From an uncultured Chloroflexia bacterium (lineage in GTDB: Bacteria; Chloroflexota; Anaerolineae; JAAYZQ01): 64,000 nt of DNA. Under the pieces are notes generated by a model that saw only the letters and a list, made by a program, of their open reading frames with translations, had not been told where the DNA came from and searched no databases. Made by a program: the position numbers and the translations under genes. Shown here piece after piece: positions 1 to 64,000 of the stretch. The stretch spans positions 1,152,001-1,216,000 of the forward strand of contig CAVOXA010000001.1 in assembly GCA_963700285.1 (NCBI GenBank), in the 5' to 3' direction. Within the stretch, counting starts at the first letter, position 1, and the number at the start of each line of letters is the position of its first letter.

Positions 1-26
1 CTCCCTGATTCCCGTCCGTGAGCCTT

Positions 27-2421
27 CTATCGATCCCGCAAGTGCTGCACAAAGTAGTCAGTACTCTCTGACAGGACGGCGACCAGCCCGTCTCCGCCAT
101 AGTGATGGTCCGAGTTGGGCAAGGGGAGAAAGTCGAAGGGTTTGTCGATGGCCATCATAGCCTCGATCAGGTTCACCGAGTTCTGCAGGTGGACGTTGGT
201 GTCGGCCAGACCGTGGATGATCAGAGGCCGGATCTCGATCTGGTCCACCTTGCTGACAAGCTCTGTGGCCTCGTAGCCTTCTGGATTCTGATCGGGGGTG
301 CCCATGTAGCGCTCGGTGTAGACCGTGTCGTAGTAGCGCCAGTCGGTGGGCCCCGAGCCGGCCACACCAGCGCGAAAGACGTCAGGCGCATGGATGAGGG
401 CGAACAGGGTCAGAAAGCCGCCGAACGATTTGCCGTCGACACCGATCCGGTCAGCATCGACGTAGGGCAGCGTCCGCAGGTATTCGACTCCGGCCAGTTG
501 GTCGTCGAGGGCTAGCAGGCCCAGGTAGTTGTGGATGGGCGTCTCAAAGCCGTGCCCGCGGCCAAAGCTGCCCCGGTTGTCCAGCCGCCAGACGATAAGG
601 TCCTCCTGGGTGTACATCACGTCGCGCTCGATGTGGTTAAAGATGTTGGTCGTGCCATAGCGGTTCGACACCAGCTGGAGCGTGGGACCGCCGTACCAGT
701 GGATGACCACCGGGTATTCTTTCGCCGGGTCAAAGCCCTCAGGCCTGACGATCTGGGCGTACAGGTCCTCGCCATCGTGGGCCTTGACCGTCAGGAACTC
801 GCGGCTGACTTGCGGCAGGTCCAGTGCCGGCCCGGCACTCTGGCTCAGGACCTCTACCAGGCTGCCGTCGGACCGCAGGATGGAGGTGACTGGCGGGGTG
901 TCGACGCTGGAGAACTGTTCCACCAGGTACTCTCCGTCGCCGGATAGGATGGCAAAATGAAAGCCGGGCTCTTGTGTGAGTTGCTCCAATTCGCCGCTTT
1001 CGAGGTTCAGGCGGTAGAGCTGCCGCTCCAGGGGGCTTGTCTGGGTGGTGGAAAAGTAGGCCCAGTCGCCAGACGGGTCGACGTGTACCGGCCTGCCAGG
1101 CGTGAGGAGGTCCCAGGCAGGGTATCGATGAGCCACTCTCCCTGGGTCAGTTGCTGGATCAGCTCTCCTTTTCGCGAGTAGAGGTAGAGGTGCATGAAGC
1201 CATCGCGCTCGGAGAGCCATAGGAGATACTCCCCATCGTCCAGGAAGACAGGGGCTACGTAGAGGTATTCGTTGACCCAGTAGGGGTCCGTCTCGCGGAT
1301 GACGGTCCGTCCCGTATTGGTCTGGGGTTCCAGGCCTCTAGCTCGAGGACGGTGTGGTCGCGGTTCTCAGCCAGGTACAGCGCTTCACTGGAATCAGGGA
1401 ACCAGGTGAAGAAGGGCAGGATATATTCCGCCTCTTCCGGTTGCGGGATGGCCTGGGGCTGCCCGCCGGCCGCTACGTCGATGAGGTGCAGGGAAGCCTT
1501 GGGATTCGGGCTGCCCGCGGACGGATAGCGGGTGTAGCTGACCTCGGGAGGTACCGGCCGGAAGTCGGTGACCGGGTGCTTCTGGACCTGCTCGTCGTCG
1601 AGGCGCAGGTAGATCAGCCACTGGCTGTCCGGCGACCAGGCGTAGGCCGGTTGCGCCACGCGCGTGGCAAACTCTTCGTTGTAGACCCAGTCGAGGCTCC
1701 CGTTGAACACGGTGTCGCTCCCGTCGGAGGTCAACTGCTGGACTCGGTCATCGTCGACGGTCACGACGTACAGGTCATTGTCCTGGACGAACGACACTGC
1801 TTCCCCTGAAGGTGAGAAGGCCACGGCAGTCTTGGTCCCGCCTTCGGCCAACGACGCCAGCTTGCCTGTCTCTACGTCGAGCAGCCACAGCGCTTTTTCG
1901 CCGGTCAGCAGCAGGGCATCGCCCCGCGGTGACCATTGGGCCGAATCAATATCGACGCTATCGGCGTGACCACTGGGATCAAGAAGGACATGCCTATCGC
2001 CCGTCGTCGCTTCGTAGAGCCACAGCACGGGCTGATCGTCCTGGGGGGCCTGATAGGCCAGCGTGGCCTCTTGTGGGCTCCATTGCAGGTGCGAGGGGCC
2101 GGGTCCGACCAACGCATCTGGGGCCACCAGCTCGCGGGCTGTGATCTTGGCTGTGGCTGGCGCGCCGGCTCCCTCCTGCGCACCACTGGACGCACACTCG
2201 CCCCGGAAAAAGGCCCACTCCTCGCACTCGGAGCCGTCGGGGAAGAGGCAGTAGCCCACCTCCCCTCCAGCCTCGGTACGAATCTCTACCTTGAAGCCCT
2301 GATCCGCGCAGAACTTGGATGCCGGATTGGCCATGTCAAGGGCAGGTTCTGTGGCCTGTGGACTACAGGCGGTGATGACCAGAATGGCCACGATCAAGGT
2401 GACGATCAACGTGCGTCTCAT
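27..2421 (-). CDS. S9B dipeptidyl-peptidase IV-like peptidase with N-terminal lipoprotein signal and DUF333 domain (split by about 2 frameshifts near 1330 and 1120)
   Basis: Lipobox ITAC; DUF333-like MANPASKFCADQG...C.FPDGSECEEWAFFRGEC; DPP-IV N motifs DWVYNEE and YPSAGSPNP; catalytic GKSFGG, HGLADTNVH and DHH in the C-terminal frame; pieces lie in ORFs 1255-2451, 1007-1195 and 27-1220. Confidence 0.85.
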
Positions 2422-2540
2422 TTCTTCTCCTCCGTTTGGGTGACTGGTCAAGTTTTCCGAAGCTGGAGCAGTCTCCTATGTAGAAAGAACCTGTACTAGC
2501 CTCGCAAGGCTGCCCATTGCTCGTGCGCAGGATAGTGCCA

Positions 2541-3653
2541 TCAAGGGCGTCGTGGGGAGCCTCTGGCCCCCAGAAGGATAACCCCCAGAATCCTGAAGGG
2601 CCGCAGGTAACACAGTCGCAGGAAAGCGATGGTCAGGAGCAGAGTCAGAGCTGCGATAGTCAGGAACTCCAGACCTTCTGACAGAGCGGGCATGAACTTT
2701 TCCCAGAAGGAGACGAGGATCATCAGCACGGCGAGATGGGCGACATAGATGCCGAACACATCCTTCCCATATCCAGCAAGGTGACTCATGGTGCGACTTG
2801 CCCGTATGCGGTCCTCGAGCCCATAAAGAAAGGCGAGAAGCCAGGTTGCGGCAATGAACTGGAATGGCAAGCCACTTGGCAGGAAATAATCCCTGGCATA
2901 GGTCCCAAACTGCTCGAACTGTGCGCGCTCCATGACCAGGTAGGGTACGTAGGTAGCCACCGCCAAGAGAAGCAACCACCATTGGGCCCTCCTCAATCGT
3001 TCTAGTGCGGTGGGAGAGTAACCGAGCCACAGACCCCAGAAGAAAAAGACGGCCCAGGCGAAGAACAGTTTGCCATAGCGCCATTCGAAAGCATGCTGGT
3101 CGGAACCCTGTGTCCAGAGCAACCTTCCCGAAATCGCATAGAATGCAATGGAGCTGAGGGCCGACAGGAGCAAGCAAATGAGCAGCACCTTCCGGCTGAT
3201 GTGCTTGGCTAGCAGCGTGTAGAGAAGAAGGAACTGGAGCAGGACAAAGATATAGTAGAGATGTATGAATCCGGTTGTCAGGTTGAACAAGGTCTGCCCA
3301 TTGATGGCCAAATTGCCCTGCAAGGCTCCAAGAACAAACATGTACACGATGTTCCAGGCAAAAAAGGGCACGACGAGCGTGTGGAACCGGCGCTGCCAGA
3401 AACGCCTGGCGTCCAGGCGATAGTCCGGATCGCGGTGATGGAGGCCCAATACCAATCCCGAGATTATGAAAAACAGGGGCACGACAAAGCGGGCCAGCGG
3501 CGAGATGAGGGTGTACAGCCACGTGCTGTGCACGTCTGGCGCTGTAAGCCCGGCAGTATGCAACAGTACGACGACGACTATTCCGATGACCCGAGCTATC
3601 TCGATATAGCTTAGCCTTACCCTTGATGAAGCGGGATTCGTTTGGTTTTCCAT
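2541..3653 (-). CDS. Acyltransferase family 3 (OafA/YrhL-like) membrane protein
   Basis: YIEIARVIGIVVVVLLH, RFVVPLFFIISG, HLYYIFVLLQF and FGIYVAH motifs; about 10 hydrophobic segments; start at MENQ chosen. Confidence 0.85.
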   Translation of the reverse strand: MENQTNPASSRVRLSYIEIARVIGIVVVVLLHTAGLTAPDVHSTWLYTLISPLARFVVPLFFIISGLVLGLHHRDPDYRLDARRFWQRRFHTLVVPFFAWNIVYMFVLGALQGNLAINGQTLFNLTTGFIHLYYIFVLLQFLLLYTLLAKHISRKVLLICLLLSALSSIAFYAISGRLLWTQGSDQHAFEWRYGKLFFAWAVFFFWGLWLGYSPTALERLRRAQWWLLLLAVATYVPYLVMERAQFEQFGTYARDYFLPSGLPFQFIAATWLLAFLYGLEDRIRASRTMSHLAGYGKDVFGIYVAHLAVLMILVSFWEKFMPALSEGLEFLTIAALTLLLTIAFLRLCYLRPFRILGVILLGARGSPRRP

Positions 3654-3717
3654 GTGCCTGATCTCTTCTCCGTGCGGCGTTTCTGCCTGCTGCCAACCAA
3701 ACTTCATTGGTCAGCTT

Positions 3718-4974
3718 TCAAGGATCCACTCTGTCCGCGATGCCAATGCGGACAGGATCCGTCGTATAGTCAAAGACCGAGTAGTAGTGATCCAGAAAGA
3801 CGGAACCTGCCAGCAGCAACCGGGAAGTACTTGAGTTGTCTGTGGGCTGCAAGCCATGGAACGCCAAACGCCAGCCATCAGGAAACTCTTGAAAATACTC
3901 TTGGGCTGAGAGTGTGTATTCATTCCGACCCCTACCCTCGTCCACGAGTGCGATGGTGAGATCAGGATAGTCATCGAGAGCTGCCGGTTCATGCACTGCT
4001 TGGGGCCTGGCACCGTTGTCGGTGATTCGATTGACGATATCGTCCACCAGGGCCGGATCCCCCTTGAACCTTGAGGAACCCGTATCGAGGGCAAAAGCGG
4101 CCCCGCTTGAGGGTAGCGCTATTGGATCATCTCCGACCCTTATCTCACCCAATCTGACAGACCATAGGTCAGATGCGCTATCGGCAGAAGCTATGCCTCG
4201 GCTAACGGGATAGTATTTGAGGCTTGCTGGATCGTATCTTTTCTCGTTGAAGCCGCCGAGAACAACCTCTCCCCTGTTGAGTTCACGACTTGTCCAATAC
4301 GATACAAGTTTTCTATCCACCCATTCCTCTGCCAACAATAGATCCAGCAACTGGGTTGACATACCTTCCGCATTCACCGAGGGAAAGGCCAGCGAGCCAT
4401 CTTGAACCAGATCGTCCCAATTGGTGTTGGCGGTGCCGTCTGGGTTTTCTCCGTCTATCAGCGTCACAGCCTCCAGAAACCTCATGTCTGGAATGCTATA
4501 GAGCTGTTGGTCCTGCTTTCCACGGTGTGGACCGACCGCCCAGAAGTGCCAGGTATCTTGCCCGACCTTGAACTGGAACTTGCCCCATGGTCCCAATTCG
4601 CTGTCTCGTACCTGTTGATCGATCCAAACATGAGTTGCCGAGAGCTGTGGGTCGTAGCGACGGTGATGGCGGCACGGGTTGGTATCGCACTCTCGCGAGG
4701 TCACCCACGTGCTGCTCGTTCCAGTATCCATGATGAACTTGAACAACTGACCTGCCGAACCGGCATCGGCGGGGGATCCTCCACCTATGGCAAGCTCACC
4801 ATACCATGGTGAGGCACCGTTGTCTTTTGCTGGCCCCATGTGCAGCGAAATCACCAGTGCTTTGGTTCTGTTCGGCTCGATGGCAGAGCAGGAGGATATG
4901 GCCGTCAGTGCTGCGGCAATCAGGAAAAGCGCCGGAACCGGCCTGACTGCTGCCCTACCAAAGATTCTGCTCAT
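3718..4974 (-). CDS. Pepsin-like (A1) bilobed aspartic protease, probably exported or a lipoprotein
   Basis: Two catalytic motifs IMDTGTS and ALDTGSS; CxxxxC-HxxYDPxxSxT segment; C-terminal LLAGSVFLDHYYSVFDY; hydrophobic N-terminus ending in Cys. Confidence 0.85.
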   Translation of the reverse strand: MSRIFGRAAVRPVPALFLIAAALTAISSCSAIEPNRTKALVISLHMGPAKDNGASPWYGELAIGGGSPADAGSAGQLFKFIMDTGTSSTWVTSRECDTNPCRHHRRYDPQLSATHVWIDQQVRDSELGPWGKFQFKVGQDTWHFWAVGPHRGKQDQQLYSIPDMRFLEAVTLIDGENPDGTANTNWDDLVQDGSLAFPSVNAEGMSTQLLDLLLAEEWVDRKLVSYWTSRELNRGEVVLGGFNEKRYDPASLKYYPVSRGIASADSASDLWSVRLGEIRVGDDPIALPSSGAAFALDTGSSRFKGDPALVDDIVNRITDNGARPQAVHEPAALDDYPDLTIALVDEGRGRNEYTLSAQEYFQEFPDGWRLAFHGLQPTDNSSTSRLLLAGSVFLDHYYSVFDYTTDPVRIGIADRVDP

Positions 4975-5012
4975 CGGCTGCCCCCTTTTCCACGAGGAAC
5001 ACGTGCTCGCAG

Positions 5013-5225
5013 CTAGTAAATCTCTGGCATGTCGATCGGTGCTGGCTGCGGTTTGCAGACCCCGCAGTAGAGAGCGTCGGTAACTACCACGGCTTTGGGT
5101 GTCTCATTCTTGCCCACGAAAATGGTCAGGATGAATGGTTTCTTGGATACATGCTCCTTGCAGACGGCTCGTCCGCAGAAACGGCAGGTACCCTGAGCTG
5201 GTTGGTTGCACTGCCAGCAATTCAT
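5013..5225 (-). CDS. Small Cys-rich Zn-finger protein (DUF2180-like)
   Basis: MNCWQC...CRFCGRAVCKEH...CGVC; AGGAG RBS upstream. Confidence 0.7.
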   Translation of the reverse strand: MNCWQCNQPAQGTCRFCGRAVCKEHVSKKPFILTIFVGKNETPKAVVVTDALYCGVCKPQPAPIDMPEIY

Positions 5226-5374
5226 GTAAGCTCCTCGCTTTCTTCCGTCTTTTGCCCAGAACCTCTACGCTGAGTCGGTGTCGGAGCAGAACTATCCCTG
5301 GACAGAGGGTGCTGCGCCTCGCTCTATCCCGTTCGGATCGCTGGCTCCCTTGTTAGGGTAGGACCTCTTCAGGA

Positions 5375-6796
5375 TCAGAGTCGCAGATCGTTCTCTTTCT
5401 CAGCGCCCTGTGGCTGTGTTGTGAGGCTCCCACCCATGGTCAGGTCGCGGAGTACGTTTCCAGCCCAAGCCGCAGCGACAAACTCCTCATATGCAACGTG
5501 CTCTGGCTCCACGTAGTAAAAGCTCGAAAATACCTGGGGATAGTCCCGGATCATTCGATCCATTTCGGTGGTGCTCAAGTCCGCGAATCCAGTCGAGAAG
5601 GACGAGGGCACAGCGGCGAGTCTGAGCCGTGAGGCGTATCGTGTGGTGAACGGCGTCTTGGGCAATGGGGTCACCACTAGAATCTGGCTTCTGGCTGCAC
5701 CGATGCTCAGGAAGTGCTGGTGCAGTGAAAGGGTTTCCTGGAGGTCCTGCTTTGTCTCCCAGGGAAAGCCCACGACGAGAGAAGTTGTGACCCGGAACCC
5801 ATAAGCAGTTGCCGCCTCGACCGTTCTGCGCGCCTGTTCTACATCGAGATTCTTGCCGATACGCCTCTGTACCTGCTGGGAGCCGCTCTCGATGCCAAAG
5901 TAGATGTGCCGGCATCCTGCACTCTTCATATTCGCCAGCGCCTCGATGGGAAGGCTGTCTGGCCTGAGGTAACAGAACCAGGTCACCTCGTCGCCAGCCT
6001 CCATAGCATGAAGAAACTCGGCAAGCCAGTCCTCGTTTACAGCAAAGAGATCCTGTACGAGAAACACGTTCTTCAGCCCATAGCTGCGTACGAGCATCTG
6101 TAGTTGCTCAGCCAAAAGCCGCGGAGACTTCTGGCGCATTTGCCTGCGCCAGAAACCCGAAGTCGAGCAGAAGCAGCATCCGTGGGGGCACCCGCGTCCA
6201 GGTTCATAGGGAAGGAATCTGCCCAGGAGCGCTTCATCAAAGTGTGGATAGGCCCGATAGTCAGGAATCGCCAGGCAATCCAGATCGGGCAGCAGCGGAG
6301 CGGGCGGCGTCGAGAGGACCTTCCCATTAGATCGGTAGGTGAGGCTGGCTGCACTCTGAGGGTCCCTTCTGCCATCGATAACCTCTACTAGGCCGAGGAC
6401 GGCTCGTTCTGCCTCCCCCCGAACGACATAGTCGATCCAGGGAAAGGCCGCCATCGATTCCTCGGCTACGATGGATGCCTGCGACCCACCCAGGACGACT
6501 CGAGTCTGCGGCGAATGGCGTTTGACTTCCCTGGCCAAGAGCAGGACGAGTGGATAGCTGTTGCACATGGTAGAAAAACCTACCCAATCGGGCCCAGTCG
6601 CCACAATGTCAGCGGCCCAGCGGTCCAGGGCCGTATTGGTGTTGGTATTTCTGGAATCCCCCTGGCCAGGGTAATAGATCGTGCAATGATGTCCGGCGTT
6701 CGTAAGAACCTGATGTAGAGATAGGACGCCCAGTGGAAAATAGGGCGCCATCTTTTGCCCTTGGATGTCTGGGGCAGGTACTAGTACCACCTGCAT
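5375..6796 (-). CDS. B12-binding radical SAM enzyme (paralog D), putative RiPP C-methyltransferase
   Basis: N-terminal cobalamin-binding domain (PLGVLSL, VGFSTMCNS, VVLGG); CPHGCCFC motif; FGIESGS. Confidence 0.9.
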   Translation of the reverse strand: MQVVLVPAPDIQGQKMAPYFPLGVLSLHQVLTNAGHHCTIYYPGQGDSRNTNTNTALDRWAADIVATGPDWVGFSTMCNSYPLVLLLAREVKRHSPQTRVVLGGSQASIVAEESMAAFPWIDYVVRGEAERAVLGLVEVIDGRRDPQSAASLTYRSNGKVLSTPPAPLLPDLDCLAIPDYRAYPHFDEALLGRFLPYEPGRGCPHGCCFCSTSGFWRRQMRQKSPRLLAEQLQMLVRSYGLKNVFLVQDLFAVNEDWLAEFLHAMEAGDEVTWFCYLRPDSLPIEALANMKSAGCRHIYFGIESGSQQVQRRIGKNLDVEQARRTVEAATAYGFRVTTSLVVGFPWETKQDLQETLSLHQHFLSIGAARSQILVVTPLPKTPFTTRYASRLRLAAVPSSFSTGFADLSTTEMDRMIRDYPQVFSSFYYVEPEHVAYEEFVAAAWAGNVLRDLTMGGSLTTQPQGAEKENDLRL

Positions 6797-6981
6797 ACGC
6801 TCTTGCCTCCATTCGTTGCCGCTGGCTCAGATGCCCGTATCTTCAACGATGTGGGTCGCCATGCCGCACAAGCGCCAAAGCCGCCACTCATCTTCAATGC
6901 GAAAGTCATTCCAGGCCCGAGCTGGAGGAAGGGAGCATCCCTCCGGCTTCAGCCTTGCCGTTCTGCACTTCCCCTGCCAAC

Positions 6982-7212
6982 TCACATAGGGATTCCAACA
7001 AAATCCCAATGCGCTTCTTTCGTCAGCCTTTCATCGAGGTCTGTACTGAGGGCTTTCAGATCTCTTTCTTTGAGGGCAGCCATCTGCTTTTCTGTCAGGT
7101 CATAGCCAGCGTCCTTGACGGTTTTCTCCGGGTTCTCCACCAGGCTGGCCCGGAATTCAGGATCGGCCACCATCCGTCCGATCAGCTCGTGAATCTCTTT
7201 CTCAGTTGCCAT
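6982..7212 (-). CDS. NHLP-clan RiPP precursor 1 (core EAHWDFVGIPM)
   Basis: Leader IGRMVADPEFRASLVENPE...AGYDLT...LDERLTK; strong AGGAGGTG RBS; paralog of three other small ORFs. Confidence 0.85.
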   Translation of the reverse strand: MATEKEIHELIGRMVADPEFRASLVENPEKTVKDAGYDLTEKQMAALKERDLKALSTDLDERLTKEAHWDFVGIPM

Positions 7213-7388
7213 TTCGCTCACCTCCTTTCCTCGTTAGATGGTATTTGTTCAGGAGCCGCAGGGCAAGCTGCTCCCTGGGTCAGAGTTCACTGCGCCTCTG
7301 GCCAGCTTGCCCCCTGTCCTTGGTGAACGAGCTATGGACTGGCACTCTATTTCGGTGAGGTGAATTGCTCTCAGTTTCAGCCCCTTTT

Positions 7389-8798
7389 CTACTCTGTGCT
7401 ATTGGGCACTCTCCCTTCGCTGAGGTCACGCAGAGCATTGCTGGCCCAGGACGCGGCAACGAACTCCTCGTAGGAGACGAATTCCGGTTCCAAGTAATAG
7501 AAATTCGAAAAGATTTGAGGATATTGCCGGATCATCCTCTCCATCTCGGCGTTTCGGAAATCATCGAGGCCCCTCGACCAGGAGGAGAGCACAGGAGCAA
7601 GGGTGAGCCGTGAGGTACATTGGGTTGTCAAGGGTGTTTTGGGCAAGGGAGACAGCACATACATCTGGCTTCTCGCCACACCGATGCTCAGGAAATGCTG
7701 GTGCAGAGAGAGGGTCTCTTGGAGATCATCCGCTGTCTCCCAGGGAAAGCCCACAATGAAGGAGGTTACAACCCCCATACCACAGGCTACGGCTGCCTCG
7801 ATGGTCTTGCGTGCCCTGGCAAGGTCCACATTCTTTTGCAGTAGCGCCTGCACCCGTTGGGAACCGCTCTCGACGCCGAAAAAGATGTGTCTGCATCCCG
7901 CTCTGTGCATATCAGCCAGAGTGTGCGCGTCCACGCTGTCTGGGCGGAGAGCGCAGCCCCAGCTAACGGCGTCCTTCGCCTCAATAGCGCGAAGAAAAAC
8001 GGCCAGCCAGTCATGGTCCACGGCAAAAAGATCCTGCACCAAGGCCACGTTCTTTACCTGGTACCTGCGGGCCAGGTTCCCGATCTGTTCAGCCAGCAGG
8101 TAAGGAGTCTTCTGGCGCCGCCGGCGGCGCCAGAAGACAGAGGTCGAGCAGTAACTGCATCCGTATGGGCATCCGCGCCCCGCCTCCAAAGGCATGCTCT
8201 CATCTCTAGCACCATCATGTCCTCGAGTTAGTGCCTCGTCGAAGCGCGGATAGGCCCTGTGGTTTGGGACCGGCAAGGAATCGAGATCGTTCACCAGGGG
8301 CCTGAGTGGTGTCGACACAATCCTACCATCAGCTCGGAAGGTCAGACTGAGTACTGCATCCGGCTTCCGGCTCCCGTCCATCACCTGGACAAGGTCGAGG
8401 ATAGCTTGTTCTGCCTCTCCTCGAATGACATAGTCGATCCAGGGAAAGGCTCCCAACGACTCTTCGGCTACAGCTGAGGCCTGCGGTCCACCCAGCACGA
8501 CCGGTGTCTGTGGAGAAAGGTGTTTCACTGCCTTTGCCAGGAGCAGAATCAGCGGATAGGTATCGCACGTGGTCGAGAAACCCACACAATCGGGTTCTGC
8601 CGCCACGATTTCAGCCGCCCAGCGGTGTATGGCCACGTCGGGCTCGGCTGGTTCAGGCAGATCTTGGCCCGGATAGTAGATGGTGCAGCCGAATCCAGCG
8701 TCACATAGTATTTGGTTGAGTGAAAGCGCACCCAGTGGAAAGTAGGGCACCGGCCTGCGCTGCCGGAGGTGTAGGGCAGGCACCAGCACGATATTCAT
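7389..8798 (-). CDS. B12-binding radical SAM enzyme (paralog C)
   Basis: B12-binding N-terminus; CPYGCSYC; overlaps the stop of the upstream paralog (ATGA). Confidence 0.9.
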   Translation of the reverse strand: MNIVLVPALHLRQRRPVPYFPLGALSLNQILCDAGFGCTIYYPGQDLPEPAEPDVAIHRWAAEIVAAEPDCVGFSTTCDTYPLILLLAKAVKHLSPQTPVVLGGPQASAVAEESLGAFPWIDYVIRGEAEQAILDLVQVMDGSRKPDAVLSLTFRADGRIVSTPLRPLVNDLDSLPVPNHRAYPRFDEALTRGHDGARDESMPLEAGRGCPYGCSYCSTSVFWRRRRRQKTPYLLAEQIGNLARRYQVKNVALVQDLFAVDHDWLAVFLRAIEAKDAVSWGCALRPDSVDAHTLADMHRAGCRHIFFGVESGSQRVQALLQKNVDLARARKTIEAAVACGMGVVTSFIVGFPWETADDLQETLSLHQHFLSIGVARSQMYVLSPLPKTPLTTQCTSRLTLAPVLSSWSRGLDDFRNAEMERMIRQYPQIFSNFYYLEPEFVSYEEFVAASWASNALRDLSEGRVPNSTE

Positions 8799-10243
8799 AA
8801 ACTCTTGCCTCCACCGATTGATGACGACCCCAGCGCTTCTTCATCAGGTTGTACGCGAGTCTGTGCTGCAACCTGTTCCCCTTTGCTGCATCTATACAGA
8901 GCATTACCAGCCCAAGCCGCAGCAGCAAACTCCTCATGCGGGACGAATTCTGATTTCACATGATAGAAGCTCGAGAAAATCTCAGGGTATTGCCGGATCA
9001 TTCGCTGCATTTCGGCCGTTCGAAAGTCTTCGAGCCCCATCGACAAGAACGATGGTAGAGGGGCAAGGGAGAGCCTTGAGGTGTATTGAATTGTGAGCGG
9101 CGTCTTGGGCAACGGACACAGCACATAGACCTGGCTCTTTGCCACACCGATGTCTAGAAAATGCTGGTGCAGGGAGAGAGTTTCCTGAAGATCTTGCCTT
9201 GTCTCCCAGGGAAAGCCCACAATGAACGAGGTGATGACCCCCATACCATAGGAGACTGCTGCTTCGATGGTCTCGCGCGTCCTGGTCAGGTCCAGGTTCT
9301 TCTGCAACCGCTTCTGTACGCGTTGGGAACCGCTCTCGACACCAAAGAAAACATGTGTGCATCCTGCTCGATACATATCGGCCAGGGTCCGCGCGCCAAC
9401 GCTGTCTGGTCGGAGACGACAGGTCCAGGTTGCCCTGTCACCAGTCTCCATGGCTCCAAGGAAGGCGCCCAGCCAGTCGCGGTCCAGGACAAGGAGATCC
9501 TGGGCCAACAGCACGTTTTCCACCTGGTACCTGCGGACAATCATCCCAAGCTGGTCAGCCAGCAGGTCTGGCGACTTCTGACGCATACGTCTGCGCCAGA
9601 AGTCAGAGGTGGAGCAGAAGCTGCACCCATAAGGACATCCGCGTCCAGGTTCGAAAGGAATGAAATCATCCAGCAGTGCTTCGCGGAAATAGGGATAGGC
9701 CTGGTAGTCAGGCAATGCCAGGGAATCCAGCTCGGTCAATAGTGGCACAAGGGGTGTTGAAACGATCTTCCCATTTGCTCGGTATGTGATACTGCCTGCT
9801 CCTTGTGGTTCACTCCCGTGTTCGATTACCTGGACAAGGCCGAGGACAGCCTGTTCTGCCTCCCCCCGAACGATATAGTCGATCCAGGGAAAAGCGGCCA
9901 TCGACTCCTCGGCCACGACCGAGGCCTGTGGTCCGCCCAGGACCACGGGCGTCTGTGGCGACAAATGCTTCACCGCCCTGGCCAGGAGCAGAATCAGGGG
10001 ATAACTGTTGCACACAGTTGAAAACCCCACCCAGTCAGGCTCTGCCGCCACGACTTCAGCCGCCCACTGGCGTATGGCCATATCGGTCTCGGCTAGATCG
10101 CCTGCATGCAGGTGCGGATAGTAGATGGTGCAATCGTGCCCGGCGTCCGACAGTACCTGGTGTAGAGACAGAACTCCCAGTGGGAAGTAGGGCATCGTCC
10201 TTCGCCCTTTGATGTGTGGCGCAGGTACGAGAACCACGTGCAT
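8795..10243 (-). CDS. B12-binding radical SAM enzyme (paralog B)
   Basis: B12-binding N-terminus; CPYGCSFC; FGVESGS. Confidence 0.9.
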   Translation of the reverse strand: MHVVLVPAPHIKGRRTMPYFPLGVLSLHQVLSDAGHDCTIYYPHLHAGDLAETDMAIRQWAAEVVAAEPDWVGFSTVCNSYPLILLLARAVKHLSPQTPVVLGGPQASVVAEESMAAFPWIDYIVRGEAEQAVLGLVQVIEHGSEPQGAGSITYRANGKIVSTPLVPLLTELDSLALPDYQAYPYFREALLDDFIPFEPGRGCPYGCSFCSTSDFWRRRMRQKSPDLLADQLGMIVRRYQVENVLLAQDLLVLDRDWLGAFLGAMETGDRATWTCRLRPDSVGARTLADMYRAGCTHVFFGVESGSQRVQKRLQKNLDLTRTRETIEAAVSYGMGVITSFIVGFPWETRQDLQETLSLHQHFLDIGVAKSQVYVLCPLPKTPLTIQYTSRLSLAPLPSFLSMGLEDFRTAEMQRMIRQYPEIFSSFYHVKSEFVPHEEFAAAAWAGNALYRCSKGEQVAAQTRVQPDEEALGSSSIGGGKSL

Positions 10244-10306
10244 ACGCTCATGCCTCCATTGCTTGCTGACGGATCAGGTATACCTTTCTAGGAATACAAC
10301 CGCACT

Positions 10307-10420
10307 TGTCATTCTGAGGAGCGAGCGCAGTGAGCGACGAAGAATCTCGGCTGCGCCCAGCTATCAGTTTCTCGCCATGTAACCGGGATTCTTTGCTCTA
10401 TTCAGTCGCCCAGAATGACA
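10307..10420. repeat. REP/REPIN-like palindromic element
   Basis: TGTCATTCTG (10307-10316) ... AGAATC (10341-10346) is mirrored by GATTCT (10387-10392) ... CAGAATGACA (10411-10420). Confidence 0.65.
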
Positions 10421-10503
10421 CACGGCTTGGACTGCGGTCGTAGTACTAGATGCACGCCAAGGTCTTCATTCGCTTGCCATTCGGTAGTCATGCCGGGCCA
10501 GAA

Positions 10504-10531
10504 CTGGAAGAGGGGTGCTCCCCTCTTCCAG
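10504..10531 (-). terminator. Perfect 12-bp hairpin downstream of precursor 2 (attenuator or mRNA-stabilising stem)
   Basis: CTGGAAGAGGGG-TGCT-CCCCTCTTCCAG; related stems follow the other three precursors; no strong U-tract. Confidence 0.6.
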
Positions 10532-10568
10532 CCCCAGGTATGCACCGCCAGTTCCTCTTGCTGACCTA

Positions 10569-10805
10569 CTAGAAGATAAAGGGGACACCGAGAAAGTCCC
10601 AATGCGCTTCCTTGGATAGCCTTTCATCCAGATCTGTGCTGAGGGCTTTCAGGTCCCGGTCCTTGAACGCAGCCATTTGCTCTTCGCTCAGATCATAGCC
10701 CGCGTCCTTGATTGTTTTCTCCGGGTCCTCGACCAGGCTGGCCCGGAACTCGGGATCGGCCACCATTCGTCCGATCAACTCGTGAATCTCCTTCTCAGTT
10801 GCCAC
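10569..10805 (-). CDS. NHLP-clan RiPP precursor 2 (core EAHWDFLGVPFIF)
   Basis: GTG start after AGGCGGTG; leader nearly identical to precursor 1, ending LDERLSK. Confidence 0.85.
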   Translation of the reverse strand: MATEKEIHELIGRMVADPEFRASLVEDPEKTIKDAGYDLSEEQMAAFKDRDLKALSTDLDERLSKEAHWDFLGVPFIF

Positions 10806-10924
10806 GTCGCTCACCGCCTTTCTCCATAAGATAGTGTATCCTCGGACATCGGCAATCAAGATGCGCCCATAGGCAGAGGATACGGTGTCTCTGCCTGTCC
10901 GGCCTCCGATCCGTGGCTCGCTCG

Positions 10925-12418
10925 CTACGGATCGACTCGCTCCCCGGCAAGCGAGCCGGGGGCAGAGCTTCTTGAGTGAGGCGAATCACTTACATGCTTT
11001 GCACCTGTTCGTGCCTGTGGTACAGGGTCTTCCCCCTTGCTCAGAGTACACAAAGCATTGCCTGCCCAGGCCGCGAGACGGAACTCTACGTGCGGCACAA
11101 ATTCTGTTTCAATATGGTAGAAGCTTGAAAAGATCTGCGGGTAGCGCCGAATCAAACCATCCATTTCGGCGTTCCAGAAGCGTTCCATCTCCCTCGGCGC
11201 GACCGACTGTGTGCTGTCAATCCTGAGCCTCGAGGCGTAGCGGGTTGTGATCTCGGTCTTGGGCAACGGAGAAAGTGGATAGATCCGGGCGCTATCCACA
11301 CCAGTATCCAGGAAATGCTGGTGCAGGGAAAGGGTATCCTGGAGATCCTGCCTTGTCTCCCAGGGAAAGCCCACAATGAGAGAAGTGGTAACGCTTATCC
11401 CTGTAGCAACGGCTGCCTCGACAGTCTTGCATACTTGCGAAACGTCGAGGTTTTTGCCCATACGCTGTTGCACCCGCTGTGAACCGCTATCCACACCGAA
11501 AAAGATCTGTCTGCACCCCGCCCGATTCACAGCGGACAGCTCCTCTGGTTCAATGCTGTCTGGTCGAAGATAGCAGCCCCAGCTCACTTTGCCGCAAGCT
11601 TCCATAGCCTGAAGAAAATCAGAAAACCAGCCCTTGTTCACGGCAAAGATATCCTGCACCAAGAACACAGATCCTACTCCTTGGCTATGGGCGAGCGCCT
11701 CTAGCTGTGCTGCCAGCAAACCTGGCGACTTCAGACGCATGCGCCTGCGCCAATAGTCTGAAGTCGAGCAAAAGCAGCATCCATAGGGGCATCCGCGCCC
11801 AGGTTCAAAAGGCAGCAATCCATCCTCGAAAGGGGGCTTCCCGCCCAGGAGCGCTTCACGGAAGTATGCATAAGCCTGGTAGTCAGGTAGCGTCAGGGAA
11901 TCGAGATCGCTCAACAGTGGCACGAGGGGTGTGGAAACGACATTGCCGTTGACCCGGTGCGTGAGACTACCTGCTTTTCCCGACCCACTCCCTTTTCCGA
12001 TTACCTGGACCAAGTCGAGAATAGCGTTCTCTGCCTCCCCCCGGACAACATAGTCAATCCAGGGGAAAGCCGCCATCGACTCCTCGGCCACGACGGACGC
12101 CTGTGGTCCACCCAGGACGACCCATGTTTGTGGGGATAGCTGCTTCACCGCTCGGGCCAGGAGCAGAACGAGTGGATAGCTGTTGCACATGGTCGAAAAA
12201 CCCACCCAATCGGGCTGTGTCGCCACGATGTCAGCCGCCCAGCGCCCGATGGCTGCTTCGGGGTCGGCTGGGTTGGCAGCATCCTGGAGCGGGTAGTAGA
12301 TCTTGCTATCGTAGCCTGCGTCAGCTAGCACCCGGTGTAGAGACAGGACGCCCAGCGGGAAATAGGGCGCTATCCTACGCTCCTGGATATGTGGCGCGGG
12401 TACCAGTACTACATGCAT
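10925..12418 (-). CDS. B12-binding radical SAM enzyme (paralog A)
   Basis: B12-binding N-terminus; CPYGCCFC; FGVDSGS. Confidence 0.9.
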   Translation of the reverse strand: MHVVLVPAPHIQERRIAPYFPLGVLSLHRVLADAGYDSKIYYPLQDAANPADPEAAIGRWAADIVATQPDWVGFSTMCNSYPLVLLLARAVKQLSPQTWVVLGGPQASVVAEESMAAFPWIDYVVRGEAENAILDLVQVIGKGSGSGKAGSLTHRVNGNVVSTPLVPLLSDLDSLTLPDYQAYAYFREALLGGKPPFEDGLLPFEPGRGCPYGCCFCSTSDYWRRRMRLKSPGLLAAQLEALAHSQGVGSVFLVQDIFAVNKGWFSDFLQAMEACGKVSWGCYLRPDSIEPEELSAVNRAGCRQIFFGVDSGSQRVQQRMGKNLDVSQVCKTVEAAVATGISVTTSLIVGFPWETRQDLQDTLSLHQHFLDTGVDSARIYPLSPLPKTEITTRYASRLRIDSTQSVAPREMERFWNAEMDGLIRRYPQIFSSFYHIETEFVPHVEFRLAAWAGNALCTLSKGEDPVPQARTGAKHVSDSPHSRSSAPGSLAGERVDP

Positions 12419-12605
12419 GCTCTCTTACTCCAGTTCTTGCTGAAGGCTCAACTGCCCCTTCTTGGAACTTGCGGGCTTGCATCCTGCGCAGCAGCCGTGA
12501 GCCTGTTCCCTTCAGATTCGAAAGCTATTTAGAGCCAGGGGTGGAGGAGGGGAGCCCCCCTCCATCCCCAGGATTGCTGCAGCAGGTTGCGCGTACCAGC
12601 GCCCA

Positions 12606-12842
12606 CTACCAGGTCGGGTTCGTGCCAACCCCGCCGAATCCGACCTCCTTAGACAGTCTGTCGTCCAGATCTGCGCTAAAGCCTTCCAGGTCTACTTTCT
12701 TGAGTGCAGCCAGTTGCTCTTCCGTCAGATCATAGCCAGCGTCTTTCACTGCCTTTTCGGGGTCCTCCATCAGGCTGGCCCGGAAATCAGGGTCGGCCAC
12801 CGTTCGGCCGATCAGCTCGTGTATCTCTTTCTGCGTTGCCAT
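12606..12842 (-). CDS. NHLP-clan RiPP precursor 3 (core EVGFGGVGTNPTW)
   Basis: MATQKEIHELIGRTVADPDFRASL...LDDRLSK; GAGGTG RBS. Confidence 0.85.
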   Translation of the reverse strand: MATQKEIHELIGRTVADPDFRASLMEDPEKAVKDAGYDLTEEQLAALKKVDLEGFSADLDDRLSKEVGFGGVGTNPTW

Positions 12843-13113
12843 TTCGCTCACCTCTTTTCTCCCTCTGATGGCAAATGCTTCAGAAGCTGAGAGCAAGGTG
12901 CAACCGGAATCAGAGAACGCTACCTTTCCGCCCATCTTGCCCCCAAGCTCAGGCTCCTCGCCGGGGAAAGGCGCCCAGAATCAGAACAGCAGATTGCTTC
13001 CGAATCCACTAGGACCGATTCGCCCCAAGTCACCCTCTCAACGCTAGGCCCTGCCGAAGAAGGAGAGCCTCCCCTCCGGCGCAGGCTTGCTTTGGCGGAC
13101 AATGCAGAGTGCT

Positions 13114-13350
13114 CTACGGCCAGGGCGCGATTCCAACCTCACCTACTCCGACTTCCTTGGACAGTCTGTCGTCCAGATCTGCGCCAAGATCCTCCAGGTC
13201 CGCTTTTTTCAGTGCCGCCAGTTGCTCTTCTGTTAGATCATAGCCGGCCTCCTTCACCGCCTTTTCCGGGTCCTCCACCAGGCTGGCCCGGAACTTGGCG
13301 TCGGCCACTGCACGGCCGATCAGCTCGTGAACCTCCTTCTCAGTTGCCAT
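13114..13350 (-). CDS. NHLP-clan RiPP precursor 4 (core EVGVGEVGIAPWP)
   Basis: MATEKEVHELIGRAVADAKFRASL...LDDRLSK; AGGAGGTG RBS. Confidence 0.85.
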   Translation of the reverse strand: MATEKEVHELIGRAVADAKFRASLVEDPEKAVKEAGYDLTEEQLAALKKADLEDLGADLDDRLSKEVGVGEVGIAPWP

Positions 13351-13386
13351 TTCGCTCACCTCCTTCCTCCGTTGGATAGTATGCGC

Positions 13387-14436
13387 TCAAGAATCAAGCG
13401 GCAAGATGCTCCCGGGCTCTAGGGACATGTGCCCTCCTCTCATCTTGCTGCCAGTTCCAGGTTGCCCTACGGGGACAGGCGGTTTGGGGATCAGAGCGGC
13501 GAATTGCTCCCGAATCCATTCCGTGCGCCTGGCTTCGAGATCTACGCTCAACTGTCTGGCAGCCTCGTCACGGAGCGCTAGGTACGCTTCCAGGTAGGGA
13601 ACAGCCAGAGCAGAAGCGCTTTCCAGCGCCCGCCGGCGGTATTCCGCAATCAGTCCCAGATACTCATCCAACACTGCGCCGGCAAACAGAGCCTTCTCTA
13701 CGTCAGTCTCAGTCAGTGTGGTGTGAGGGTCGAGTCTGCGATGAGCTAGCACCCGGGTGAGGAAATAGGTATAGCTTCCCTGCGCCAGGTCACCGCGCCA
13801 ATCCTGCAGATCATCAGCCAGCAGAAAGGACATCATCAAGTCGTCTATCATCTTTTCCAGGAGCTCAGTGGCTTCCTTTCGCCCGGCCAGCAAGCACAGT
13901 GCCGCGCAGGAGATCTTTAGTGGGGCGGCTTTGCGTGCCAGGAGAATCAGATCTGCTTCCTCAAAGGCGCGCACCTGCCCCCAATGCCACTGCCGCTCCC
14001 ACGAAATGCTCAGTCCCCACTGGGCGATGTATTCCTCAAAAAGCGCCCAAAACGCTGGCTCGGAGCCGAAAACGCGGTGATACGGCGCCAGCGCATCGAG
14101 AAGAAGAAAGGTAGCCAGTGGTTGGAGATGCCCCTCGTACTCCTCAGGCTCGGCATCCATCAGCTCGTCCTGCAGCATGAAATAGAGCACCAGGAAGGTA
14201 CTGCTCAGGCCTACCAGACGGCAGACATTGCGATCCAGGGCAAGGGGCTCCTCCAGCCAGAAGGGCAACAGATATGCGATGTGAAAGGCCCGAGGCATCT
14301 TGTGTTCCAGTGACCACTGATCCTCAAGGCGAGCCCGTCCGGGCTGGCGCAGCGCCGGTGGATACGTGGAGATGCGCTCCAGACAGGCATCCAGCAACCA
14401 CTTACACTCCCGGTCAAAGTCACGAATTGGGTCCAT
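13387..14436 (-). CDS. Class I isoprenoid synthase/prenyltransferase-fold protein (ComQ-like candidate)
   Basis: Helical protein with two Asp-rich motifs, LQDELMD and ADDLQDW, and a RKAAPL segment between them. Confidence 0.65.
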   Translation of the reverse strand: MDPIRDFDRECKWLLDACLERISTYPPALRQPGRARLEDQWSLEHKMPRAFHIAYLLPFWLEEPLALDRNVCRLVGLSSTFLVLYFMLQDELMDAEPEEYEGHLQPLATFLLLDALAPYHRVFGSEPAFWALFEEYIAQWGLSISWERQWHWGQVRAFEEADLILLARKAAPLKISCAALCLLAGRKEATELLEKMIDDLMMSFLLADDLQDWRGDLAQGSYTYFLTRVLAHRRLDPHTTLTETDVEKALFAGAVLDEYLGLIAEYRRRALESASALAVPYLEAYLALRDEAARQLSVDLEARRTEWIREQFAALIPKPPVPVGQPGTGSKMRGGHMSLEPGSILPLDS

Positions 14437-15889
14437 GTTGCCCTCCGGCTTGCGATCTCCTGGTGCTGCGGCTTCGGAGAAAGCAGCGTACCCGGTGAGC
14501 GCCCTCGCCGGCCAACAGAAGCGCTTTGGTGGTCAGTCCCAGGATAAGGTTTGCGCCGGCCACCAGCATCAGCCCACCGACGAGGATGATGGGCAGGACG
14601 TCTTTGCCGCTGACCAATTCCCCTTCCATCTGAGCTATCTCTCTGTACCAAAGGTACACGGCCATGACCACAGCGAAAGCCGTCCAGGCAGCCGCTAGAA
14701 TGCCAAAGACGGCAAAAATCCTCTGTTCGTGGCTGAACTTGCTCCACCCCTTGAACAGCTTGGTCGGCAATTCCTCCCGGACGAAGGCCAACGATCTCTT
14801 GCGCAGCATGGGTATCTCTACCCAGTCCACCAGGGCGTAGTAGCCATCCAACTCCAGGAGCGGATTTACATTCATCAGGGCTCCAAAGTAGCCTATCAGG
14901 GCTGCTTTGAACAGAACCCCATTGAAGGCGAAGGAGGGAAAGAGACCAGCTACCACCGCCAGCAGGCTGCCCAGCAGCAGCGTTGTGAACGGGCCGGCCA
15001 GCGAAACCAGGATGCGAGCCCGCTTGGGTGCCATCCAGATATCCGTGGTATCCACAAAGAAGGCGGGCGAACCCATGTAAAGCATCAGCCCCCCTTTGGG
15101 CACTCGACGGCCATACTGCTTGCATGTCAGGGCGTGACCGCACTCGTGAAAGAACGTCATCACATAGTAGAGCGCCAGCAAGATAACCAGGCCCAGGCCA
15201 AAGGAACCGGCCGCGCTGAGCAGGGGATAGTTGCCGGCCAGCAGCTCCCGTGCGAAGAAGACCAGCCCGGCTACGATCACCAGCCCGTACAGGATCCTGG
15301 CCGGGCGCGTGAATAGCAGCCAGCCCCCCCACCGGTAGAGCGAATCGAAGAACCCATCGGCGTTTTTCAGGCTGAACTCCCTCTGAGCGGATCTTTCGGA
15401 GAAGCGTTGGAGTCGGTGGGCCAGGGTGTGGGCAGCAAGCTGCTCCTCGATGCATTGGAATAGGTCCACCGGCTTTTCCGCCAGGAATTGGTGCGTGCCA
15501 AGCTCCGTGAGGAGATTGGCCAGTCGCTCAAAGGGAAAGGCCCCGAATTCTGAGTAGTAGGCCATGGCCAGGTCGCTGACAGAGTGCTCGCCATCCATGA
15601 GCCCCCACAGTAAGTAGTCGCGGGCGTCGACCTTAAGGTAGGTGTCCGCCCTTGGGTTGTTCAAGACATAGTATGCCTCCCCTTGGGCGTTTTGGTGGCA
15701 CGACACCTCGACGCCGGTCACGCCCTTGGGCTTCTTCATGGAGGGGTCCAGCCCTTCCTGCAGGATCGCCCACAGGTCGACCGCCGTTGATCTCTCCTCT
15801 GCGGTCGCCTGCTGCAATCGCATCCACATGGTGGAGGCTGGTGTACCCTCTTCTGCCACCCCGTTCTCTTCTTTCTGCAATAGATTCAT
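14420..15889 (-). CDS. M50 (site-2) membrane zinc metalloprotease with N-terminal PqqD/RRE-like domain
   Basis: HECGH zinc motif; NVNPLLELDGYY; AGPF; N-terminal YYVLNNP...YLLWGLMDGEHSVSDL winged-helix-like segment. Confidence 0.8.
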   Translation of the reverse strand: MNLLQKEENGVAEEGTPASTMWMRLQQATAEERSTAVDLWAILQEGLDPSMKKPKGVTGVEVSCHQNAQGEAYYVLNNPRADTYLKVDARDYLLWGLMDGEHSVSDLAMAYYSEFGAFPFERLANLLTELGTHQFLAEKPVDLFQCIEEQLAAHTLAHRLQRFSERSAQREFSLKNADGFFDSLYRWGGWLLFTRPARILYGLVIVAGLVFFARELLAGNYPLLSAAGSFGLGLVILLALYYVMTFFHECGHALTCKQYGRRVPKGGLMLYMGSPAFFVDTTDIWMAPKRARILVSLAGPFTTLLLGSLLAVVAGLFPSFAFNGVLFKAALIGYFGALMNVNPLLELDGYYALVDWVEIPMLRKRSLAFVREELPTKLFKGWSKFSHEQRIFAVFGILAAAWTAFAVVMAVYLWYREIAQMEGELVSGKDVLPIILVGGLMLVAGANLILGLTTKALLLAGEGAHRVRCFLRSRSTRRSQAGGQHGPNS

Positions 15890-15971
15890 CCCCACTTCCA
15901 GTCGGGCGACCTTTGCCCCACAGGCTCATGTCTCCAGGCGTACAACCCCGCTGGATGCCGGCTCGTTCGGG

Positions 15972-16533
15972 CTAAGACAGCATGATGAGGACACTAATGC
16001 CGGTGCCCAAGGTACCAAGCGCGCCAAACACTAGCCCCACAGTCCAGAGGAACTTGCGCTCAGTCCCGATGGCCATCCCGCCCAGGGTAATGCCAAGGGC
16101 GAGCAACGCTACGGCGATCGCAAAGACCTCATGGGCATTGGCAGAGACACGAACCATCTCCTCTTCGCTGGCCGTGCTGGCCTTCAACTCCCTCGTTCTG
16201 TCCTCAAGTGCTGCCACCTTCTCGATCTCGGCCGGGTCTGGCGCTTTTTCCCAGGATGGTCAGGAGCTCGTGCTTGGACGTGAGCGTCTTCACATACTCG
16301 CGGTCGCTCTCCAGACGATCAACCCCGATGATCTCTTGGGTTCTGTCCAGTAAGGCTCTGTTGGCGGTCATACCCGCCAGCAAGCCTCCAAGTGCGGCCA
16401 GTAGGGGCATGATCAGCGTGGTCAGGGCGACATGTCGGTGCCACCTGGGTTCTTCCGGCCCCACTTCTCGCAACTCTACTGCCTCCACAACTGCATCCTG
16501 TGCCGTCTCTGCCATTTCTGTCAGTTCAGACAT
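15972..16533 (-). CDS. DUF4337-like membrane protein (frameshift near 16245)
   Basis: VALTTLIMPLLAAL N-terminal TM and FAIAVALLALGITLGG C-terminal TMs split between ORFs 16204-16533 and 15972-16217. Confidence 0.6.
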
Positions 16534-16580
16534 CGTGCCTCATTGACTCTCCGCATGATGATGATACGACGTCAGGGCGT

Positions 16581-18028
16581 TTACTCTTCTCCTGCCGTGA
16601 ACAGCGCCCAGGGCTGGGTTGGCCGGTCCTTGAGGTAGCCCTCCAGGTGGTCCCACTGCGGATGTTCGATGAGATGCTCGTCGGCGTCAAAGGCCATGCC
16701 GCTGGAACTGCCCCAGCGGGCCCAGAAGCTGAGGTCTGCGGCCAGGTCGCTGTCCATGACCTTGCCGTCCACTGCGCCCTGGGGCGCGTAGGGCAGCCGC
16801 GCGGGCCAGTACTCAAAGGCGTCCAGCTCGTAGTGGCCCTCGATGGTGCGCGAGCCGGGGTTGGTCTTTTTCAGATAGACGTCATAGTGGTCGGCGATGA
16901 TCTTTTTGGCGTTCTTGATATCGATCTTGCCCTTGTACTGCTCCATGAGCTGGGTCAGGCGCACGCGCCGGGCGCCCGCCGGCATCCGGATGTCGTCGTA
17001 GCCGGTGTTGGCGCACTCCAGGTTGCGGATCTGGGGGTCGATCGGGCGCGTTAAAGCCGACATAGTAGCCGTCCTTGGTGCGCTCGACGGCCGAGAACTT
17101 GAGGCCCAGTTCGAAGCGCATGATCTCGCCCGTGTTCCGGTCGGCCAGCAGCCAACTGTTGGCATAGCCGCCGTTGTTCTCCTTCTTCATCAGCGTCCAC
17201 CCAACCGTCGAGATCGTCGGCATACTGCATGGCCCGGCGCACCCGAAGGAACTCGGGTACCTCGTCGGCGTCGTATTGGCTGTAGCCGCCGATGGTGGTC
17301 TCGGTGCCCATCAGGCCGGCGTCGGTCACGAAAAAGTCGGTAAAGCTGGCGATGAGCCCCGGCATGCTCTGCATGAACATGCGGTGGCCTTCAGCCGGCT
17401 GGAGGTCCAGGATCTCGTTCATGTACTGGCCGTGAGTGAAATGGTCCCAACTGTTGTGGGCCATCACGATATCACCATCCCGGGTGTAGGAACCGGTAGC
17501 GACAAAGGCGCTGCAGTGGTCCTGGTCCTGCGGCACGTACTGGCCGTACCACTGGGACTGCTCGTTGGGCCACCAGTAGCCGACCAGTTCCTCGTAGCCG
17601 TTCCAGGTCAGGACCTCTTGCCAGGTGATATCGGTGCCGGCCTCCTGGGCGCCTTCGGCAATGCCCCTCATCTCCTCCTGTAGCTCCTCGTCGAGATGTT
17701 TGACGAACTGTTCCTGCGCCTGCTCGACAAAGAACTCCCACTCCATGCCGGTGTCCATGAAGGTCAAGTCCTTTGTGTTGGCCAGGATCTCGGCCAGCTC
17801 CGGCGCCACCAGGTAGCCGTACTGGAAGCCCCGCTCGTAGGGTTCGCCCTCGATGTGGATATAGATCCAGCCATCCTGTTCGAGGCGGTAGCCCTTGCCG
17901 TCGGGACTGGTCTGGCGCTCTTCGGAGCGGGCCGTGGGTAGCGATGTGGCCGATGACGATAACACCAGTACCACAAGTAGGGCTAGAATCACGCTGGCCA
18001 TTCCAACCTTCAATCCGCGGGTCTTCAT
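16581..18028 (-). CDS. C45 family / phospholipase B-like Ntn-hydrolase, secreted (about 2 frameshifts near 17200 and 17050)
   Basis: Signal peptide; GEPYERGFQYG; nucleophile HCSAF; NNGGYANSW; pieces lie in three frames. Confidence 0.75.
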
Positions 18029-19029
18029 ATCTTGCCTCCTGAAAAGTATAACGTCTCGGCGTTCTTCCGAGCGAGTTTTTGTCTGGTCTCTTTGGGCAGA
18101 TGTGAAAGCAGGCCATTGTAGCGCGCCATCGTCCTGGCATGAATGGCAAAATGACCGCAGACATCGCTGCCCAGCATGATGCGGTCGGGATACTTGAGCA
18201 CAAGATCGATCCAGCACTGTTTCGGGCTAAGCCGCTCATCATCACGTTGCCGGGGTTCGCAGATCGTTTGTTCGTAGACCACCCACGAGAGATCGACGTA
18301 CAGGTTGGGGTAGCGATCCATCATGCAATCGATCATGGTGTGATAGTCTCTGTGCGTCACCCTGCGCGAAATCCCGCAATGACCCCAGACAATCGTGGTA
18401 TCCCGATGACGCTCCAGGGTTTCGGTTAGTTCGTGCAGATAGACATACTCGTCGTGAACACCTACTGAAGTGCTGTTCTGGTGCAGGCAGATGGGGAGTC
18501 TCTTCGAGGCACAGAACTCGTAGATGGGATCCATGGCTGGGTGGTTGGCCCTGGCCGTTTCGCCCAATGTCAGGTTGGTGAGGTCGTCGTGCCGGAAAAA
18601 GACCTCGCCCACCCCAGCCCAGAATGGATACTTGGCGTACATCGATTCGACATAGTCGATCGCGGTACTGTCGGTCGGATCGAAGGCGCAGACCATGGGA
18701 GCAAATCTCGCCTGCTGCTCCGGAGCCAGGCTTGCGTAATGCTGCGCAACGATCTCGTCGGACGCCGAATAGTGGTAGCAGCGAGCATTGTCGCCCAGGT
18801 AGTAGGTTGGCTTGTAGGGCTCATAGTGCTCCCACTTTTTCTTGACCGGCAGGCCAAAGACCACCGCCTTCAGGATGTTGCCCTGCTCCATTGAACGCAG
18901 GAGCTGCTCAAAGCCATCCGTGTTCTGCAGGAAATCGACAAAGTGCAGGTGCATGTCAATGACCGGCTCACTGGCCCTGTCGTCGGGATACTGCTGGATC
19001 TTGGTCTCAAACTCGTGGTGAAAGCTCAT
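18025..19029 (-). CDS. Amidohydrolase family (TIM-barrel metal-dependent hydrolase)
   Basis: DMHLH, GVGE, WGHCG, DLSW and LGSD motifs. Confidence 0.85.
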   Translation of the reverse strand: MSFHHEFETKIQQYPDDRASEPVIDMHLHFVDFLQNTDGFEQLLRSMEQGNILKAVVFGLPVKKKWEHYEPYKPTYYLGDNARCYHYSASDEIVAQHYASLAPEQQARFAPMVCAFDPTDSTAIDYVESMYAKYPFWAGVGEVFFRHDDLTNLTLGETARANHPAMDPIYEFCASKRLPICLHQNSTSVGVHDEYVYLHELTETLERHRDTTIVWGHCGISRRVTHRDYHTMIDCMMDRYPNLYVDLSWVVYEQTICEPRQRDDERLSPKQCWIDLVLKYPDRIMLGSDVCGHFAIHARTMARYNGLLSHLPKETRQKLARKNAETLYFSGGKI

Positions 19030-19044
19030 CGCTGTTCTCTCCGG

Positions 19045-19998
19045 CTAGCCAATTATCGAAAACACGAGCAACAGGGTCAGGCAACTGACTATCGTGGCCG
19101 CCAGGAGCAGCGCCGAGGCCAGCGAAGCATCGCCCCCGTACCGCCGCAAGTATACTGGTCCCAGTACGGCCGGGGGCATGGCCGCCAGCAGGACCAGCAC
19201 GTCCCGCCACAGGTCGGGAAAGCCCAGGAGCGACCCGGCCAACCCGGCCAGCAGTGGTTTCAGCAAAAGCTTGATGGCGACGACGATGGCCAGCGGCAGG
19301 ATGATTCCCCGCAGGCTGGGCCATTTGAACATCAGCCCGACCGAAAGGATCGCGACGGGCGTCAGGGCTGCGGCCAGGATGTGGCAGACGCGAAAGACGG
19401 GTGACAGAAAGGCATTGTCCTCGCCCGGCAGCCTCAGTATCCCCCAGAGCAGGCCCAACAGCAGGGCGAAAAATACCGGGGATTTGAAGAACTGGAGCGT
19501 GGAGGACAGCATCGACCTGGTACCCGAACCATCGGTGCCAAAGTGCGCGGCCAGGATGGGGCCCAGGATAAAGATGGTGTAGCCCACGCCGATCTCGGAT
19601 ATCAGCACCGCCTCGGTCATGGCCTGGGGCTTGTTGGGATACATCTGGGTGATGATCGAGTAGCCCAAAAAGGTCGAGGAGCCAAAGGCTGAGCAAAAGA
19701 TAATGGCGCCCTGTTGGCTCCTGTCAAAGCCCAATAGGGAGCTCACTCCCCAGGCCAGGGCGATCATCGAAAGCTCCAGGGCCAGCATGACCCCAGCTGG
19801 CGCCAGTTGGTCCAGTTGGATCGACTGCCCCGCCAGCGTCACAAAGACAATGGCCGGCAGGAACAGATCGGTCACGATGCGGGCCAGGACCAGGGAATGC
19901 TCTTCCTTGAGTACCCCGCGCCAGCGCAGGAGCAGGGCCAGCGCATACAACAGGATGATGACGATGACGGCATTCAGAAGGTTCTGGATTGCGTCCAC
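19045..19998 (-). CDS. AEC (auxin efflux carrier) family transporter
   Basis: FLPAIVF, SSTFLGY, KSPVF, KLLLKP and AMPPA motifs; about 10 TMs. Confidence 0.85.
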   Translation of the reverse strand: MDAIQNLLNAVIVIILLYALALLLRWRGVLKEEHSLVLARIVTDLFLPAIVFVTLAGQSIQLDQLAPAGVMLALELSMIALAWGVSSLLGFDRSQQGAIIFCSAFGSSTFLGYSIITQMYPNKPQAMTEAVLISEIGVGYTIFILGPILAAHFGTDGSGTRSMLSSTLQFFKSPVFFALLLGLLWGILRLPGEDNAFLSPVFRVCHILAAALTPVAILSVGLMFKWPSLRGIILPLAIVVAIKLLLKPLLAGLAGSLLGFPDLWRDVLVLLAAMPPAVLGPVYLRRYGGDASLASALLLAATIVSCLTLLLVFSIIG

Positions 19999-20001
19999 GG
20001 A

Positions 20002-21723
20002 CTATACCTCTTCGTCGCTTCTCGTGTGCAGTAGAGCCTCTACGGCCTCATGGACATAGTCAAAGAGCCGCTCGCGCCCCAGAGCGTCAAGGATGCCATG
20101 CCGTTCCATACTGTCCACGATCCCGACCTTGGTCCGGGCCAGGTGCAGCTCGATGCCCGTGCTTTGCAGTTCCTCTAGTACGTCGTGCAGCACATCGGAA
20201 CCCTCCAGATCGATGATGTTGGTGCCCTCCATGTCCAGCACGATGCCCTTGACCTCCGTGTCGGCGTCCGCGATCAGCGCTCTAATCCGGTCGCGCAAGT
20301 TTCTGGAAGTCGCAAAGAAAAGGGGCCCGTCAAAACGCAGGACGATCAGCCCGGGATGGGTCTCGCTGTCGGGGAACCGTTCGAGGCTGTGGTAGACTCT
20401 GCTATTCGGCATTCTGCCCAGCAGTGGCATGGCCGGGTGGGATGTGCGCCAGACGAGCCAGAGGAGTGAGAGACCTACGCCGATGAGAACGCCCTGCAGT
20501 ATGCCAAAGGTAAGCACTCCCAGCAAGGCCGCCAGGGCCAGCCAAAACTCGGTGCGCGCCAGATGCCAAAGGCGCTGCATGGCCCGAACCTTCAGCAGGC
20601 CGAATACGATGGCCGTGATGATCACGGCGGCCAGTACGGGCTGGGGCACGTGGGAGAAGAGCGGCGCCACGAACAGCAGGGTCAGGATGAGAAAGATGCC
20701 CAGGACCAGAGAAACCAATTGACTCTTGCCACCCGCCGCGGCACTGACAGAAGTAACGCTAAACACCCCGGTCAGGCTCATGCCCTGGAACAGTCCCGAA
20801 ATAACGTTGGGCATACCCTGGGCAAGCATCTCCTGGTCAGCGTCGATGTCATAGTGGTCCTGGGCGGCATACTGGCGGGCAGCGGCCAGGGAGACGGAAA
20901 GGCCGACCAAGAAGACGCCGGCGGCCGCGGGGATGACGACCTGCAGGTTGTCTACCACGAGGCTGAGGCTGGGCAGGGCCAGGCTGGGCAGCCCCCGGGG
21001 AACGGAGCCCACCAGTTCCACGCCGGTGTTGCTCAGCCCAAAAACCAGCTCAACGCCGATGCCCAAGGCCACGGCCAGCAGGGCTCCCGGAAATTTGGGG
21101 GCCCACAGCTTGAGGGCGAAAAGGAGGGCAAGTGTGGTCAGGCCCACCACCAGCGAAGCGGGGTTGGTGTCGGGCAGACCCTGGATCCAGTTCCAAAGCT
21201 TCAGCCAGGTGTTGGTGCCAGATTCCGTCGTACCCGTGATCCAGTGTACCTGGCTAACGATCAGGGCGATGCCGATGCCAAACACAAAGCCGGTGAGCAC
21301 GCTTTCGGACAGGAAATTGGAGATCCAACCCATCCTGAGCAGGGCACAGATGATGTACAGCAGGCCGGCCAGCAGGGCAATGGTCGCCACGAGCTGCACG
21401 GCCTCGTCGGAGCCCCGGTCGGTGACCGCCAGCACGGCCGCACCGGCGATTGCGGCCAGGGACGCCCCAGGCGTGGTGATGACATGCCGCGAGGTGGTGA
21501 ACAGGGGGAAGACCAGCGCGGCGATGGTCGCTGCATAGAGGCCGTGCTGAACGGGAACCCCAGCGATGGCCGCTGATGCCAGACAGGCAGGCACCAGCAG
21601 CGCCCAGACCGATAGGGCGCCGATGACGTCGCCCGCGAGCCACTCGCGTTTGTAGTGGGGCAGCCACTGGAGGATGGGCAGGGTTCGGTACAGGAGGTTC
21701 TCTTTCTTCTTCGTGGCAGCCAT
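20002..21723 (-). CDS. SulP family anion permease with C-terminal STAS domain
   Basis: GDVIGAL, GLYAA, SESVLTGF, RFDGPLFFA and IDLEG motifs. Confidence 0.9.
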   Translation of the reverse strand: MAATKKKENLLYRTLPILQWLPHYKREWLAGDVIGALSVWALLVPACLASAAIAGVPVQHGLYAATIAALVFPLFTTSRHVITTPGASLAAIAGAAVLAVTDRGSDEAVQLVATIALLAGLLYIICALLRMGWISNFLSESVLTGFVFGIGIALIVSQVHWITGTTESGTNTWLKLWNWIQGLPDTNPASLVVGLTTLALLFALKLWAPKFPGALLAVALGIGVELVFGLSNTGVELVGSVPRGLPSLALPSLSLVVDNLQVVIPAAAGVFLVGLSVSLAAARQYAAQDHYDIDADQEMLAQGMPNVISGLFQGMSLTGVFSVTSVSAAAGGKSQLVSLVLGIFLILTLLFVAPLFSHVPQPVLAAVIITAIVFGLLKVRAMQRLWHLARTEFWLALAALLGVLTFGILQGVLIGVGLSLLWLVWRTSHPAMPLLGRMPNSRVYHSLERFPDSETHPGLIVLRFDGPLFFATSRNLRDRIRALIADADTEVKGIVLDMEGTNIIDLEGSDVLHDVLEELQSTGIELHLARTKVGIVDSMERHGILDALGRERLFDYVHEAVEALLHTRSDEEV

Positions 21724-21879
21724 GATTCGGAATCCCCTTGATCTAGGTCTCACTCCTCTATCGGTGCCATCAGGCAGATGCGCAGGCTTTCCAGCACTAT
21801 CGAGTTGCCGTGTCCGCTACTGGCTGTCCTGGTAAGGGACACGTGGTGGCTGGACAAGTACCACCGCCTGGTCGTCGAG

Positions 21880-24800
21880 CTATCTCACAAAAGACACTCC
21901 CCAGAACGCCGGTGACACGGGGGTCGTCTGGGCGATCCACGTCTGGCCGCCGTCCGCTGTATGCAAGACATGCCCCGGATTCGGCGGGACAGGCTGCGTC
22001 ACGGACCAGGCGGTCTGCCCGTCCACGGCACTGATTCGTAGGATATAGTCGCCGGTTGTGCCTGGTGGAGCGGGTTGCTTTGCCCAGTGACCTCCACCGT
22101 CATCTGAACGAAAGATCCCTCCCTCGTCAGTCACAACCCAAACGGTACTGTGGTCAACCGCAAAGACGCCGTTGACGTCATAGCCGGCAACTGGAAGGTT
22201 CTGGTCAATCCAGGTGAGGCCACCGTCTGAAGTATGCACGACCAAGTCGCGGCCGACAGCCCATACCGTGTTCGCATCGACCCCATGCACCGAGATCAGG
22301 TAGTAGCCCGAAAGTTCTCTTGTGAGTGAGTAGGGTATTCTCTCCCAGGTGATGCCTCCGTCGGTTGTGCGCACAATCGTCCCGTACTCGTTCCCGGGCT
22401 CATTCGCCCCAACAACCCAGGCATGGTCCCCATCGCTGGCATAGACGCCGCACAGGTTGGCCGCCAACGCCATGTCCTGCGCCTGTCTGGTCCACGTGCT
22501 GCCTCCATCCGAAGTATGAAGGATGACGCCAGGCGGGCTGGCAGCCCAATCGGCACCAGCAACCCAGGCCGTTTCGCTATCCACAGCGTAGACCCCGCAC
22601 AGACCAGTCTGAGAGGCCTCAGCCGGGACTGCCTGGCGCTGCCAGGTGCGGCCGCCGTTCTTGGTGCGTAGGATGGTGCCCTGTTCGCCAACCACCCAGG
22701 CGTTCTGGACATCGATGGCTGCCACCCCACCCAGGTTCACGTCGGGAATCTCGCCCGCGCTTCCCTGCCGCACCCAGGTCTCCCCGCCATCGGTCGTGTG
22801 GATGATCACGCCGTAACCATCCACGCTGTGCCCGGCCGCCCAACCTGTGGTCCTGAGGCCGCGCTTGGCCACTAGCGGCAGATAGCGCCAGAACCCAGGC
22901 CACTCGTAGGCGCCCAGGTCCACGGCCGGGCCCCTCGGGCGGGCCAGGTCGTCGGCATCGTGATCCGGCGCCGGCGGCACGCCGGCCGGGTCGCCCGCGT
23001 CCACCGCGGCGGAGCCGGTGCTGAGATGGTAGTCGTCGCCCGCCGGGTCGGCAAAGGCCGGGTCGCCCGTCACCGGGTGGGTGTGGCTGACGATGCCCGC
23101 GGCGTCGACGTCGGTGCCGTTGGCGTGCCACAGGGTATAGCGTACCGTGACCGTGGTGTCCTGGGCGACGCTGATGCCCACGGTGTGGCTGACCACGATG
23201 TTGTTGGTCAGGGTGACGGGAATGGTCGCCAGGTTGACGGACAGGCCGATGTCGCCATTGGCGACCACGGTGTTGTTGGTGATTTCGGCGCCCTGGGGCA
23301 AGAACCCCAGGGAAACGCCCCCTACAACGCTGGCCTGGTTGCCCGCCACCACGTTGTTGGAGAAGGAGAGGCCGTCGTAGATACCAAAGAAGGAACAGCC
23401 GCCATCCGCAGAAGGAACGGCCGGGTCGGCACTGGCCCGGTTGTCCACGATGAGGTTGCCGTCCACGGTGGCGTCAAACGTCTCATCTTCCAGCATGTCT
23501 ATGACCAGGCCGCCTCCGCTGCTATAGCCGGCCATGCCCGCCCGGTTGCGCGAGATCTGGTTGCGCAGGACGTGACTGCCGCTGGTCCCGCGCAGTAGCA
23601 GGCCGCCCCCACGCCCACGGCCATCCAGGAGCGCCCCAGCATTGCCGGTTACCGCGTTGCCCGCAACCAGTGCGTCCCTGGATGTGTCGATGAGGGCGCC
23701 GCCGCCATATCCGCCAGCTATCCCGCAGGAGTGGCAGGCGGCGTTGGCCGTGATGGTGTTGCTGACCAGCCGGCTGCTCTCGAGCGCCGTGCCCTGGAAG
23801 CCGCCGCCGAACTGGCCGAAACTGCCCCCATAGTCGCCGAACATGCAGGCGGCGTTCTCCTCTATGACGTTGCTGGCCACCGTGGTGCTATAGACGGCGG
23901 CCACTTTGATGCCGCCGCCCTGGCAGTCCCAGCAGAAGAAGCCGGCCAGGTTGCCGGTCACCTCGTTACCGGCCACCAGCCCAAAGTTGGACCAGACGTA
24001 CTGCATGCCTCCCCCGGCGCCTTTGCCATGCAGGGTGGCCACGTTTTCCCTTATCTGATTGTCCTGAACGGCAGCGCGTGGGGAGTGGGTGACAAAGAGG
24101 CCACCTCCTATTCCCCGGGTGGCGTTCCAGGCGCCGCTGGCCATGTTGCGTTCCAGTTGGTTGCCCTGGACCAGGGCGTCGGGGCAGGTGTGCAGGGCGA
24201 GCCCACCGCCAATGCCCTCGCCGGCCTCCCCCGTGTCGCTGGCCAGGTTGTCAAGGAACGTGGTGTCCTGGACGACCAGGCCGGGAGAGGAGTAGACATA
24301 GGCCCCACCCCCGTAACCACTGCCGGTGCTGCTGGCAACATTCTCCTCCACGACGTTGTTGCGGACGATTGCGCCGGGGGTGTTGTAAAGATAAAGACCA
24401 CCTCCCCAACCCTCACCCTGGACGGAAGCCAAGTTCCCGGCGATGAGGTTGTCTTCGATGCGCACCCCGCCGGTTGGGGCATCGCCGGCAAAGACGCCAC
24501 CTCCGACGCCCAGACCGTCCTGGCTGGCCACGTTGCCGATGATGGTACTGTTGAGCAGGTGCAGGCTGGCGTTCTGGCTATAGAGCCCTCCCCCGGTGCC
24601 CGGCCCCAGTTCCGGGGCGAGCTGGGGAGAAGCGGTGGCTGCCCGGGCCCGGGCCTCCTCTGCCCGCGCCGTCAGCCGCTCCAGCCGGGCGAGGGCCGCC
24701 TCATAGGCCGGCGGGCCGCCGGGATAGAGGCCGCTGTCCGCCAGGCGCCCCAGACCCGCCCGCAAGTCAGTCGCCCGCTGGGTTGGCGAGCGGGGATCGG

Positions 24801-25275
24801 CAAGCCCCTGTTCCAGCGGCGTCCCGGCATCGCCGGAGGCAGGGTCCGCGCCCGGCGGGGCGGGAATCGCGACCATCCCGAGGCCACTGGCGTCGCCGTT
24901 CTCCAGGGTGAAGCCGTCTATGGTGACCACGGTATCGCTGCTGGCGCAGGTGATGCTGACGGCACGGCCAGCCCAGTCGGCGAATACGACGCTGGCGCCC
25001 AGGGTGCGTGTGGCAAAGGTGGGGTCCCAACCGCCAGTCAGGGTGATGCCCTCGGTAATGGATAGGTTCTCCGTGTAGGTGCCGCTGGCCACCAAGATCG
25101 TGTCACCACCCGCTGCCGCGTCGATGGCGGCCTGGATGGTGGGGTGATCGTCGGGAACCTTGATGGTGTCCGCAGTGGTGCTCATTGGGGATTGGGCGCC
25201 TGCAGTCAGGACCAACAACAGAGCCACCAGACCCATGCCGGTCAACGCGAATGTCAAATGTGCCATGCGATTCAT
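21880..25275 (-). CDS. Large secreted protein: right-handed beta-helix, choice-of-anchor Q, and YCF48/BNR-repeat domain
   Basis: Signal peptide; TIQAAIDAA; GGG/N-rich repeats; DYHLSTGSAAVDAG...DLGAYE; YLPLVAK; repeated TxDGGxTW. Confidence 0.8.
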   Translation of the reverse strand: MNRMAHLTFALTGMGLVALLLVLTAGAQSPMSTTADTIKVPDDHPTIQAAIDAAAGGDTILVASGTYTENLSITEGITLTGGWDPTFATRTLGASVVFADWAGRAVSITCASSDTVVTIDGFTLENGDASGLGMVAIPAPPGADPASGDAGTPLEQGLADPRSPTQRATDLRAGLGRLADSGLYPGGPPAYEAALARLERLTARAEEARARAATASPQLAPELGPGTGGGLYSQNASLHLLNSTIIGNVASQDGLGVGGGVFAGDAPTGGVRIEDNLIAGNLASVQGEGWGGGLYLYNTPGAIVRNNVVEENVASSTGSGYGGGAYVYSSPGLVVQDTTFLDNLASDTGEAGEGIGGGLALHTCPDALVQGNQLERNMASGAWNATRGIGGGLFVTHSPRAAVQDNQIRENVATLHGKGAGGGMQYVWSNFGLVAGNEVTGNLAGFFCWDCQGGGIKVAAVYSTTVASNVIEENAACMFGDYGGSFGQFGGGFQGTALESSRLVSNTITANAACHSCGIAGGYGGGALIDTSRDALVAGNAVTGNAGALLDGRGRGGGLLLRGTSGSHVLRNQISRNRAGMAGYSSGGGLVIDMLEDETFDATVDGNLIVDNRASADPAVPSADGGCSFFGIYDGLSFSNNVVAGNQASVVGGVSLGFLPQGAEITNNTVVANGDIGLSVNLATIPVTLTNNIVVSHTVGISVAQDTTVTVRYTLWHANGTDVDAAGIVSHTHPVTGDPAFADPAGDDYHLSTGSAAVDAGDPAGVPPAPDHDADDLARPRGPAVDLGAYEWPGFWRYLPLVAKRGLRTTGWAAGHSVDGYGVIIHTTDGGETWVRQGSAGEIPDVNLGGVAAIDVQNAWVVGEQGTILRTKNGGRTWQRQAVPAEASQTGLCGVYAVDSETAWVAGADWAASPPGVILHTSDGGSTWTRQAQDMALAANLCGVYASDGDHAWVVGANEPGNEYGTIVRTTDGGITWERIPYSLTRELSGYYLISVHGVDANTVWAVGRDLVVHTSDGGLTWIDQNLPVAGYDVNGVFAVDHSTVWVVTDEGGIFRSDDGGGHWAKQPAPPGTTGDYILRISAVDGQTAWSVTQPVPPNPGHVLHTADGGQTWIAQTTPVSPAFWGVSFVR

Positions 25276-25511
25276 CGGTTTTTCTCCTTCCCTTGTGTCT
25301 CTAGACACTCCTCAATGCATCGGCTCGTCATTCCATCGCCCGAATCTTCCTCCCTAGATCGCAGAAAATCGGCCAAGCTGTCCAGATCAGGCAATTCCGA
25401 GCGTTGGCCCGTGGCCACGCACTGTAGGGATACCCGGTAGTCGGTCACGCCCCCCCGCCGGGTCGGCCAGAGGCGGATCAAGTAGGCACAGCACGGGACA
25501 GGTTGCTCCAT
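25272..25511 (-). CDS. Small hypothetical protein (YLIRLW type)
   Basis: AYLIRLW...YRVSLQCVATGQR...LDSLADFL; AGGAGG RBS; overlaps the start of the next gene. Confidence 0.65.
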   Translation of the reverse strand: MEQPVPCCAYLIRLWPTRRGGVTDYRVSLQCVATGQRSELPDLDSLADFLRSREEDSGDGMTSRCIEECLETQGKEKNR

Positions 25512-25677
25512 CTTTCGCCTCCTTTCGATTCCTGAGGGTCACCAGCGGGTGCGGAAGACTTGTTGCTCTTCGGTCTTCACTCATAGCCATAGCGAAGGAT
25601 CTCCGTTGGGCATGCGAGGAGGCATTGCCCGCGGGCAAAGAAGAGCCTCGATAAGGAGAACGTTCGGAATCAGTCGC

Positions 25678-26975
25678 TTACTCCCAATTGGCTGTGTCAA
25701 AGGTGTTGTTGCGCCACTTGTTACTTGTGCCTTCGTCAAACAGGTCGTAGTTGCCGCTTCGCACTGCTGTGTTCTCGATGATCTTGTTGTTGTCGCCTGC
25801 TACCTCGATGCCATTGTCATCGTTGTCGTGAACATCATTGCTCTTGAGTTTGTTTTCGTCGCCAAACACCACGATCCCGTCCGCGGTGTGGTCCTGGGCA
25901 ACGTTATTGAGGACCTGGTTCTTGTCCGCCCCCGGGTTCAGACAAATACCGCTGAGGTTGCGGTATATGGTATTGAGCCGGACCCGGTTGTCGCTTACAG
26001 ATGCTCCTTCAGCGTCCCAGGGCTCAGCACCCAGCTCGATCCCACAGATCGCAGAGAAGCTCGCTTCGTTCCTTAGCACAATGTTATGGGATAGCGTGGC
26101 TCCAGCGCCTGCTTCGAGGGAAATACAATCTTCCCCACAGTTCTGAATGATGTTCTTTGATATCTGGTTGTGAGTAAGAACTGTTCCGGGTCCGGCATAC
26201 AGGGAGATGCCATTCCCGGCGCAGTAGCCCATCGTGTTCCCTTCGATCCTATGGCGGCCCTGGGCTATCTTGTTTTCCCCAGAGTGCCGACGGCGATGCA
26301 GTGCCCGAAGGACGCTCCATCAATGCTATTCCCAGATATGAGGAATCCCTTGCCGTTGCCTACCCCGATTGGTGTCTGGGCGATTTGCTGGAGTGTGTTG
26401 TTCCGGATCACATTACCACGATTGATGGCATCCTCTGTCTCAGCCGCCACTTCAATGCCAATGTCAGCTGCATGGATCGTATTGCCCTCAATGGTGTTAG
26501 AATCCGACCCACCATCCTGATCCCTGCACGTAAGGGCATTGACCCCGAGGCATGAGTGATTGAGGTAGATATAGTTGTCCACAAAGGTGTTGTGGCTTCC
26601 TTGGAACTTGATCCCGGCGGCGCAGTCCCATCCGTACGCGATCTCAAAGCCCTGGATGGTCACATAGTCGGCGTGAACATCAAAACCAGCCGGTAACCAG
26701 CCTGCCGGCGGCTCCACGGTGACGCCATCACCCTGGGCGATGATCCGCAGGTTGTTCTTGGTGATGGACACTGCTTCGTTGTAGTGATCAGGATAAACGA
26801 GGATCTTGCTGCCTTTCTCTGCAGCATTGACAGCGGCCTGGATGGTCGCATACTCCTGGCCAGGGCCCACGCGAAGCGTGTTTCCCTCTCCTTTCACCGA
26901 GACGGGTACCGCCATGAGCAGTACCATCAATAGAACGACCAACATACCGAGAACCCCAGATTTGCGCTTGTTCAT
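25678..26975 (-). CDS. Secreted right-handed parallel beta-helix (NosD-like) protein (frameshift near 26270)
   Basis: Signal peptide MNKRKS...; YATIQAAVNAA; Asn-rich PbH1 repeats continuing in ORF 25678-26232. Confidence 0.75.
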
Positions 26976-27084
26976 TTCTCCTCCTCTTTTTCTGACATAC
27001 AGATCGGGGTCGGCCATTGCCCGTACACGGGGCTGCGACGAAGGGATAGCAAAGCTAGGCAGCAGCGCGCCCGAGTCTGGTCCC

Positions 27085-27118
27085 ATGATACCATACCAGC
27101 GTGACAAAAGCGTGACAA
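27085..27118 (-). promoter_or_regulatory. Candidate SARP/OmpR-type direct-repeat site plus extended -10 promoter
   Basis: Minus strand TTGTCACGCT-T-TTGTCACGCT (11-bp period), then 7 bp, then TATCAT with TG extension. Confidence 0.6.
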
Positions 27119-27400
27119 TTTGGCCGTGTTTCGTTAAACTCTACTTGTGCTCTGCATCAAAGTGAGTTATAATCAGCAGACTACTACCAACTGCCCGGAT
27201 GCTTGTCACCGGCTGCGATCCTGACCCGCTTTCGTCAAGTTTACTGGGTTCATCTCGTCTGTCCGGGCACAGCTTTCGGGGGAGTCGGGTAGTACGTGTT
27301 CCGCTCTGTGGTCCATTGACAACGGCAGCCGCGTGGCGGTACGGTCCATTCACGGCAACCGCAGCTTGCCCCGGCAGCAAGACAAAAATCTGACAGCGCC

Positions 27401-30400
27401 ATGACCAGCCCTTCTGATAAAGCCGGCGACTACCAGCCAACACCTGCACGATTGGTGTTGTGCTTTCTTGGCCCACCCCAAGTTCTTCTGGATGGAGAGG
27501 TGGTACTGGGCCAGCGAGCTCAAAAGCCTTTGGCCTTGCTGGCCTACCTGGCCCGGCAGGCGGATCGCCCCCATCCGCGCGGCGCACTCGCCGCGCTCTT
27601 TTGGCCCAACAAGCCCGAGAAGCGCGCCCTGCAGGATCTGCGGCAAACGCTGGCTCGACTGCGCGCCGCGATAGGAGATCGCGCGCCATCAGGAGATCGC
27701 GCGCCATCTGATGATGGCGCTGCGACTTTCCCCTATCTGCTCGTCGATTCCCAGTCGGTCCAATTCAACCGCCAGAGCGATTACTGGTTGGATGTGAAAG
27801 TATTTGAGGAATTGGTGGCCACGACCGAAGATCACCGCCATCGACGCTTGGATGCTTGCCTCACCTGCGCGGCGCGCCTTTCCGAGGCTGCCCAAGTCTA
27901 CAAAGGGGAGTTTCTGGCCAGCCTGCATCCCGCGGGAAGCCCGGCTCTGGACGAATGGCTGCTGATCCAGCGAGAACAACTGCAGCAGCGCGCCTGCGTC
28001 ATGCTCCACGCCCTGGCTGTTGCTCACCTGGCGCGGGGTGAAGCCGATGTGGCCCGGGACTATTGCCGGAGGTGGCTGCGCCTGGATCCCTGGAACGAGG
28101 TGGCCCAACGGCTCATGTTGCGCGCCATCTCAATAGAGGAGGGGCGCAACGCGGCTCTGAATCACTATCGGACCTTTAGAGCGGATCTGGCCTGTGAACT
28201 GGGAGTCGAGCCCGAAGATGCAACCCTCGCCCTCGTCGACCAGATGGGGGCTGATGCACCGGCTGGTATGGAGCCTCACCTTCCCTTTGGGTCTTTGTCA
28301 GCGCCGGCAACACCCTTTGTCGGACGCGACGCGGAGTTGGCACGGGTCTCCGACTACCTGGCGGGCCAAGATCAGCGCCTAATCACCCTCTACGGCCCCG
28401 GTGGAAGTGGAAAATCACGGCTGGCGCTGGAAGTTGCAGCAATGCAGGCGTCCCTGTGGCGAGATGGTGTGTGGTTCGTTCCCCTGGCCAGTGTGCCAGC
28501 CGCCCGGGCAGTGGTGGACACGCTTGCCTCCGCGCTGAACTTCAGGGTGAGCGGCGATTCGATGCAGGCCGCCCACTTGCTGGATTTTCTGGCTTCCAGG
28601 GAGCTACTGCTGGTTCTGGATAGCTTTGAGCATTTGCTGGATTGTGCGTACCTGTTGCGAGATGTTCTGCGTTCTGCTCCACGGGTCAAGGTCCTGCTGA
28701 CTTCCCGCGCCCGGCTAGGGCTGCCCGAGGAGTGGGCGGTCGAAGTGCTGGGCTTGGACATGCCGTCTGAGCCTCAGCCGACGCTCTTGCAGGCGCAGGA
28801 GCATGCGGCAGTCCGGCTCTTCCTCAACAGTGTTCAGAGGGTGGATCCTGCTTTTGCCCTCTCCCCGGACAACCTGTCTCATATCGTCTACATTTGCCGG
28901 CGCGTTGCCGGCCTGCCGCTGGGTATCGAACTGGCCGCCGCCTGGGCGCGTCTTATCCCTTGCCATAAAATCGCTGAGGAGATGGAAGAGAGCCTGGACT
29001 TTCTCCAGAATCCGGATGACAGTACCGCTGGGCGGCATCGCAGTCTGCGGGCGACCTTTGAATACTCGTACAGGTTGCTGTCAGAAACGCAGCAGGCCGA
29101 GTTTCGGAAGCTATCCGTATTTCGTGGTGGCTGTTCGGCGGAGGGCGCCCATCGAGTTGCCGGGATCAGCCCAGCCGTTCTGATTTGTCTGGCAGACCGG
29201 TCTTTGCTCCAGATTTCGCCTTCCCGTCGCGTGGACATGCACCCCACCCTGCAAGAGTATGCGACGGAGAAGCTGGCCGAGCACCCAGAAGAAGAGGCCG
29301 CAATAAGAGAATCTCACGGTCGCTTCTACCTGTCGTTCCTCCGTACAAAAGAGAACGCGCTCCGTGGAGAGAGTCCCCAAGGGGCTCAGAGTGAGATCGA
29401 CAATGAGTTGGGCAATGTCCGCGAAGCATGGCGGTGGGCCGTAGATGGGGCTGAGTTTGAGGAGTTGGGATCGAGTGCTGCGGCCCTGTCGCGTTACTAT
29501 GACCTCCGAGGGCCCATCCAGGAAGCGGAAGCGGTTTTCGGTGAGGCTGCACAGCGACTGCTGACGCTCGCCCCGGGGACGAACGGGGTGCAGGCGATCG
29601 CATGTCGCTTGCTCACCGAGCAGGCGCGTTTCTTGCTCCAGGGCGGGGACTATGCCCGGACTACTGAGGTGGCCACGGCGGCTGCAGCGCGAGCTCGCAC
29701 GGCTGGGGAGACGCTCTGCGAGGCAACTGTACGCTATATCGAAGGTGAAGCGCTATGGCGCCAGGGCGACTATATGACGGCGCGGGTTGAGCTGGAAGGC
29801 GCCCTGGATCTGAGCCGGAAGGAGCAGGCAACCGAAACAGACCGCCGTGCGGCACGGGAAGTTGAGACTTGGACGCTGGCAAGCCTGGGAGCGGCATGCT
29901 GGATCAACAGAGACCGTGAACAGGGCCAATGCTACCTGCAGCAGGCTCTGGAGATCGCTCAGGCTGACAACAACGTACGGGAGCAGTCCAAGTTGCTGGC
30001 AAACCTGGGTGTGTGCGCGGTTGAGCAGGGGAACTATGCGCAGGCCCACGACCTGCTCCAACAGTCTTTGCTCATCCGGCAATCGATGGGCGACCGTAGG
30101 GGTGAAAGCCTAACCCTGGGAAACCTGGGGAATATTTGGCTATACCTGGGGGCCTATGTGCAGGCCAAAGCTCACTATCAGCAGGCCCTCCACATCCAGC
30201 GCGAGATAGGCGCCCGGAACGACCAGGCGTTGTCGCTGGGCAACCTTGGCTTGGTCCATCACTATCTTGGAGAGAACGCAGCGGCAAGGGATCTCTGCCG
30301 CCGGGCGCTTAGAATCGGACAGGAGACTGGTGAGCGTCGAACGGAAGGCGCGCTGTGGATGAAGCTGGGACATGCCCTGGAGGCACTGGGGCAGCATGAC

Positions 30401-30796
30401 AGCGCTGCCAGGGCCTATCAGGAATCGCATGATCTGCGTCGTGAGATGGGCTGGCACGATGTAGCAATGGAACCTCTGGCCGGTTTGGCCCAGGTGGCGA
30501 TGGCCCAGGGTAGGCTGGATCGGGCCCAGGAATACGTCGAAGTGATCTGGACGCATTTGCAGGACGGCACGCTCAACGGTACGGTGTCCCCGTTCCAAGT
30601 GTACCTGACCTGCTACCATCTTTTTGAGGCGATCAAGGATCCGCGTGCCCACCAGATCTTGGAGCAAGCCCATAGAGATCTACAGGAAAGAGCCGCAAGG
30701 ATTGCGGATGTTGAGATGCAGTGGTCCTTCCTGGAAAACGTACGGCCCCATCGCGAGATCATTCGTGAACTTGCCTTGCTGAACGGGGCCGCCTAG
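27401..30796 (+). CDS. AfsR/SARP-family transcriptional regulator (wHTH-BTAD-NB-ARC-TPR)
   Basis: FLGPPQ...LALLAYL, BTAD (DPWNE, ELGVEP), P-loop GPGGSGKS, GLPLGIELAA, C-terminal TPRs. Confidence 0.9.
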   Translation: MTSPSDKAGDYQPTPARLVLCFLGPPQVLLDGEVVLGQRAQKPLALLAYLARQADRPHPRGALAALFWPNKPEKRALQDLRQTLARLRAAIGDRAPSGDRAPSDDGAATFPYLLVDSQSVQFNRQSDYWLDVKVFEELVATTEDHRHRRLDACLTCAARLSEAAQVYKGEFLASLHPAGSPALDEWLLIQREQLQQRACVMLHALAVAHLARGEADVARDYCRRWLRLDPWNEVAQRLMLRAISIEEGRNAALNHYRTFRADLACELGVEPEDATLALVDQMGADAPAGMEPHLPFGSLSAPATPFVGRDAELARVSDYLAGQDQRLITLYGPGGSGKSRLALEVAAMQASLWRDGVWFVPLASVPAARAVVDTLASALNFRVSGDSMQAAHLLDFLASRELLLVLDSFEHLLDCAYLLRDVLRSAPRVKVLLTSRARLGLPEEWAVEVLGLDMPSEPQPTLLQAQEHAAVRLFLNSVQRVDPAFALSPDNLSHIVYICRRVAGLPLGIELAAAWARLIPCHKIAEEMEESLDFLQNPDDSTAGRHRSLRATFEYSYRLLSETQQAEFRKLSVFRGGCSAEGAHRVAGISPAVLICLADRSLLQISPSRRVDMHPTLQEYATEKLAEHPEEEAAIRESHGRFYLSFLRTKENALRGESPQGAQSEIDNELGNVREAWRWAVDGAEFEELGSSAAALSRYYDLRGPIQEAEAVFGEAAQRLLTLAPGTNGVQAIACRLLTEQARFLLQGGDYARTTEVATAAAARARTAGETLCEATVRYIEGEALWRQGDYMTARVELEGALDLSRKEQATETDRRAAREVETWTLASLGAACWINRDREQGQCYLQQALEIAQADNNVREQSKLLANLGVCAVEQGNYAQAHDLLQQSLLIRQSMGDRRGESLTLGNLGNIWLYLGAYVQAKAHYQQALHIQREIGARNDQALSLGNLGLVHHYLGENAAARDLCRRALRIGQETGERRTEGALWMKLGHALEALGQHDSAARAYQESHDLRREMGWHDVAMEPLAGLAQVAMAQGRLDRAQEYVEVIWTHLQDGTLNGTVSPFQVYLTCYHLFEAIKDPRAHQILEQAHRDLQERAARIADVEMQWSFLENVRPHREIIRELALLNGAA
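27673..27708 (+). repeat. In-frame 18-bp tandem duplication (GDRAPS x2)
   Basis: AGGAGATCGCGCGCCATC twice in tandem. Confidence 0.9.
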
Positions 30797-31472
30797 CCCC
30801 CAAGCTCCCTATTCTCCCGCCAGCCCCTGACCCACCACTTGGCGTGGGGCATGCCGCATGCCAGGGCCGCCTGGACCAGGACGGCGCTGTCGAAGGATGT
30901 GCGCCGAAACTCGATTCGCAGATCGCCAGCCGGGCAGCTCACCAGTGCATACTCGGCCCAGGACGGATTGCGAACCTTCCCGGTCGAGGGATCAGGTACG
31001 ATGGGTTGCCCAACGCAGCCAGGGTCGATCAGCGTTCGGCCCCCGAAGCGACGTAGCATTTGAGTGTGGGTGTGCCCGCCGGCCATCACTGTGGCCTGGC
31101 AGCCTGAAAGCAGAGAAGGTTCTCGCCCCCGCCGAGTGGAATCTCGACGAGTGGCCGGAACGAACCTATTTGATCCAGGTCAGAAGGCGAGAGCTGGCGC
31201 ACAGCCCAGAGTTCTACCTCGTAGAACCGGTGCGAGTCCTCGTCTCTTTGCTCAAAGGGCTGAGGGTCCAACGCCCAGGCATCGGTGTTGCCCATGACGA
31301 CTGGGCAGCCCAGTTCCCTCAAGATGGCGAGTACCTGCCGCGGCTGTGGGCCAAAGAGGGCCACGTCGCCCAGGCAGACTATCTCGTCAACGCCCTCCGC
31401 ATTAAGCTCGGCGAGGACCGCCTCCAGGGCCGGAAGATTGCCGTGGATGTCGGAAATCAGAGCGATTTTCAT
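30793..31472 (-). CDS. Metallophosphoesterase (YfcE-like; frameshift near 31100)
   Basis: SDIHGN, LGD and GNTD motifs; GHTH and DPGCVG in the second frame. Confidence 0.8.
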
Positions 31473-31553
31473 TTCTTTTCTTCGCTAGAGACAAGACCTG
31501 ACAGAGCCTATGCCCAGCATCCGCTCTGTCAGGTCTGACTGAGGCATGAAGGG

Positions 31554-32307
31554 TCAGACCCGCACCAGAGCGTGAAAAGTCGGCATGAAAGCCAGGCGCG
31601 CCCCTGATTCAATGGCGGCCCGGTCAGCCTCCTTAAGGCGGGCCAGTTCGTCCGACGGTATCATGCCTGCCAGCGACCGATCCCAGAGTGCCCACTCGGC
31701 GTCGAACTCGGCGCACAAGGTGACCAGGTCCCACAAGCCGTGGATGACGCCCACGTCGGCGTCCCGAACCCCGGGCAGGGCAAACAGCTCCCGGAGCTTG
31801 CGGCCCATGAACGGGTCAGCACCCTCGCTGCGCAAAGCCTCCGCCTGCCAGCGGCCAATGGGCAGTTCTGGATGGTCAATGCGACCGCCATAGTCGGGCT
31901 CGGCACAGACCAGTACGGTGCCGCCGGGCCGGGTCACGCGAACCATCTCCTGCGCCGCCCGAGCGGGGTCGCGGCACCACAGCAACAAGAAATGACAGGC
32001 CGTCACGTCGAACCAGGCATCTGGAAAGGGCAGATCGTGGGCATCGCCGGAACGGTACTCTGCTGCACCGCCTCGGGCCTGGGCGAAATCTATCATCTCT
32101 GGATCCAGGTCCACGCCGATTACCTGCCCCTGGCTCCGGGCGGCCAGTTCCTCGGTCACAACACCTGTGCCGCTGCCCACGTCCAGCACGCGGTTTCGCC
32201 CGCAGCAGGTTCGCCCGCCGGTAGAGGTGGGATCGTGTGGCCCGAGTCCAGCCCGCCTGCCGCGCAAACTGTGCGTCCCACTCCTCCAACGTCATGAGCG
32301 TGGCCAT
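31554..32307 (-). CDS. Class I SAM-dependent methyltransferase (frameshift near 32200)
   Basis: VLDVGSGTG, GDAHDLPF and RVTRPGG; N-terminus QFARQAGWTRATRSHLY in another frame. Confidence 0.8.
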
Positions 32308-32317
32308 GGGTCGTGCG

Positions 32318-34471
32318 TCAGCTCTCTGCCAGGGCAATTAGCAGTACCACCGAACGTGGTTGTACTCGGTACACAGATGCCTCGACCAGGGGAGCAGTAT
32401 CCAGGCCACTGATGTCATGCGGTGGGTCGAGGTAGGTATCTATCACCCGCTGCCAGCCCAGAGGCGCCCCATCGGGCGCAGGCGGCAGCTCGAAGTCGAG
32501 GACCTGCCAGTAGGCGTTCATGATCAGGTGGAATAGGCCTCGTCTGCCTTGCACGGCAAAGGCCAGGCTGTGGGAGTTCCATCGCCAGTCGGGCTTGTGT
32601 AGCTCCACGCCATGCCATTGCAGCTTGGACTGGAGTAGGAGCTGGATGAGGCTCATCCCCCGCTCTTCCTTGTAGATGCTGAGACCGCGGCGGAAACGAA
32701 TCAAGTGCTTGACAAAGCGGTGAATGTCGTTGTGTTCCTCCAGGAGCGTCCAATCAAACCAGCCGATCTCATTGTCCTGGCAATAGGCGTTGTTGTTCCC
32801 AAGCTGGGTGCGGCGCACTTCGTCGCCCATGAGCAGCATCGGCACCCCCAGCGCCAGGAGCGTGAGGCTGAGGAAATTCTTGATCTGCCGGTTGCGTAGT
32901 TGCTCAATAGCAGGGTCCTTTGTCGGCCCTTCCACGCCACAATTCCAGCTCTGATTGTCGTTGTGCCCGTCGTGATTCCCCTCCCGGTTCGCTTCGTTGT
33001 GCTTCTGGTTATAGGATACGACGTCGTTGAGGGTAAACCCGTCATGGGAGGTCACGAAATTGATGCTCTGCTCCGGCTCCCGTTCCTCGTGGCCGTAGAG
33101 GTCAGGGCTGGCCAGGAAACGGGATGCCAGCTTGCTCACCATGCCCGGATCCCCCTTCACAAAGCTGCGGATGTCGTCGCGAAACCTTCCGTTCCACTCT
33201 TTCCAGCGGTCTCCGATGAACGTGCCCACCTGGTAGAGACCGGCTGCATCCCACGCCTCGGCGATCAGTTTCGTACCGGCCAGGATCGGGTCCGTTTCGA
33301 TCTCCCACAGGATAGGCGGATTCACCAAGGGCTGGCCGGTGTCATCCCTTGCCAGGATAGAGGCCAGGTCGAAGCGGAAGCCATCCACGTGCATCTCCTC
33401 CACCCAATAGTGCAGGCTGTCGAGAATCAGACGGCGGACCACTGACAAGTTGCCGTTCAGGGTGTTGCCCGTGCCGCTATAGTTGGCATAGTGGGATAGG
33501 TCCTGGGAAGCCCTTCTGGGCAGAAGGGAGGATATGCTCAGATCCCCGTTCTGGACAGTGCCAGAGGCCCCATCCTGGGTACCGTCCAATGCTGAGGCTT
33601 CTTCCAGGATGTAGTAGGTTCGGTTCTCCAGGCCGCGGAAGCAGAAGGTCGGACCTGACTCGTCGCTCTCTGCGGTGTGATTATACACGACGTCCAGGAT
33701 CACTTCGATGCCTGCCTGATGCAGTGCCTTGACCATATCCCGGAACTCGTCCAAAGGGCCTAAGGGATCCCGCCGGGAGCTGTAGCCGCAGTGGGGCGCA
33801 AAGAAAGAAACCGGATTGTAGCCCCAGTAGTTGGTCAGGCCCGGCGGCGCTTCTTGCGCGTCGTGCTGGAATATGGGGAGCAGTTCCACAGCGGTGATGC
33901 CTAGATCCTGAAGGTAAGGGATCTTTTCAATCAGCCCAGCATAGGTGCCCCGCAGAAATGGGTCCAGCCCGGAGCTGGGATGGCGCGTGAAGCCGGCCAC
34001 GTGCATCTCATAGATCACGGTCTGGGTAAAGGGCCGTTTGAGCGGCACGTCACCCTCCCAGTCGTAGCTGCCCGCACCCGAGACGACGCTTCTCATGGCC
34101 ACGGCGGCATTGTCCCCTGGCCGCGCCGCGGCTTGTCGGTCATAGGTACTGGGGATGGCCACGGCCCGGCCATAGGGATCCAGAAGGACCTTGCTGGCGT
34201 CAAAGCGATGGCCCTTTGGGGGCTCAAAGGGACCGTGCGCTCGTAGGCCGTATACCTGGCCTGCCTCGAGCCCGCGAACAAAGACGTGCCAGTAGTGGAA
34301 GGTCCTGTGAACCCTTGGGTCAAGGGCGATCACGCGAGAGGGCAGAGGATCGTCGACGCCATCGAAGAGCAGCAGCTCCAATCCCGTACTGTTCTTGGAA
34401 TAGACGACAAAGTTGACGCCTTCAGGGTAGACTGTGGCGCCAAGGGGAAAGCTCTTACCTGGGCTGATCAT
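32318..34471 (-). CDS. glgX: Glycogen debranching enzyme / isoamylase (GH13)
   Basis: PLGAT, NYWGYNP, DVVYNHT, DGFRFDLA, AEAWD, SHDGFTL and NNNAYCQDN motifs. Confidence 0.95.
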   Translation of the reverse strand: MISPGKSFPLGATVYPEGVNFVVYSKNSTGLELLLFDGVDDPLPSRVIALDPRVHRTFHYWHVFVRGLEAGQVYGLRAHGPFEPPKGHRFDASKVLLDPYGRAVAIPSTYDRQAAARPGDNAAVAMRSVVSGAGSYDWEGDVPLKRPFTQTVIYEMHVAGFTRHPSSGLDPFLRGTYAGLIEKIPYLQDLGITAVELLPIFQHDAQEAPPGLTNYWGYNPVSFFAPHCGYSSRRDPLGPLDEFRDMVKALHQAGIEVILDVVYNHTAESDESGPTFCFRGLENRTYYILEEASALDGTQDGASGTVQNGDLSISSLLPRRASQDLSHYANYSGTGNTLNGNLSVVRRLILDSLHYWVEEMHVDGFRFDLASILARDDTGQPLVNPPILWEIETDPILAGTKLIAEAWDAAGLYQVGTFIGDRWKEWNGRFRDDIRSFVKGDPGMVSKLASRFLASPDLYGHEEREPEQSINFVTSHDGFTLNDVVSYNQKHNEANREGNHDGHNDNQSWNCGVEGPTKDPAIEQLRNRQIKNFLSLTLLALGVPMLLMGDEVRRTQLGNNNAYCQDNEIGWFDWTLLEEHNDIHRFVKHLIRFRRGLSIYKEERGMSLIQLLLQSKLQWHGVELHKPDWRWNSHSLAFAVQGRRGLFHLIMNAYWQVLDFELPPAPDGAPLGWQRVIDTYLDPPHDISGLDTAPLVEASVYRVQPRSVVLLIALAES

Positions 34472-34618
34472 GGGACTCCTAGCTGTGCTTCATGAGGCTC
34501 GACTTGTACTCGACGATAACCAGTCATTTCAAGAACAATAAACGGCGTCTTGCGGATAGCGAGCGCTTCTGCGCTCATGATCCTGAAGGCAACCTGGTTC
34601 CGATTCTGATATGACACG

Positions 34619-34647
34619 ATTATACCACACGCGATGCAAGGAGACAA
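34619..34647 (-). promoter_or_regulatory. Sigma-70 promoter for glgX
   Basis: Minus strand TTGTCT-17 bp-TATAAT with TG extension. Confidence 0.6.
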
Positions 34648-34675
34648 CAACCCAGCGGAGCGCAAGAAGCGTCGA

Positions 34676-36139
34676 TCACGGCAGGTGGCGCGCTTGACCC
34701 GGCGCAGGTACGACTTTGATCAATCTGACATCATTCAGCTCGGCTTTGAGGGAGTGCGGAACGTCCCAAGTTTCGAGCACCGGGTATCCTGTCATGCCCA
34801 GGAGCTGGAGTAAGGCAGAGACATGTTCCTCCCAACCTGCAAGACCCTTGGGCTGGTACACGGGATACACACCGTGGGAGAACTGCAGGGTCTGGCAGGT
34901 GGCTTCATCGGGGCAGACGGCCACGATCCAGACCGGAAGCCGCAACCGGCTGAGGTTCCGGGCGGTGGCCCCATCATGGGTGGAAATGAGGATCGCGGCA
35001 GGTTTTCGTTGCTCTACCATGGCCCGCAGCTCCAGCAGCATGCGGTCCTCAGCTCCAGTCTCCTGGCCCTTGCTGCCTGCGTCCAGTCCTATGGTCCCCC
35101 GATCCTGCCTGTCGCAGGCTTCAACAGCCCGGGCTATGCGGGCCATCATGGCCACTGCTTCCGCCGGATGGTTGCCCAGTGCCGTTTCGGCGGAAAGCGT
35201 CAGGCAGTCGGTCCCGTCGAGGATGGCGTTGGTCACGTCGGCGACCTCGGCGCGGGTGGGCAGCCTCTGGTGGGTCATCGATTCCAGCATGTGGGTGGCG
35301 GTGATTGTGGGTGTGCCAGCCTGATGCGCCAAGCGTAGGATCTCTTTCTGAAGCAGGACAACCTCCTCGATAGGAGTCTCGATGCCCAGGTCCCCCCTGG
35401 CGACGACGATGGCGTCGGCGCCAGCCAGGATGGCCTCCAGGTTCTGGACAGCCTGCGCGCGCTCGATCTTGGCCAGGAGGAACGGAAAGTAGTCCAACTC
35501 TGCCGCAGTCTGGCGGACGGCATCAAGGTCGGCTGCATTCTGTATGAAAGAGGGGCTGACTGCGTCTAGACCCAACGCGGCGGCAAAGGTCAGGCGTATC
35601 CTGTCCCGGCTGGTGAAGGCGCTCAAGCCCAGGTCAATGCCGGGCACGTTCACGCCGTCGTGGGTGCCGAGCTTCCCACCATCCAATACCCGGCAGCGAA
35701 TCTCCTCACCCTCCACCCTCTCTACCTCGAGCTGGATCAGACCATCGTTGAGATGTACCCTGTCGCCGGGTCTCACAGACTGAGACAGCCCGGAAAAGCT
35801 CACTGCGGCCTGAGCCGCGTTGCCAACGAATTCGCCAGCCTTGAGGACAAAGCACTGGCCCGGCTGGAGCCACACAGCGCCGCTGTCTACGCGGCCGATG
35901 CGCATCTTGGGACCCGGCAGATCGCCCCAGATGGCCACCCGCTCCCCCATGGCGGCTGCAGCCGCACGGACGCGATGGATTGTCTGGGCATGCCTGTCGA
36001 GGTCGCCGTGACTGAGGTTGACGCGGGCAATGTCCATGCCGTTGCATATCATGCGCTCGAGCACGGGCTGGGACTGGGAGGCGGGGCCGATGGTGCAGAC
36101 AATCTTGGTTTTCGAGGACGGCAATTTGGACTTGGCCAT
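34676..36139 (-). CDS. pyk: Pyruvate kinase (divergent copy)
   Basis: KTKIVCTIGPAS, DLPGPKMRIG, ARGDLG and PTRAEVADV motifs. Confidence 0.9.
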   Translation of the reverse strand: MAKSKLPSSKTKIVCTIGPASQSQPVLERMICNGMDIARVNLSHGDLDRHAQTIHRVRAAAAAMGERVAIWGDLPGPKMRIGRVDSGAVWLQPGQCFVLKAGEFVGNAAQAAVSFSGLSQSVRPGDRVHLNDGLIQLEVERVEGEEIRCRVLDGGKLGTHDGVNVPGIDLGLSAFTSRDRIRLTFAAALGLDAVSPSFIQNAADLDAVRQTAAELDYFPFLLAKIERAQAVQNLEAILAGADAIVVARGDLGIETPIEEVVLLQKEILRLAHQAGTPTITATHMLESMTHQRLPTRAEVADVTNAILDGTDCLTLSAETALGNHPAEAVAMMARIARAVEACDRQDRGTIGLDAGSKGQETGAEDRMLLELRAMVEQRKPAAILISTHDGATARNLSRLRLPVWIVAVCPDEATCQTLQFSHGVYPVYQPKGLAGWEEHVSALLQLLGMTGYPVLETWDVPHSLKAELNDVRLIKVVPAPGQARHLP

Positions 36140-36193
36140 GGTTCCTGAATAGACCTGGACCAGGATAGCGAATCAAGTAGACCAATGTGGATG

Positions 36194-38290
36194 TTAGGTA
36201 TTCTGGGCCTGTACAGCCGTTATGGCCACAGTGTTGATGACATCTTCCACGGTGCAGCCCCGGCTTAGATCGTTGACCGGTTTCTTAACGCCCTGGAGTA
36301 CAGGCCCGATGGCGATGGCGCCCGTCTCGCGCTGCACGGCCTTGTAGGTGTTGTTGCCGGTATTCAGGTCGGGGAAGATGAACACGGTGGCCCGGCCCGC
36401 AACCTCGGAATTGGGCATTTTTTTGGCGGCCACGCCCATGTCCACGGCGGCATCGTACTGCATGGGGCCGTCCAGCTCCAGGTCAGGCCTTCTCGCCCGG
36501 GCAAGTTGGGTCGCTTCTCGCACTCTCTCGACATCCGCTCCCATGCCGGACTCGCCGGAAGAGTAGGACAGCATGGCTACCCTGGGTTCTATGCCAAAGG
36601 CCCGGGCCGTGTCGGCGGAGGAAATGGCAATCTCGGCCAGTTGTTCGGCGGTAGGGTTGGTGTTCACGGCACAATCGCCGTAGACCAGGACCTGGTCGTC
36701 AAGGCACATAAAGAACACAGAGGACGCCACGGAGAAGCCAGGTTTTGTCTTGATGAACTGCAATGCTGGCCGGATGGTGTGCTGCGTCGTGTGGGCGGCG
36801 CCCGAGACCATGCCATCGGCCACACCCTTGTAGACCATCATGGTGCCATAATAGGAGACGTCACGCATCAGGTCAAAGGCCGTTTCCCGGCTCATTCCCT
36901 TGTGCTTCCGCAACCCCAGGAGGGTCTCGGCGTATTCTTGGTATTCGGTCGACATGTAGGGGCGAATGACCGGGACGCGGTAAAGGTCGATCTCCAGCCC
37001 CAATTGCAGGATCAAGCCGTGGACTTCTTCGGGGTTGCCGAGCAGGGTCAGGTCCACGATGTCACGGCCGAGTAGGAACTCGGCGGCCCTGAGTATACGC
37101 TCGTCGTTGCCTTCGGGCAAGACTATGTGCTGCTTGTCGGCCTTGGCCTGCTGAACGAGGTTGTAGGTGAACATTCTGGGCGTCATGCCGCGGGGCTGGA
37201 TGCTGCTGATCTGAGCCTCGAGGGCCGCCGTATCGACAAACTCCTCAAACAACTCCAGGCTGAGTTCGATCTTGGCCTGGTTGTCGGCCGTGATGTAGGA
37301 GTGGAGGTTGCTGACCCTGGCCGCTGTGTCATAGGTATCGGTCTGTACAGCCAGGATCGGAACCATGTCTGGCAGACCATCCAGAAGGCGGGCGACTGCC
37401 GGTGGAGGCTCCAGGCCGCCACTCAATAGTATGCCGGCAAGCTGGGGATAGTATTGAGATTGATGGGCTTGCAGCGCGCTGAGGATTACGTCGCTGCGGT
37501 CACCCGAGGTGATGAGCAGCGCGTTCTCGGTCAGGCGGGGCAGGTAGTTGTGGAGATGCATGGCAATGACGAGGGGCCGGTGGGCAAGCCTTTCGAGATA
37601 GTCCGCCCCATAAAGGATCTTGGCATCCAACTGCTCGGCGACCTCTTTGAGGGTGGGGCTGCTTAGCGTGGTATGGGCGGGGATCACTGACAGCATGGCG
37701 CTGTCCCGGGGCAGTTCCTCTTTGAGCGCGGCGCGCAGCGTATGCGCTGTCTCCAGCACGGCGCGGTTGACGATCATGCCCAACACCTCTGCGCCTCGTT
37801 CCTGGAATGCATCCAGAGAAGCCCGGCAGGCATTGACAACGGCCGCTACGTCGCGTTTGGCCCCACTGGCGACGAGCAGGACCGGGCAGCCAAGGTTCTT
37901 GGCCACATCGGCGTTAAAGTCGAACTCCAGAGCGGCTGTCTTTCCTTCCAGGTCTGAGCCGATGCACAGGATAAAGTCGCAGCAGCCATCCAGGGCCTTG
38001 TACCTTTCGATGACCCTGTCCAGGACCTGGTCGTAGTGGCCCTGGCCGATGAGGTCTACTGCCTCCTGCATCAGCAGCCCAAAGGTGTCTTCATAGGCGG
38101 AACCGAGGTTAAAGTGGGTGAGAAGGAGATCGATGTTCTTGTCCCGCTCTTCGACTGAACGGGACCCAATGATCGGTCGGAAGATGCCGACCCGGCTGGT
38201 TCGACGCAGGAGAAGATCTACGATGCCCAGTGAAACGAGCGACTTGCCCGAGTAGGGGTCTGTTGTCGCAATATAGAGAGAATTGGTCAT
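36194..38290 (-). CDS. pta: Phosphate acetyltransferase, long class II form (BioD-like + DRTGG + catalytic)
   Basis: SGKS, GDRSD, VLPEG, FPDLNTGNNTYK and NDLSRG motifs. Confidence 0.95.
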   Translation of the reverse strand: MTNSLYIATTDPYSGKSLVSLGIVDLLLRRTSRVGIFRPIIGSRSVEERDKNIDLLLTHFNLGSAYEDTFGLLMQEAVDLIGQGHYDQVLDRVIERYKALDGCCDFILCIGSDLEGKTAALEFDFNADVAKNLGCPVLLVASGAKRDVAAVVNACRASLDAFQERGAEVLGMIVNRAVLETAHTLRAALKEELPRDSAMLSVIPAHTTLSSPTLKEVAEQLDAKILYGADYLERLAHRPLVIAMHLHNYLPRLTENALLITSGDRSDVILSALQAHQSQYYPQLAGILLSGGLEPPPAVARLLDGLPDMVPILAVQTDTYDTAARVSNLHSYITADNQAKIELSLELFEEFVDTAALEAQISSIQPRGMTPRMFTYNLVQQAKADKQHIVLPEGNDERILRAAEFLLGRDIVDLTLLGNPEEVHGLILQLGLEIDLYRVPVIRPYMSTEYQEYAETLLGLRKHKGMSRETAFDLMRDVSYYGTMMVYKGVADGMVSGAAHTTQHTIRPALQFIKTKPGFSVASSVFFMCLDDQVLVYGDCAVNTNPTAEQLAEIAISSADTARAFGIEPRVAMLSYSSGESGMGADVERVREATQLARARRPDLELDGPMQYDAAVDMGVAAKKMPNSEVAGRATVFIFPDLNTGNNTYKAVQRETGAIAIGPVLQGVKKPVNDLSRGCTVEDVINTVAITAVQAQNT

Positions 38291-38300
38291 GGTTCTGTCC

Positions 38301-41067
38301 TCAAGGGCTCTGGTGCTGTGGCTGAGCCGCTGCGCGCCCCGTCCTCAACCGCCTGACGGCCTTGGAAACCTCGACGGCGACAAAGACGCCGAGGCTGGCC
38401 AGCGCACAGACGAGGAACTCCTGGGCGCCCAGGGGCTGTGTCTTGAAGATGCGCTGGAAGGCCGGTACGTAGATCAGGACCAGCTGCAGCGCAAAGGTAC
38501 TCACGACGGCGAACACCATCAGCCGGTTGGAGAAGGGGCCGATGCGAAACAACGAATCGATGCTGGAGCGTATGGCCAGGGCGTTGCCCATCTGACTCAG
38601 AACCATGGTGGTGAAGACCATCGTGCGCCAGGGACCCTCTGGATCGCTCCTCCAGTACTGGTAACCCACCAGGAGCGAGACAGCTCCCATCAGGAGGCCG
38701 ATCCAGATGATCTGTGTCCCCAGCCCGCGGCTAAAGACACTCTCCTTCGGGTGGAAGGGGGGACGTCTCATGATGCCCCGTTCCCCTTTCTCATCGGCCA
38801 GGGCAATGCCAGGCAGGCCATCGGTGACCAGGTTGATCCACAGGATCTGGAGAGGCAGGAGGGGTAAGGGCATGCCCAAGAAGGGACCGATGAGCATCAC
38901 GAACAGCTCCCCGGTATTGCTGGACAGGGTGTACTTGATGAACTTGCGGATGTTGTCAAAGATGACGCGGCCTTGCTCCACGGCGGCGACTATGGTCGCA
39001 AAATTATCGTCCAACAGGACCATGTCGGACGCCTCTTTGGACACGTCGGTGCCGGTGATGCCCATGGCCACGCCGATGTCGGCCTTTTTGAGGGCTGGCG
39101 CGTCGTTGACGCCATCGCCCGTCATCGCTACGATCTCCCCCTGATACTGAAGGGCCTCCACGATGCGCAGTTTGTGTTCTGGCGCAACCCGGGCGTAAAC
39201 AGCGACTTGTTCAACTACTTGTTCGAGATCGCTGCTTGACATCCGCTGCAGATCCTGTCCGGTCAGGCAGTGATCAAGGCAGCGATCCTCTTGGGCAATA
39301 TCCAGGTCCTTGGCAATCTGAAAGGCGGTGAGAGGGTGATCGCCGGTGATCATCACGGGTCGGATGCCTGCTTCGCGGGCCGTGGCAACTGCCTCCTTGA
39401 CTTCGGCGCGAGGCGGATCCATCATGGAGACCAGGCCAACAAAGACTCCGTCCGCTTCTAGCTGAGCCTCGTCGTCCGGCAGGCTATCGCTATCCCAGAT
39501 GCGGAAAGAGACTCCTAGAACCCGTTGGCCTTGCTGGGCAAGCTCCGCGTTGGCCGTCCAAGATCCGTCTCTCGAACTCTTGGTCCAGGGGGACAATATC
39601 CTTGTCGATGAGCACCTTGCTGGTGGTCTCCAGCAGGCCGTCGACCGCGCCCTTGGTGAGGAACACGTGGGACGCATTGCGCCAGGGCACATCGTACTCG
39701 CGGACGGCCGGTGTCATCCTGTGTACGGTGGTCATACGCTTCCGTTCGGAAGTAAAGGGTACTTCGCGAACGCGCGGGAACTCGGCTTCCAGCGCGCTTT
39801 TTTCAAAGCCAAGCTCTCGAGCGGCCAGGACCAGCGCGGCTTCGGTGGGGTCGCCGATGGCGTGCACTATCCCATCGTCGTCCACATCGAGCACGGCGTC
39901 GTTGCAGAGGGCGCCGGCCCGGACCAGCACGCTCAGCGCTGCCAGGTCGGGCGCGGTCTGGGGGTCAGCCAGCCGGGCCTCCAACAGGTCGTTTTCCTGG
40001 CGATGGACCATGGTCTCCAGCCTTTCGGTATTGCCGGCCACATCCAGGATGGTGACGGTCATGCGGTTCTCGGTGAGTGTTCCGGTCTTGTCGGAACAGA
40101 TCACGGTCACCGAGCCGAGGGTCTCCACGGCAGGGAGCTTGCGGATGAGGGCATTCCGTTTCAGGAGCCTCTGCCCGCCGAGGGCCAGGGTGATCGTGAC
40201 GACGGCGGCCAGGCTCTCGGGGATGACGGCGACGGCCAGGCTTACGCCCGTCAGGAAGATGGTCTCCAGATCGTCGCCACGGAGCCAGCCGGTGATGACC
40301 ACCACGGCGATGATGAGCAAGGCTGCAAGGGCTAGCGTGCGGCCCAGCCTGTCCAAGCGCTTCTGGAGGGGCGTTTTGTCCGGTTCTACACCCTGGAGCA
40401 TGCCGGCGATCTTGCCCAGCTGAGTGGCCATGCCGGTCTCGACGACGACCATCTCGCCCCGGCCGTAAGTCACAATGGTGCCCATGAAGAGCATATCCCG
40501 CTGATCTCCAAGGGCCAGATCTTCCCCCTCGGGAATTGATACCTGTTTCTCCACGGGCTCTGATTCGCCGGTGAGGGCTGCCTCCTCGGCCTTGAGGCTG
40601 GCGCTCTCCAGCATGCGTCCGTCAGCCGGGACGATGTTGCCTGCTTCGAGCAGCACGATGTCGCCGGGTACCAGCTCTGTTGACGGGATCTCCAGTATAT
40701 GGCCCCCGCGCCGTACCCGTACCGTAGGGACGGCCATTTTCTTGAGCGCCGCCATGGCTTTTTCGGCCCGGTACTCCTGGGTGAATCCGAGAATAGCGTT
40801 CAAGACTACGATGGCCAGGATCACACCCACTTCCAGCCATTCGCCCAGGGCAGCCGAGACAAGGGCTGCGACGATGAGAATGATGACCATGATCTCTTTG
40901 AACTGGTCGAGAAATATGCGCCAGGGTTCCTTGGCCGCTTTCTCGACCAGTTCATTGGTTCCGTACTGATCAAGGCGCTGCCGAGCTTCTTCTCCAGAGA
41001 GTCCTTCCAGGGAACTTGTTCCCAGTTTCTGAAGTACTTCTTGGGCCGCGAGTTTGTACCAGATCAT
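38301..41067 (-). CDS. Cation-translocating P-type ATPase, type II (Ca2+/Na+/K+-like; +1 frameshift near 39555)
   Basis: TGES, PES, DKTGTLT, KGA, TGD, GDGVNDAPALK and WINLVTD motifs across ORFs 39490-41067 and 38301-39692. Confidence 0.9.
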
Positions 41068-41079
41068 AGTCCGTGTCTC

Positions 41080-43317
41080 CTATGCACCGGGATCCTGCGG
41101 GTCCGGCGCGGCCAGCACCCGGGCAATGGACCGGAGTTGCAGCCACCACTGTTCTTTGGGTCGCCGTGCGTCCTTTTCCACGAGCCGGGGTAGGTCTTGT
41201 AGGTCGGTGAACCCAATCCTGCCGCCTTGCCAACCAATGGCGGATGCGCCCGGTGAACTCGTCATGGCCTCATCCGTCAGAAATTCGATGCATTCTGCGG
41301 CCAGGCGAGTGGCCTGGATGCGGTCGAAAGGCGAGGGGCTGCCACCTTGCTGCATGTGGCCCAGGATCGCCTGGCGCACGTCAAAGAGCTGTCCTCCCTC
41401 CTTCTCAAAGAGCGAGTGCATGAAGTGGGTGGTATAGAAGTGATCGGTGTTCTCGGCGCGGATCATCAGGCCCAGACGCTTGCCGTGCTCAAACCCCTCC
41501 ATCAGACTGCAGACGTCTTCCTGGAGGTCAGCCAGGGAGACGCCTTCCTCGGGCAGGTACACCCGCTCCGCTCCCGTAGCCAGCCCGCTGATCAGCGCCA
41601 GGTAGCCGCAGTCCCCTCCCATCACCTCTACCACAAAACAACGACGGGAGGCCACGGCCGACTGCTTGATCTTGTCGACAGCGGCGATGATGGTGTTGAG
41701 GGCGGTATCGGCGCCGATGCTCAATTGCGAACCAGGTAGATTATTGTCTATGGAAGCCGGAAGGCAGACGATAGGGATGTTAAAGGCCGGGTAATCATCA
41801 CGTTTGCTAAAGATCTGGTGGGCGGCCTGATATCCGCTCCAGCCGCCAACAATCATCAGTCCGTCGATGCTGTGGGCTTCGAGCTGGCGAGCGATCATGT
41901 AAAAGTCGGCACCTTCCGGAACCTTGCGATTGGTCCCCAGCTCGGCGCCGCCTCTCGAAACCCAGCCACTGACGCTCATCCAGTCCATCTCCTGGATGTC
42001 GCCGTCGATCAGTCCCTGGAAGCCGTTCTGTACCGCAATCATGGTATGGCCCTTGTCCAGGCCCAGCCTGACCGCCACACGGACCGCAGTATTCATACCA
42101 GGCGCTGGTCCTCCGCCATGTAGAATGGCCAGCCTCAGCTGCTTCTGCCCGGGCTTGGGCTCGTGAGGTTGGGCGCGCAACAGCGTACGCAGGATCCGAA
42201 ACGAGTCGGAGAAGCTGCCACCGCGCATGGCCATGGCCGATTCATAGTCCCGAGCCGCAATGACCTCGGCAACCTGGTGTGTCTTGGCCACACAATCCAT
42301 CAGTGGCGAACGGACTACATGGTGCTGCCGGATTCCGATCAGTTTTGGTTTGTCCTCGGGGGATGCGGACAGAACCTCGTCGACGGCGGCATAGCCTAGC
42401 AGCGTGCTCATATAGCGATCAAAGGCGGTGGGTGAACCGCCCCTTTGCACGTGACCCAGAATCGTCACGCGCACATCCTCTCCCAGGCGCTCCTCCAACA
42501 CCTGTTTCACGTAGCTACTGGCAATGGGGCTGCCATAGCGGTCTTGGGCTCCCTCAGCGATGATCACGACGCTATGTCTGCGGCCGATTTCGCGGCCCGC
42601 ATGGATAGCGCGGCACATCCTTTCCTCCCAATCATCTACGTTGGGCGGGCTCTCGGGAATAAAGACCCAGTTTGCGCCAGTGGCCAGGGCGCTCATCAGT
42701 GCTAGATAACCGCAATGGCGCCCCATAACTTCGATGACAAAGGTACGCTGATGGCTGGCCGCCGTCGCGCCGATGGCATCTACGGCTTCGGTGATACGGT
42801 GCAGGGCGGTGTCGGCGCCGATGGTCATGTCTGTTCCAAACATGTCGTTGTCGATGGAGCCAACCAACCCGGCCAGGATCAACTGGGGATGAGCCTCCGC
42901 TTCTTGAGGGCTGACCTGGCCCTCTGCCGCCAGCTCGGCCAACAGTTCGGGCCATTCCTGGCGGAAGACATTGGCGCCTGTCAAGCTGCCGTCCCCACCA
43001 ATGACCACCAAGCTGTCGATTCCATGTCTGATCAGGTTCCTGGCTGCCAGCTTGCGCCCTTCTCGCGTGTGGAACTCTGCACATCGTGCTGAGCCGATGA
43101 CGGTTCCTCCCTGATGGATGATGCCACCGACCGCATCCCAGGTCATTTTTCGGATATTGCTGCCGCCGGCGACCATGCCCTGGTAGCCTTCGTAGATGGC
43201 GTATACATCCACGCCACGGGCAAGTGCGGTGCGCACCACGGCTCTCACGGCGGCGTTCATTCCCGGCGCATCGCCGCCGCTGGTCAGGACGCCCAGGCTT
43301 TTCTTGTGGTGGTCCAT
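41080..43317 (-). CDS. pfkA: 6-phosphofructokinase, internally duplicated eukaryote-type (about 745 aa)
   Basis: TSGGDAPGMN, GGDGS, SIDND, MGR and GHVQRGG, then a second repeat GGPAPGMN, SIDNN, MGG and GHMQQGG. Confidence 0.9.
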   Translation of the reverse strand: MDHHKKSLGVLTSGGDAPGMNAAVRAVVRTALARGVDVYAIYEGYQGMVAGGSNIRKMTWDAVGGIIHQGGTVIGSARCAEFHTREGRKLAARNLIRHGIDSLVVIGGDGSLTGANVFRQEWPELLAELAAEGQVSPQEAEAHPQLILAGLVGSIDNDMFGTDMTIGADTALHRITEAVDAIGATAASHQRTFVIEVMGRHCGYLALMSALATGANWVFIPESPPNVDDWEERMCRAIHAGREIGRRHSVVIIAEGAQDRYGSPIASSYVKQVLEERLGEDVRVTILGHVQRGGSPTAFDRYMSTLLGYAAVDEVLSASPEDKPKLIGIRQHHVVRSPLMDCVAKTHQVAEVIAARDYESAMAMRGGSFSDSFRILRTLLRAQPHEPKPGQKQLRLAILHGGGPAPGMNTAVRVAVRLGLDKGHTMIAVQNGFQGLIDGDIQEMDWMSVSGWVSRGGAELGTNRKVPEGADFYMIARQLEAHSIDGLMIVGGWSGYQAAHQIFSKRDDYPAFNIPIVCLPASIDNNLPGSQLSIGADTALNTIIAAVDKIKQSAVASRRCFVVEVMGGDCGYLALISGLATGAERVYLPEEGVSLADLQEDVCSLMEGFEHGKRLGLMIRAENTDHFYTTHFMHSLFEKEGGQLFDVRQAILGHMQQGGSPSPFDRIQATRLAAECIEFLTDEAMTSSPGASAIGWQGGRIGFTDLQDLPRLVEKDARRPKEQWWLQLRSIARVLAAPDPQDPGA

Positions 43318-43554
43318 TGGTCTCTTCCCTGCTTTCTCACGGATGCTCCCAATGGCTGCCGCACAGCGATTGGGCACCTGGCATAATTCCCTGATGGCGC
43401 AATTGTAGCAAAAAAGCGGGCTTTTGGGAACTCTCGTCGACGTCTGAGCCCGGTGCGCCTCCGGCAATTGGCGCTGGACACAATCCGTCTACCCCTTTGC
43501 TGATCGCGTCTCGGTCCCGGCAGTCGCCTTGCTGCGCTTTTGTCAGCCTCAGGC

Positions 43555-43923
43555 TCAGTCTCTATGGCAAGCCCAGTCCCAGGCATCCTGAATCTGCGCT
43601 GGCTCAAAATACGCCTCAGTGGTACGCCGGGTGAAGGGGTCCATGAGCTTGACCATCCACTTGTGCCACTTCTTGTCGCTGACAAAAGCGCAGCGTTCGA
43701 CGCTGCGGTACTGCTTCTTGCCAAACTGGAAATCCTCCTTGGCAGCGCCCAGCTCGCCCCACCCGTCAAAGTCCGAGAGAACAACAACCATGTTGATCTT
43801 GCCGTGGGCCTCGATGGCTTCATCCAGCCTAGGGAGGAGCATCTCATAGTCGGCAACGACAGCCTTGCCGCTGGCCTTGAAGCCGATACAGGTCTCGGTG
43901 CTTTCTTCCAGGATCTCAAACAT
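43555..43923 (-). CDS. STAS/SEC14-like (SpoIIAA-like) protein
   Basis: GKINMVV.LSDFDGW...ERCAFVSDKKW...AWDW pattern. Confidence 0.75.
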   Translation of the reverse strand: MFEILEESTETCIGFKASGKAVVADYEMLLPRLDEAIEAHGKINMVVVLSDFDGWGELGAAKEDFQFGKKQYRSVERCAFVSDKKWHKWMVKLMDPFTRRTTEAYFEPAQIQDAWDWACHRD

Positions 43924-43984
43924 TGGTTTCTCCTTTCTGTCCAGTTTCAAAAGCCATTTTCAATTGCTGGGCCTGGAGAGCATG

Positions 43985-44096
43985 GAATGCTGCCCGTTGC
44001 CTCAGAGTGGAAGAAATCCTGAAACATTCGGGTCAGGAGGTGGGGACTCTTGACGATCTGTTCGATTCTGTTCTCGGCAGTCGCTACTGTATCCAT
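43985..44096 (-). pseudogene. N-terminal remnant of a Na+/H+ antiporter NhaA-like gene
   Basis: GAGG RBS and ATG give MDTV...RMFQDFFHSEATGSI, resembling the NhaA N-terminus, then breaks off. Confidence 0.5.
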
Positions 44097-44332
44097 GGGT
44101 ACCTCGGGTTTCAATAGTACGTGGCTGATGGGCCTATGATACCATGCTTGATACCAAAGATCAAACTCTCCAGCAAACATCCTACAGGTTGAAGGATGAC
44201 TGCAGTCACGGAGCCTTCACCATGAGCGCGACAGTCTTCTATCGCGACGGATGATGGGTCAGGACATGGTCTGTTCTGCAGTTTCGCGCCGTGTTTCTCT
44301 GCCCGCGGAATCGAGGGTAATCCGAGCCGCCG

Positions 44333-45784
44333 TTACCAGACAAAGACATCGTCCGTAGGATGGCTCAGATCGACGATCTCGATCTGGTTGGTTCCACCGC
44401 CGAGGGCAGTACCCGACCCGTGGGTCAGAACCACCAGACCTTCTGTCAGTCCGTGCTCCGCTAGCCAATTTCGGGTGTAGGCCTGCCAGCTTTCCGGTCG
44501 CCTGCGCTCGTAGACGGCGTCAACGCCGTAGGAAAACTGCAGCGTCTGGCATGTAGACTCGTTGGGGCTGACGGCAACGATCCATACTTGCAACTGGAAC
44601 CGGCCAAGGCAGCGTGCCGTGGTACCGCTCAAAGTAGGGGTCACGACTGCGACAGGCTGGATGGCCTCCACGGTCCGGTAGATGCTCAGCGACACAAGGT
44701 CCTCGTTGCTGATCTCACCGCTGGCCTTCGCCTCCCGAAGGAGCCGGGCGACGTCGGGAGGGCCGACCTGTGGTTCTGTCACCTGGGCAATGCGCGCCAT
44801 CGTGGCCACGGCCTCCACCGGAAAGTTTCCCATAGCCGTCTCGCCCGACAGCATCACACAATCTGTGCCGTCGAGAATGGCATTGGCCACATCCGTCACC
44901 TCGGCGCGGGTGGGGCGGGGCTGTACCGTCATCGACTCGAGCATCTGCGTGGCGGTGATGACCGGTCTGCCAAAGAGATTGGCCCGCCGGATCACGTGTT
45001 TCTGGACCGTGGCTATCTCTTCGATAGGAATCTCGACGCCCAGATCACCGCGGGCGACCATGATTCCGTCCGTAGCCGCCAGGATAGCATCCAGATGCGC
45101 CAAGGCCTGCGCGCGCTCAAGTTTGGCGATGATGAAGGGCCGGTAGCCCATCGCCTGCGCTGCCTCCCGCACCACCTTGATATCCTCCGGGCCCTGGACA
45201 AAGGATTGGCTGATCGCATCCAACTTCTGTTCGGCCGCAAAGCCCAAGAACTCCCGGTCTCGCTCGGTGAAGGCGCTGATGCCCAGGTTGATTCCGGGAA
45301 AATTCACGCCTTTGAAGGAGCGGAGCTCTCCACCCACCTGTACCCGGCAATGGACCTCGCCCTCTACGACTTTCAGAACGCGGAGTTGGATGAAGCCATC
45401 ATTGACATAAACTTCGTCGCCTCGCTTGACGGCCTGTGGCAGGCCCTTGAAGCTCAACGACGCACGTTGGTCGTCCCCTACAATCTCCTCGGTCTGCAGG
45501 ATGAAGGACTGGCCGCGGACCAGTTCCACCGGTTCCTCGGCCAACTGCCCAATGCGCATCTTGGGCCCTGGCAGGTCGCCCAGGATGGCGACACGCTTGC
45601 CGGTCGCCGCCGCCGCCGCACGGATGTTCTCGATCACCTTGGCGTGGCTCTCAAAATCGCCGTGGGCAAAGTTGAGTCGAGCAACGTTCATACCGCTGCT
45701 CACCAGGTTCTCCAGCGTTTCCCGGGACTCGGACGCGGGACCGATGGTGCAGACGATCTTTGTCTTCTTGAGTGGGAAGTCCAT
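44333..45784 (-). CDS. pyk: Pyruvate kinase
   Basis: KTKIVCTIGPAS, IMVARGDLG, TATQMLESM and MLSGETA motifs. Confidence 0.95.
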   Translation of the reverse strand: MDFPLKKTKIVCTIGPASESRETLENLVSSGMNVARLNFAHGDFESHAKVIENIRAAAAATGKRVAILGDLPGPKMRIGQLAEEPVELVRGQSFILQTEEIVGDDQRASLSFKGLPQAVKRGDEVYVNDGFIQLRVLKVVEGEVHCRVQVGGELRSFKGVNFPGINLGISAFTERDREFLGFAAEQKLDAISQSFVQGPEDIKVVREAAQAMGYRPFIIAKLERAQALAHLDAILAATDGIMVARGDLGVEIPIEEIATVQKHVIRRANLFGRPVITATQMLESMTVQPRPTRAEVTDVANAILDGTDCVMLSGETAMGNFPVEAVATMARIAQVTEPQVGPPDVARLLREAKASGEISNEDLVSLSIYRTVEAIQPVAVVTPTLSGTTARCLGRFQLQVWIVAVSPNESTCQTLQFSYGVDAVYERRRPESWQAYTRNWLAEHGLTEGLVVLTHGSGTALGGGTNQIEIVDLSHPTDDVFVW

Positions 45785-45786
45785 TG

Positions 45787-45875
45787 TCAAGCCTCCTCGC
45801 CAAAGCTGATCCCCAGTGCCCGCCCGTCGTGTACCAGCTCGCCGTCGCGCGGCACGGTACGGATCTGGTCTATAT
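45787..45875 (-). pseudogene. 3' remnant of a single-domain phosphofructokinase gene
   Basis: Translates to IDQIRTVPRDGELVHDGRALGISFGEEA*, like group III PFK C-termini; abuts the pyk start. Confidence 0.55.
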
Positions 45876-45880
45876 GGGAT

Positions 45881-45922
45881 AGAGCCTCGTGATCCTGCGC
45901 ATGCACAGGATCACGAGGCTCT
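45881..45922. repeat. Perfect 17-bp inverted repeat (terminator-like hairpin)
   Basis: AGAGCCTCGTGATCCTG-CGCATGCA-CAGGATCACGAGGCTCT. Confidence 0.85.
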
Positions 45923-46015
45923 GACATCAGGTTGCCCAGGAAGGCCGCCCTATCCTGTTCGTTGAATATAGGGCTGTGACGAGAGAACCATTTGGCTCAG
46001 CTCGATATCTGGCCG

Positions 46016-46492
46016 CTAGAGCCCCAGTAGTTGCCGTTTCTTGGCCTCAAAGTCCTCGTCGCTGATGATCCCTCGATCGCGCAGGTCAGCCAGCCGTTCC
46101 AGCTCGTCCAGATAGGATTCTTCCACTGCAGGCTGCGCCGCTGCGATAGGCTGCGCTGCCGCTGCATCAGCCGCTGGGGGAGTCCCCTCGTCTGTGATAA
46201 TCGCCTTATCGTCGTCGGTAAGCTCGATACTTTGGATACCAAGTTGCTCCATGGCGGCCACCAGCTCGTCTTCCGTCAATTCCTCGACCGAAGCGCCGGT
46301 GTGTTCCTCGATGCGTTCGGAGTCCTTCTGCGAGAGCTTGACAGCGCCATAGGCGGCGCCACCTACGGCCAGGAGCACCATACCTCCGACCATGATGCGC
46401 CTTCTTCTGCGGCGTCGCATACGCCGTACTGTCCGATGCGTGGTTCGCCTTGCGGTTCGCCTGCCAGCTCGTCTGGCTCCTCTTCTAGGCAT
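46016..46492 (-). CDS. SHOCT-domain membrane protein with Arg-rich N-terminus
   Basis: C-terminal LERLADLRDRGIISDEDFEAKKRQLL; one TM segment; GGAGG RBS. Confidence 0.8.
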   Translation of the reverse strand: MPRRGARRAGRRTARRTTHRTVRRMRRRRRRRIMVGGMVLLAVGGAAYGAVKLSQKDSERIEEHTGASVEELTEDELVAAMEQLGIQSIELTDDDKAIITDEGTPPAADAAAAQPIAAAQPAVEESYLDELERLADLRDRGIISDEDFEAKKRQLLGL

Positions 46493-46580
46493 GGTTTCCG
46501 TACCTCCGTCCTATCTTCCGGCGCCTATCGGGCCGCCTTTTCCTGGTCCTGTTTTCAGTGTGCACCAAATTCGCATCTTG

Positions 46581-46610
46581 ATTGTACACCATCAGGTCAA
46601 TGCCTGTCAA
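46581..46610 (-). promoter_or_regulatory. Sigma-70-like promoter for the SHOCT gene
   Basis: Minus strand TTGACA-18 bp-TACAAT. Confidence 0.5.
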
Positions 46611-48154
46611 AGCGAGATCCCGGCCTGGGCACCATCCAGGAAGGTCGGGGCGTAGACACGGATGGCGCTCTCGCCACCCAGCGGACACTGGTACTCGCAG
46701 ATGCCACAACCGATGCACAGTTCCCGGATGACCCGGGGGCGCTGCAGTACAACCGTCTCGCCCTGGGCGTTGAGAGCTTTGACCTCGTCCAGTTTGATGG
46801 CCTTGTCCTCCACCGGACAGCATTCCTCGCAAACGATGCAGTGTGTGCTGTAGGTCCAGGGCAGGCAGCGGTCGCGGTCGATGCGGGCCAGGCCGATGGG
46901 CGTGTGTTGCTTGACGACGAGCGCCATCTCTGGGATTGCGCCAGTGGGGCAGACGTGGCTGCAGGCGTTGCAGCCAAAGTTGCAGTAGCCCAGGCGCGGC
47001 ACCAGGCGTGGGGTCAGCATGTTTTGCACGCCGCCCTCAAAGAGACTGGGTTGCAGACCTTGGGTGGGGCAGACGCGGACACAGGCGCCGCAGCGGGCAC
47101 AGAGAGCGCTGAAATCAACGGGGGCCGCACCTGGGGGACGGATCATGGTCGCCGGTTCCCGGAATACGATGGGCTCTACACCAGCAAGCGCGACGCCAGC
47201 GGCGGATACGCCTATGGCAGCCAGAACCTGCCGGCGCGTGGGGTCATAGTCGTGCCGTGTTGCTGGCCGCCAGGCGGGCAGTTGCCAGTGGAAGCCAATC
47301 TCTGAGCGTGAACAGTCTACCAGACAGTCGAAACAGACGATACACTCGGCCGGATCGCTGCGGAAGTTGTCGTGTAGGTCGATGGTTCCTGTTGGGCATT
47401 GATGGCTACAACGGGCGCATTGTACGCAGTCGTCGCTCACTTTTCGGCGCACTAGTGAGAGCTTGGAGACCAAACCCAGCAAGCCGCCCAGGGGGCAGAG
47501 ATAGCGGCACCAGAAGCGCTGCGCCCACCAATTCAGGGCTACCAACCCGGCGAAGAGGAGAGCGACCAACATCGTCAAGCTGAACACGGGCTGTATCTCC
47601 TGGAAGAGGGGCCGCGTCAGCGAGTTGTGTAGCAGGTCCAACACCCCCCACAGTGGGGAAAACTGGTACAGGAATGCCTCGGTCTGCAGGACTGCAGAAT
47701 GTAGGGCGGGCCAGATGGCCGTTGCCATCGTCCGGTTGAGGATGGTAATGGGATCAAGGATCATGAGTGTCTGGTTGCCCAGAAGGGCCGCAAAGAGGAT
47801 GATAACCAGCAACAGGTACTTGATGATGCGCCAGCTTTCGGGAGGGGCTTTGCTTCGCCGCCGCCGGGGCGCCAGCCATTCCAGTACCGTCCCCAGGGGG
47901 CAGATCCAGCCACACCAAACCCTTCCGAACAGCAGCGTGAGGAACAGCACGAGTCCGGCCAGGATCAGGCCAGCCTGTAGCACTCGCCCGGCCAGCGTGG
48001 CCGCGGCCATGAGGAGGGGGTCGAGGCGGGAAAAGATATCCGCCCAGAAGGCAACTGGCCTCTGGGCATTCGCGTAAACAAAGAGACCGGCATAGAGCAG
48101 CAGCGCCAAGATCTGCGCGCCCTGCCGGAATCTGCGCCAGGCGCGAGGGCTCAC
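46607..48154 (-). CDS. Membrane polyferredoxin (NapH/MauN + NapG/MauM-like 4Fe-4S protein)
   Basis: GRVWCGWICPLG, RFWCRYLCPLG, multiple CxxCxxCxxxC motifs, RPPGA. Confidence 0.85.
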   Translation of the reverse strand: MSPRAWRRFRQGAQILALLLYAGLFVYANAQRPVAFWADIFSRLDPLLMAAATLAGRVLQAGLILAGLVLFLTLLFGRVWCGWICPLGTVLEWLAPRRRRSKAPPESWRIIKYLLLVIILFAALLGNQTLMILDPITILNRTMATAIWPALHSAVLQTEAFLYQFSPLWGVLDLLHNSLTRPLFQEIQPVFSLTMLVALLFAGLVALNWWAQRFWCRYLCPLGGLLGLVSKLSLVRRKVSDDCVQCARCSHQCPTGTIDLHDNFRSDPAECIVCFDCLVDCSRSEIGFHWQLPAWRPATRHDYDPTRRQVLAAIGVSAAGVALAGVEPIVFREPATMIRPPGAAPVDFSALCARCGACVRVCPTQGLQPSLFEGGVQNMLTPRLVPRLGYCNFGCNACSHVCPTGAIPEMALVVKQHTPIGLARIDRDRCLPWTYSTHCIVCEECCPVEDKAIKLDEVKALNAQGETVVLQRPRVIRELCIGCGICEYQCPLGGESAIRVYAPTFLDGAQAGISL

Positions 48155-48188
48155 TTGGTCCCTTGTCTTTCGTCTTTCCTCAACTCTG

Positions 48189-49154
48189 CTAGACCGCAAT
48201 CTCTTCGATCTGGATGGACGACAGGTCCAGGATACCCAGGCCCATCTCGGCCGCGGCTTTGACGTAGGCAATGTCCTCGCCCACCAGGTCAAATAGGGTG
48301 GCCGCGTAGGCGTCGGCGGCGACGATGTCGTGGCTGGCGATGACGGTGTTGGACAGGCGTACATCATCCAGGCTGCCGCCGCCCGGCCCGTGAGCTACGA
48401 GCGTGCGCACGGCATCCACCACGGTCAAATTTGGGCGCACCAAGCTGACCAGGTCAGCCGTGCGCTGGCCCAGGTTGCTGTGCATCTTGTTGCGGTTCTG
48501 GACGACGCCCAACAGGTTTTTTCCTGCCAGGCTCAAGCGAGCCAGGCTGTGATGTTTGGCAATTGGTACGTCGATCACCACGTCGGCGTTGAGAACTTGC
48601 TGATAGACTGGCCAACTGCTGATATCTCTGCCCTCTGGGATGTCGGTTTCTCGGAACTTGGCGGGGTTCATCGCTTCCATCTGGCCGCCGGCTGCGGCCA
48701 CAGCGTCGGCGATGCCGCTGCGTGCGTAGGCGCTTTCGGCACTCCCGCCAAAGGGGCTGTCCATGACACGCACGCGCCGGGCGCCCGCGCCCAAGCATAG
48801 CTCGACCAGTGTTGCCACTACCTCTGGGTTGGTCGTCGCGGCATACTCAAAAGTACGAAAATCAACACAGATGTTGGGCTTGACGATGACATCGTCGCCG
48901 TCTTTGACAAAGCGTTCCATGCCGCCGATAGCTGCCAAAGCGGTCCGGGTTAGTGCTGCTGGTACACTCCCGCGGGCCACTGCCAGGTAGGCAGCGTCTC
49001 TTGGCGGAGGCAAGGGTATCTCGGCCTGCGCCCGTGGTAAGCTGGCGGGTTCCTTACCCCCACAGGCAGCAAGGGCTGTTCCCAGTCCGGCGGCTGCTGC
49101 CAACCGGACGAACTGGCGGCGGGTGACTGTGCCTGGCTTTTTGTGTGGATTCAA
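48189..49154 (-). CDS. DUF362 Fe-S domain protein with Tat lipoprotein signal
   Basis: TTG start after AGGAGG; TRRQFV...LAAC; VKPNI, TTNPEVV, KHH, KNLLG and DIVAAD motifs. Confidence 0.85.
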   Translation of the reverse strand: MNPHKKPGTVTRRQFVRLAAAAGLGTALAACGGKEPASLPRAQAEIPLPPPRDAAYLAVARGSVPAALTRTALAAIGGMERFVKDGDDVIVKPNICVDFRTFEYAATTNPEVVATLVELCLGAGARRVRVMDSPFGGSAESAYARSGIADAVAAAGGQMEAMNPAKFRETDIPEGRDISSWPVYQQVLNADVVIDVPIAKHHSLARLSLAGKNLLGVVQNRNKMHSNLGQRTADLVSLVRPNLTVVDAVRTLVAHGPGGGSLDDVRLSNTVIASHDIVAADAYAATLFDLVGEDIAYVKAAAEMGLGILDLSSIQIEEIAV

Positions 49155-49184
49155 AGGTACCTCCTGCCTACTTTCTAGAGCAAG

Positions 49185-49213
49185 AGCATACCACACATGC
49201 TGATGGCTGTCAA
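49185..49213 (-). promoter_or_regulatory. Hybrid promoter (IS end supplies the -35) for the DUF362 operon
   Basis: Minus strand TTGACA (inside the element TIR)-17 bp-TATGCT with TG extension. Confidence 0.55.
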
Positions 49214-49582
49214 ACGCCATCTGGCAGGCCCAGGTTCGCGGTAGGATGGGCAAAGCCCTCCTCATGATGACCTGTACACGAGGCGCAAGGGTATTCGAAG
49301 CAGAAGGTTCCTTTAGTAGGGGATTTGAGGGGTGCGGGTGGGGTTGATCGGTCAACAAATGCCAGCCAAGGCAGGTTGAAACGAAGCAGAAGCGAGTAGC
49401 AGACCGGGATGAAGGATTCCGGCAGGCAGTTTGGTCCTGAGAAGGCAGTTGAGAGGGCTGTGGGGCAAGTTTGCGGCTTGGGGAACTGCTTCTGAAAGGC
49501 AGAAAAGGGATGGGCAAGCAGGGGGCAGCACACCACGCGGAAGAGCATCCATGAGGCTTTCAGCGTGATAGGCAGACCGCAC

Positions 49583-50225
49583 TTAGACAGTGACGAAGGT
49601 AGTCTCGCGCACGAGACGGGCGAGAGTAGTCAGGGTAGCCCAGGTATCAGCCAGGTAGGCGAGGGCTTTGCCCCGCAGTCCGCCATATACCAGCAGGCGC
49701 TTGAGGTTCCAGTGCTCGAAGGTGGCATTGCGGGCTTCCGAAGTGTTCCGGGCTTGATGGTAGAGACGTTTCCAGGCGCTAGAGCCCACGGGCAGGTCGC
49801 GCGCCAAGCGGATGGAGCCATTGGTGAAACGTTCCCCCAGATTGAAGATTTTACCAAAGGGATGAGTAGAGGCGTCGGGATAGAAAAGGGGCAATTGCAG
49901 AAGAAGGGAAGCGCCTGGCACCTCTTCCCGCTCATTGGCTGCAGGAAATCGGCCAGCAAGGCGAGGTGGAAGCGGCGACTGGGGCTGGACGCCGGTTGAT
50001 TGGAGCCCGTGTACCAGACAAAACGAGCTTGGGCATCCCGGGGCGTGGCGTGGTGGCAGGCCTCGACACAGGCGGGGGTATCACAATCACAACCCCGGCG
50101 CTCTTTCTTCTTGGCCGGGCAGGGACGCGGGTTGTCGGAGCCCGTAGGTTGGTAGCAGCTCTGCTGTATGGAGGTACAGCGCATGCGGGAAGCCGCATGG
50201 AGGAGCATGCCGTCCGGTTAGCCAT
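49583..50225 (-). pseudogene. DDE-type transposase remnant (multiple deletions and frameshifts)
   Basis: DGMLLHAASR...Cys-rich segment; WKRLYHQARNTSEARN (YxxRxxxE-like) in fragments 49630-50208 and 49583-49921. Confidence 0.6.
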
Positions 50226-50880
50226 GTCGGCCTCCTCGCCACCGTAACCAGCGCTGAGTGTCGGCCTCGACGGTCTCGTAATCGGCCAACGTGTGGCGGG
50301 CCAGGAGAGAACGCAACTGCTGGGAGTGAGCGGGTTGGCGAAGCCAGATCAAGGCTTCAGTATGCAGTTGGCGCGCCCGCTCGCCGTTGACGCTCAACGC
50401 AGCGCCGATCGCAGAATAGAAGACTTGGGGCTTCCCAGTTAATTCACAGCGAGCCAGACGACGATGCGCAATCGCTCTGGCAGCCGGGCAAGGAGATCCC
50501 AGAAGGCGGAGCGGATGGCATCTGCTTCCCAGGCTTGGGCTGGATCTGTCGTTCCCGCCGCCGAAGAAGAGGCTTCGTCGAGGTCAAGATGTTCCATGGC
50601 TCGACAAGGGGCACGCTCGGCAAGCTTGACCTCTCGCCAGACCTGGTGCATAATGGAGGTCCAGGCGTAGGTGGAAAAGGCTGTTCTCTGCTCGGGATCA
50701 AAGCCCAGGATGGCGTGCCACAGGCCAATGCGACCCGCCTGCAAGGCCTCGGCAAATGGCAGGTCGCCCAAGACCTGCTTCCGCACGACGGCGTGGACTA
50801 AACCCTCGTGCGCTGCCATGAGTCGCGCCAGACTGTCTCGGTATCCCGCTTGTGTCTGGCGGAAAAGGGCGGCCCCGGTG
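50218..50880 (-). CDS. Sigma-70 family sigma factor (frameshift near 50457; exact start uncertain)
   Basis: Region 2: LFRQTQAG...HEGLVHAVV...QAGRIGLWHAILGFDPEQRTAFSTYA; region 4 HTH: SAIGAALSVNGERARQLHTEAL. Confidence 0.75.
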
Positions 50881-51172
50881 GGCTGACCAGGGAACTCGGG
50901 CGAAAACCTTTGGGTTGATAGCGGACTTCAGTTCTGCTTCGAAAGCTGCATGGGTGAAAGTTGTCCTACGGCGGAGTCCATGGTAGAATAGGCTGGCCTG
51001 TAGTGCTCGCCTGGGCTTGGTGAAGGCGAATTTCGAGCCGCAGCGTTGGCTCTTCCCAGGAGGAGAGAAATGCGGCTTGACAGCCGATAACCCTGCCCCG
51101 GGTGGCAGTGTGGTACTGGCTGTTTTCTTTTCTGGGAAAGGGAGCAAACGGTTCACTTGAAGGAGGGAAAGG

Positions 51173-51598
51173 ATGTCAGATCAACCGCAGTACGAACAGA
51201 GGCGCGACGAGAAGGACGAGAAGCAGGAAAAGGGAAACGGGGACAGTTGGGACGAAAAGTGGCGCCGTGACCCTGTGGACGCTGCCATGTGGGCCCTTAT
51301 CCTCATCTGGGTCGGGGTGGTGCTGCTGGGCGCCAACCTGGGCTTTTTTCGGGGATTGCCGCTAGAATCCTGGTCCATCGGCTTTTTGGGAGCTGGCGTC
51401 ATTGTGCTCTTGACGGTGCTCTTTCGCTTGCTGGTGCCGGCTTACCGGAAACCTCTGGGCGGTACCGTCATCCTGGGGGTGATCTTTATCGGGATTGGCC
51501 TGGGCGCCAAGGTTGGATGGATCATCATTGGACCCTTGGTTCTGATTGGCATCGGCGTGGGTATCATCCTGACGGGCATCTTTCGGAAACGCGAGTAG
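51173..51598 (+). CDS. Small membrane protein (4 TM, LiaF/LiaI-like)
   Basis: Charged N-terminus EKDEKQEK then four hydrophobic segments; GGAGG/AAGGA RBS. Confidence 0.7.
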   Translation: MSDQPQYEQRRDEKDEKQEKGNGDSWDEKWRRDPVDAAMWALILIWVGVVLLGANLGFFRGLPLESWSIGFLGAGVIVLLTVLFRLLVPAYRKPLGGTVILGVIFIGIGLGAKVGWIIIGPLVLIGIGVGIILTGIFRKRE

Positions 51599-51851
51599 AC
51601 CCGATAGCCTACGCCCGTACAGGTGCATGACAGGTGCTTTGGTACCATTGAGGCGCGCTCAAGGGCGCCTGTTGCCTAGCAGAGTTATCAAGGTCCTCAG
51701 CGCCATCTTGGCGCGTGAGTCAGTCCGTACCTGGGAGCAGAATGCGTTGGACTGTGGTCCAACGCGAGCCTGACTGTGCGAAAACTCGCTTGTTTCTCGT
51801 GCCGTGGAGCGCGTTTGTATGGCACGCCCTCCTGCAGAAAGGAACTGGGCT

Positions 51852-53261
51852 TTGCGCGTTCTGTTGCTTGAACCCCCCAAGGTCCCCTGGGAGATGATGG
51901 GCGATGTCGTGGCTCCGCCACTGGGACTGGCCCAACTGGCCGGTTGTCTGGAAGAGGCCGGCATCCCAGTCGAGGTCCTGGATGCCAACGCGTTGGAGAT
52001 TGGTTGGGACAGGCTGGGGCTCTCCATCGCCGGGGCCAAGCCGGACCTGATCGGCATGACGGTCTATACCCCCTTTGTACCCGAAGTGAGCCGCGCCGCG
52101 CGCATTGCCCGCCAGGCGGCGCCCCAGGCTATTATCGCCCTGGGCGGCCCCCACGTCACCTTCACGGTCGAAGAGACGCTGCAGACTATGCCCGAGGTGG
52201 ACGTTGTGGCCCGGGGGGAGGGCGACCGGATCATCGTCGATCTGGCCCGTGCAGTGGAGGCCAGCGACGGGCTCGACCGGGTACCGGGCATCAGCTACCG
52301 CCGCGACAATCAAATCGTGGAAAACCCTGCTCCGCCACCCCCGGACCTCACCGGCCTGCCGCTGCCTGCCTTTCACTTGATGCCCATGGAGCGCTACCAC
52401 TTTCAGGTACTTGGCGGCCCATTTGCTTCCGTCGTCGCCAGTCGTGGCTGTCCGTTCCGGTGTACCTTCTGCTCCGAGTGGCCCTTCTGGGGCGGCGGCT
52501 GGCGTCCCTATGACCCCGAGCAGATCGTTGAGCAGCTAGATGTCCTGGTGAACCACTATGGGCGCACGAACATCTGGTTTGGCGACGATTGCTTTAACGT
52601 GGACGGCGATCACGTGGCCGCCATCTGCGAGGGGATTCTGAGCCGGGGCATCGACGTCAACTGGTACTATCAGGGGCGCGCTGACCTGCTGGTCAAGTAC
52701 AAGGACCTGCTGCCGCTGATGCGCCGGGCTGGTAACCGCATGGCCCAGATCGGCATCGAGGCCTCCAGCGACGAGCAGCGGGATGAACTGAACAAGCAGT
52801 TGGGCACCGAGACGGTGGCAGAAGCGGTACGCCTGCTGCGCCAGCATGGTATCGTCTGTCAGGGTATGTTCATCGTCGGCCTGCCCAGCGATACCCCACG
52901 TACGATCGAGCAAAAGGTGCGGCTGGCTACCCGTCTCGACGTCGACTTTCCCATCTTTGTCATATACACCCTCTTTCCCGGTTCCGCCGACTATCAGCGG
53001 GCTATCGCTGAGGGCCGGCTCAGGATCCCGGCGGACTATGGCCGCCATGATATGGCCCACGTGTTGGTCGCTCCTGACAAGATGGTTCCCCGCCAGGTGT
53101 ATGCCTATACCCGCTGGGCAGTGACGAGCATCTACTTGCACCCAGTACGGCTTGCCCGGGCCCTGTTCTCGCCCAACGACTGGCAGCGGCACAGTTCTGG
53201 ATCGATGCTCCTTTACCTTGGCAAGCAGTTTGTCCGCAACCTGTTGCCCAGGTTTGGGTGA
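51852..53261 (+). CDS. B12-binding radical SAM protein (BchE/class B methyltransferase-like)
   Basis: PPLGLAQLA, LGGPH, SRGCPFRCTFC and GIE motifs; TTG start after GAAAGGA. Confidence 0.88.
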   Translation: MRVLLLEPPKVPWEMMGDVVAPPLGLAQLAGCLEEAGIPVEVLDANALEIGWDRLGLSIAGAKPDLIGMTVYTPFVPEVSRAARIARQAAPQAIIALGGPHVTFTVEETLQTMPEVDVVARGEGDRIIVDLARAVEASDGLDRVPGISYRRDNQIVENPAPPPPDLTGLPLPAFHLMPMERYHFQVLGGPFASVVASRGCPFRCTFCSEWPFWGGGWRPYDPEQIVEQLDVLVNHYGRTNIWFGDDCFNVDGDHVAAICEGILSRGIDVNWYYQGRADLLVKYKDLLPLMRRAGNRMAQIGIEASSDEQRDELNKQLGTETVAEAVRLLRQHGIVCQGMFIVGLPSDTPRTIEQKVRLATRLDVDFPIFVIYTLFPGSADYQRAIAEGRLRIPADYGRHDMAHVLVAPDKMVPRQVYAYTRWAVTSIYLHPVRLARALFSPNDWQRHSSGSMLLYLGKQFVRNLLPRFG

Positions 53262-53294
53262 CGCGTCCCAGGAGGGGGGCGCAAAAAGTTATCG

Positions 53295-54713
53295 TCACTC
53301 GAGGGGCAAGTGCACCGTAAACGTGCTACCCTCGCCAGAGACGCTGTGCACCGTCAGGTCACCGCCGTGAGCGCGTACCATCTCGCGGGCGATAGAGAGC
53401 CCCAGCCCGGCGCCCCCGCCCTCCCGGCGGCGGGCGCGATCCACGCGGTGAAAGCGGTCAAAGATGTGGGGTAGGTGCTCGTTGGAGATGCCCGACCCGC
53501 TGTCAGAGATGCTGATCCTGATCTCGCCGCCGCCTGCCGGGTCGTAATGGGCGTCTACTCGCACGCGACCCGGTGTGGTGGTGTACTTGATGGCATTGTC
53601 TAGCAGGTTTAGCATCGCCTGGGTAATGGAATCCGGATCCACGCTGGCTACCAGGTCTGGCGCGATCTGGACCGTCAGCTCCAGGCCCTTGTCCGCGGCC
53701 ATGGGCTGTGTCTGCTCGATCAGATCGGTGAGTAGGTTGCTCAGGTTCACCGTCTGCCGATGGAGAGAGACGCCTTCGGCGTCGGACCGGGCCAGGGCCA
53801 GGAGTCGGTCCACCAGACGGCTCATCTGGTTCACTTTGTCGTTTACCTCCACCAGGACCCTATGGTAGTAGTCGACGTTGCGGGGGTGCGCCAATGCCAG
53901 GCCCAAGTTTCCCTTCATGATGGTCAGGGGAGTGCGTAGCTCGTGAGAAGCATCGGCGGTGAAGCGGCGCTGGCGACTGAATGCCTGGTCGAGTCGGGCG
54001 ATCATGGCATCAAAGGTACGAGCCAGTCGCCCTAGCTCATCGTCAGGTAGGTCCAGGTTCAGTCGCTGGCTCAAGTCCCTGGCGCTGATGGACTTGGCAG
54101 CGTGTGTGATCTGGTCCACTGGACGCAGGGCACGGTCGGCCAGGAACAGCCCGCCGCCGCTGGCCAGGGCTAGCGTTGCCGGCAGGGTCAGGAGCAGAAC
54201 CCAACGGAACGCGGTCAGGATCTGCTGCGTATCGTCCATGGAGAGAGCCTCCTGGACCACGCCGACGATCTCCCCCTGGTAGATGGCCGGCGCGCTGTAC
54301 ACGCGAACCGGTTCGTGCCCCTCGCGGACGGCCTGGAAAACCTCTCGCCCGGCCAGCGCTTGGGCGATGGCCGCCGGTTCGACCGGCAAGTCGCCCAGGT
54401 CTTGCATGCCGGCATGAGCCACGATCTGCCCCGAGGGGTCTATGACGCGCCACAGGTGCTCCCCTCGTTTCGAATCGCTCCATGCCAGTGACTGCTCGGC
54501 CCCCGCGCTCAGATTTCCCAGGGCGTCTACCTGAAGGATACTGACAGCCAAGGTCGCACCGTTGATCAGGACATCATCAAGGTTGTCGTACAGCGTACGC
54601 AGCAGGGCTACGTACAGCGTCCCGCAGAACAGGCCCAGCATGACAGCCAGAAGAAGGACGTACCACAGTGTCAGGCGCACACGGATGGGGCGGACCAGGT
54701 TGCGCAGATTCAC
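53295..54713 (-). CDS. HAMP-domain sensor histidine kinase (CusS/heavy-metal sensor-like)
   Basis: Two TMs, HAMP, DASHELRTPL, NLLDNAIKY, DSGSG and GLGLSI motifs. Confidence 0.92.
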   Translation of the reverse strand: MNLRNLVRPIRVRLTLWYVLLLAVMLGLFCGTLYVALLRTLYDNLDDVLINGATLAVSILQVDALGNLSAGAEQSLAWSDSKRGEHLWRVIDPSGQIVAHAGMQDLGDLPVEPAAIAQALAGREVFQAVREGHEPVRVYSAPAIYQGEIVGVVQEALSMDDTQQILTAFRWVLLLTLPATLALASGGGLFLADRALRPVDQITHAAKSISARDLSQRLNLDLPDDELGRLARTFDAMIARLDQAFSRQRRFTADASHELRTPLTIMKGNLGLALAHPRNVDYYHRVLVEVNDKVNQMSRLVDRLLALARSDAEGVSLHRQTVNLSNLLTDLIEQTQPMAADKGLELTVQIAPDLVASVDPDSITQAMLNLLDNAIKYTTTPGRVRVDAHYDPAGGGEIRISISDSGSGISNEHLPHIFDRFHRVDRARRREGGGAGLGLSIAREMVRAHGGDLTVHSVSGEGSTFTVHLPLE

Positions 54714-55384
54714 GATGCGGCCTCGATCTTGTAGCCCGAGCCTCGCACCGTATGGATGAGATTGAAGTCAACGCCCCTGTCGATCTTGCGCCGCAGGTAG
54801 CCGATGTACACGTCCACGACGTTGGAGCTGGAAAAAAAGTCGTAATCCCAGACGTGCTCGGCGATCTGGGTCCGGCTGAGCACCTGGCGCGGGTGTCGCA
54901 TCAGGAATTCGAGCAGGGCATACTCACGGGCTGTTAGCTCGATGACTCGCCCATCCCGCGTGGCACGATGGGCGAGAGTGTCCAGTGTCAAGTCACTGAC
55001 TTGCAGGCATGCGGTCTTGGTCTCGCCTCGGCGGCGCAATAGCGCGCGGAGGCGGGCCAGCAGCTCCCGGAAGGCAAAGGGCTTGACCAGGTAGTCGTCG
55101 GCGCCGCTGTCCAGTCCGCGCACCCGGTCTTTGACGGCGTCCCGGGCGGTGAGCATCAGGATGGGTACTTTGCTGCCCTGTGCCCCAAGCTCTCGGCAGA
55201 CTTGGATGCCGTCCTTCTTGGGCAGCAGCACGTCGAGCACGATGAGATCATACTCTGCCACGGCTGCCCAATCCATGGCCTCTTGGCCATCATAGGCGAT
55301 GTCCACCGCGTAGCGCTCTTCCTCCAGGCCTCGCTTGATGATGGCGGCGATCCGCCGTTTGTCTTCTACAACCAGAATTCGCAT
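54710..55384 (-). CDS. OmpR-family response regulator
   Basis: MRILVVED, LDVLLP, GADDYLVKPF, VDVYIGYLRRK and TVRGSGY motifs. Confidence 0.92.
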   Translation of the reverse strand: MRILVVEDKRRIAAIIKRGLEEERYAVDIAYDGQEAMDWAAVAEYDLIVLDVLLPKKDGIQVCRELGAQGSKVPILMLTARDAVKDRVRGLDSGADDYLVKPFAFRELLARLRALLRRRGETKTACLQVSDLTLDTLAHRATRDGRVIELTAREYALLEFLMRHPRQVLSRTQIAEHVWDYDFFSSSNVVDVYIGYLRRKIDRGVDFNLIHTVRGSGYKIEAAS

Positions 55385-55429
55385 GGAGAATGCCTTTTGA
55401 TGCCGGTGTGCGGGAACCTTCTCCCTGTT

Positions 55430-55950
55430 TCCCCCAGACGATACGGTCACTGCTGGCTCCGACAAGCATTGCGCCATAGTCTGAGCTGTACCTCACCAGG
55501 CTACCAGCCACGACCCCCCGGAAGCGATAACTGCGCTGACCACCCAGACCGTTCACAAAGTATGGACAGCCATCTTTGAGAATGCGCTCATAACTGTGGT
55601 CATGCCCGGCGATCACGGCTGTCGCTCCCCATTCCTTGAAAGGCCATCGTAGTCCAGGCGAGGACCTATGCCTGCCCGATGAGAATGGCGGATGGTGCAT
55701 ATAGACTATTCTCCAGGGCGCGGTGGAAGCTGCCAGCTTGTCTCGCAGCCAAGTCGCCTGGACCGAAGTCTGTGTGACCCCATCGGGTTCGTGGGCAGCC
55801 CTGTCCAGGGCAAAAAAGTCTACCGGCCCCAGCCAAAGCCATAATAGCGTTCGTTCCCGGGCAGCGCAAAGTAGTCGAGATAGGGTTGTGCATTCGGGGC
55901 GCGCCAATCATGGTTGCCCAACGTGGGGAAAAAGCGATTAGGGAACGGAT
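55430..55950 (-). pseudogene. Metallophosphoesterase (purple acid phosphatase-like) fragment
   Basis: PTLGNHDW in one frame; HHPPFSS, GHDHSYER and VNGLGG in another; N-terminus missing. Confidence 0.65.
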
Positions 55951-56042
55951 AAGAGTATGGTGAGAGTTCAATGAGAGTCTTCCTAGGCTCCGGAAAGAGG
56001 TCATACAGTGCAGAGCCTCGCCGTATGTGCTAATGTGAGTGA

Positions 56043-56252
56043 GACGAGACCCACGAGCTGGATCCCTATCTGAGTGTTGACGAGCCCATGTACGCGGCCT
56101 ACGAGCCGGATTCGGGCTATGCCGATCCCTGCTCGGCGACGATGGGTTTTGCCGAAGCGGCACGCCGCCAGGGCGCTCAGATTGTCCAGGGCGTGGAGGT
56201 TACAAGCATTCTTACTGGTAGTGGTCGAGTGAGATTGCATGCCTACGGGTGA
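56043..56252 (+). pseudogene. Internal fragment of a DAO-family FAD oxidoreductase (sarcosine oxidase beta-like)
   Basis: AAYEPDSGYADPCSATMGFAEAARRQGAQIVQGVEVTSI; no start and no GxGxxG N-terminus. Confidence 0.6.
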
Positions 56253-56257
56253 TTCTT

Positions 56258-57559
56258 TACGGCTGTTGCAAAGTCTATTGACAGGATGAAAAAAGCCCCT
56301 ACCTTGGTATAATGGGGAGTGATGAGCAACCCAGGAACCAAGGAGGGGCAAGATGAAGTATATTCCGCTTTCGTTCGATGTCAATCTGAGGCCCGAAGGA
56401 GTCGTCATTGATTTGGACAGTTTGTTCGCCGCCTTGGCCGAGCTCCAGGATCGACGTGATGCGCGCGGGCTGCGCTTCACCTTGGTGACCGTATTGGTAT
56501 TCATCGTCCTGGCCAAGCTGAGTGGAGAAGACCATCTACGCGGGATTGCACAGTGGGTAGCACTCCGCAAAGAGGTTTTGGCCGAGGCCCTGGGGCTGTC
56601 CAAGGCGCAAGCACCACACGCCACGACGTACAGCCGTGTTCTGAACAAGGCAATAGACATCGATGCCTTTGAACAAGTAGTCCGTGATTTCTTTCAGGAG
56701 CAGCCGGGGACAGGGCAAAGCATTCTGATCAATCTGGATGGCAAGACGATGCGGGCCACGATCCCGGAGGGTAAAACTAGAGGTGTTCATCTACTAAGCG
56801 CATATTTGCCGGAAGAGGGCTGGGTCGCGTTTCAGGTCGAGGTGGGTAGCCACGAAAACGAGATTCCAGCCGCCATGCGAGCCATCAAACAGCTTGATTT
56901 GCGAGGAAAAGTAGTGACCGGCGACGCATTGTTGACGCAGCGGGAGCTATCGATGGCGATAGTGGAAGATGGTGGGGACTATGTCTGGAGGGTGAAGGAC
57001 AATCAGGGGCAGTTGAAACGAGACATCGAAACCTTGTTTGAGCCCGAAATGTGCACCGGTGGATTCAGTCCGTGTCACAAAGATTTCCAGACGGCAACCA
57101 CTCATGGAAAAGGACATGGCCGCCGGGAACGACGAACCCTGACCAGCAGTAGCATGCTGAAGGAGTATGTAAAATGGCCTGATTGTGAGCAGGTCTTCCG
57201 TCTAGAACGCCATTTTGTACGCACCTCGGATGACAAGGTCTTCCAGGAAGTCTCGTATGGCGTAAGCAGCCTGACAAGAGATGAGGCGAATGCGGACCGA
57301 CTGTTAGCGCTTAATCGTGGTCATTGGGGCATTGAAAACGGGCTTCATTTCCGTCGCGATGATACCCTAAAAGAGGATCGCTGCAGATTGAAGGGCCAAG
57401 GAGCACAAGCGATGGCCGCTATCAATAACCTGGTGTTGGGCTTGCTACGGGATGTCAGTTTTGAGACCCTGCCGGATGCGCGTCGCTACTACGCGGCCAA
57501 TCTGCCAGATGCGGTAGCCTTGGTTCTACGGTCTCCGGGATGACTTTGCAACAGCCGTA
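56258..57559 (+). mobile_element. Intact ISAs1-family insertion sequence
   Basis: Perfect 18-bp TIRs TACGGCTGTTGCAAAGTC; 9-bp target duplication GTGATTCTT (56249-56257 and 57560-57568). Confidence 0.95.
56353..57543 (+). CDS. ISAs1 family transposase
   Basis: DRRDARG, LDGKT, NEIPA, TGDALLTQ, VKDNQ, HGRRE and HWGIENGLH motifs. Confidence 0.95.
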   Translation: MKYIPLSFDVNLRPEGVVIDLDSLFAALAELQDRRDARGLRFTLVTVLVFIVLAKLSGEDHLRGIAQWVALRKEVLAEALGLSKAQAPHATTYSRVLNKAIDIDAFEQVVRDFFQEQPGTGQSILINLDGKTMRATIPEGKTRGVHLLSAYLPEEGWVAFQVEVGSHENEIPAAMRAIKQLDLRGKVVTGDALLTQRELSMAIVEDGGDYVWRVKDNQGQLKRDIETLFEPEMCTGGFSPCHKDFQTATTHGKGHGRRERRTLTSSSMLKEYVKWPDCEQVFRLERHFVRTSDDKVFQEVSYGVSSLTRDEANADRLLALNRGHWGIENGLHFRRDDTLKEDRCRLKGQGAQAMAAINNLVLGLLRDVSFETLPDARRYYAANLPDAVALVLRSPG

Positions 57560-57577
57560 GTGATTCTTGACTTTCTC

Positions 57578-57606
57578 TTGACAACTCGCCCGCCATGTGA
57601 TATAAT
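57578..57606 (+). promoter_or_regulatory. Perfect consensus sigma-70 promoter
   Basis: TTGACA-17 bp-TATAAT with TG extended -10. Confidence 0.8.
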
Positions 57607-57789
57607 GTTCATGTAGTTACGCGGCCACATGTCTCGCGGCTTCTGCTGACGCCGACAGCGACACCCTGGATCCACAACCAACTGTACACCAGCCCGCCAG
57701 GCACTCTTTGCTGATGGGCTGGTATTGTCTTGGCAAGGGATAAAAGATGACAATGGCTGGACAGCGATTGATGATTCCTGGAGCCGCAC

Positions 57790-60057
57790 ATGAACGGAGG
57801 AGGCATGAGCCCACCAGGGCCGCATGACCTACGGCTGCTGCGTCCGCCCTCGTTGGCCGAGTCCTCCAGATCGCGCAATGGCAACCGCTACGCGCTGGTC
57901 ATCGGCATCAACGACTATGACGTCACGGGGTGGCAGCTAGCAAACGCCCTGAACGATGCCAAAGCCGTAGCCGCCAGACTGGAGGAGAGCTTTGGCTTTG
58001 TCGTAACACGGTTGCTCGACAAGCAGGCTACCCTCAAAACTGTCCGCTGCATCTTGGCCAAATGGAGGGACGAGGCAGGTCCAGGAGACGACCTCTTGTT
58101 TTTCTTTGCCGGGCATGGCGAGAACCGTCAGGAAGCGGGTCCCTCGCCTGAGGGATACCTGATACCTGTGGACGCGGACTGGGATCCCCGATCCTGGTTT
58201 GCGGAGGCGGAACTCATTCAGTGGGCCAAAGAGATGCCGTCCCAGCGCGTCTTTCTCGTGCTAGATGCTTGTTATGCTGGTACAGCCATGCGCCTGAGTG
58301 ATGCGATTCAAACGGGCACCCGCGATGACCAGGTGCTCAAGATCTTGGTGGCAGGCACCGAGGACCAGCCAGTGCTCGACGGCGGCGCCCGCGATCACTC
58401 TGTTTTCACGCGGGCCCTACTGGATGGGCTGGACGGGCTGGCGGACGTGGGTCAACGACCCGATGGCATTGTGTCGGCCAGTGAGCTGATCGTCTACGTC
58501 CGGTCAGAGGTCCCCTGGCGCAGTCGGATTCGGGGCACCGAACAGACACCGGTTGGCGGCGCGCTGCAGGGTACAAAGGCCGGGGATGACTTTGAGTTCA
58601 GGCCCATAGAACCACGCTTATCCGCTGCGGTGCTGCGCAACCTGTACAGCCAGGAGCCGGCCGATCGTCGGGCCGCCGCGGAACGATTGATGGGCCACCG
58701 CGGCACGGTCACAGCCGGGCTTGCCGCCGGGGAGCTGATTCACCTGGTCCGGGATGACAGGGCTCCCTACGGGCGGGACGTCATGTCCCAGAGGGAGCTG
58801 CAGGCCGTGCGGAATTCGGCGACCGAAGCCATTGGCGCTCTGGGTCACCCTCTGGGCTTTGCTGCCTTGACCACTCTACTGGCGTCTGAGGATCTTTCTG
58901 GGGACCCGGATGAGCTGCGGGCGACTGCAACGGCATCGTTGGGCCAGTTGGCCGAGACGGGCTTGGAAACCGGCGAGTATGACCTGGCTGCCCTGCGGCA
59001 AGATGCAATCGAGAGCCTGATCGAGTTGCTGCAAGATAGCAACAGGAGAGTACAGCTCGCGGCAATTGAGGGCGTCAGCCGCCTCCCGGACGCGGTTCCC
59101 CGGCTCAAGCGAGAGTTTGAGGCGGCGCGTGACCCGTCCGCAGAGGGCCGTACCGGTACCATCGAACGAAAATGGAAGCCCGTCGTCGAGGCGCTGGCTT
59201 CCTTGGCCGACCGCCATCCTGACGACGAGCGCGCCTGGCCGGCGCTGAGCGGAATCGACGCCCGGCTCCTTCGGCGAACCTACCTTGTCCATCTGCGACT
59301 CCACCCCCACCTGCGCGACATTGCCCGCCAGGCCATGACCATGGGCCTGCTCGGCGCCTTTGGACTGAGCATGGCCTACCTGGTCGCAGTCTCTGTGATC
59401 TTTGGCGAGAGTATCAGGGTCTTTGGCCCTGCCACCTTGACCGTCACCGCGCCGTTCGGCTTTCTGGCGGGTGCGTCCTATGTCTTGCTGCCGCGCCTGT
59501 ACTGCGGAGCAGCCTGGCGTTCCGGGAGGATGGCAGCGCTGCTTGGCGGGCTTGGAGCTGGACTCTTGCTTGCTCTCTGGATGTTCGTACCCAACTGGTT
59601 CCTGGGCATCGGTTGTGCGGGCAGTCAGTGCGAGCTCTATGTCTGGTTGCTCTGGCTTGTGCCCGGTTTGGTCGTTGGGCCCCTGATGGGTCTGGCCTTG
59701 GTCTCGCTGCACTGGCGATTTCCTGCTTCGGTGCGAGCGACATCTGGAGGACTCCAGGAAGCGGCCCGCATGGCACGGTGGAACGTGGATTCTTTTGCGC
59801 TCGTCACGCTGATTGGGGGACTCGGGATGGCAGCAGTACGGAGCATTCCCCAACTCACATTCGCCATTCTGGAGCCTCTCTGGCCCGAGGCGCTTCTTTG
59901 GGGCGTTGGCGGCGCGATTTTGGGGGCAATGCTTGCTGTGGGTTGGTATGTCACTTTGCCTGCCAGCAATCAGCCAGCCGTTGCGCTGCGCAATCTCTGT
60001 CAGGTGCTCTTGTACCGGCCAGTGATTGCGGCAGAGAAAGGAGGCGAGGACCGATGA
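57790..60057 (+). CDS. Caspase-family (C14) protease with HEAT repeats and a C-terminal multi-TM region
   Basis: YALVIGINDY, NDA, FAGHG and LDACY dyad; HEAT-like repeats; about 6-7 hydrophobic helices. Confidence 0.85.
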   Translation: MNGGGMSPPGPHDLRLLRPPSLAESSRSRNGNRYALVIGINDYDVTGWQLANALNDAKAVAARLEESFGFVVTRLLDKQATLKTVRCILAKWRDEAGPGDDLLFFFAGHGENRQEAGPSPEGYLIPVDADWDPRSWFAEAELIQWAKEMPSQRVFLVLDACYAGTAMRLSDAIQTGTRDDQVLKILVAGTEDQPVLDGGARDHSVFTRALLDGLDGLADVGQRPDGIVSASELIVYVRSEVPWRSRIRGTEQTPVGGALQGTKAGDDFEFRPIEPRLSAAVLRNLYSQEPADRRAAAERLMGHRGTVTAGLAAGELIHLVRDDRAPYGRDVMSQRELQAVRNSATEAIGALGHPLGFAALTTLLASEDLSGDPDELRATATASLGQLAETGLETGEYDLAALRQDAIESLIELLQDSNRRVQLAAIEGVSRLPDAVPRLKREFEAARDPSAEGRTGTIERKWKPVVEALASLADRHPDDERAWPALSGIDARLLRRTYLVHLRLHPHLRDIARQAMTMGLLGAFGLSMAYLVAVSVIFGESIRVFGPATLTVTAPFGFLAGASYVLLPRLYCGAAWRSGRMAALLGGLGAGLLLALWMFVPNWFLGIGCAGSQCELYVWLLWLVPGLVVGPLMGLALVSLHWRFPASVRATSGGLQEAARMARWNVDSFALVTLIGGLGMAAVRSIPQLTFAILEPLWPEALLWGVGGAILGAMLAVGWYVTLPASNQPAVALRNLCQVLLYRPVIAAEKGGEDR

Positions 60058-61136
60058 ACAGGGTGCTTCTCGTGGTCCTGTTCGCCATCGTGGGTTTGGC
60101 CCTATGCTTGGGAGTTGTTTTGCTGGTTATTCCAGACGACAACGGTGGAGGTGGCGGCCAGTCTGGCAGTGGCGATCGGTCTGGTACCGGAGGCGGCCAG
60201 TCCGTGAAACGGACGGCCGATCTCGAGGCTGTCATCACCGCTGTGGAGCGTTGGAACGCCAGTGCGTCTCAAAGAGAATCCCTGGCCCAGGGCGCTCACC
60301 AGAAGCTGTACGAAGGCGATGGCGCTACGGTCGACGGGCTTGGCTATGCCAAGCTCAACATGGGCGGCTGTCTCTTGGCCATCTTTCGCGATTCCAAGCT
60401 CGATGTTCAGGGGGTTCCCTCCGAGAGTGCGCCAGCTTGCGTCGTCAAGTTCCAGCATGGGACCATCTACAATCAGGTCAAGACGCAGACAATTGTGCAA
60501 ACCGAGTGGGCCGTCATCAGGACGCTGGGCACTGACTTTTTGGTTCACCTTGATCTCGACCGTGGCCTCCTTTGGGTGATCGTAAAGAATGGACTCGTAG
60601 AGGTTGAGGCAGCCGGTCAGCGCGTGGAGGTTGACGCTGGCCGCCAAACCTGGGTCCACCGGAACAAGCCACCCGAGCCGCCGCGACCTGCAACCCGATG
60701 GGACGTTGGCGATCTCTTTCCATCCTTGGATGATCTGACCAATGGGCAGTTGCCCGATGACCGCCTACTCGAGCCAGGCGGGGAACCATCAGCCAGAGAG
60801 GAATTGAGCCTTTCCCTGGAGCAGAGCACGGATGAGGTCTTTGCCGGTGAGTGCGGTGAACCCCAGACTGTGCAGGTTGTTGCCAGGCTTTCGGGTCCAC
60901 CCGAGGCCATTGCGGACGTTGCCATCGCTACCTTGAGGTACCGGTGGGAGGGGATTGAGGAGCAGTTGCTAGAGATGGAACGGGTGGATGATGTGACTTT
61001 CATGGTCGAGATCGACCCGTCAGACTATTGCTGCCAACAGACCCCCCTTGTCTATGAAGTGGAGGTATTGGATCGTTTTGAGGAAATCGTTGCCAGTGGA
61101 GCCCGGGAGCTGCTGCTGACCTTCTGCCTTGGCTAG
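60054..61136 (+). CDS. Membrane-anchored FecR-domain protein
   Basis: N-terminal TM, Gly-rich linker, VIRTLGTDFLV...VKNGLVEV...V.AG; overlaps the caspase stop (ATGA). Confidence 0.7.
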   Translation: MNRVLLVVLFAIVGLALCLGVVLLVIPDDNGGGGGQSGSGDRSGTGGGQSVKRTADLEAVITAVERWNASASQRESLAQGAHQKLYEGDGATVDGLGYAKLNMGGCLLAIFRDSKLDVQGVPSESAPACVVKFQHGTIYNQVKTQTIVQTEWAVIRTLGTDFLVHLDLDRGLLWVIVKNGLVEVEAAGQRVEVDAGRQTWVHRNKPPEPPRPATRWDVGDLFPSLDDLTNGQLPDDRLLEPGGEPSAREELSLSLEQSTDEVFAGECGEPQTVQVVARLSGPPEAIADVAIATLRYRWEGIEEQLLEMERVDDVTFMVEIDPSDYCCQQTPLVYEVEVLDRFEEIVASGARELLLTFCLG

Positions 61137-61198
61137 TCTGTGCCGCAAAGAGAGCCGAATGATCCCACTCGGTCGGAATCCTTACCCGGAAAGGACGG

Positions 61199-62338
61199 CT
61201 ACTCAATTTGGAGGTCGATCAGGACTGGCCCTGAGGATGCATACGCGCGAGCAATGACTGATTCAGCCTCTCGCCGGTTCCTGGCCAGCAGTCCGGGAAT
61301 ACCGTAGGCTTCCGCCAACCTGACAAAGTCCGGTCCCACCAGCCCGTTGCCGGGGAATGCCTCTCTGGTAGAGGGAGTTGTTGCCGTGGCTTCGGCAGCC
61401 GTGTGGCCTCTATTTACAACTGCGATCCGAATGGCGATGCTTTCCTGGACGACAGTTGCCAGTTCCTGTAGGGTAGCCTGAAAACCATCGTTGCCAGCCA
61501 GTGCCCATACCTGCTCGTGGGGCAGGGCCATCTGTGCACCGATGGCGGCTGGAAGCGCAAATCCCTTTGTCGCCAGGCTCCCCAGCCCGAGCAGGGATCG
61601 TGGACCGCGAGTCTCAAGAGCGGGTATGTCGCCCATGGGATCGGCCACCAAGACGATTTCTCCCCGCGTAATGTTGCAGATCTGGAGTGCCACAGCCCGA
61701 AGCATGCCACTGCCGCTTTCCATTTGCGCGACCGGCCGTCTCCGCCACTGATCTTCGCAGACTCTGTCGGATGAGCAAGGTTGTTCCACAGGTGCGTATT
61801 CCGAGGAATGGATCTGTGCTGGATGAGAGTACTCGCACTTGTCTGTCTGCACGTCATTGGCAACCACAACCAGTACGGGGCCTGGCTGGCCGGTCCGAGC
61901 GATGTGGAATGCCTCTTTCATGACTTGAGGGACCTCGTGTGCGGCCGTTACAAGATAGTTGTGCTTGGTAATGGGTTCGGTGAGCGACACGATGTCGACC
62001 TCTTGGAAGGCATCGGTGCCCAGTACTCTCAAGGGGGACTGTCCGCACAGGGCTACGATGGGGGACCTGGCCATGTAGGCGGTTGCTAAACCCGTTGCCA
62101 GGTTCGTCGCACCGGGTCCAGAGGTAGTCAAGCAGACGCCAACGTCTCCTGTCGCACGAGCATAGCCGTCGGCCGCGTGGATTGCTCCCTGTTCGTGGCG
62201 CACCAGCACGTGATGGATGGGATAATCCGCCAGCGAATGGTACAGTGGGATGACCGAACCACCAGGGATGCCAAAGACAGTGCCAACTCTTTCGCGGAGG
62301 AGGCTCTCGCACACGAGTTGAGCCCCAGTCTTTAGCAT
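61199..62338 (-). CDS. Shortened acetolactate synthase large-subunit-like ThDP protein
   Basis: FGIPGG, RHEQGAIHAADGYAR, TSGPGATN and DAFQE; central domain largely absent; GNDG in place of GDG. Confidence 0.75.
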   Translation of the reverse strand: MLKTGAQLVCESLLRERVGTVFGIPGGSVIPLYHSLADYPIHHVLVRHEQGAIHAADGYARATGDVGVCLTTSGPGATNLATGLATAYMARSPIVALCGQSPLRVLGTDAFQEVDIVSLTEPITKHNYLVTAAHEVPQVMKEAFHIARTGQPGPVLVVVANDVQTDKCEYSHPAQIHSSEYAPVEQPCSSDRVCEDQWRRRPVAQMESGSGMLRAVALQICNITRGEIVLVADPMGDIPALETRGPRSLLGLGSLATKGFALPAAIGAQMALPHEQVWALAGNDGFQATLQELATVVQESIAIRIAVVNRGHTAAEATATTPSTREAFPGNGLVGPDFVRLAEAYGIPGLLARNRREAESVIARAYASSGPVLIDLQIE

Positions 62339-62354
62339 CGCGCGCTCCGGTCTC

Positions 62355-63143
62355 TTACTTGCTCAATACCATACCCGTGGGGTCGATCTCCTGGAGGAGC
62401 GTGCGCTCTTCTAGAGTCGGTGGCTCTGACTCCGGTACCCGGCCCTTGACCAAGATCTCGAACTGGCTGTTGGCCTGGACGTCGTTCAGGCTTACGCCCG
62501 GGTGCAGGGCGAGCAGTTCAAGCCTCTTGCTCTCCTCCTCAAAGCCATAGACTCCCAGTTGCGTGATCACCCGGTAGGGTCCGCAGTCTGCCGGCAAGCC
62601 AGCCCGCTCCCGGCTGCCGGGCCCATCCAGATAGCCCGGCGTCGTCAGAAAGTCCAGCTCGTTGACAAAGGTCCGCGTGCTCTGATTGCGCATAACGTAA
62701 ATAGTCCGCCAGCAGAAAGAACCCAGATCGTTCGCCCCTCCGGAACCGGGCAGCCGTACCTTGGGCCGGTCCCAATCGCCGATGACGGTGGTATTGATGT
62801 TGCCGTAGGCGTCCATAGCTGCGGCGCCCAGAAAGCCATAGTCAATGTAGCCTGCCTGCGCCGCCGACATGATGTCGTGCATCGTCGTGGCCACCAACGC
62901 CCTGTGAAAGGTGCGCGAATCCCCCACCGAAACAGGCAGAGATGGCAATTGGGGACCCATGCCGCCTGCCTCAAAGACCATCATGATGTTGGGCGCATGG
63001 AGGCGTTGGGCAAGCATGGTGGCGGTCATTGGCAACCCCGTGCCAACAAAGACGGCTCGATTGTCTTCCAGCATCCGGGCGGCTACGCAGCACAGCAATT
63101 CTGCGAGGGTATAGTCTCCGCCTGACCCGTTATTTGGTACCAT
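62355..63143 (-). CDS. Family I CoA-transferase beta subunit (GctB-like)
   Basis: VFVGTGLP, FEAG, GNINTT, LPGSGGAND and HPGV motifs. Confidence 0.88.
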   Translation of the reverse strand: MVPNNGSGGDYTLAELLCCVAARMLEDNRAVFVGTGLPMTATMLAQRLHAPNIMMVFEAGGMGPQLPSLPVSVGDSRTFHRALVATTMHDIMSAAQAGYIDYGFLGAAAMDAYGNINTTVIGDWDRPKVRLPGSGGANDLGSFCWRTIYVMRNQSTRTFVNELDFLTTPGYLDGPGSRERAGLPADCGPYRVITQLGVYGFEEESKRLELLALHPGVSLNDVQANSQFEILVKGRVPESEPPTLEERTLLQEIDPTGMVLSK

Positions 63144-63159
63144 TATCTGTCTCCTCCCC

Positions 63160-64000
63160 CTACAGTCTTCCCTTGCCGCCTTTTTCGATGGCTGCCAGTT
63201 CTTCCAGCCGCTTCATGCCGCCCACAAGATCCAAATAGCCCCCAAAGTCTGCTACGCTATGTATGTACCTGTCCATGTACTCCTGAGCGCCCTCAGGGGT
63301 TTTGCTCAGGCTCAACCATTCGCCGATGTGCTCTTCGTCAAAGAAGTAACGGTAGGGCATCTGGCCTGGATGGCCACCAAAGGGCACCTCGCACACGGCG
63401 TCCACCACGTAAAAGGGCACCACGGTTCGGTCTGGCTGGCGCCGGATCTCTTCCTCGTCAATGATATCCTCGGCGGTGACGATGACGCGCCGCCCAGCCC
63501 GGGCCAGCTCCACATCTTCCATAGGAATACCGTCGATCTGGGCGTTGCCGAATCGGTCGCATCGCGGAACGTGCAAGAGAGCCACGTCAGGATAAGCGGC
63601 CGGGATCAGGGTCACTGGTTTCTCGCTCCAGGGATCTTGGATTACGATGGCCGAGCTTTTCTCAAAGGTATCGGTGCCGGCCAGGCTGCGGACAGGGATG
63701 AAGGGAATGCCCATCATCCCTGCCAGGAAGCGCCACTGATAGGTGCCGTTGGACAATTCCCCGATCACCCTCACAGTGCCGTTTTCCACCGCGCGCCGGC
63801 CCGAGGGCGAGAGCCCGCGTAGCTCGTGTCCAAAGGCGTAGGCGCACTCAACTCTGCTAACGCAGCCGGCTCCAATCATCACATCAATGTCATGTACCGC
63901 CGTTTTGCCCGCTACGGCCAGGTCCCGGCGGCCCTGGCGGATGATCTCATAGATCACGGCCATGGGCACGCGAACGTGGCCAAAACCGCCGATGGCGACA
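63160..64000 (-). CDS. Family I CoA-transferase alpha subunit (GctA-like), 5' end outside the window
   Basis: GGFG..R.PMA, GIPFIP, PDVALLHV..CDRFGNAQ and VDAVCEVPFGGHP motifs. Confidence 0.88.
   Translation of the reverse strand, partial: VAIGGFGHVRVPMAVIYEIIRQGRRDLAVAGKTAVHDIDVMIGAGCVSRVECAYAFGHELRGLSPSGRRAVENGTVRVIGELSNGTYQWRFLAGMMGIPFIPVRSLAGTDTFEKSSAIVIQDPWSEKPVTLIPAAYPDVALLHVPRCDRFGNAQIDGIPMEDVELARAGRRVIVTAEDIIDEEEIRRQPDRTVVPFYVVDAVCEVPFGGHPGQMPYRYFFDEEHIGEWLSLSKTPEGAQEYMDRYIHSVADFGGYLDLVGGMKRLEELAAIEKGGKGRL

Follow-up and report, generated by a model that had tools for sequence, protein, structure and literature searches.

The closest described counterpart of the locus reported here is the PalX/PalQ system of Paenibacillus alvei, in which a Trp prenyltransferase of the isoprenoid synthase fold acts on an NHLP precursor whose core is short and whose cleavage site has no GG (PMC10853753). 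Residue Gln197 of PalQ has been proposed to bind the indole NH of Trp, and the activity is lost when the Trp is not C-terminal (PMC10853753). According to a 2026 review, the trans-IDS-like prenyltransferases characterised so far all target Trp (PMC13290415). ApyD catalyses the beta-methylation of Tyr (PMC11117315), three radical SAM (rSAM) paralogues split the methylation of Phe, Val and Pro in bottromycin (PMC11285071), and the leader of daptides is removed by an RRE-site-2 protease (PMC10036551).

Here, a window of 64,000 nucleotides from an uncultured Chloroflexia bacterium was analyzed. A first-pass annotation had proposed that it encodes an undescribed RiPP class. Since PalX/PalQ has been published (PMC10853753) and the enzyme found here is homologous, this proposal is not supported: the system belongs to the PalQ/ChrP kind and is not a new RiPP class.

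Gene order and precursor peptides

Ten intact ORFs, all on the minus strand, occupy positions 5375-15889 in the co-oriented order that had been claimed for them: M50, iso, pre4, pre3, rSAM A, pre2, rSAM B, rSAM C, pre1 and rSAM D. Pfam, PqqD and fold matches support the proposed RiPP cluster, in which B12-rSAMs occur with an RRE-M50 protease and an enzyme of prenyltransferase fold. An assembly artefact was rejected because the paralogues are merely 68-73% identical at the DNA level. A profile scan of 18 ORFs (positions 27-19029) detected no C39 peptidase or exporter and, as had been noted before, no YcaO, lanthionine enzyme or epimerase; neither a receptor nor a terpene cyclase domain or gene was identified among the same 18 ORFs. 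The genome includes matches to CobS and polyprenyl synthase.

The precursor genes, all on the minus strand, are pre4 (13114..13350, 78 aa), pre3 (12606..12842, 78 aa), pre2 (10569..10805, 78 aa, GTG start) and pre1 (6982..7212, 76 aa). Their assignment to the NHLP clan was checked with HMMs, and all four passed both NF038399 (Os1348 NHLP clan; 77.9, 76.8, 71 and 69.4 bits, respectively, a range of 69-78 with a cut-off of 40) and PF14407 (58.6, 54, 51.8 and 48.7, cut-off 48). A Shine-Dalgarno-like stretch (GGAGG/GGCGG/AGAGG-TGAG) lies upstream of each precursor, and the pre1 and pre2 leaders differ by 19 synonymous and 7 non-synonymous codons. The passing of both cut-offs by all four peptides, these stretches and the synonymous excess between pre1 and pre2 indicate that the precursors are beyond chance. 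In the host's class, 86 of 301 genomes encode NF038399 peptides over the cut-off.

The acidic leaders (15-17 D/E vs 9-11 K/R) and the 11-13 residue tails after RL[ST]K were confirmed in all four 76-78 aa peptides. The leaders include no Cys and, as had been stated, no GG motif; that statement does not extend to the whole peptides, as one GG is found within the pre3 tail. The predicted cores are EAHWDFVGIPM (pre1) and EAHWDFLGVPFIF (pre2), both with an internal Trp in a W-x-F arrangement, EVGFGGVGTNPTW (pre3), with a C-terminal Trp as in PalX, and EVGVGEVGIAPWP (pre4), with a penultimate Trp. A Trp is thus present in all four cores, and their final residues are M, F, W and P. An identical pre3 core was found in contigs of sequencing runs X3 and X4, a near-identical copy of the pre4 core adjoins a prenyltransferase in locus L034, and the core EAHWNFAGIFY of locus L037, related to that of pre1, belongs to a peptide encoded between a prenyltransferase and a short rSAM.

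Other RiPP classes were considered for this locus. A radical SAM epimerase is a feature of polytheonamide-type proteusin clusters. A proteusin was rejected because there is no GG in the leaders, no long core and no epimerase, and the NHLP leader model TIGR03793 gave the precursors 18.6-21.5 bits, below its cut-off of 50.9. A daptide was rejected because the protease reaches 168 bits against a cut-off of 300 and the invariant C-terminal Thr is missing, and a lanthipeptide or azole RiPP because such enzymes are absent.

RNA folding and alignment of the four spacers located a predicted hairpin on the minus strand after each precursor: 13053..13080 (pre4), 12538..12569 (pre3), 10498..10537 (pre2, 18 pairs) and 6920..6948 (pre1). 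The pre4 hairpin, which is G+C-rich and has no U tail, was not called by the terminator scan and is possibly an mRNA-stabilising element. Both the promoter scan (1 vs 3.3) and the terminator scan (9 vs 9.8) were at or below chance. The array may have grown as a unit of precursor, hairpin and rSAM was duplicated in tandem, and recombination could collapse it. The close relative found in X3 and X4 kept the protease, the prenyltransferase (88% DNA identity) and pre3, and the 5' end of its rSAM is deleted. No RNA run with the sequence was listed, which has no bearing on expression; the four DNA runs contain small shares only and were left out of any judgement of habitat.

The prenyltransferase and the protease

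The iso gene (13387..14436, minus strand) encodes a 349 aa protein of the trans-isoprenyl diphosphate synthase fold. Searches of Pfam, NCBIfam and PDB sequences gave no significant match, so fold comparison and homologue walking were needed. The predicted model (pLDDT 88) had polyprenyl synthases as its best Foldseek matches (TM about 0.6-0.7), and the aspartates of the FARM (D90/D94) and SARM (D208/D212) motifs are intact. Over 235 aa, the protein shares 26% identity with P. alvei P0169 (E 9e-28), which was linked to PalQ by its fit to the published residue numbers K39/D89/D93/Q197/D200/D204, and the Asp motifs align with those of the P. alvei proteins that fit PalQ. By sequence, then, the iso product is a homologue of PalQ.

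At the PalQ Gln197 site, three residues before the SARM, the iso product has Leu205. In a quick tree without bootstrap, Leu for Gln was a derived state present in 8 of the 35 proteins of the clade, and it recurs in L037, where the only short rSAM with an outside gene context is encoded. A clade of 22 rows has Val at this site, and the precursors there mostly end in Trp; no partner gene common to the Val-type loci appeared among the neighbour genes covered around other prenyltransferase loci (53 chosen ORFs of the 109 listed, plus six long ones).

The association with Trp peptides extends over the family. A complete NHLP-clan ORF was located within 1 kb at 74 of 104 family loci, and Trp occurred within the last 12 residues of 54 of 62 distinct enzyme-adjacent tails vs 6 of 31 tails without the enzyme, counts that take in related, hence not independent, loci and control flanks of 1.5 kb. 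Trp was missing from the other 8 of the 62 peptides. Locus L057 shows the enzyme-peptide-kinase layout of the PalQ system and a core ending in GVRRFVW. Family profile matches were found in 27 of 301 genomes of the host's class. A B12-rSAM match was present at only 6 of 99 prenyltransferase loci, many of them short. This scarcity and the relative with a deleted rSAM point to prenyltransferase plus precursor as the conserved core, with the rSAMs accessory, which reverses the emphasis that the first-pass annotation had placed on the rSAMs.

The M50 gene (14420..15889, minus strand) encodes a 489 aa RRE-fused site-2 intramembrane metalloprotease with HECGH at 248, NVNPLLELDG at 340 and five hydrophobic segments. 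Its RRE is a weak PqqD match (E 0.016, residues 74-124), and the daptide_HExxH (MpaP) model gave the 168 bits mentioned above. The intact motifs and the precedent of the daptide protease suggest that it is likely the leader peptidase.

A short family of B12 radical SAM enzymes

The four rSAMs, all on the minus strand, are A (10925..12418, 497 aa), B (8795..10243, 482 aa), C (7389..8798, 469 aa) and D (5375..6796, 473 aa); the end of B and the start of C share 4 nt. Their frames are intact, they are mutually 59-68% identical, and all carry CxxxCxxC (CPYGCCFC in A, CPHGCCFC in D). The Pfam B12-binding and Radical_SAM models exceeded their cut-offs in all four, with the B12 domain N-terminal (class B, cobalamin-dependent). 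The best NCBIfam model was ApyD (NF050148), with 228 (A, profile 26-434 of 645), 255 (B), 247 (C) and 258 (D) bits, ahead of the RiPP C-methyltransferase model TIGR03975 (125-139 bits). As these scores are far under the ApyD equivalog cut-off of 750 bits, the reaction was left unassigned. The predicted model of rSAM B (pLDDT 91, disordered past residue 461) resembles MgmA, TsrM and TokK, and its top folds are B12 methyltransferases.

The ApyD match ends at profile positions 434-454 of 645 and the proteins stop soon after, about 200 residues short of the long relatives, so that all four are missing the C-terminal RRE region. Among 120 homologues listed, 21 (460-497 aa) were 51-100% identical, followed by a gap down to 34-40% identity and a median of 689 aa. 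A C-terminal PqqD/NGO1945_C match at E<0.1 was found in 11 of 18 long vs 0 of 6 short rSAMs, and full-length homologues of 460-497 aa from several sources share the same terminal motif. Individual frameshifts were rejected as the cause, the short form being a family trait. Judged from these comparisons of sequence, the short RRE-less rSAMs form a real, distinct family.

The sole outside locus giving this clade a gene context is L037, a 1425-nt contig with the enzyme, the EAHWNF precursor and a short rSAM 82% identical to rSAM A over 111 aa. In L137 and L138, separate rSAMs of 593-600 aa lie beside the prenyltransferase, before a weak squalene-cyclase-like gene. The first-pass annotation had named rSAM homologues routinely lacking small ORFs nearby as evidence against its reading; the close relatives with context (L037, L137, L138) adjoin NHLP peptides. 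The short clade was not found in 300 genomes of the class, where the one relative was 38% identical, or in 400 genomes of the phylum, with two distant matches at 217 bits. In a genome-collection scan, 32 of 34 matches were distant (22-31%) and without a precursor; it used two patterns carried by just 11 of the 21 short-clade proteins, and its blank is therefore weak. Three features had been overlooked in the first-pass annotation: the Trp in every core, the absent rSAM RRE region and the replacement of Gln by Leu in the prenyltransferase.

Proposed pathway and relation to known systems

With slightly better than even confidence, we infer that the four precursors are Trp-prenylated and C-methylated and that the RRE-fused membrane protease frees lipopeptides of 11-13 residues from them. 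Trp prenylation of one core or more by the PalQ-like enzyme is quite likely. The enzyme would bind the folded leader and, with Mg, prenylate Trp from a prenyl diphosphate that, as for PalQ, would be C5-C15. Pre3, with its terminal Trp, would be a PalX-like substrate, the internal Trp of pre1 and pre2 would require ComQ/ChrP-like access, and Leu205 may shift position or regiochemistry. Leu in place of the Gln proposed to bind the indole NH speaks against this reading, and so does the need of PalQ for a C-terminal Trp, which pre3 alone of the four cores has. The rSAMs probably C-methylate chiefly the EAHW-type cores, each paralogue at a different site as in bottromycin. A 5'-deoxyadenosyl radical would take H and methylcobalamin would supply the methyl, most likely at C-beta of the aromatic His, Trp or Phe, or else at Val, Ile or Pro. 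Being without an RRE, the rSAMs would either recognise the folded leader themselves or act on the peptide while it is bound to the prenyltransferase. The protease would cut near RL[ST]K, a site suggested by the end of conservation. In the weakest step, the products would likely be membrane-associated, ComX-like signals.

Other readings of the accessory enzymes were weighed. It is fairly unlikely that prenylation holds but the B12-rSAMs cross-link aromatics C-C, as PbsB does, generating small macrocycles at W-x-F or Y-x-Y. PbsB, a B12-rSAM, cross-links aromatic-x-aromatic motifs (PMC12257519). Such motifs occur in the cores adjoining intact rSAMs (W-D-F in pre1 and pre2, W-N-F in L037, Y-G-Y in L137 and L138) and are missing from pre3, pre4 and L038; however, PbsB needs phenolic rings (PMC12257519), of which W-D-F has none, ApyD meets a Y-L-Y motif and still methylates (PMC11117315), and four paralogues are unnecessary for a single cross-link. 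PbsB also depends strictly on prior modification (PMC12257519), which, with the RRE region missing in all four rSAMs and the L137/L138 enzymes likewise shortened against the 689 aa median and followed by the squalene-cyclase-like gene, would suit rSAMs that place their methyl groups on the isoprenoid chain or, once it is prenylated, on the Trp ring, and that read a lipid mark instead of the leader. This is quite unlikely, as hopanoid methylase models match far more weakly (HpnR 67-85, HpnJ 94-120 vs ApyD 228-258 bits) and an RRE is not required for a folded leader to engage an enzyme.

The derived Gln-to-Leu change, shared with L037 and its short rSAM, could instead mean that Trp prenylation has been lost from the Leu205 enzyme. 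It would then be an inactive scaffold presenting the peptide to the rSAMs, or would use another acceptor, e.g. His, and the products would carry methyl groups alone or a prenyl group at another site. The two Asp motifs are undamaged, precursors of the Val clade still mostly end in Trp, and the X3/X4 relative retains prenyltransferase and pre3 after rSAM loss, all of which makes this unlikely. The rSAM array as truncated duplicates without action on peptides, leaving prenylation and cleavage only, would account for the absent C-terminal residues and the deleted copy in a relative; it is very unlikely given four intact, 59-68% identical frames with full Cys motifs, a compact, confident rSAM B model and homologues of the same length ending at the same motif in several sources. 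Prenylation with C-methylation is kept as the preferred reading. An extension of it, which we regard as doubtful, would have the Gln-less enzyme prenylate internal Trp with altered regiochemistry, the RRE-less rSAMs recognise the prenylated or enzyme-bound peptide, each adding a methyl (or aryl cross-link) at its own site, and the recombining cassette array diversify a peptide signal in anaerobic Chloroflexota, forming a new lipopeptide RiPP branch.

We found no description in the literature of the predicted combination of Trp prenylation with four RRE-less B12 methylases; the surprise is moderate, each part having precedent. Four precursors and four B12 paralogues (469-497 aa) make a compact set in which site selectivity and leader recognition without an RRE can be tested, and the Leu205 enzyme tests the need for the Gln proposed to select Trp. 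With the locus, the range of PalQ-type Trp prenylation comes to include a large, so far unexplored pool in the class of the host, and enzymes for internal-Trp lipidation or short-peptide C-methylation would be useful for peptide engineering.

The comparison with described systems places the locus nearest PalX/PalQ, with which it shares an NHLP-type precursor with a short Trp core (PalX is cut at the non-GG site T72/D73) and a homologous trans-IDS-fold prenyltransferase in the same motif register; prenyl transfer to indole C3 is a PalQ-type feature. It differs in the 26% identity, the Leu, a non-terminal Trp in three of the four cores, a shorter, Os1348-type leader, and four B12-rSAMs and an RRE-M50 in place of a histidine kinase. 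ChrPC (PMC13290415) and ComQ/ComX also pair a trans-IDS-like enzyme with internal Trp, as pre1 and pre2 would need, but no cyclase gene, as in the ChrPC prenyltransferase-cyclase RiPPs, was found here among the 18 ORFs scanned. ApyD shares the B12 and rSAM domains and an aromatic-rich short core, whereas MNIO, P450 and a C-terminal Asp are absent here and the precursor family is another (PMC11117315). Bottromycin RMT1-3 and PoyB/PoyC likewise divide peptide C-methylation sites among B12-rSAM paralogues, although a YcaO, a follower peptide, an epimerase and a long core are all missing from this locus, and its rSAM motif is Cx3Cx2C instead of the Cx7Cx2C of PoyC (PMC11285071). As in daptides, where MpaP fuses an RRE to an intramembrane site-2 protease, several similar precursors adjoin the protease gene, but without the C-terminal Thr or Dmp enzymes (PMC10036551).

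Precursor array and flanks

All ten genes claimed by the first-pass annotation were found undamaged and share one orientation, that of the minus strand (5375-15889), in the order M50 protease, prenyltransferase, pre4, pre3, rSAM A, pre2, rSAM B, rSAM C, pre1 and rSAM D. The cluster is a real system, and its closest named relatives are Anaerolineae, the basis on which the host class was assigned. The proposed NHLP-clan assignment was borne out by HMM comparison: all four precursors (76-78 aa) pass NF038399 and PF14407, and they score far under the cut-off of TIGR03793, the classical NHLP leader model (18.6-21.5 versus 50.9). Their leaders terminate in RL[ST]K, without GG, and the predicted core tails are EAHWDFVGIPM, EAHWDFLGVPFIF, EVGFGGVGTNPTW and EVGVGEVGIAPWP, with one Trp in each. 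The spacers between the precursors and the next genes are homologous, each with a G+C-rich hairpin, and DNA similarity spans precursor-rSAM units (69% between 6989-8806 and 10582-12426); the array therefore probably arose by tandem duplication.

Contigs of a close relative, present in two sequencing runs of one study (X3 and X4), carry the M50 gene, the prenyltransferase gene and pre3 with an unchanged core. They lack pre4, and a single rSAM remnant, without its first 185 codons, has A-like joined to D-like sequence. Since this relative keeps the protease, the prenyltransferase and pre3 with only an rSAM remnant, the rSAMs are dispensable beside pre3. The arrangement suggests that the array collapsed by recombination, the joints, at 80% likeness, needing care.

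The spacer between pre2 and rSAM B contains an insertion (10300-10350), a short palindrome with three matches in the genome and many in unrelated metagenome contigs, which is probably a mobile repeat. Directly behind rSAM D is a 70-aa Cys-rich ORF (CxxC...CxxC; 5013-5225) with no NCBIfam match at 1e-8, and immediately downstream of the cluster lies a co-oriented aspartyl protease of the pepsin type (PF00026; 3718-4974), which probably has a signal peptide. Nearby, a DPP-IV/S9 peptidase gene (27-2451), a DUF4337 gene (15972-16533) and a C45/phospholipase-B-like gene (16581-18217) all look divided between two frames; these appear to be frameshifts or assembly errors. Both polyprenyl synthase matches in the genome are likewise in two pieces. 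Among the other loci collected, Os1348-type leaders are fused to repetitive Gly-rich tails of 180-320 residues (L179:1351-2616, L183:1405-2658 and L184).

Prenyltransferase and its association with tryptophan

No match for the prenyltransferase was obtained in Pfam or NCBIfam. Its predicted structure (pLDDT 88) resembles polyprenyl diphosphate synthases (best match 3oyr, E 2e-4, TM 0.63), and QDxxxD and (Q/L)xxDDxxDW are conserved among its homologues (41 found, 38 aligned). A profile search returned 79 metagenome loci; among 301 genomes of the class, 27 had a match, its own included. Locus L057 encodes a protein that shares 98% identity with one from Paenibacillus alvei. Next to it are a histidine kinase and a peptide whose last residues are GVRRFVW, an arrangement published for PalQ/PalX/PalP, with the PalX core DNVRRFFW (PMC10853753). 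The residues K39, D89, D93, Q197, D200 and D204, in the PalQ numbering given there, are present in all four P. alvei-group proteins checked, which were taken as PalQ on species and residue numbering. The window's enzyme is 26% identical to the P. alvei protein over 235 aa (E 9e-28), its D90/D94 and D208/D212 are in register with the Asp motifs of that protein, and in a quick tree its clade (35 rows, support 98) falls with the Paenibacillus clade into one group of 50 rows. However, the position of PalQ Gln197 is Leu205 in the window's enzyme; Leu occupies this site in 8 of the 35 rows.

A complete same-strand NHLP-clan ORF lies within 1 kb of the prenyltransferase gene in 74 of 104 loci, a set that leaves out own-genome and short duplicate loci and still holds some duplicates; in many of the remaining 30 the contig stops near the gene. 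Trp is found within the last 12 residues of 54 of the 62 distinct enzyme-adjacent tails (46 within the last 3) versus 6 of 31 without the enzyme. Related loci in these counts are not independent of each other, the peptide profile had been refined iteratively on the loci themselves and control flanks are mostly 1.5 kb, for which reasons no p-value is attached. The controls comprise loci picked by NF038399 without the enzyme and the two other loci of the same genome.

Residues following Trp abolish PalQ activity, and PalQ Gln197 was modelled on the indole NH of Trp (both PMC10853753). Both points speak against a simple PalQ reading of the window's prenyltransferase, but internal Trp is the target of ComQ and ChrPC (PMC13290415, section 2.4) and a prenyltransferase clade with Val at the Gln197 site retains Trp-ending peptides. 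A divergent clade (QMxDDLFDW; L093, L094, L095 and L101-L103) adjoins almost coreless peptides without Trp, and a different acceptor is possible there.

Radical SAM enzymes

Each of the four rSAMs pairs a B12-binding domain with a radical SAM domain, and all show Cx3Cx2C. Their best model is ApyD (228-258 bits, cut-off 750), an enzyme that contains an RRE and yields beta-methyltyrosine (PMC11117315); TIGR03975 and BchE scored lower (124-139). Among the best 120 of 434 homologues, 21 form a short clade (51-100% identity; 460-497 aa in full-length members); for the remaining 99, identity is 34-40% and the median length 689 aa. Weak PqqD or NGO1945_C matches (E<0.1) were detected in the extra region of 11 of 18 long proteins versus none of six short ones, and the rSAM B model, whose fold matches MgmA, TsrM and TokK, is ordered up to about residue 460. 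Taken together, the separate clade, the confinement of RRE matches to long proteins and the extent of the model indicate that the family as a whole is short and has no leader-binding domain. Direct contact with the folded leader could be one route to the substrate for these enzymes; folded NHLP and Nif11 leaders are able to contact enzymes outside an RRE (bioRxiv 10.64898/2026.10.04.756588).

Aromatic-x-aromatic motifs occur in the cores that accompany intact rSAMs. This pairing agrees with benzylic C-methylation; PbsB-type cross-linking fits less well because PbsB requires phenols (PMC12257519). For paralogues splitting methylation sites, bottromycin is a precedent (PMC11285071). Of the 99 prenyltransferase loci L033-L131, only 6 have a B12-rSAM match, two being one sequence and two TIGR03975-type. 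In L037 a Leu-type prenyltransferase and the precursor EAHWNFAGIFY are accompanied by an rSAM of the short clade, of which the beginning is present. In the genome scan, 32 of the 34 rSAM matches, all but those of L137 and L138, were without a precursor and 22-31% identical.

L137 (359-9037) and L138 (3535-12725) contain an RRE-M50 gene, a SPASM-type rSAM (annotated in L138), the precursor GCDWICYGY(Q/K)W, with two each of Cys, Trp and Tyr, and a Gln-type prenyltransferase, along with a B12-rSAM of about 600 aa from another branch (37% identical) and a squalene-cyclase-like gene. Two YydG-like rSAMs are found in L138. These loci are candidates for a cyclised-isoprenoid RiPP. L045:2768-14837 includes an M50 gene, two prenyltransferase homologues, an rSAM, a precursor ending CWGKAQHICGWD, a YcaO, an FHA protein and two TIGR03975 methyltransferases.

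Protease, possible signaling role and relation to known systems

The M50 protease has intact HExxH and NxxPxxxLDG motifs and a weak RRE match; its match to the daptide protease, which cleaves off the leader (PMC10036551), is below threshold. Two further PF14407-peptide loci of the same genome, L001:4638-12479 (G000:C14) and L002:6996-13239 (G000:C5), encode a Crp regulator together with an RRE-M50 protease (1141 and 1163 aa, respectively) that carries two fused cNMP-binding domains; the ORFs scanned there included no tailoring enzyme. L001 further contains a cNMP-SpoIIE phosphatase and an HD protein, and L002 an M16 peptidase. Both look like a cyclic-nucleotide-gated peptide signaling module. 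The same fusion adjoins a prenyltransferase in L066 and is partly present in L173. Because a kinase adjoins PalQ and the M50-cNMP/Crp loci carry PF14407 peptides, we infer that a signaling role would be favored for the cluster's products.

In the literature covered, which mostly excludes subscription journals, no combination of a trans-IDS-like peptide prenyltransferase with a B12-rSAM was found, nor RRE-less ApyD relatives or such clusters in Anaerolineae; Hubrich 2024 or the PalQ supplement may include related clusters. The cluster had been proposed as an undescribed class, a novelty that does not survive the PalQ precedent (PMC10853753). Strict membership in the PalQ, ApyD, proteusin and daptide families was considered, and the cluster was filed in none of them, since for every one of these families it departs from a defining feature. 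Instead, it is predicted to work like PalQ/PalX plus ApyD-like tailoring.
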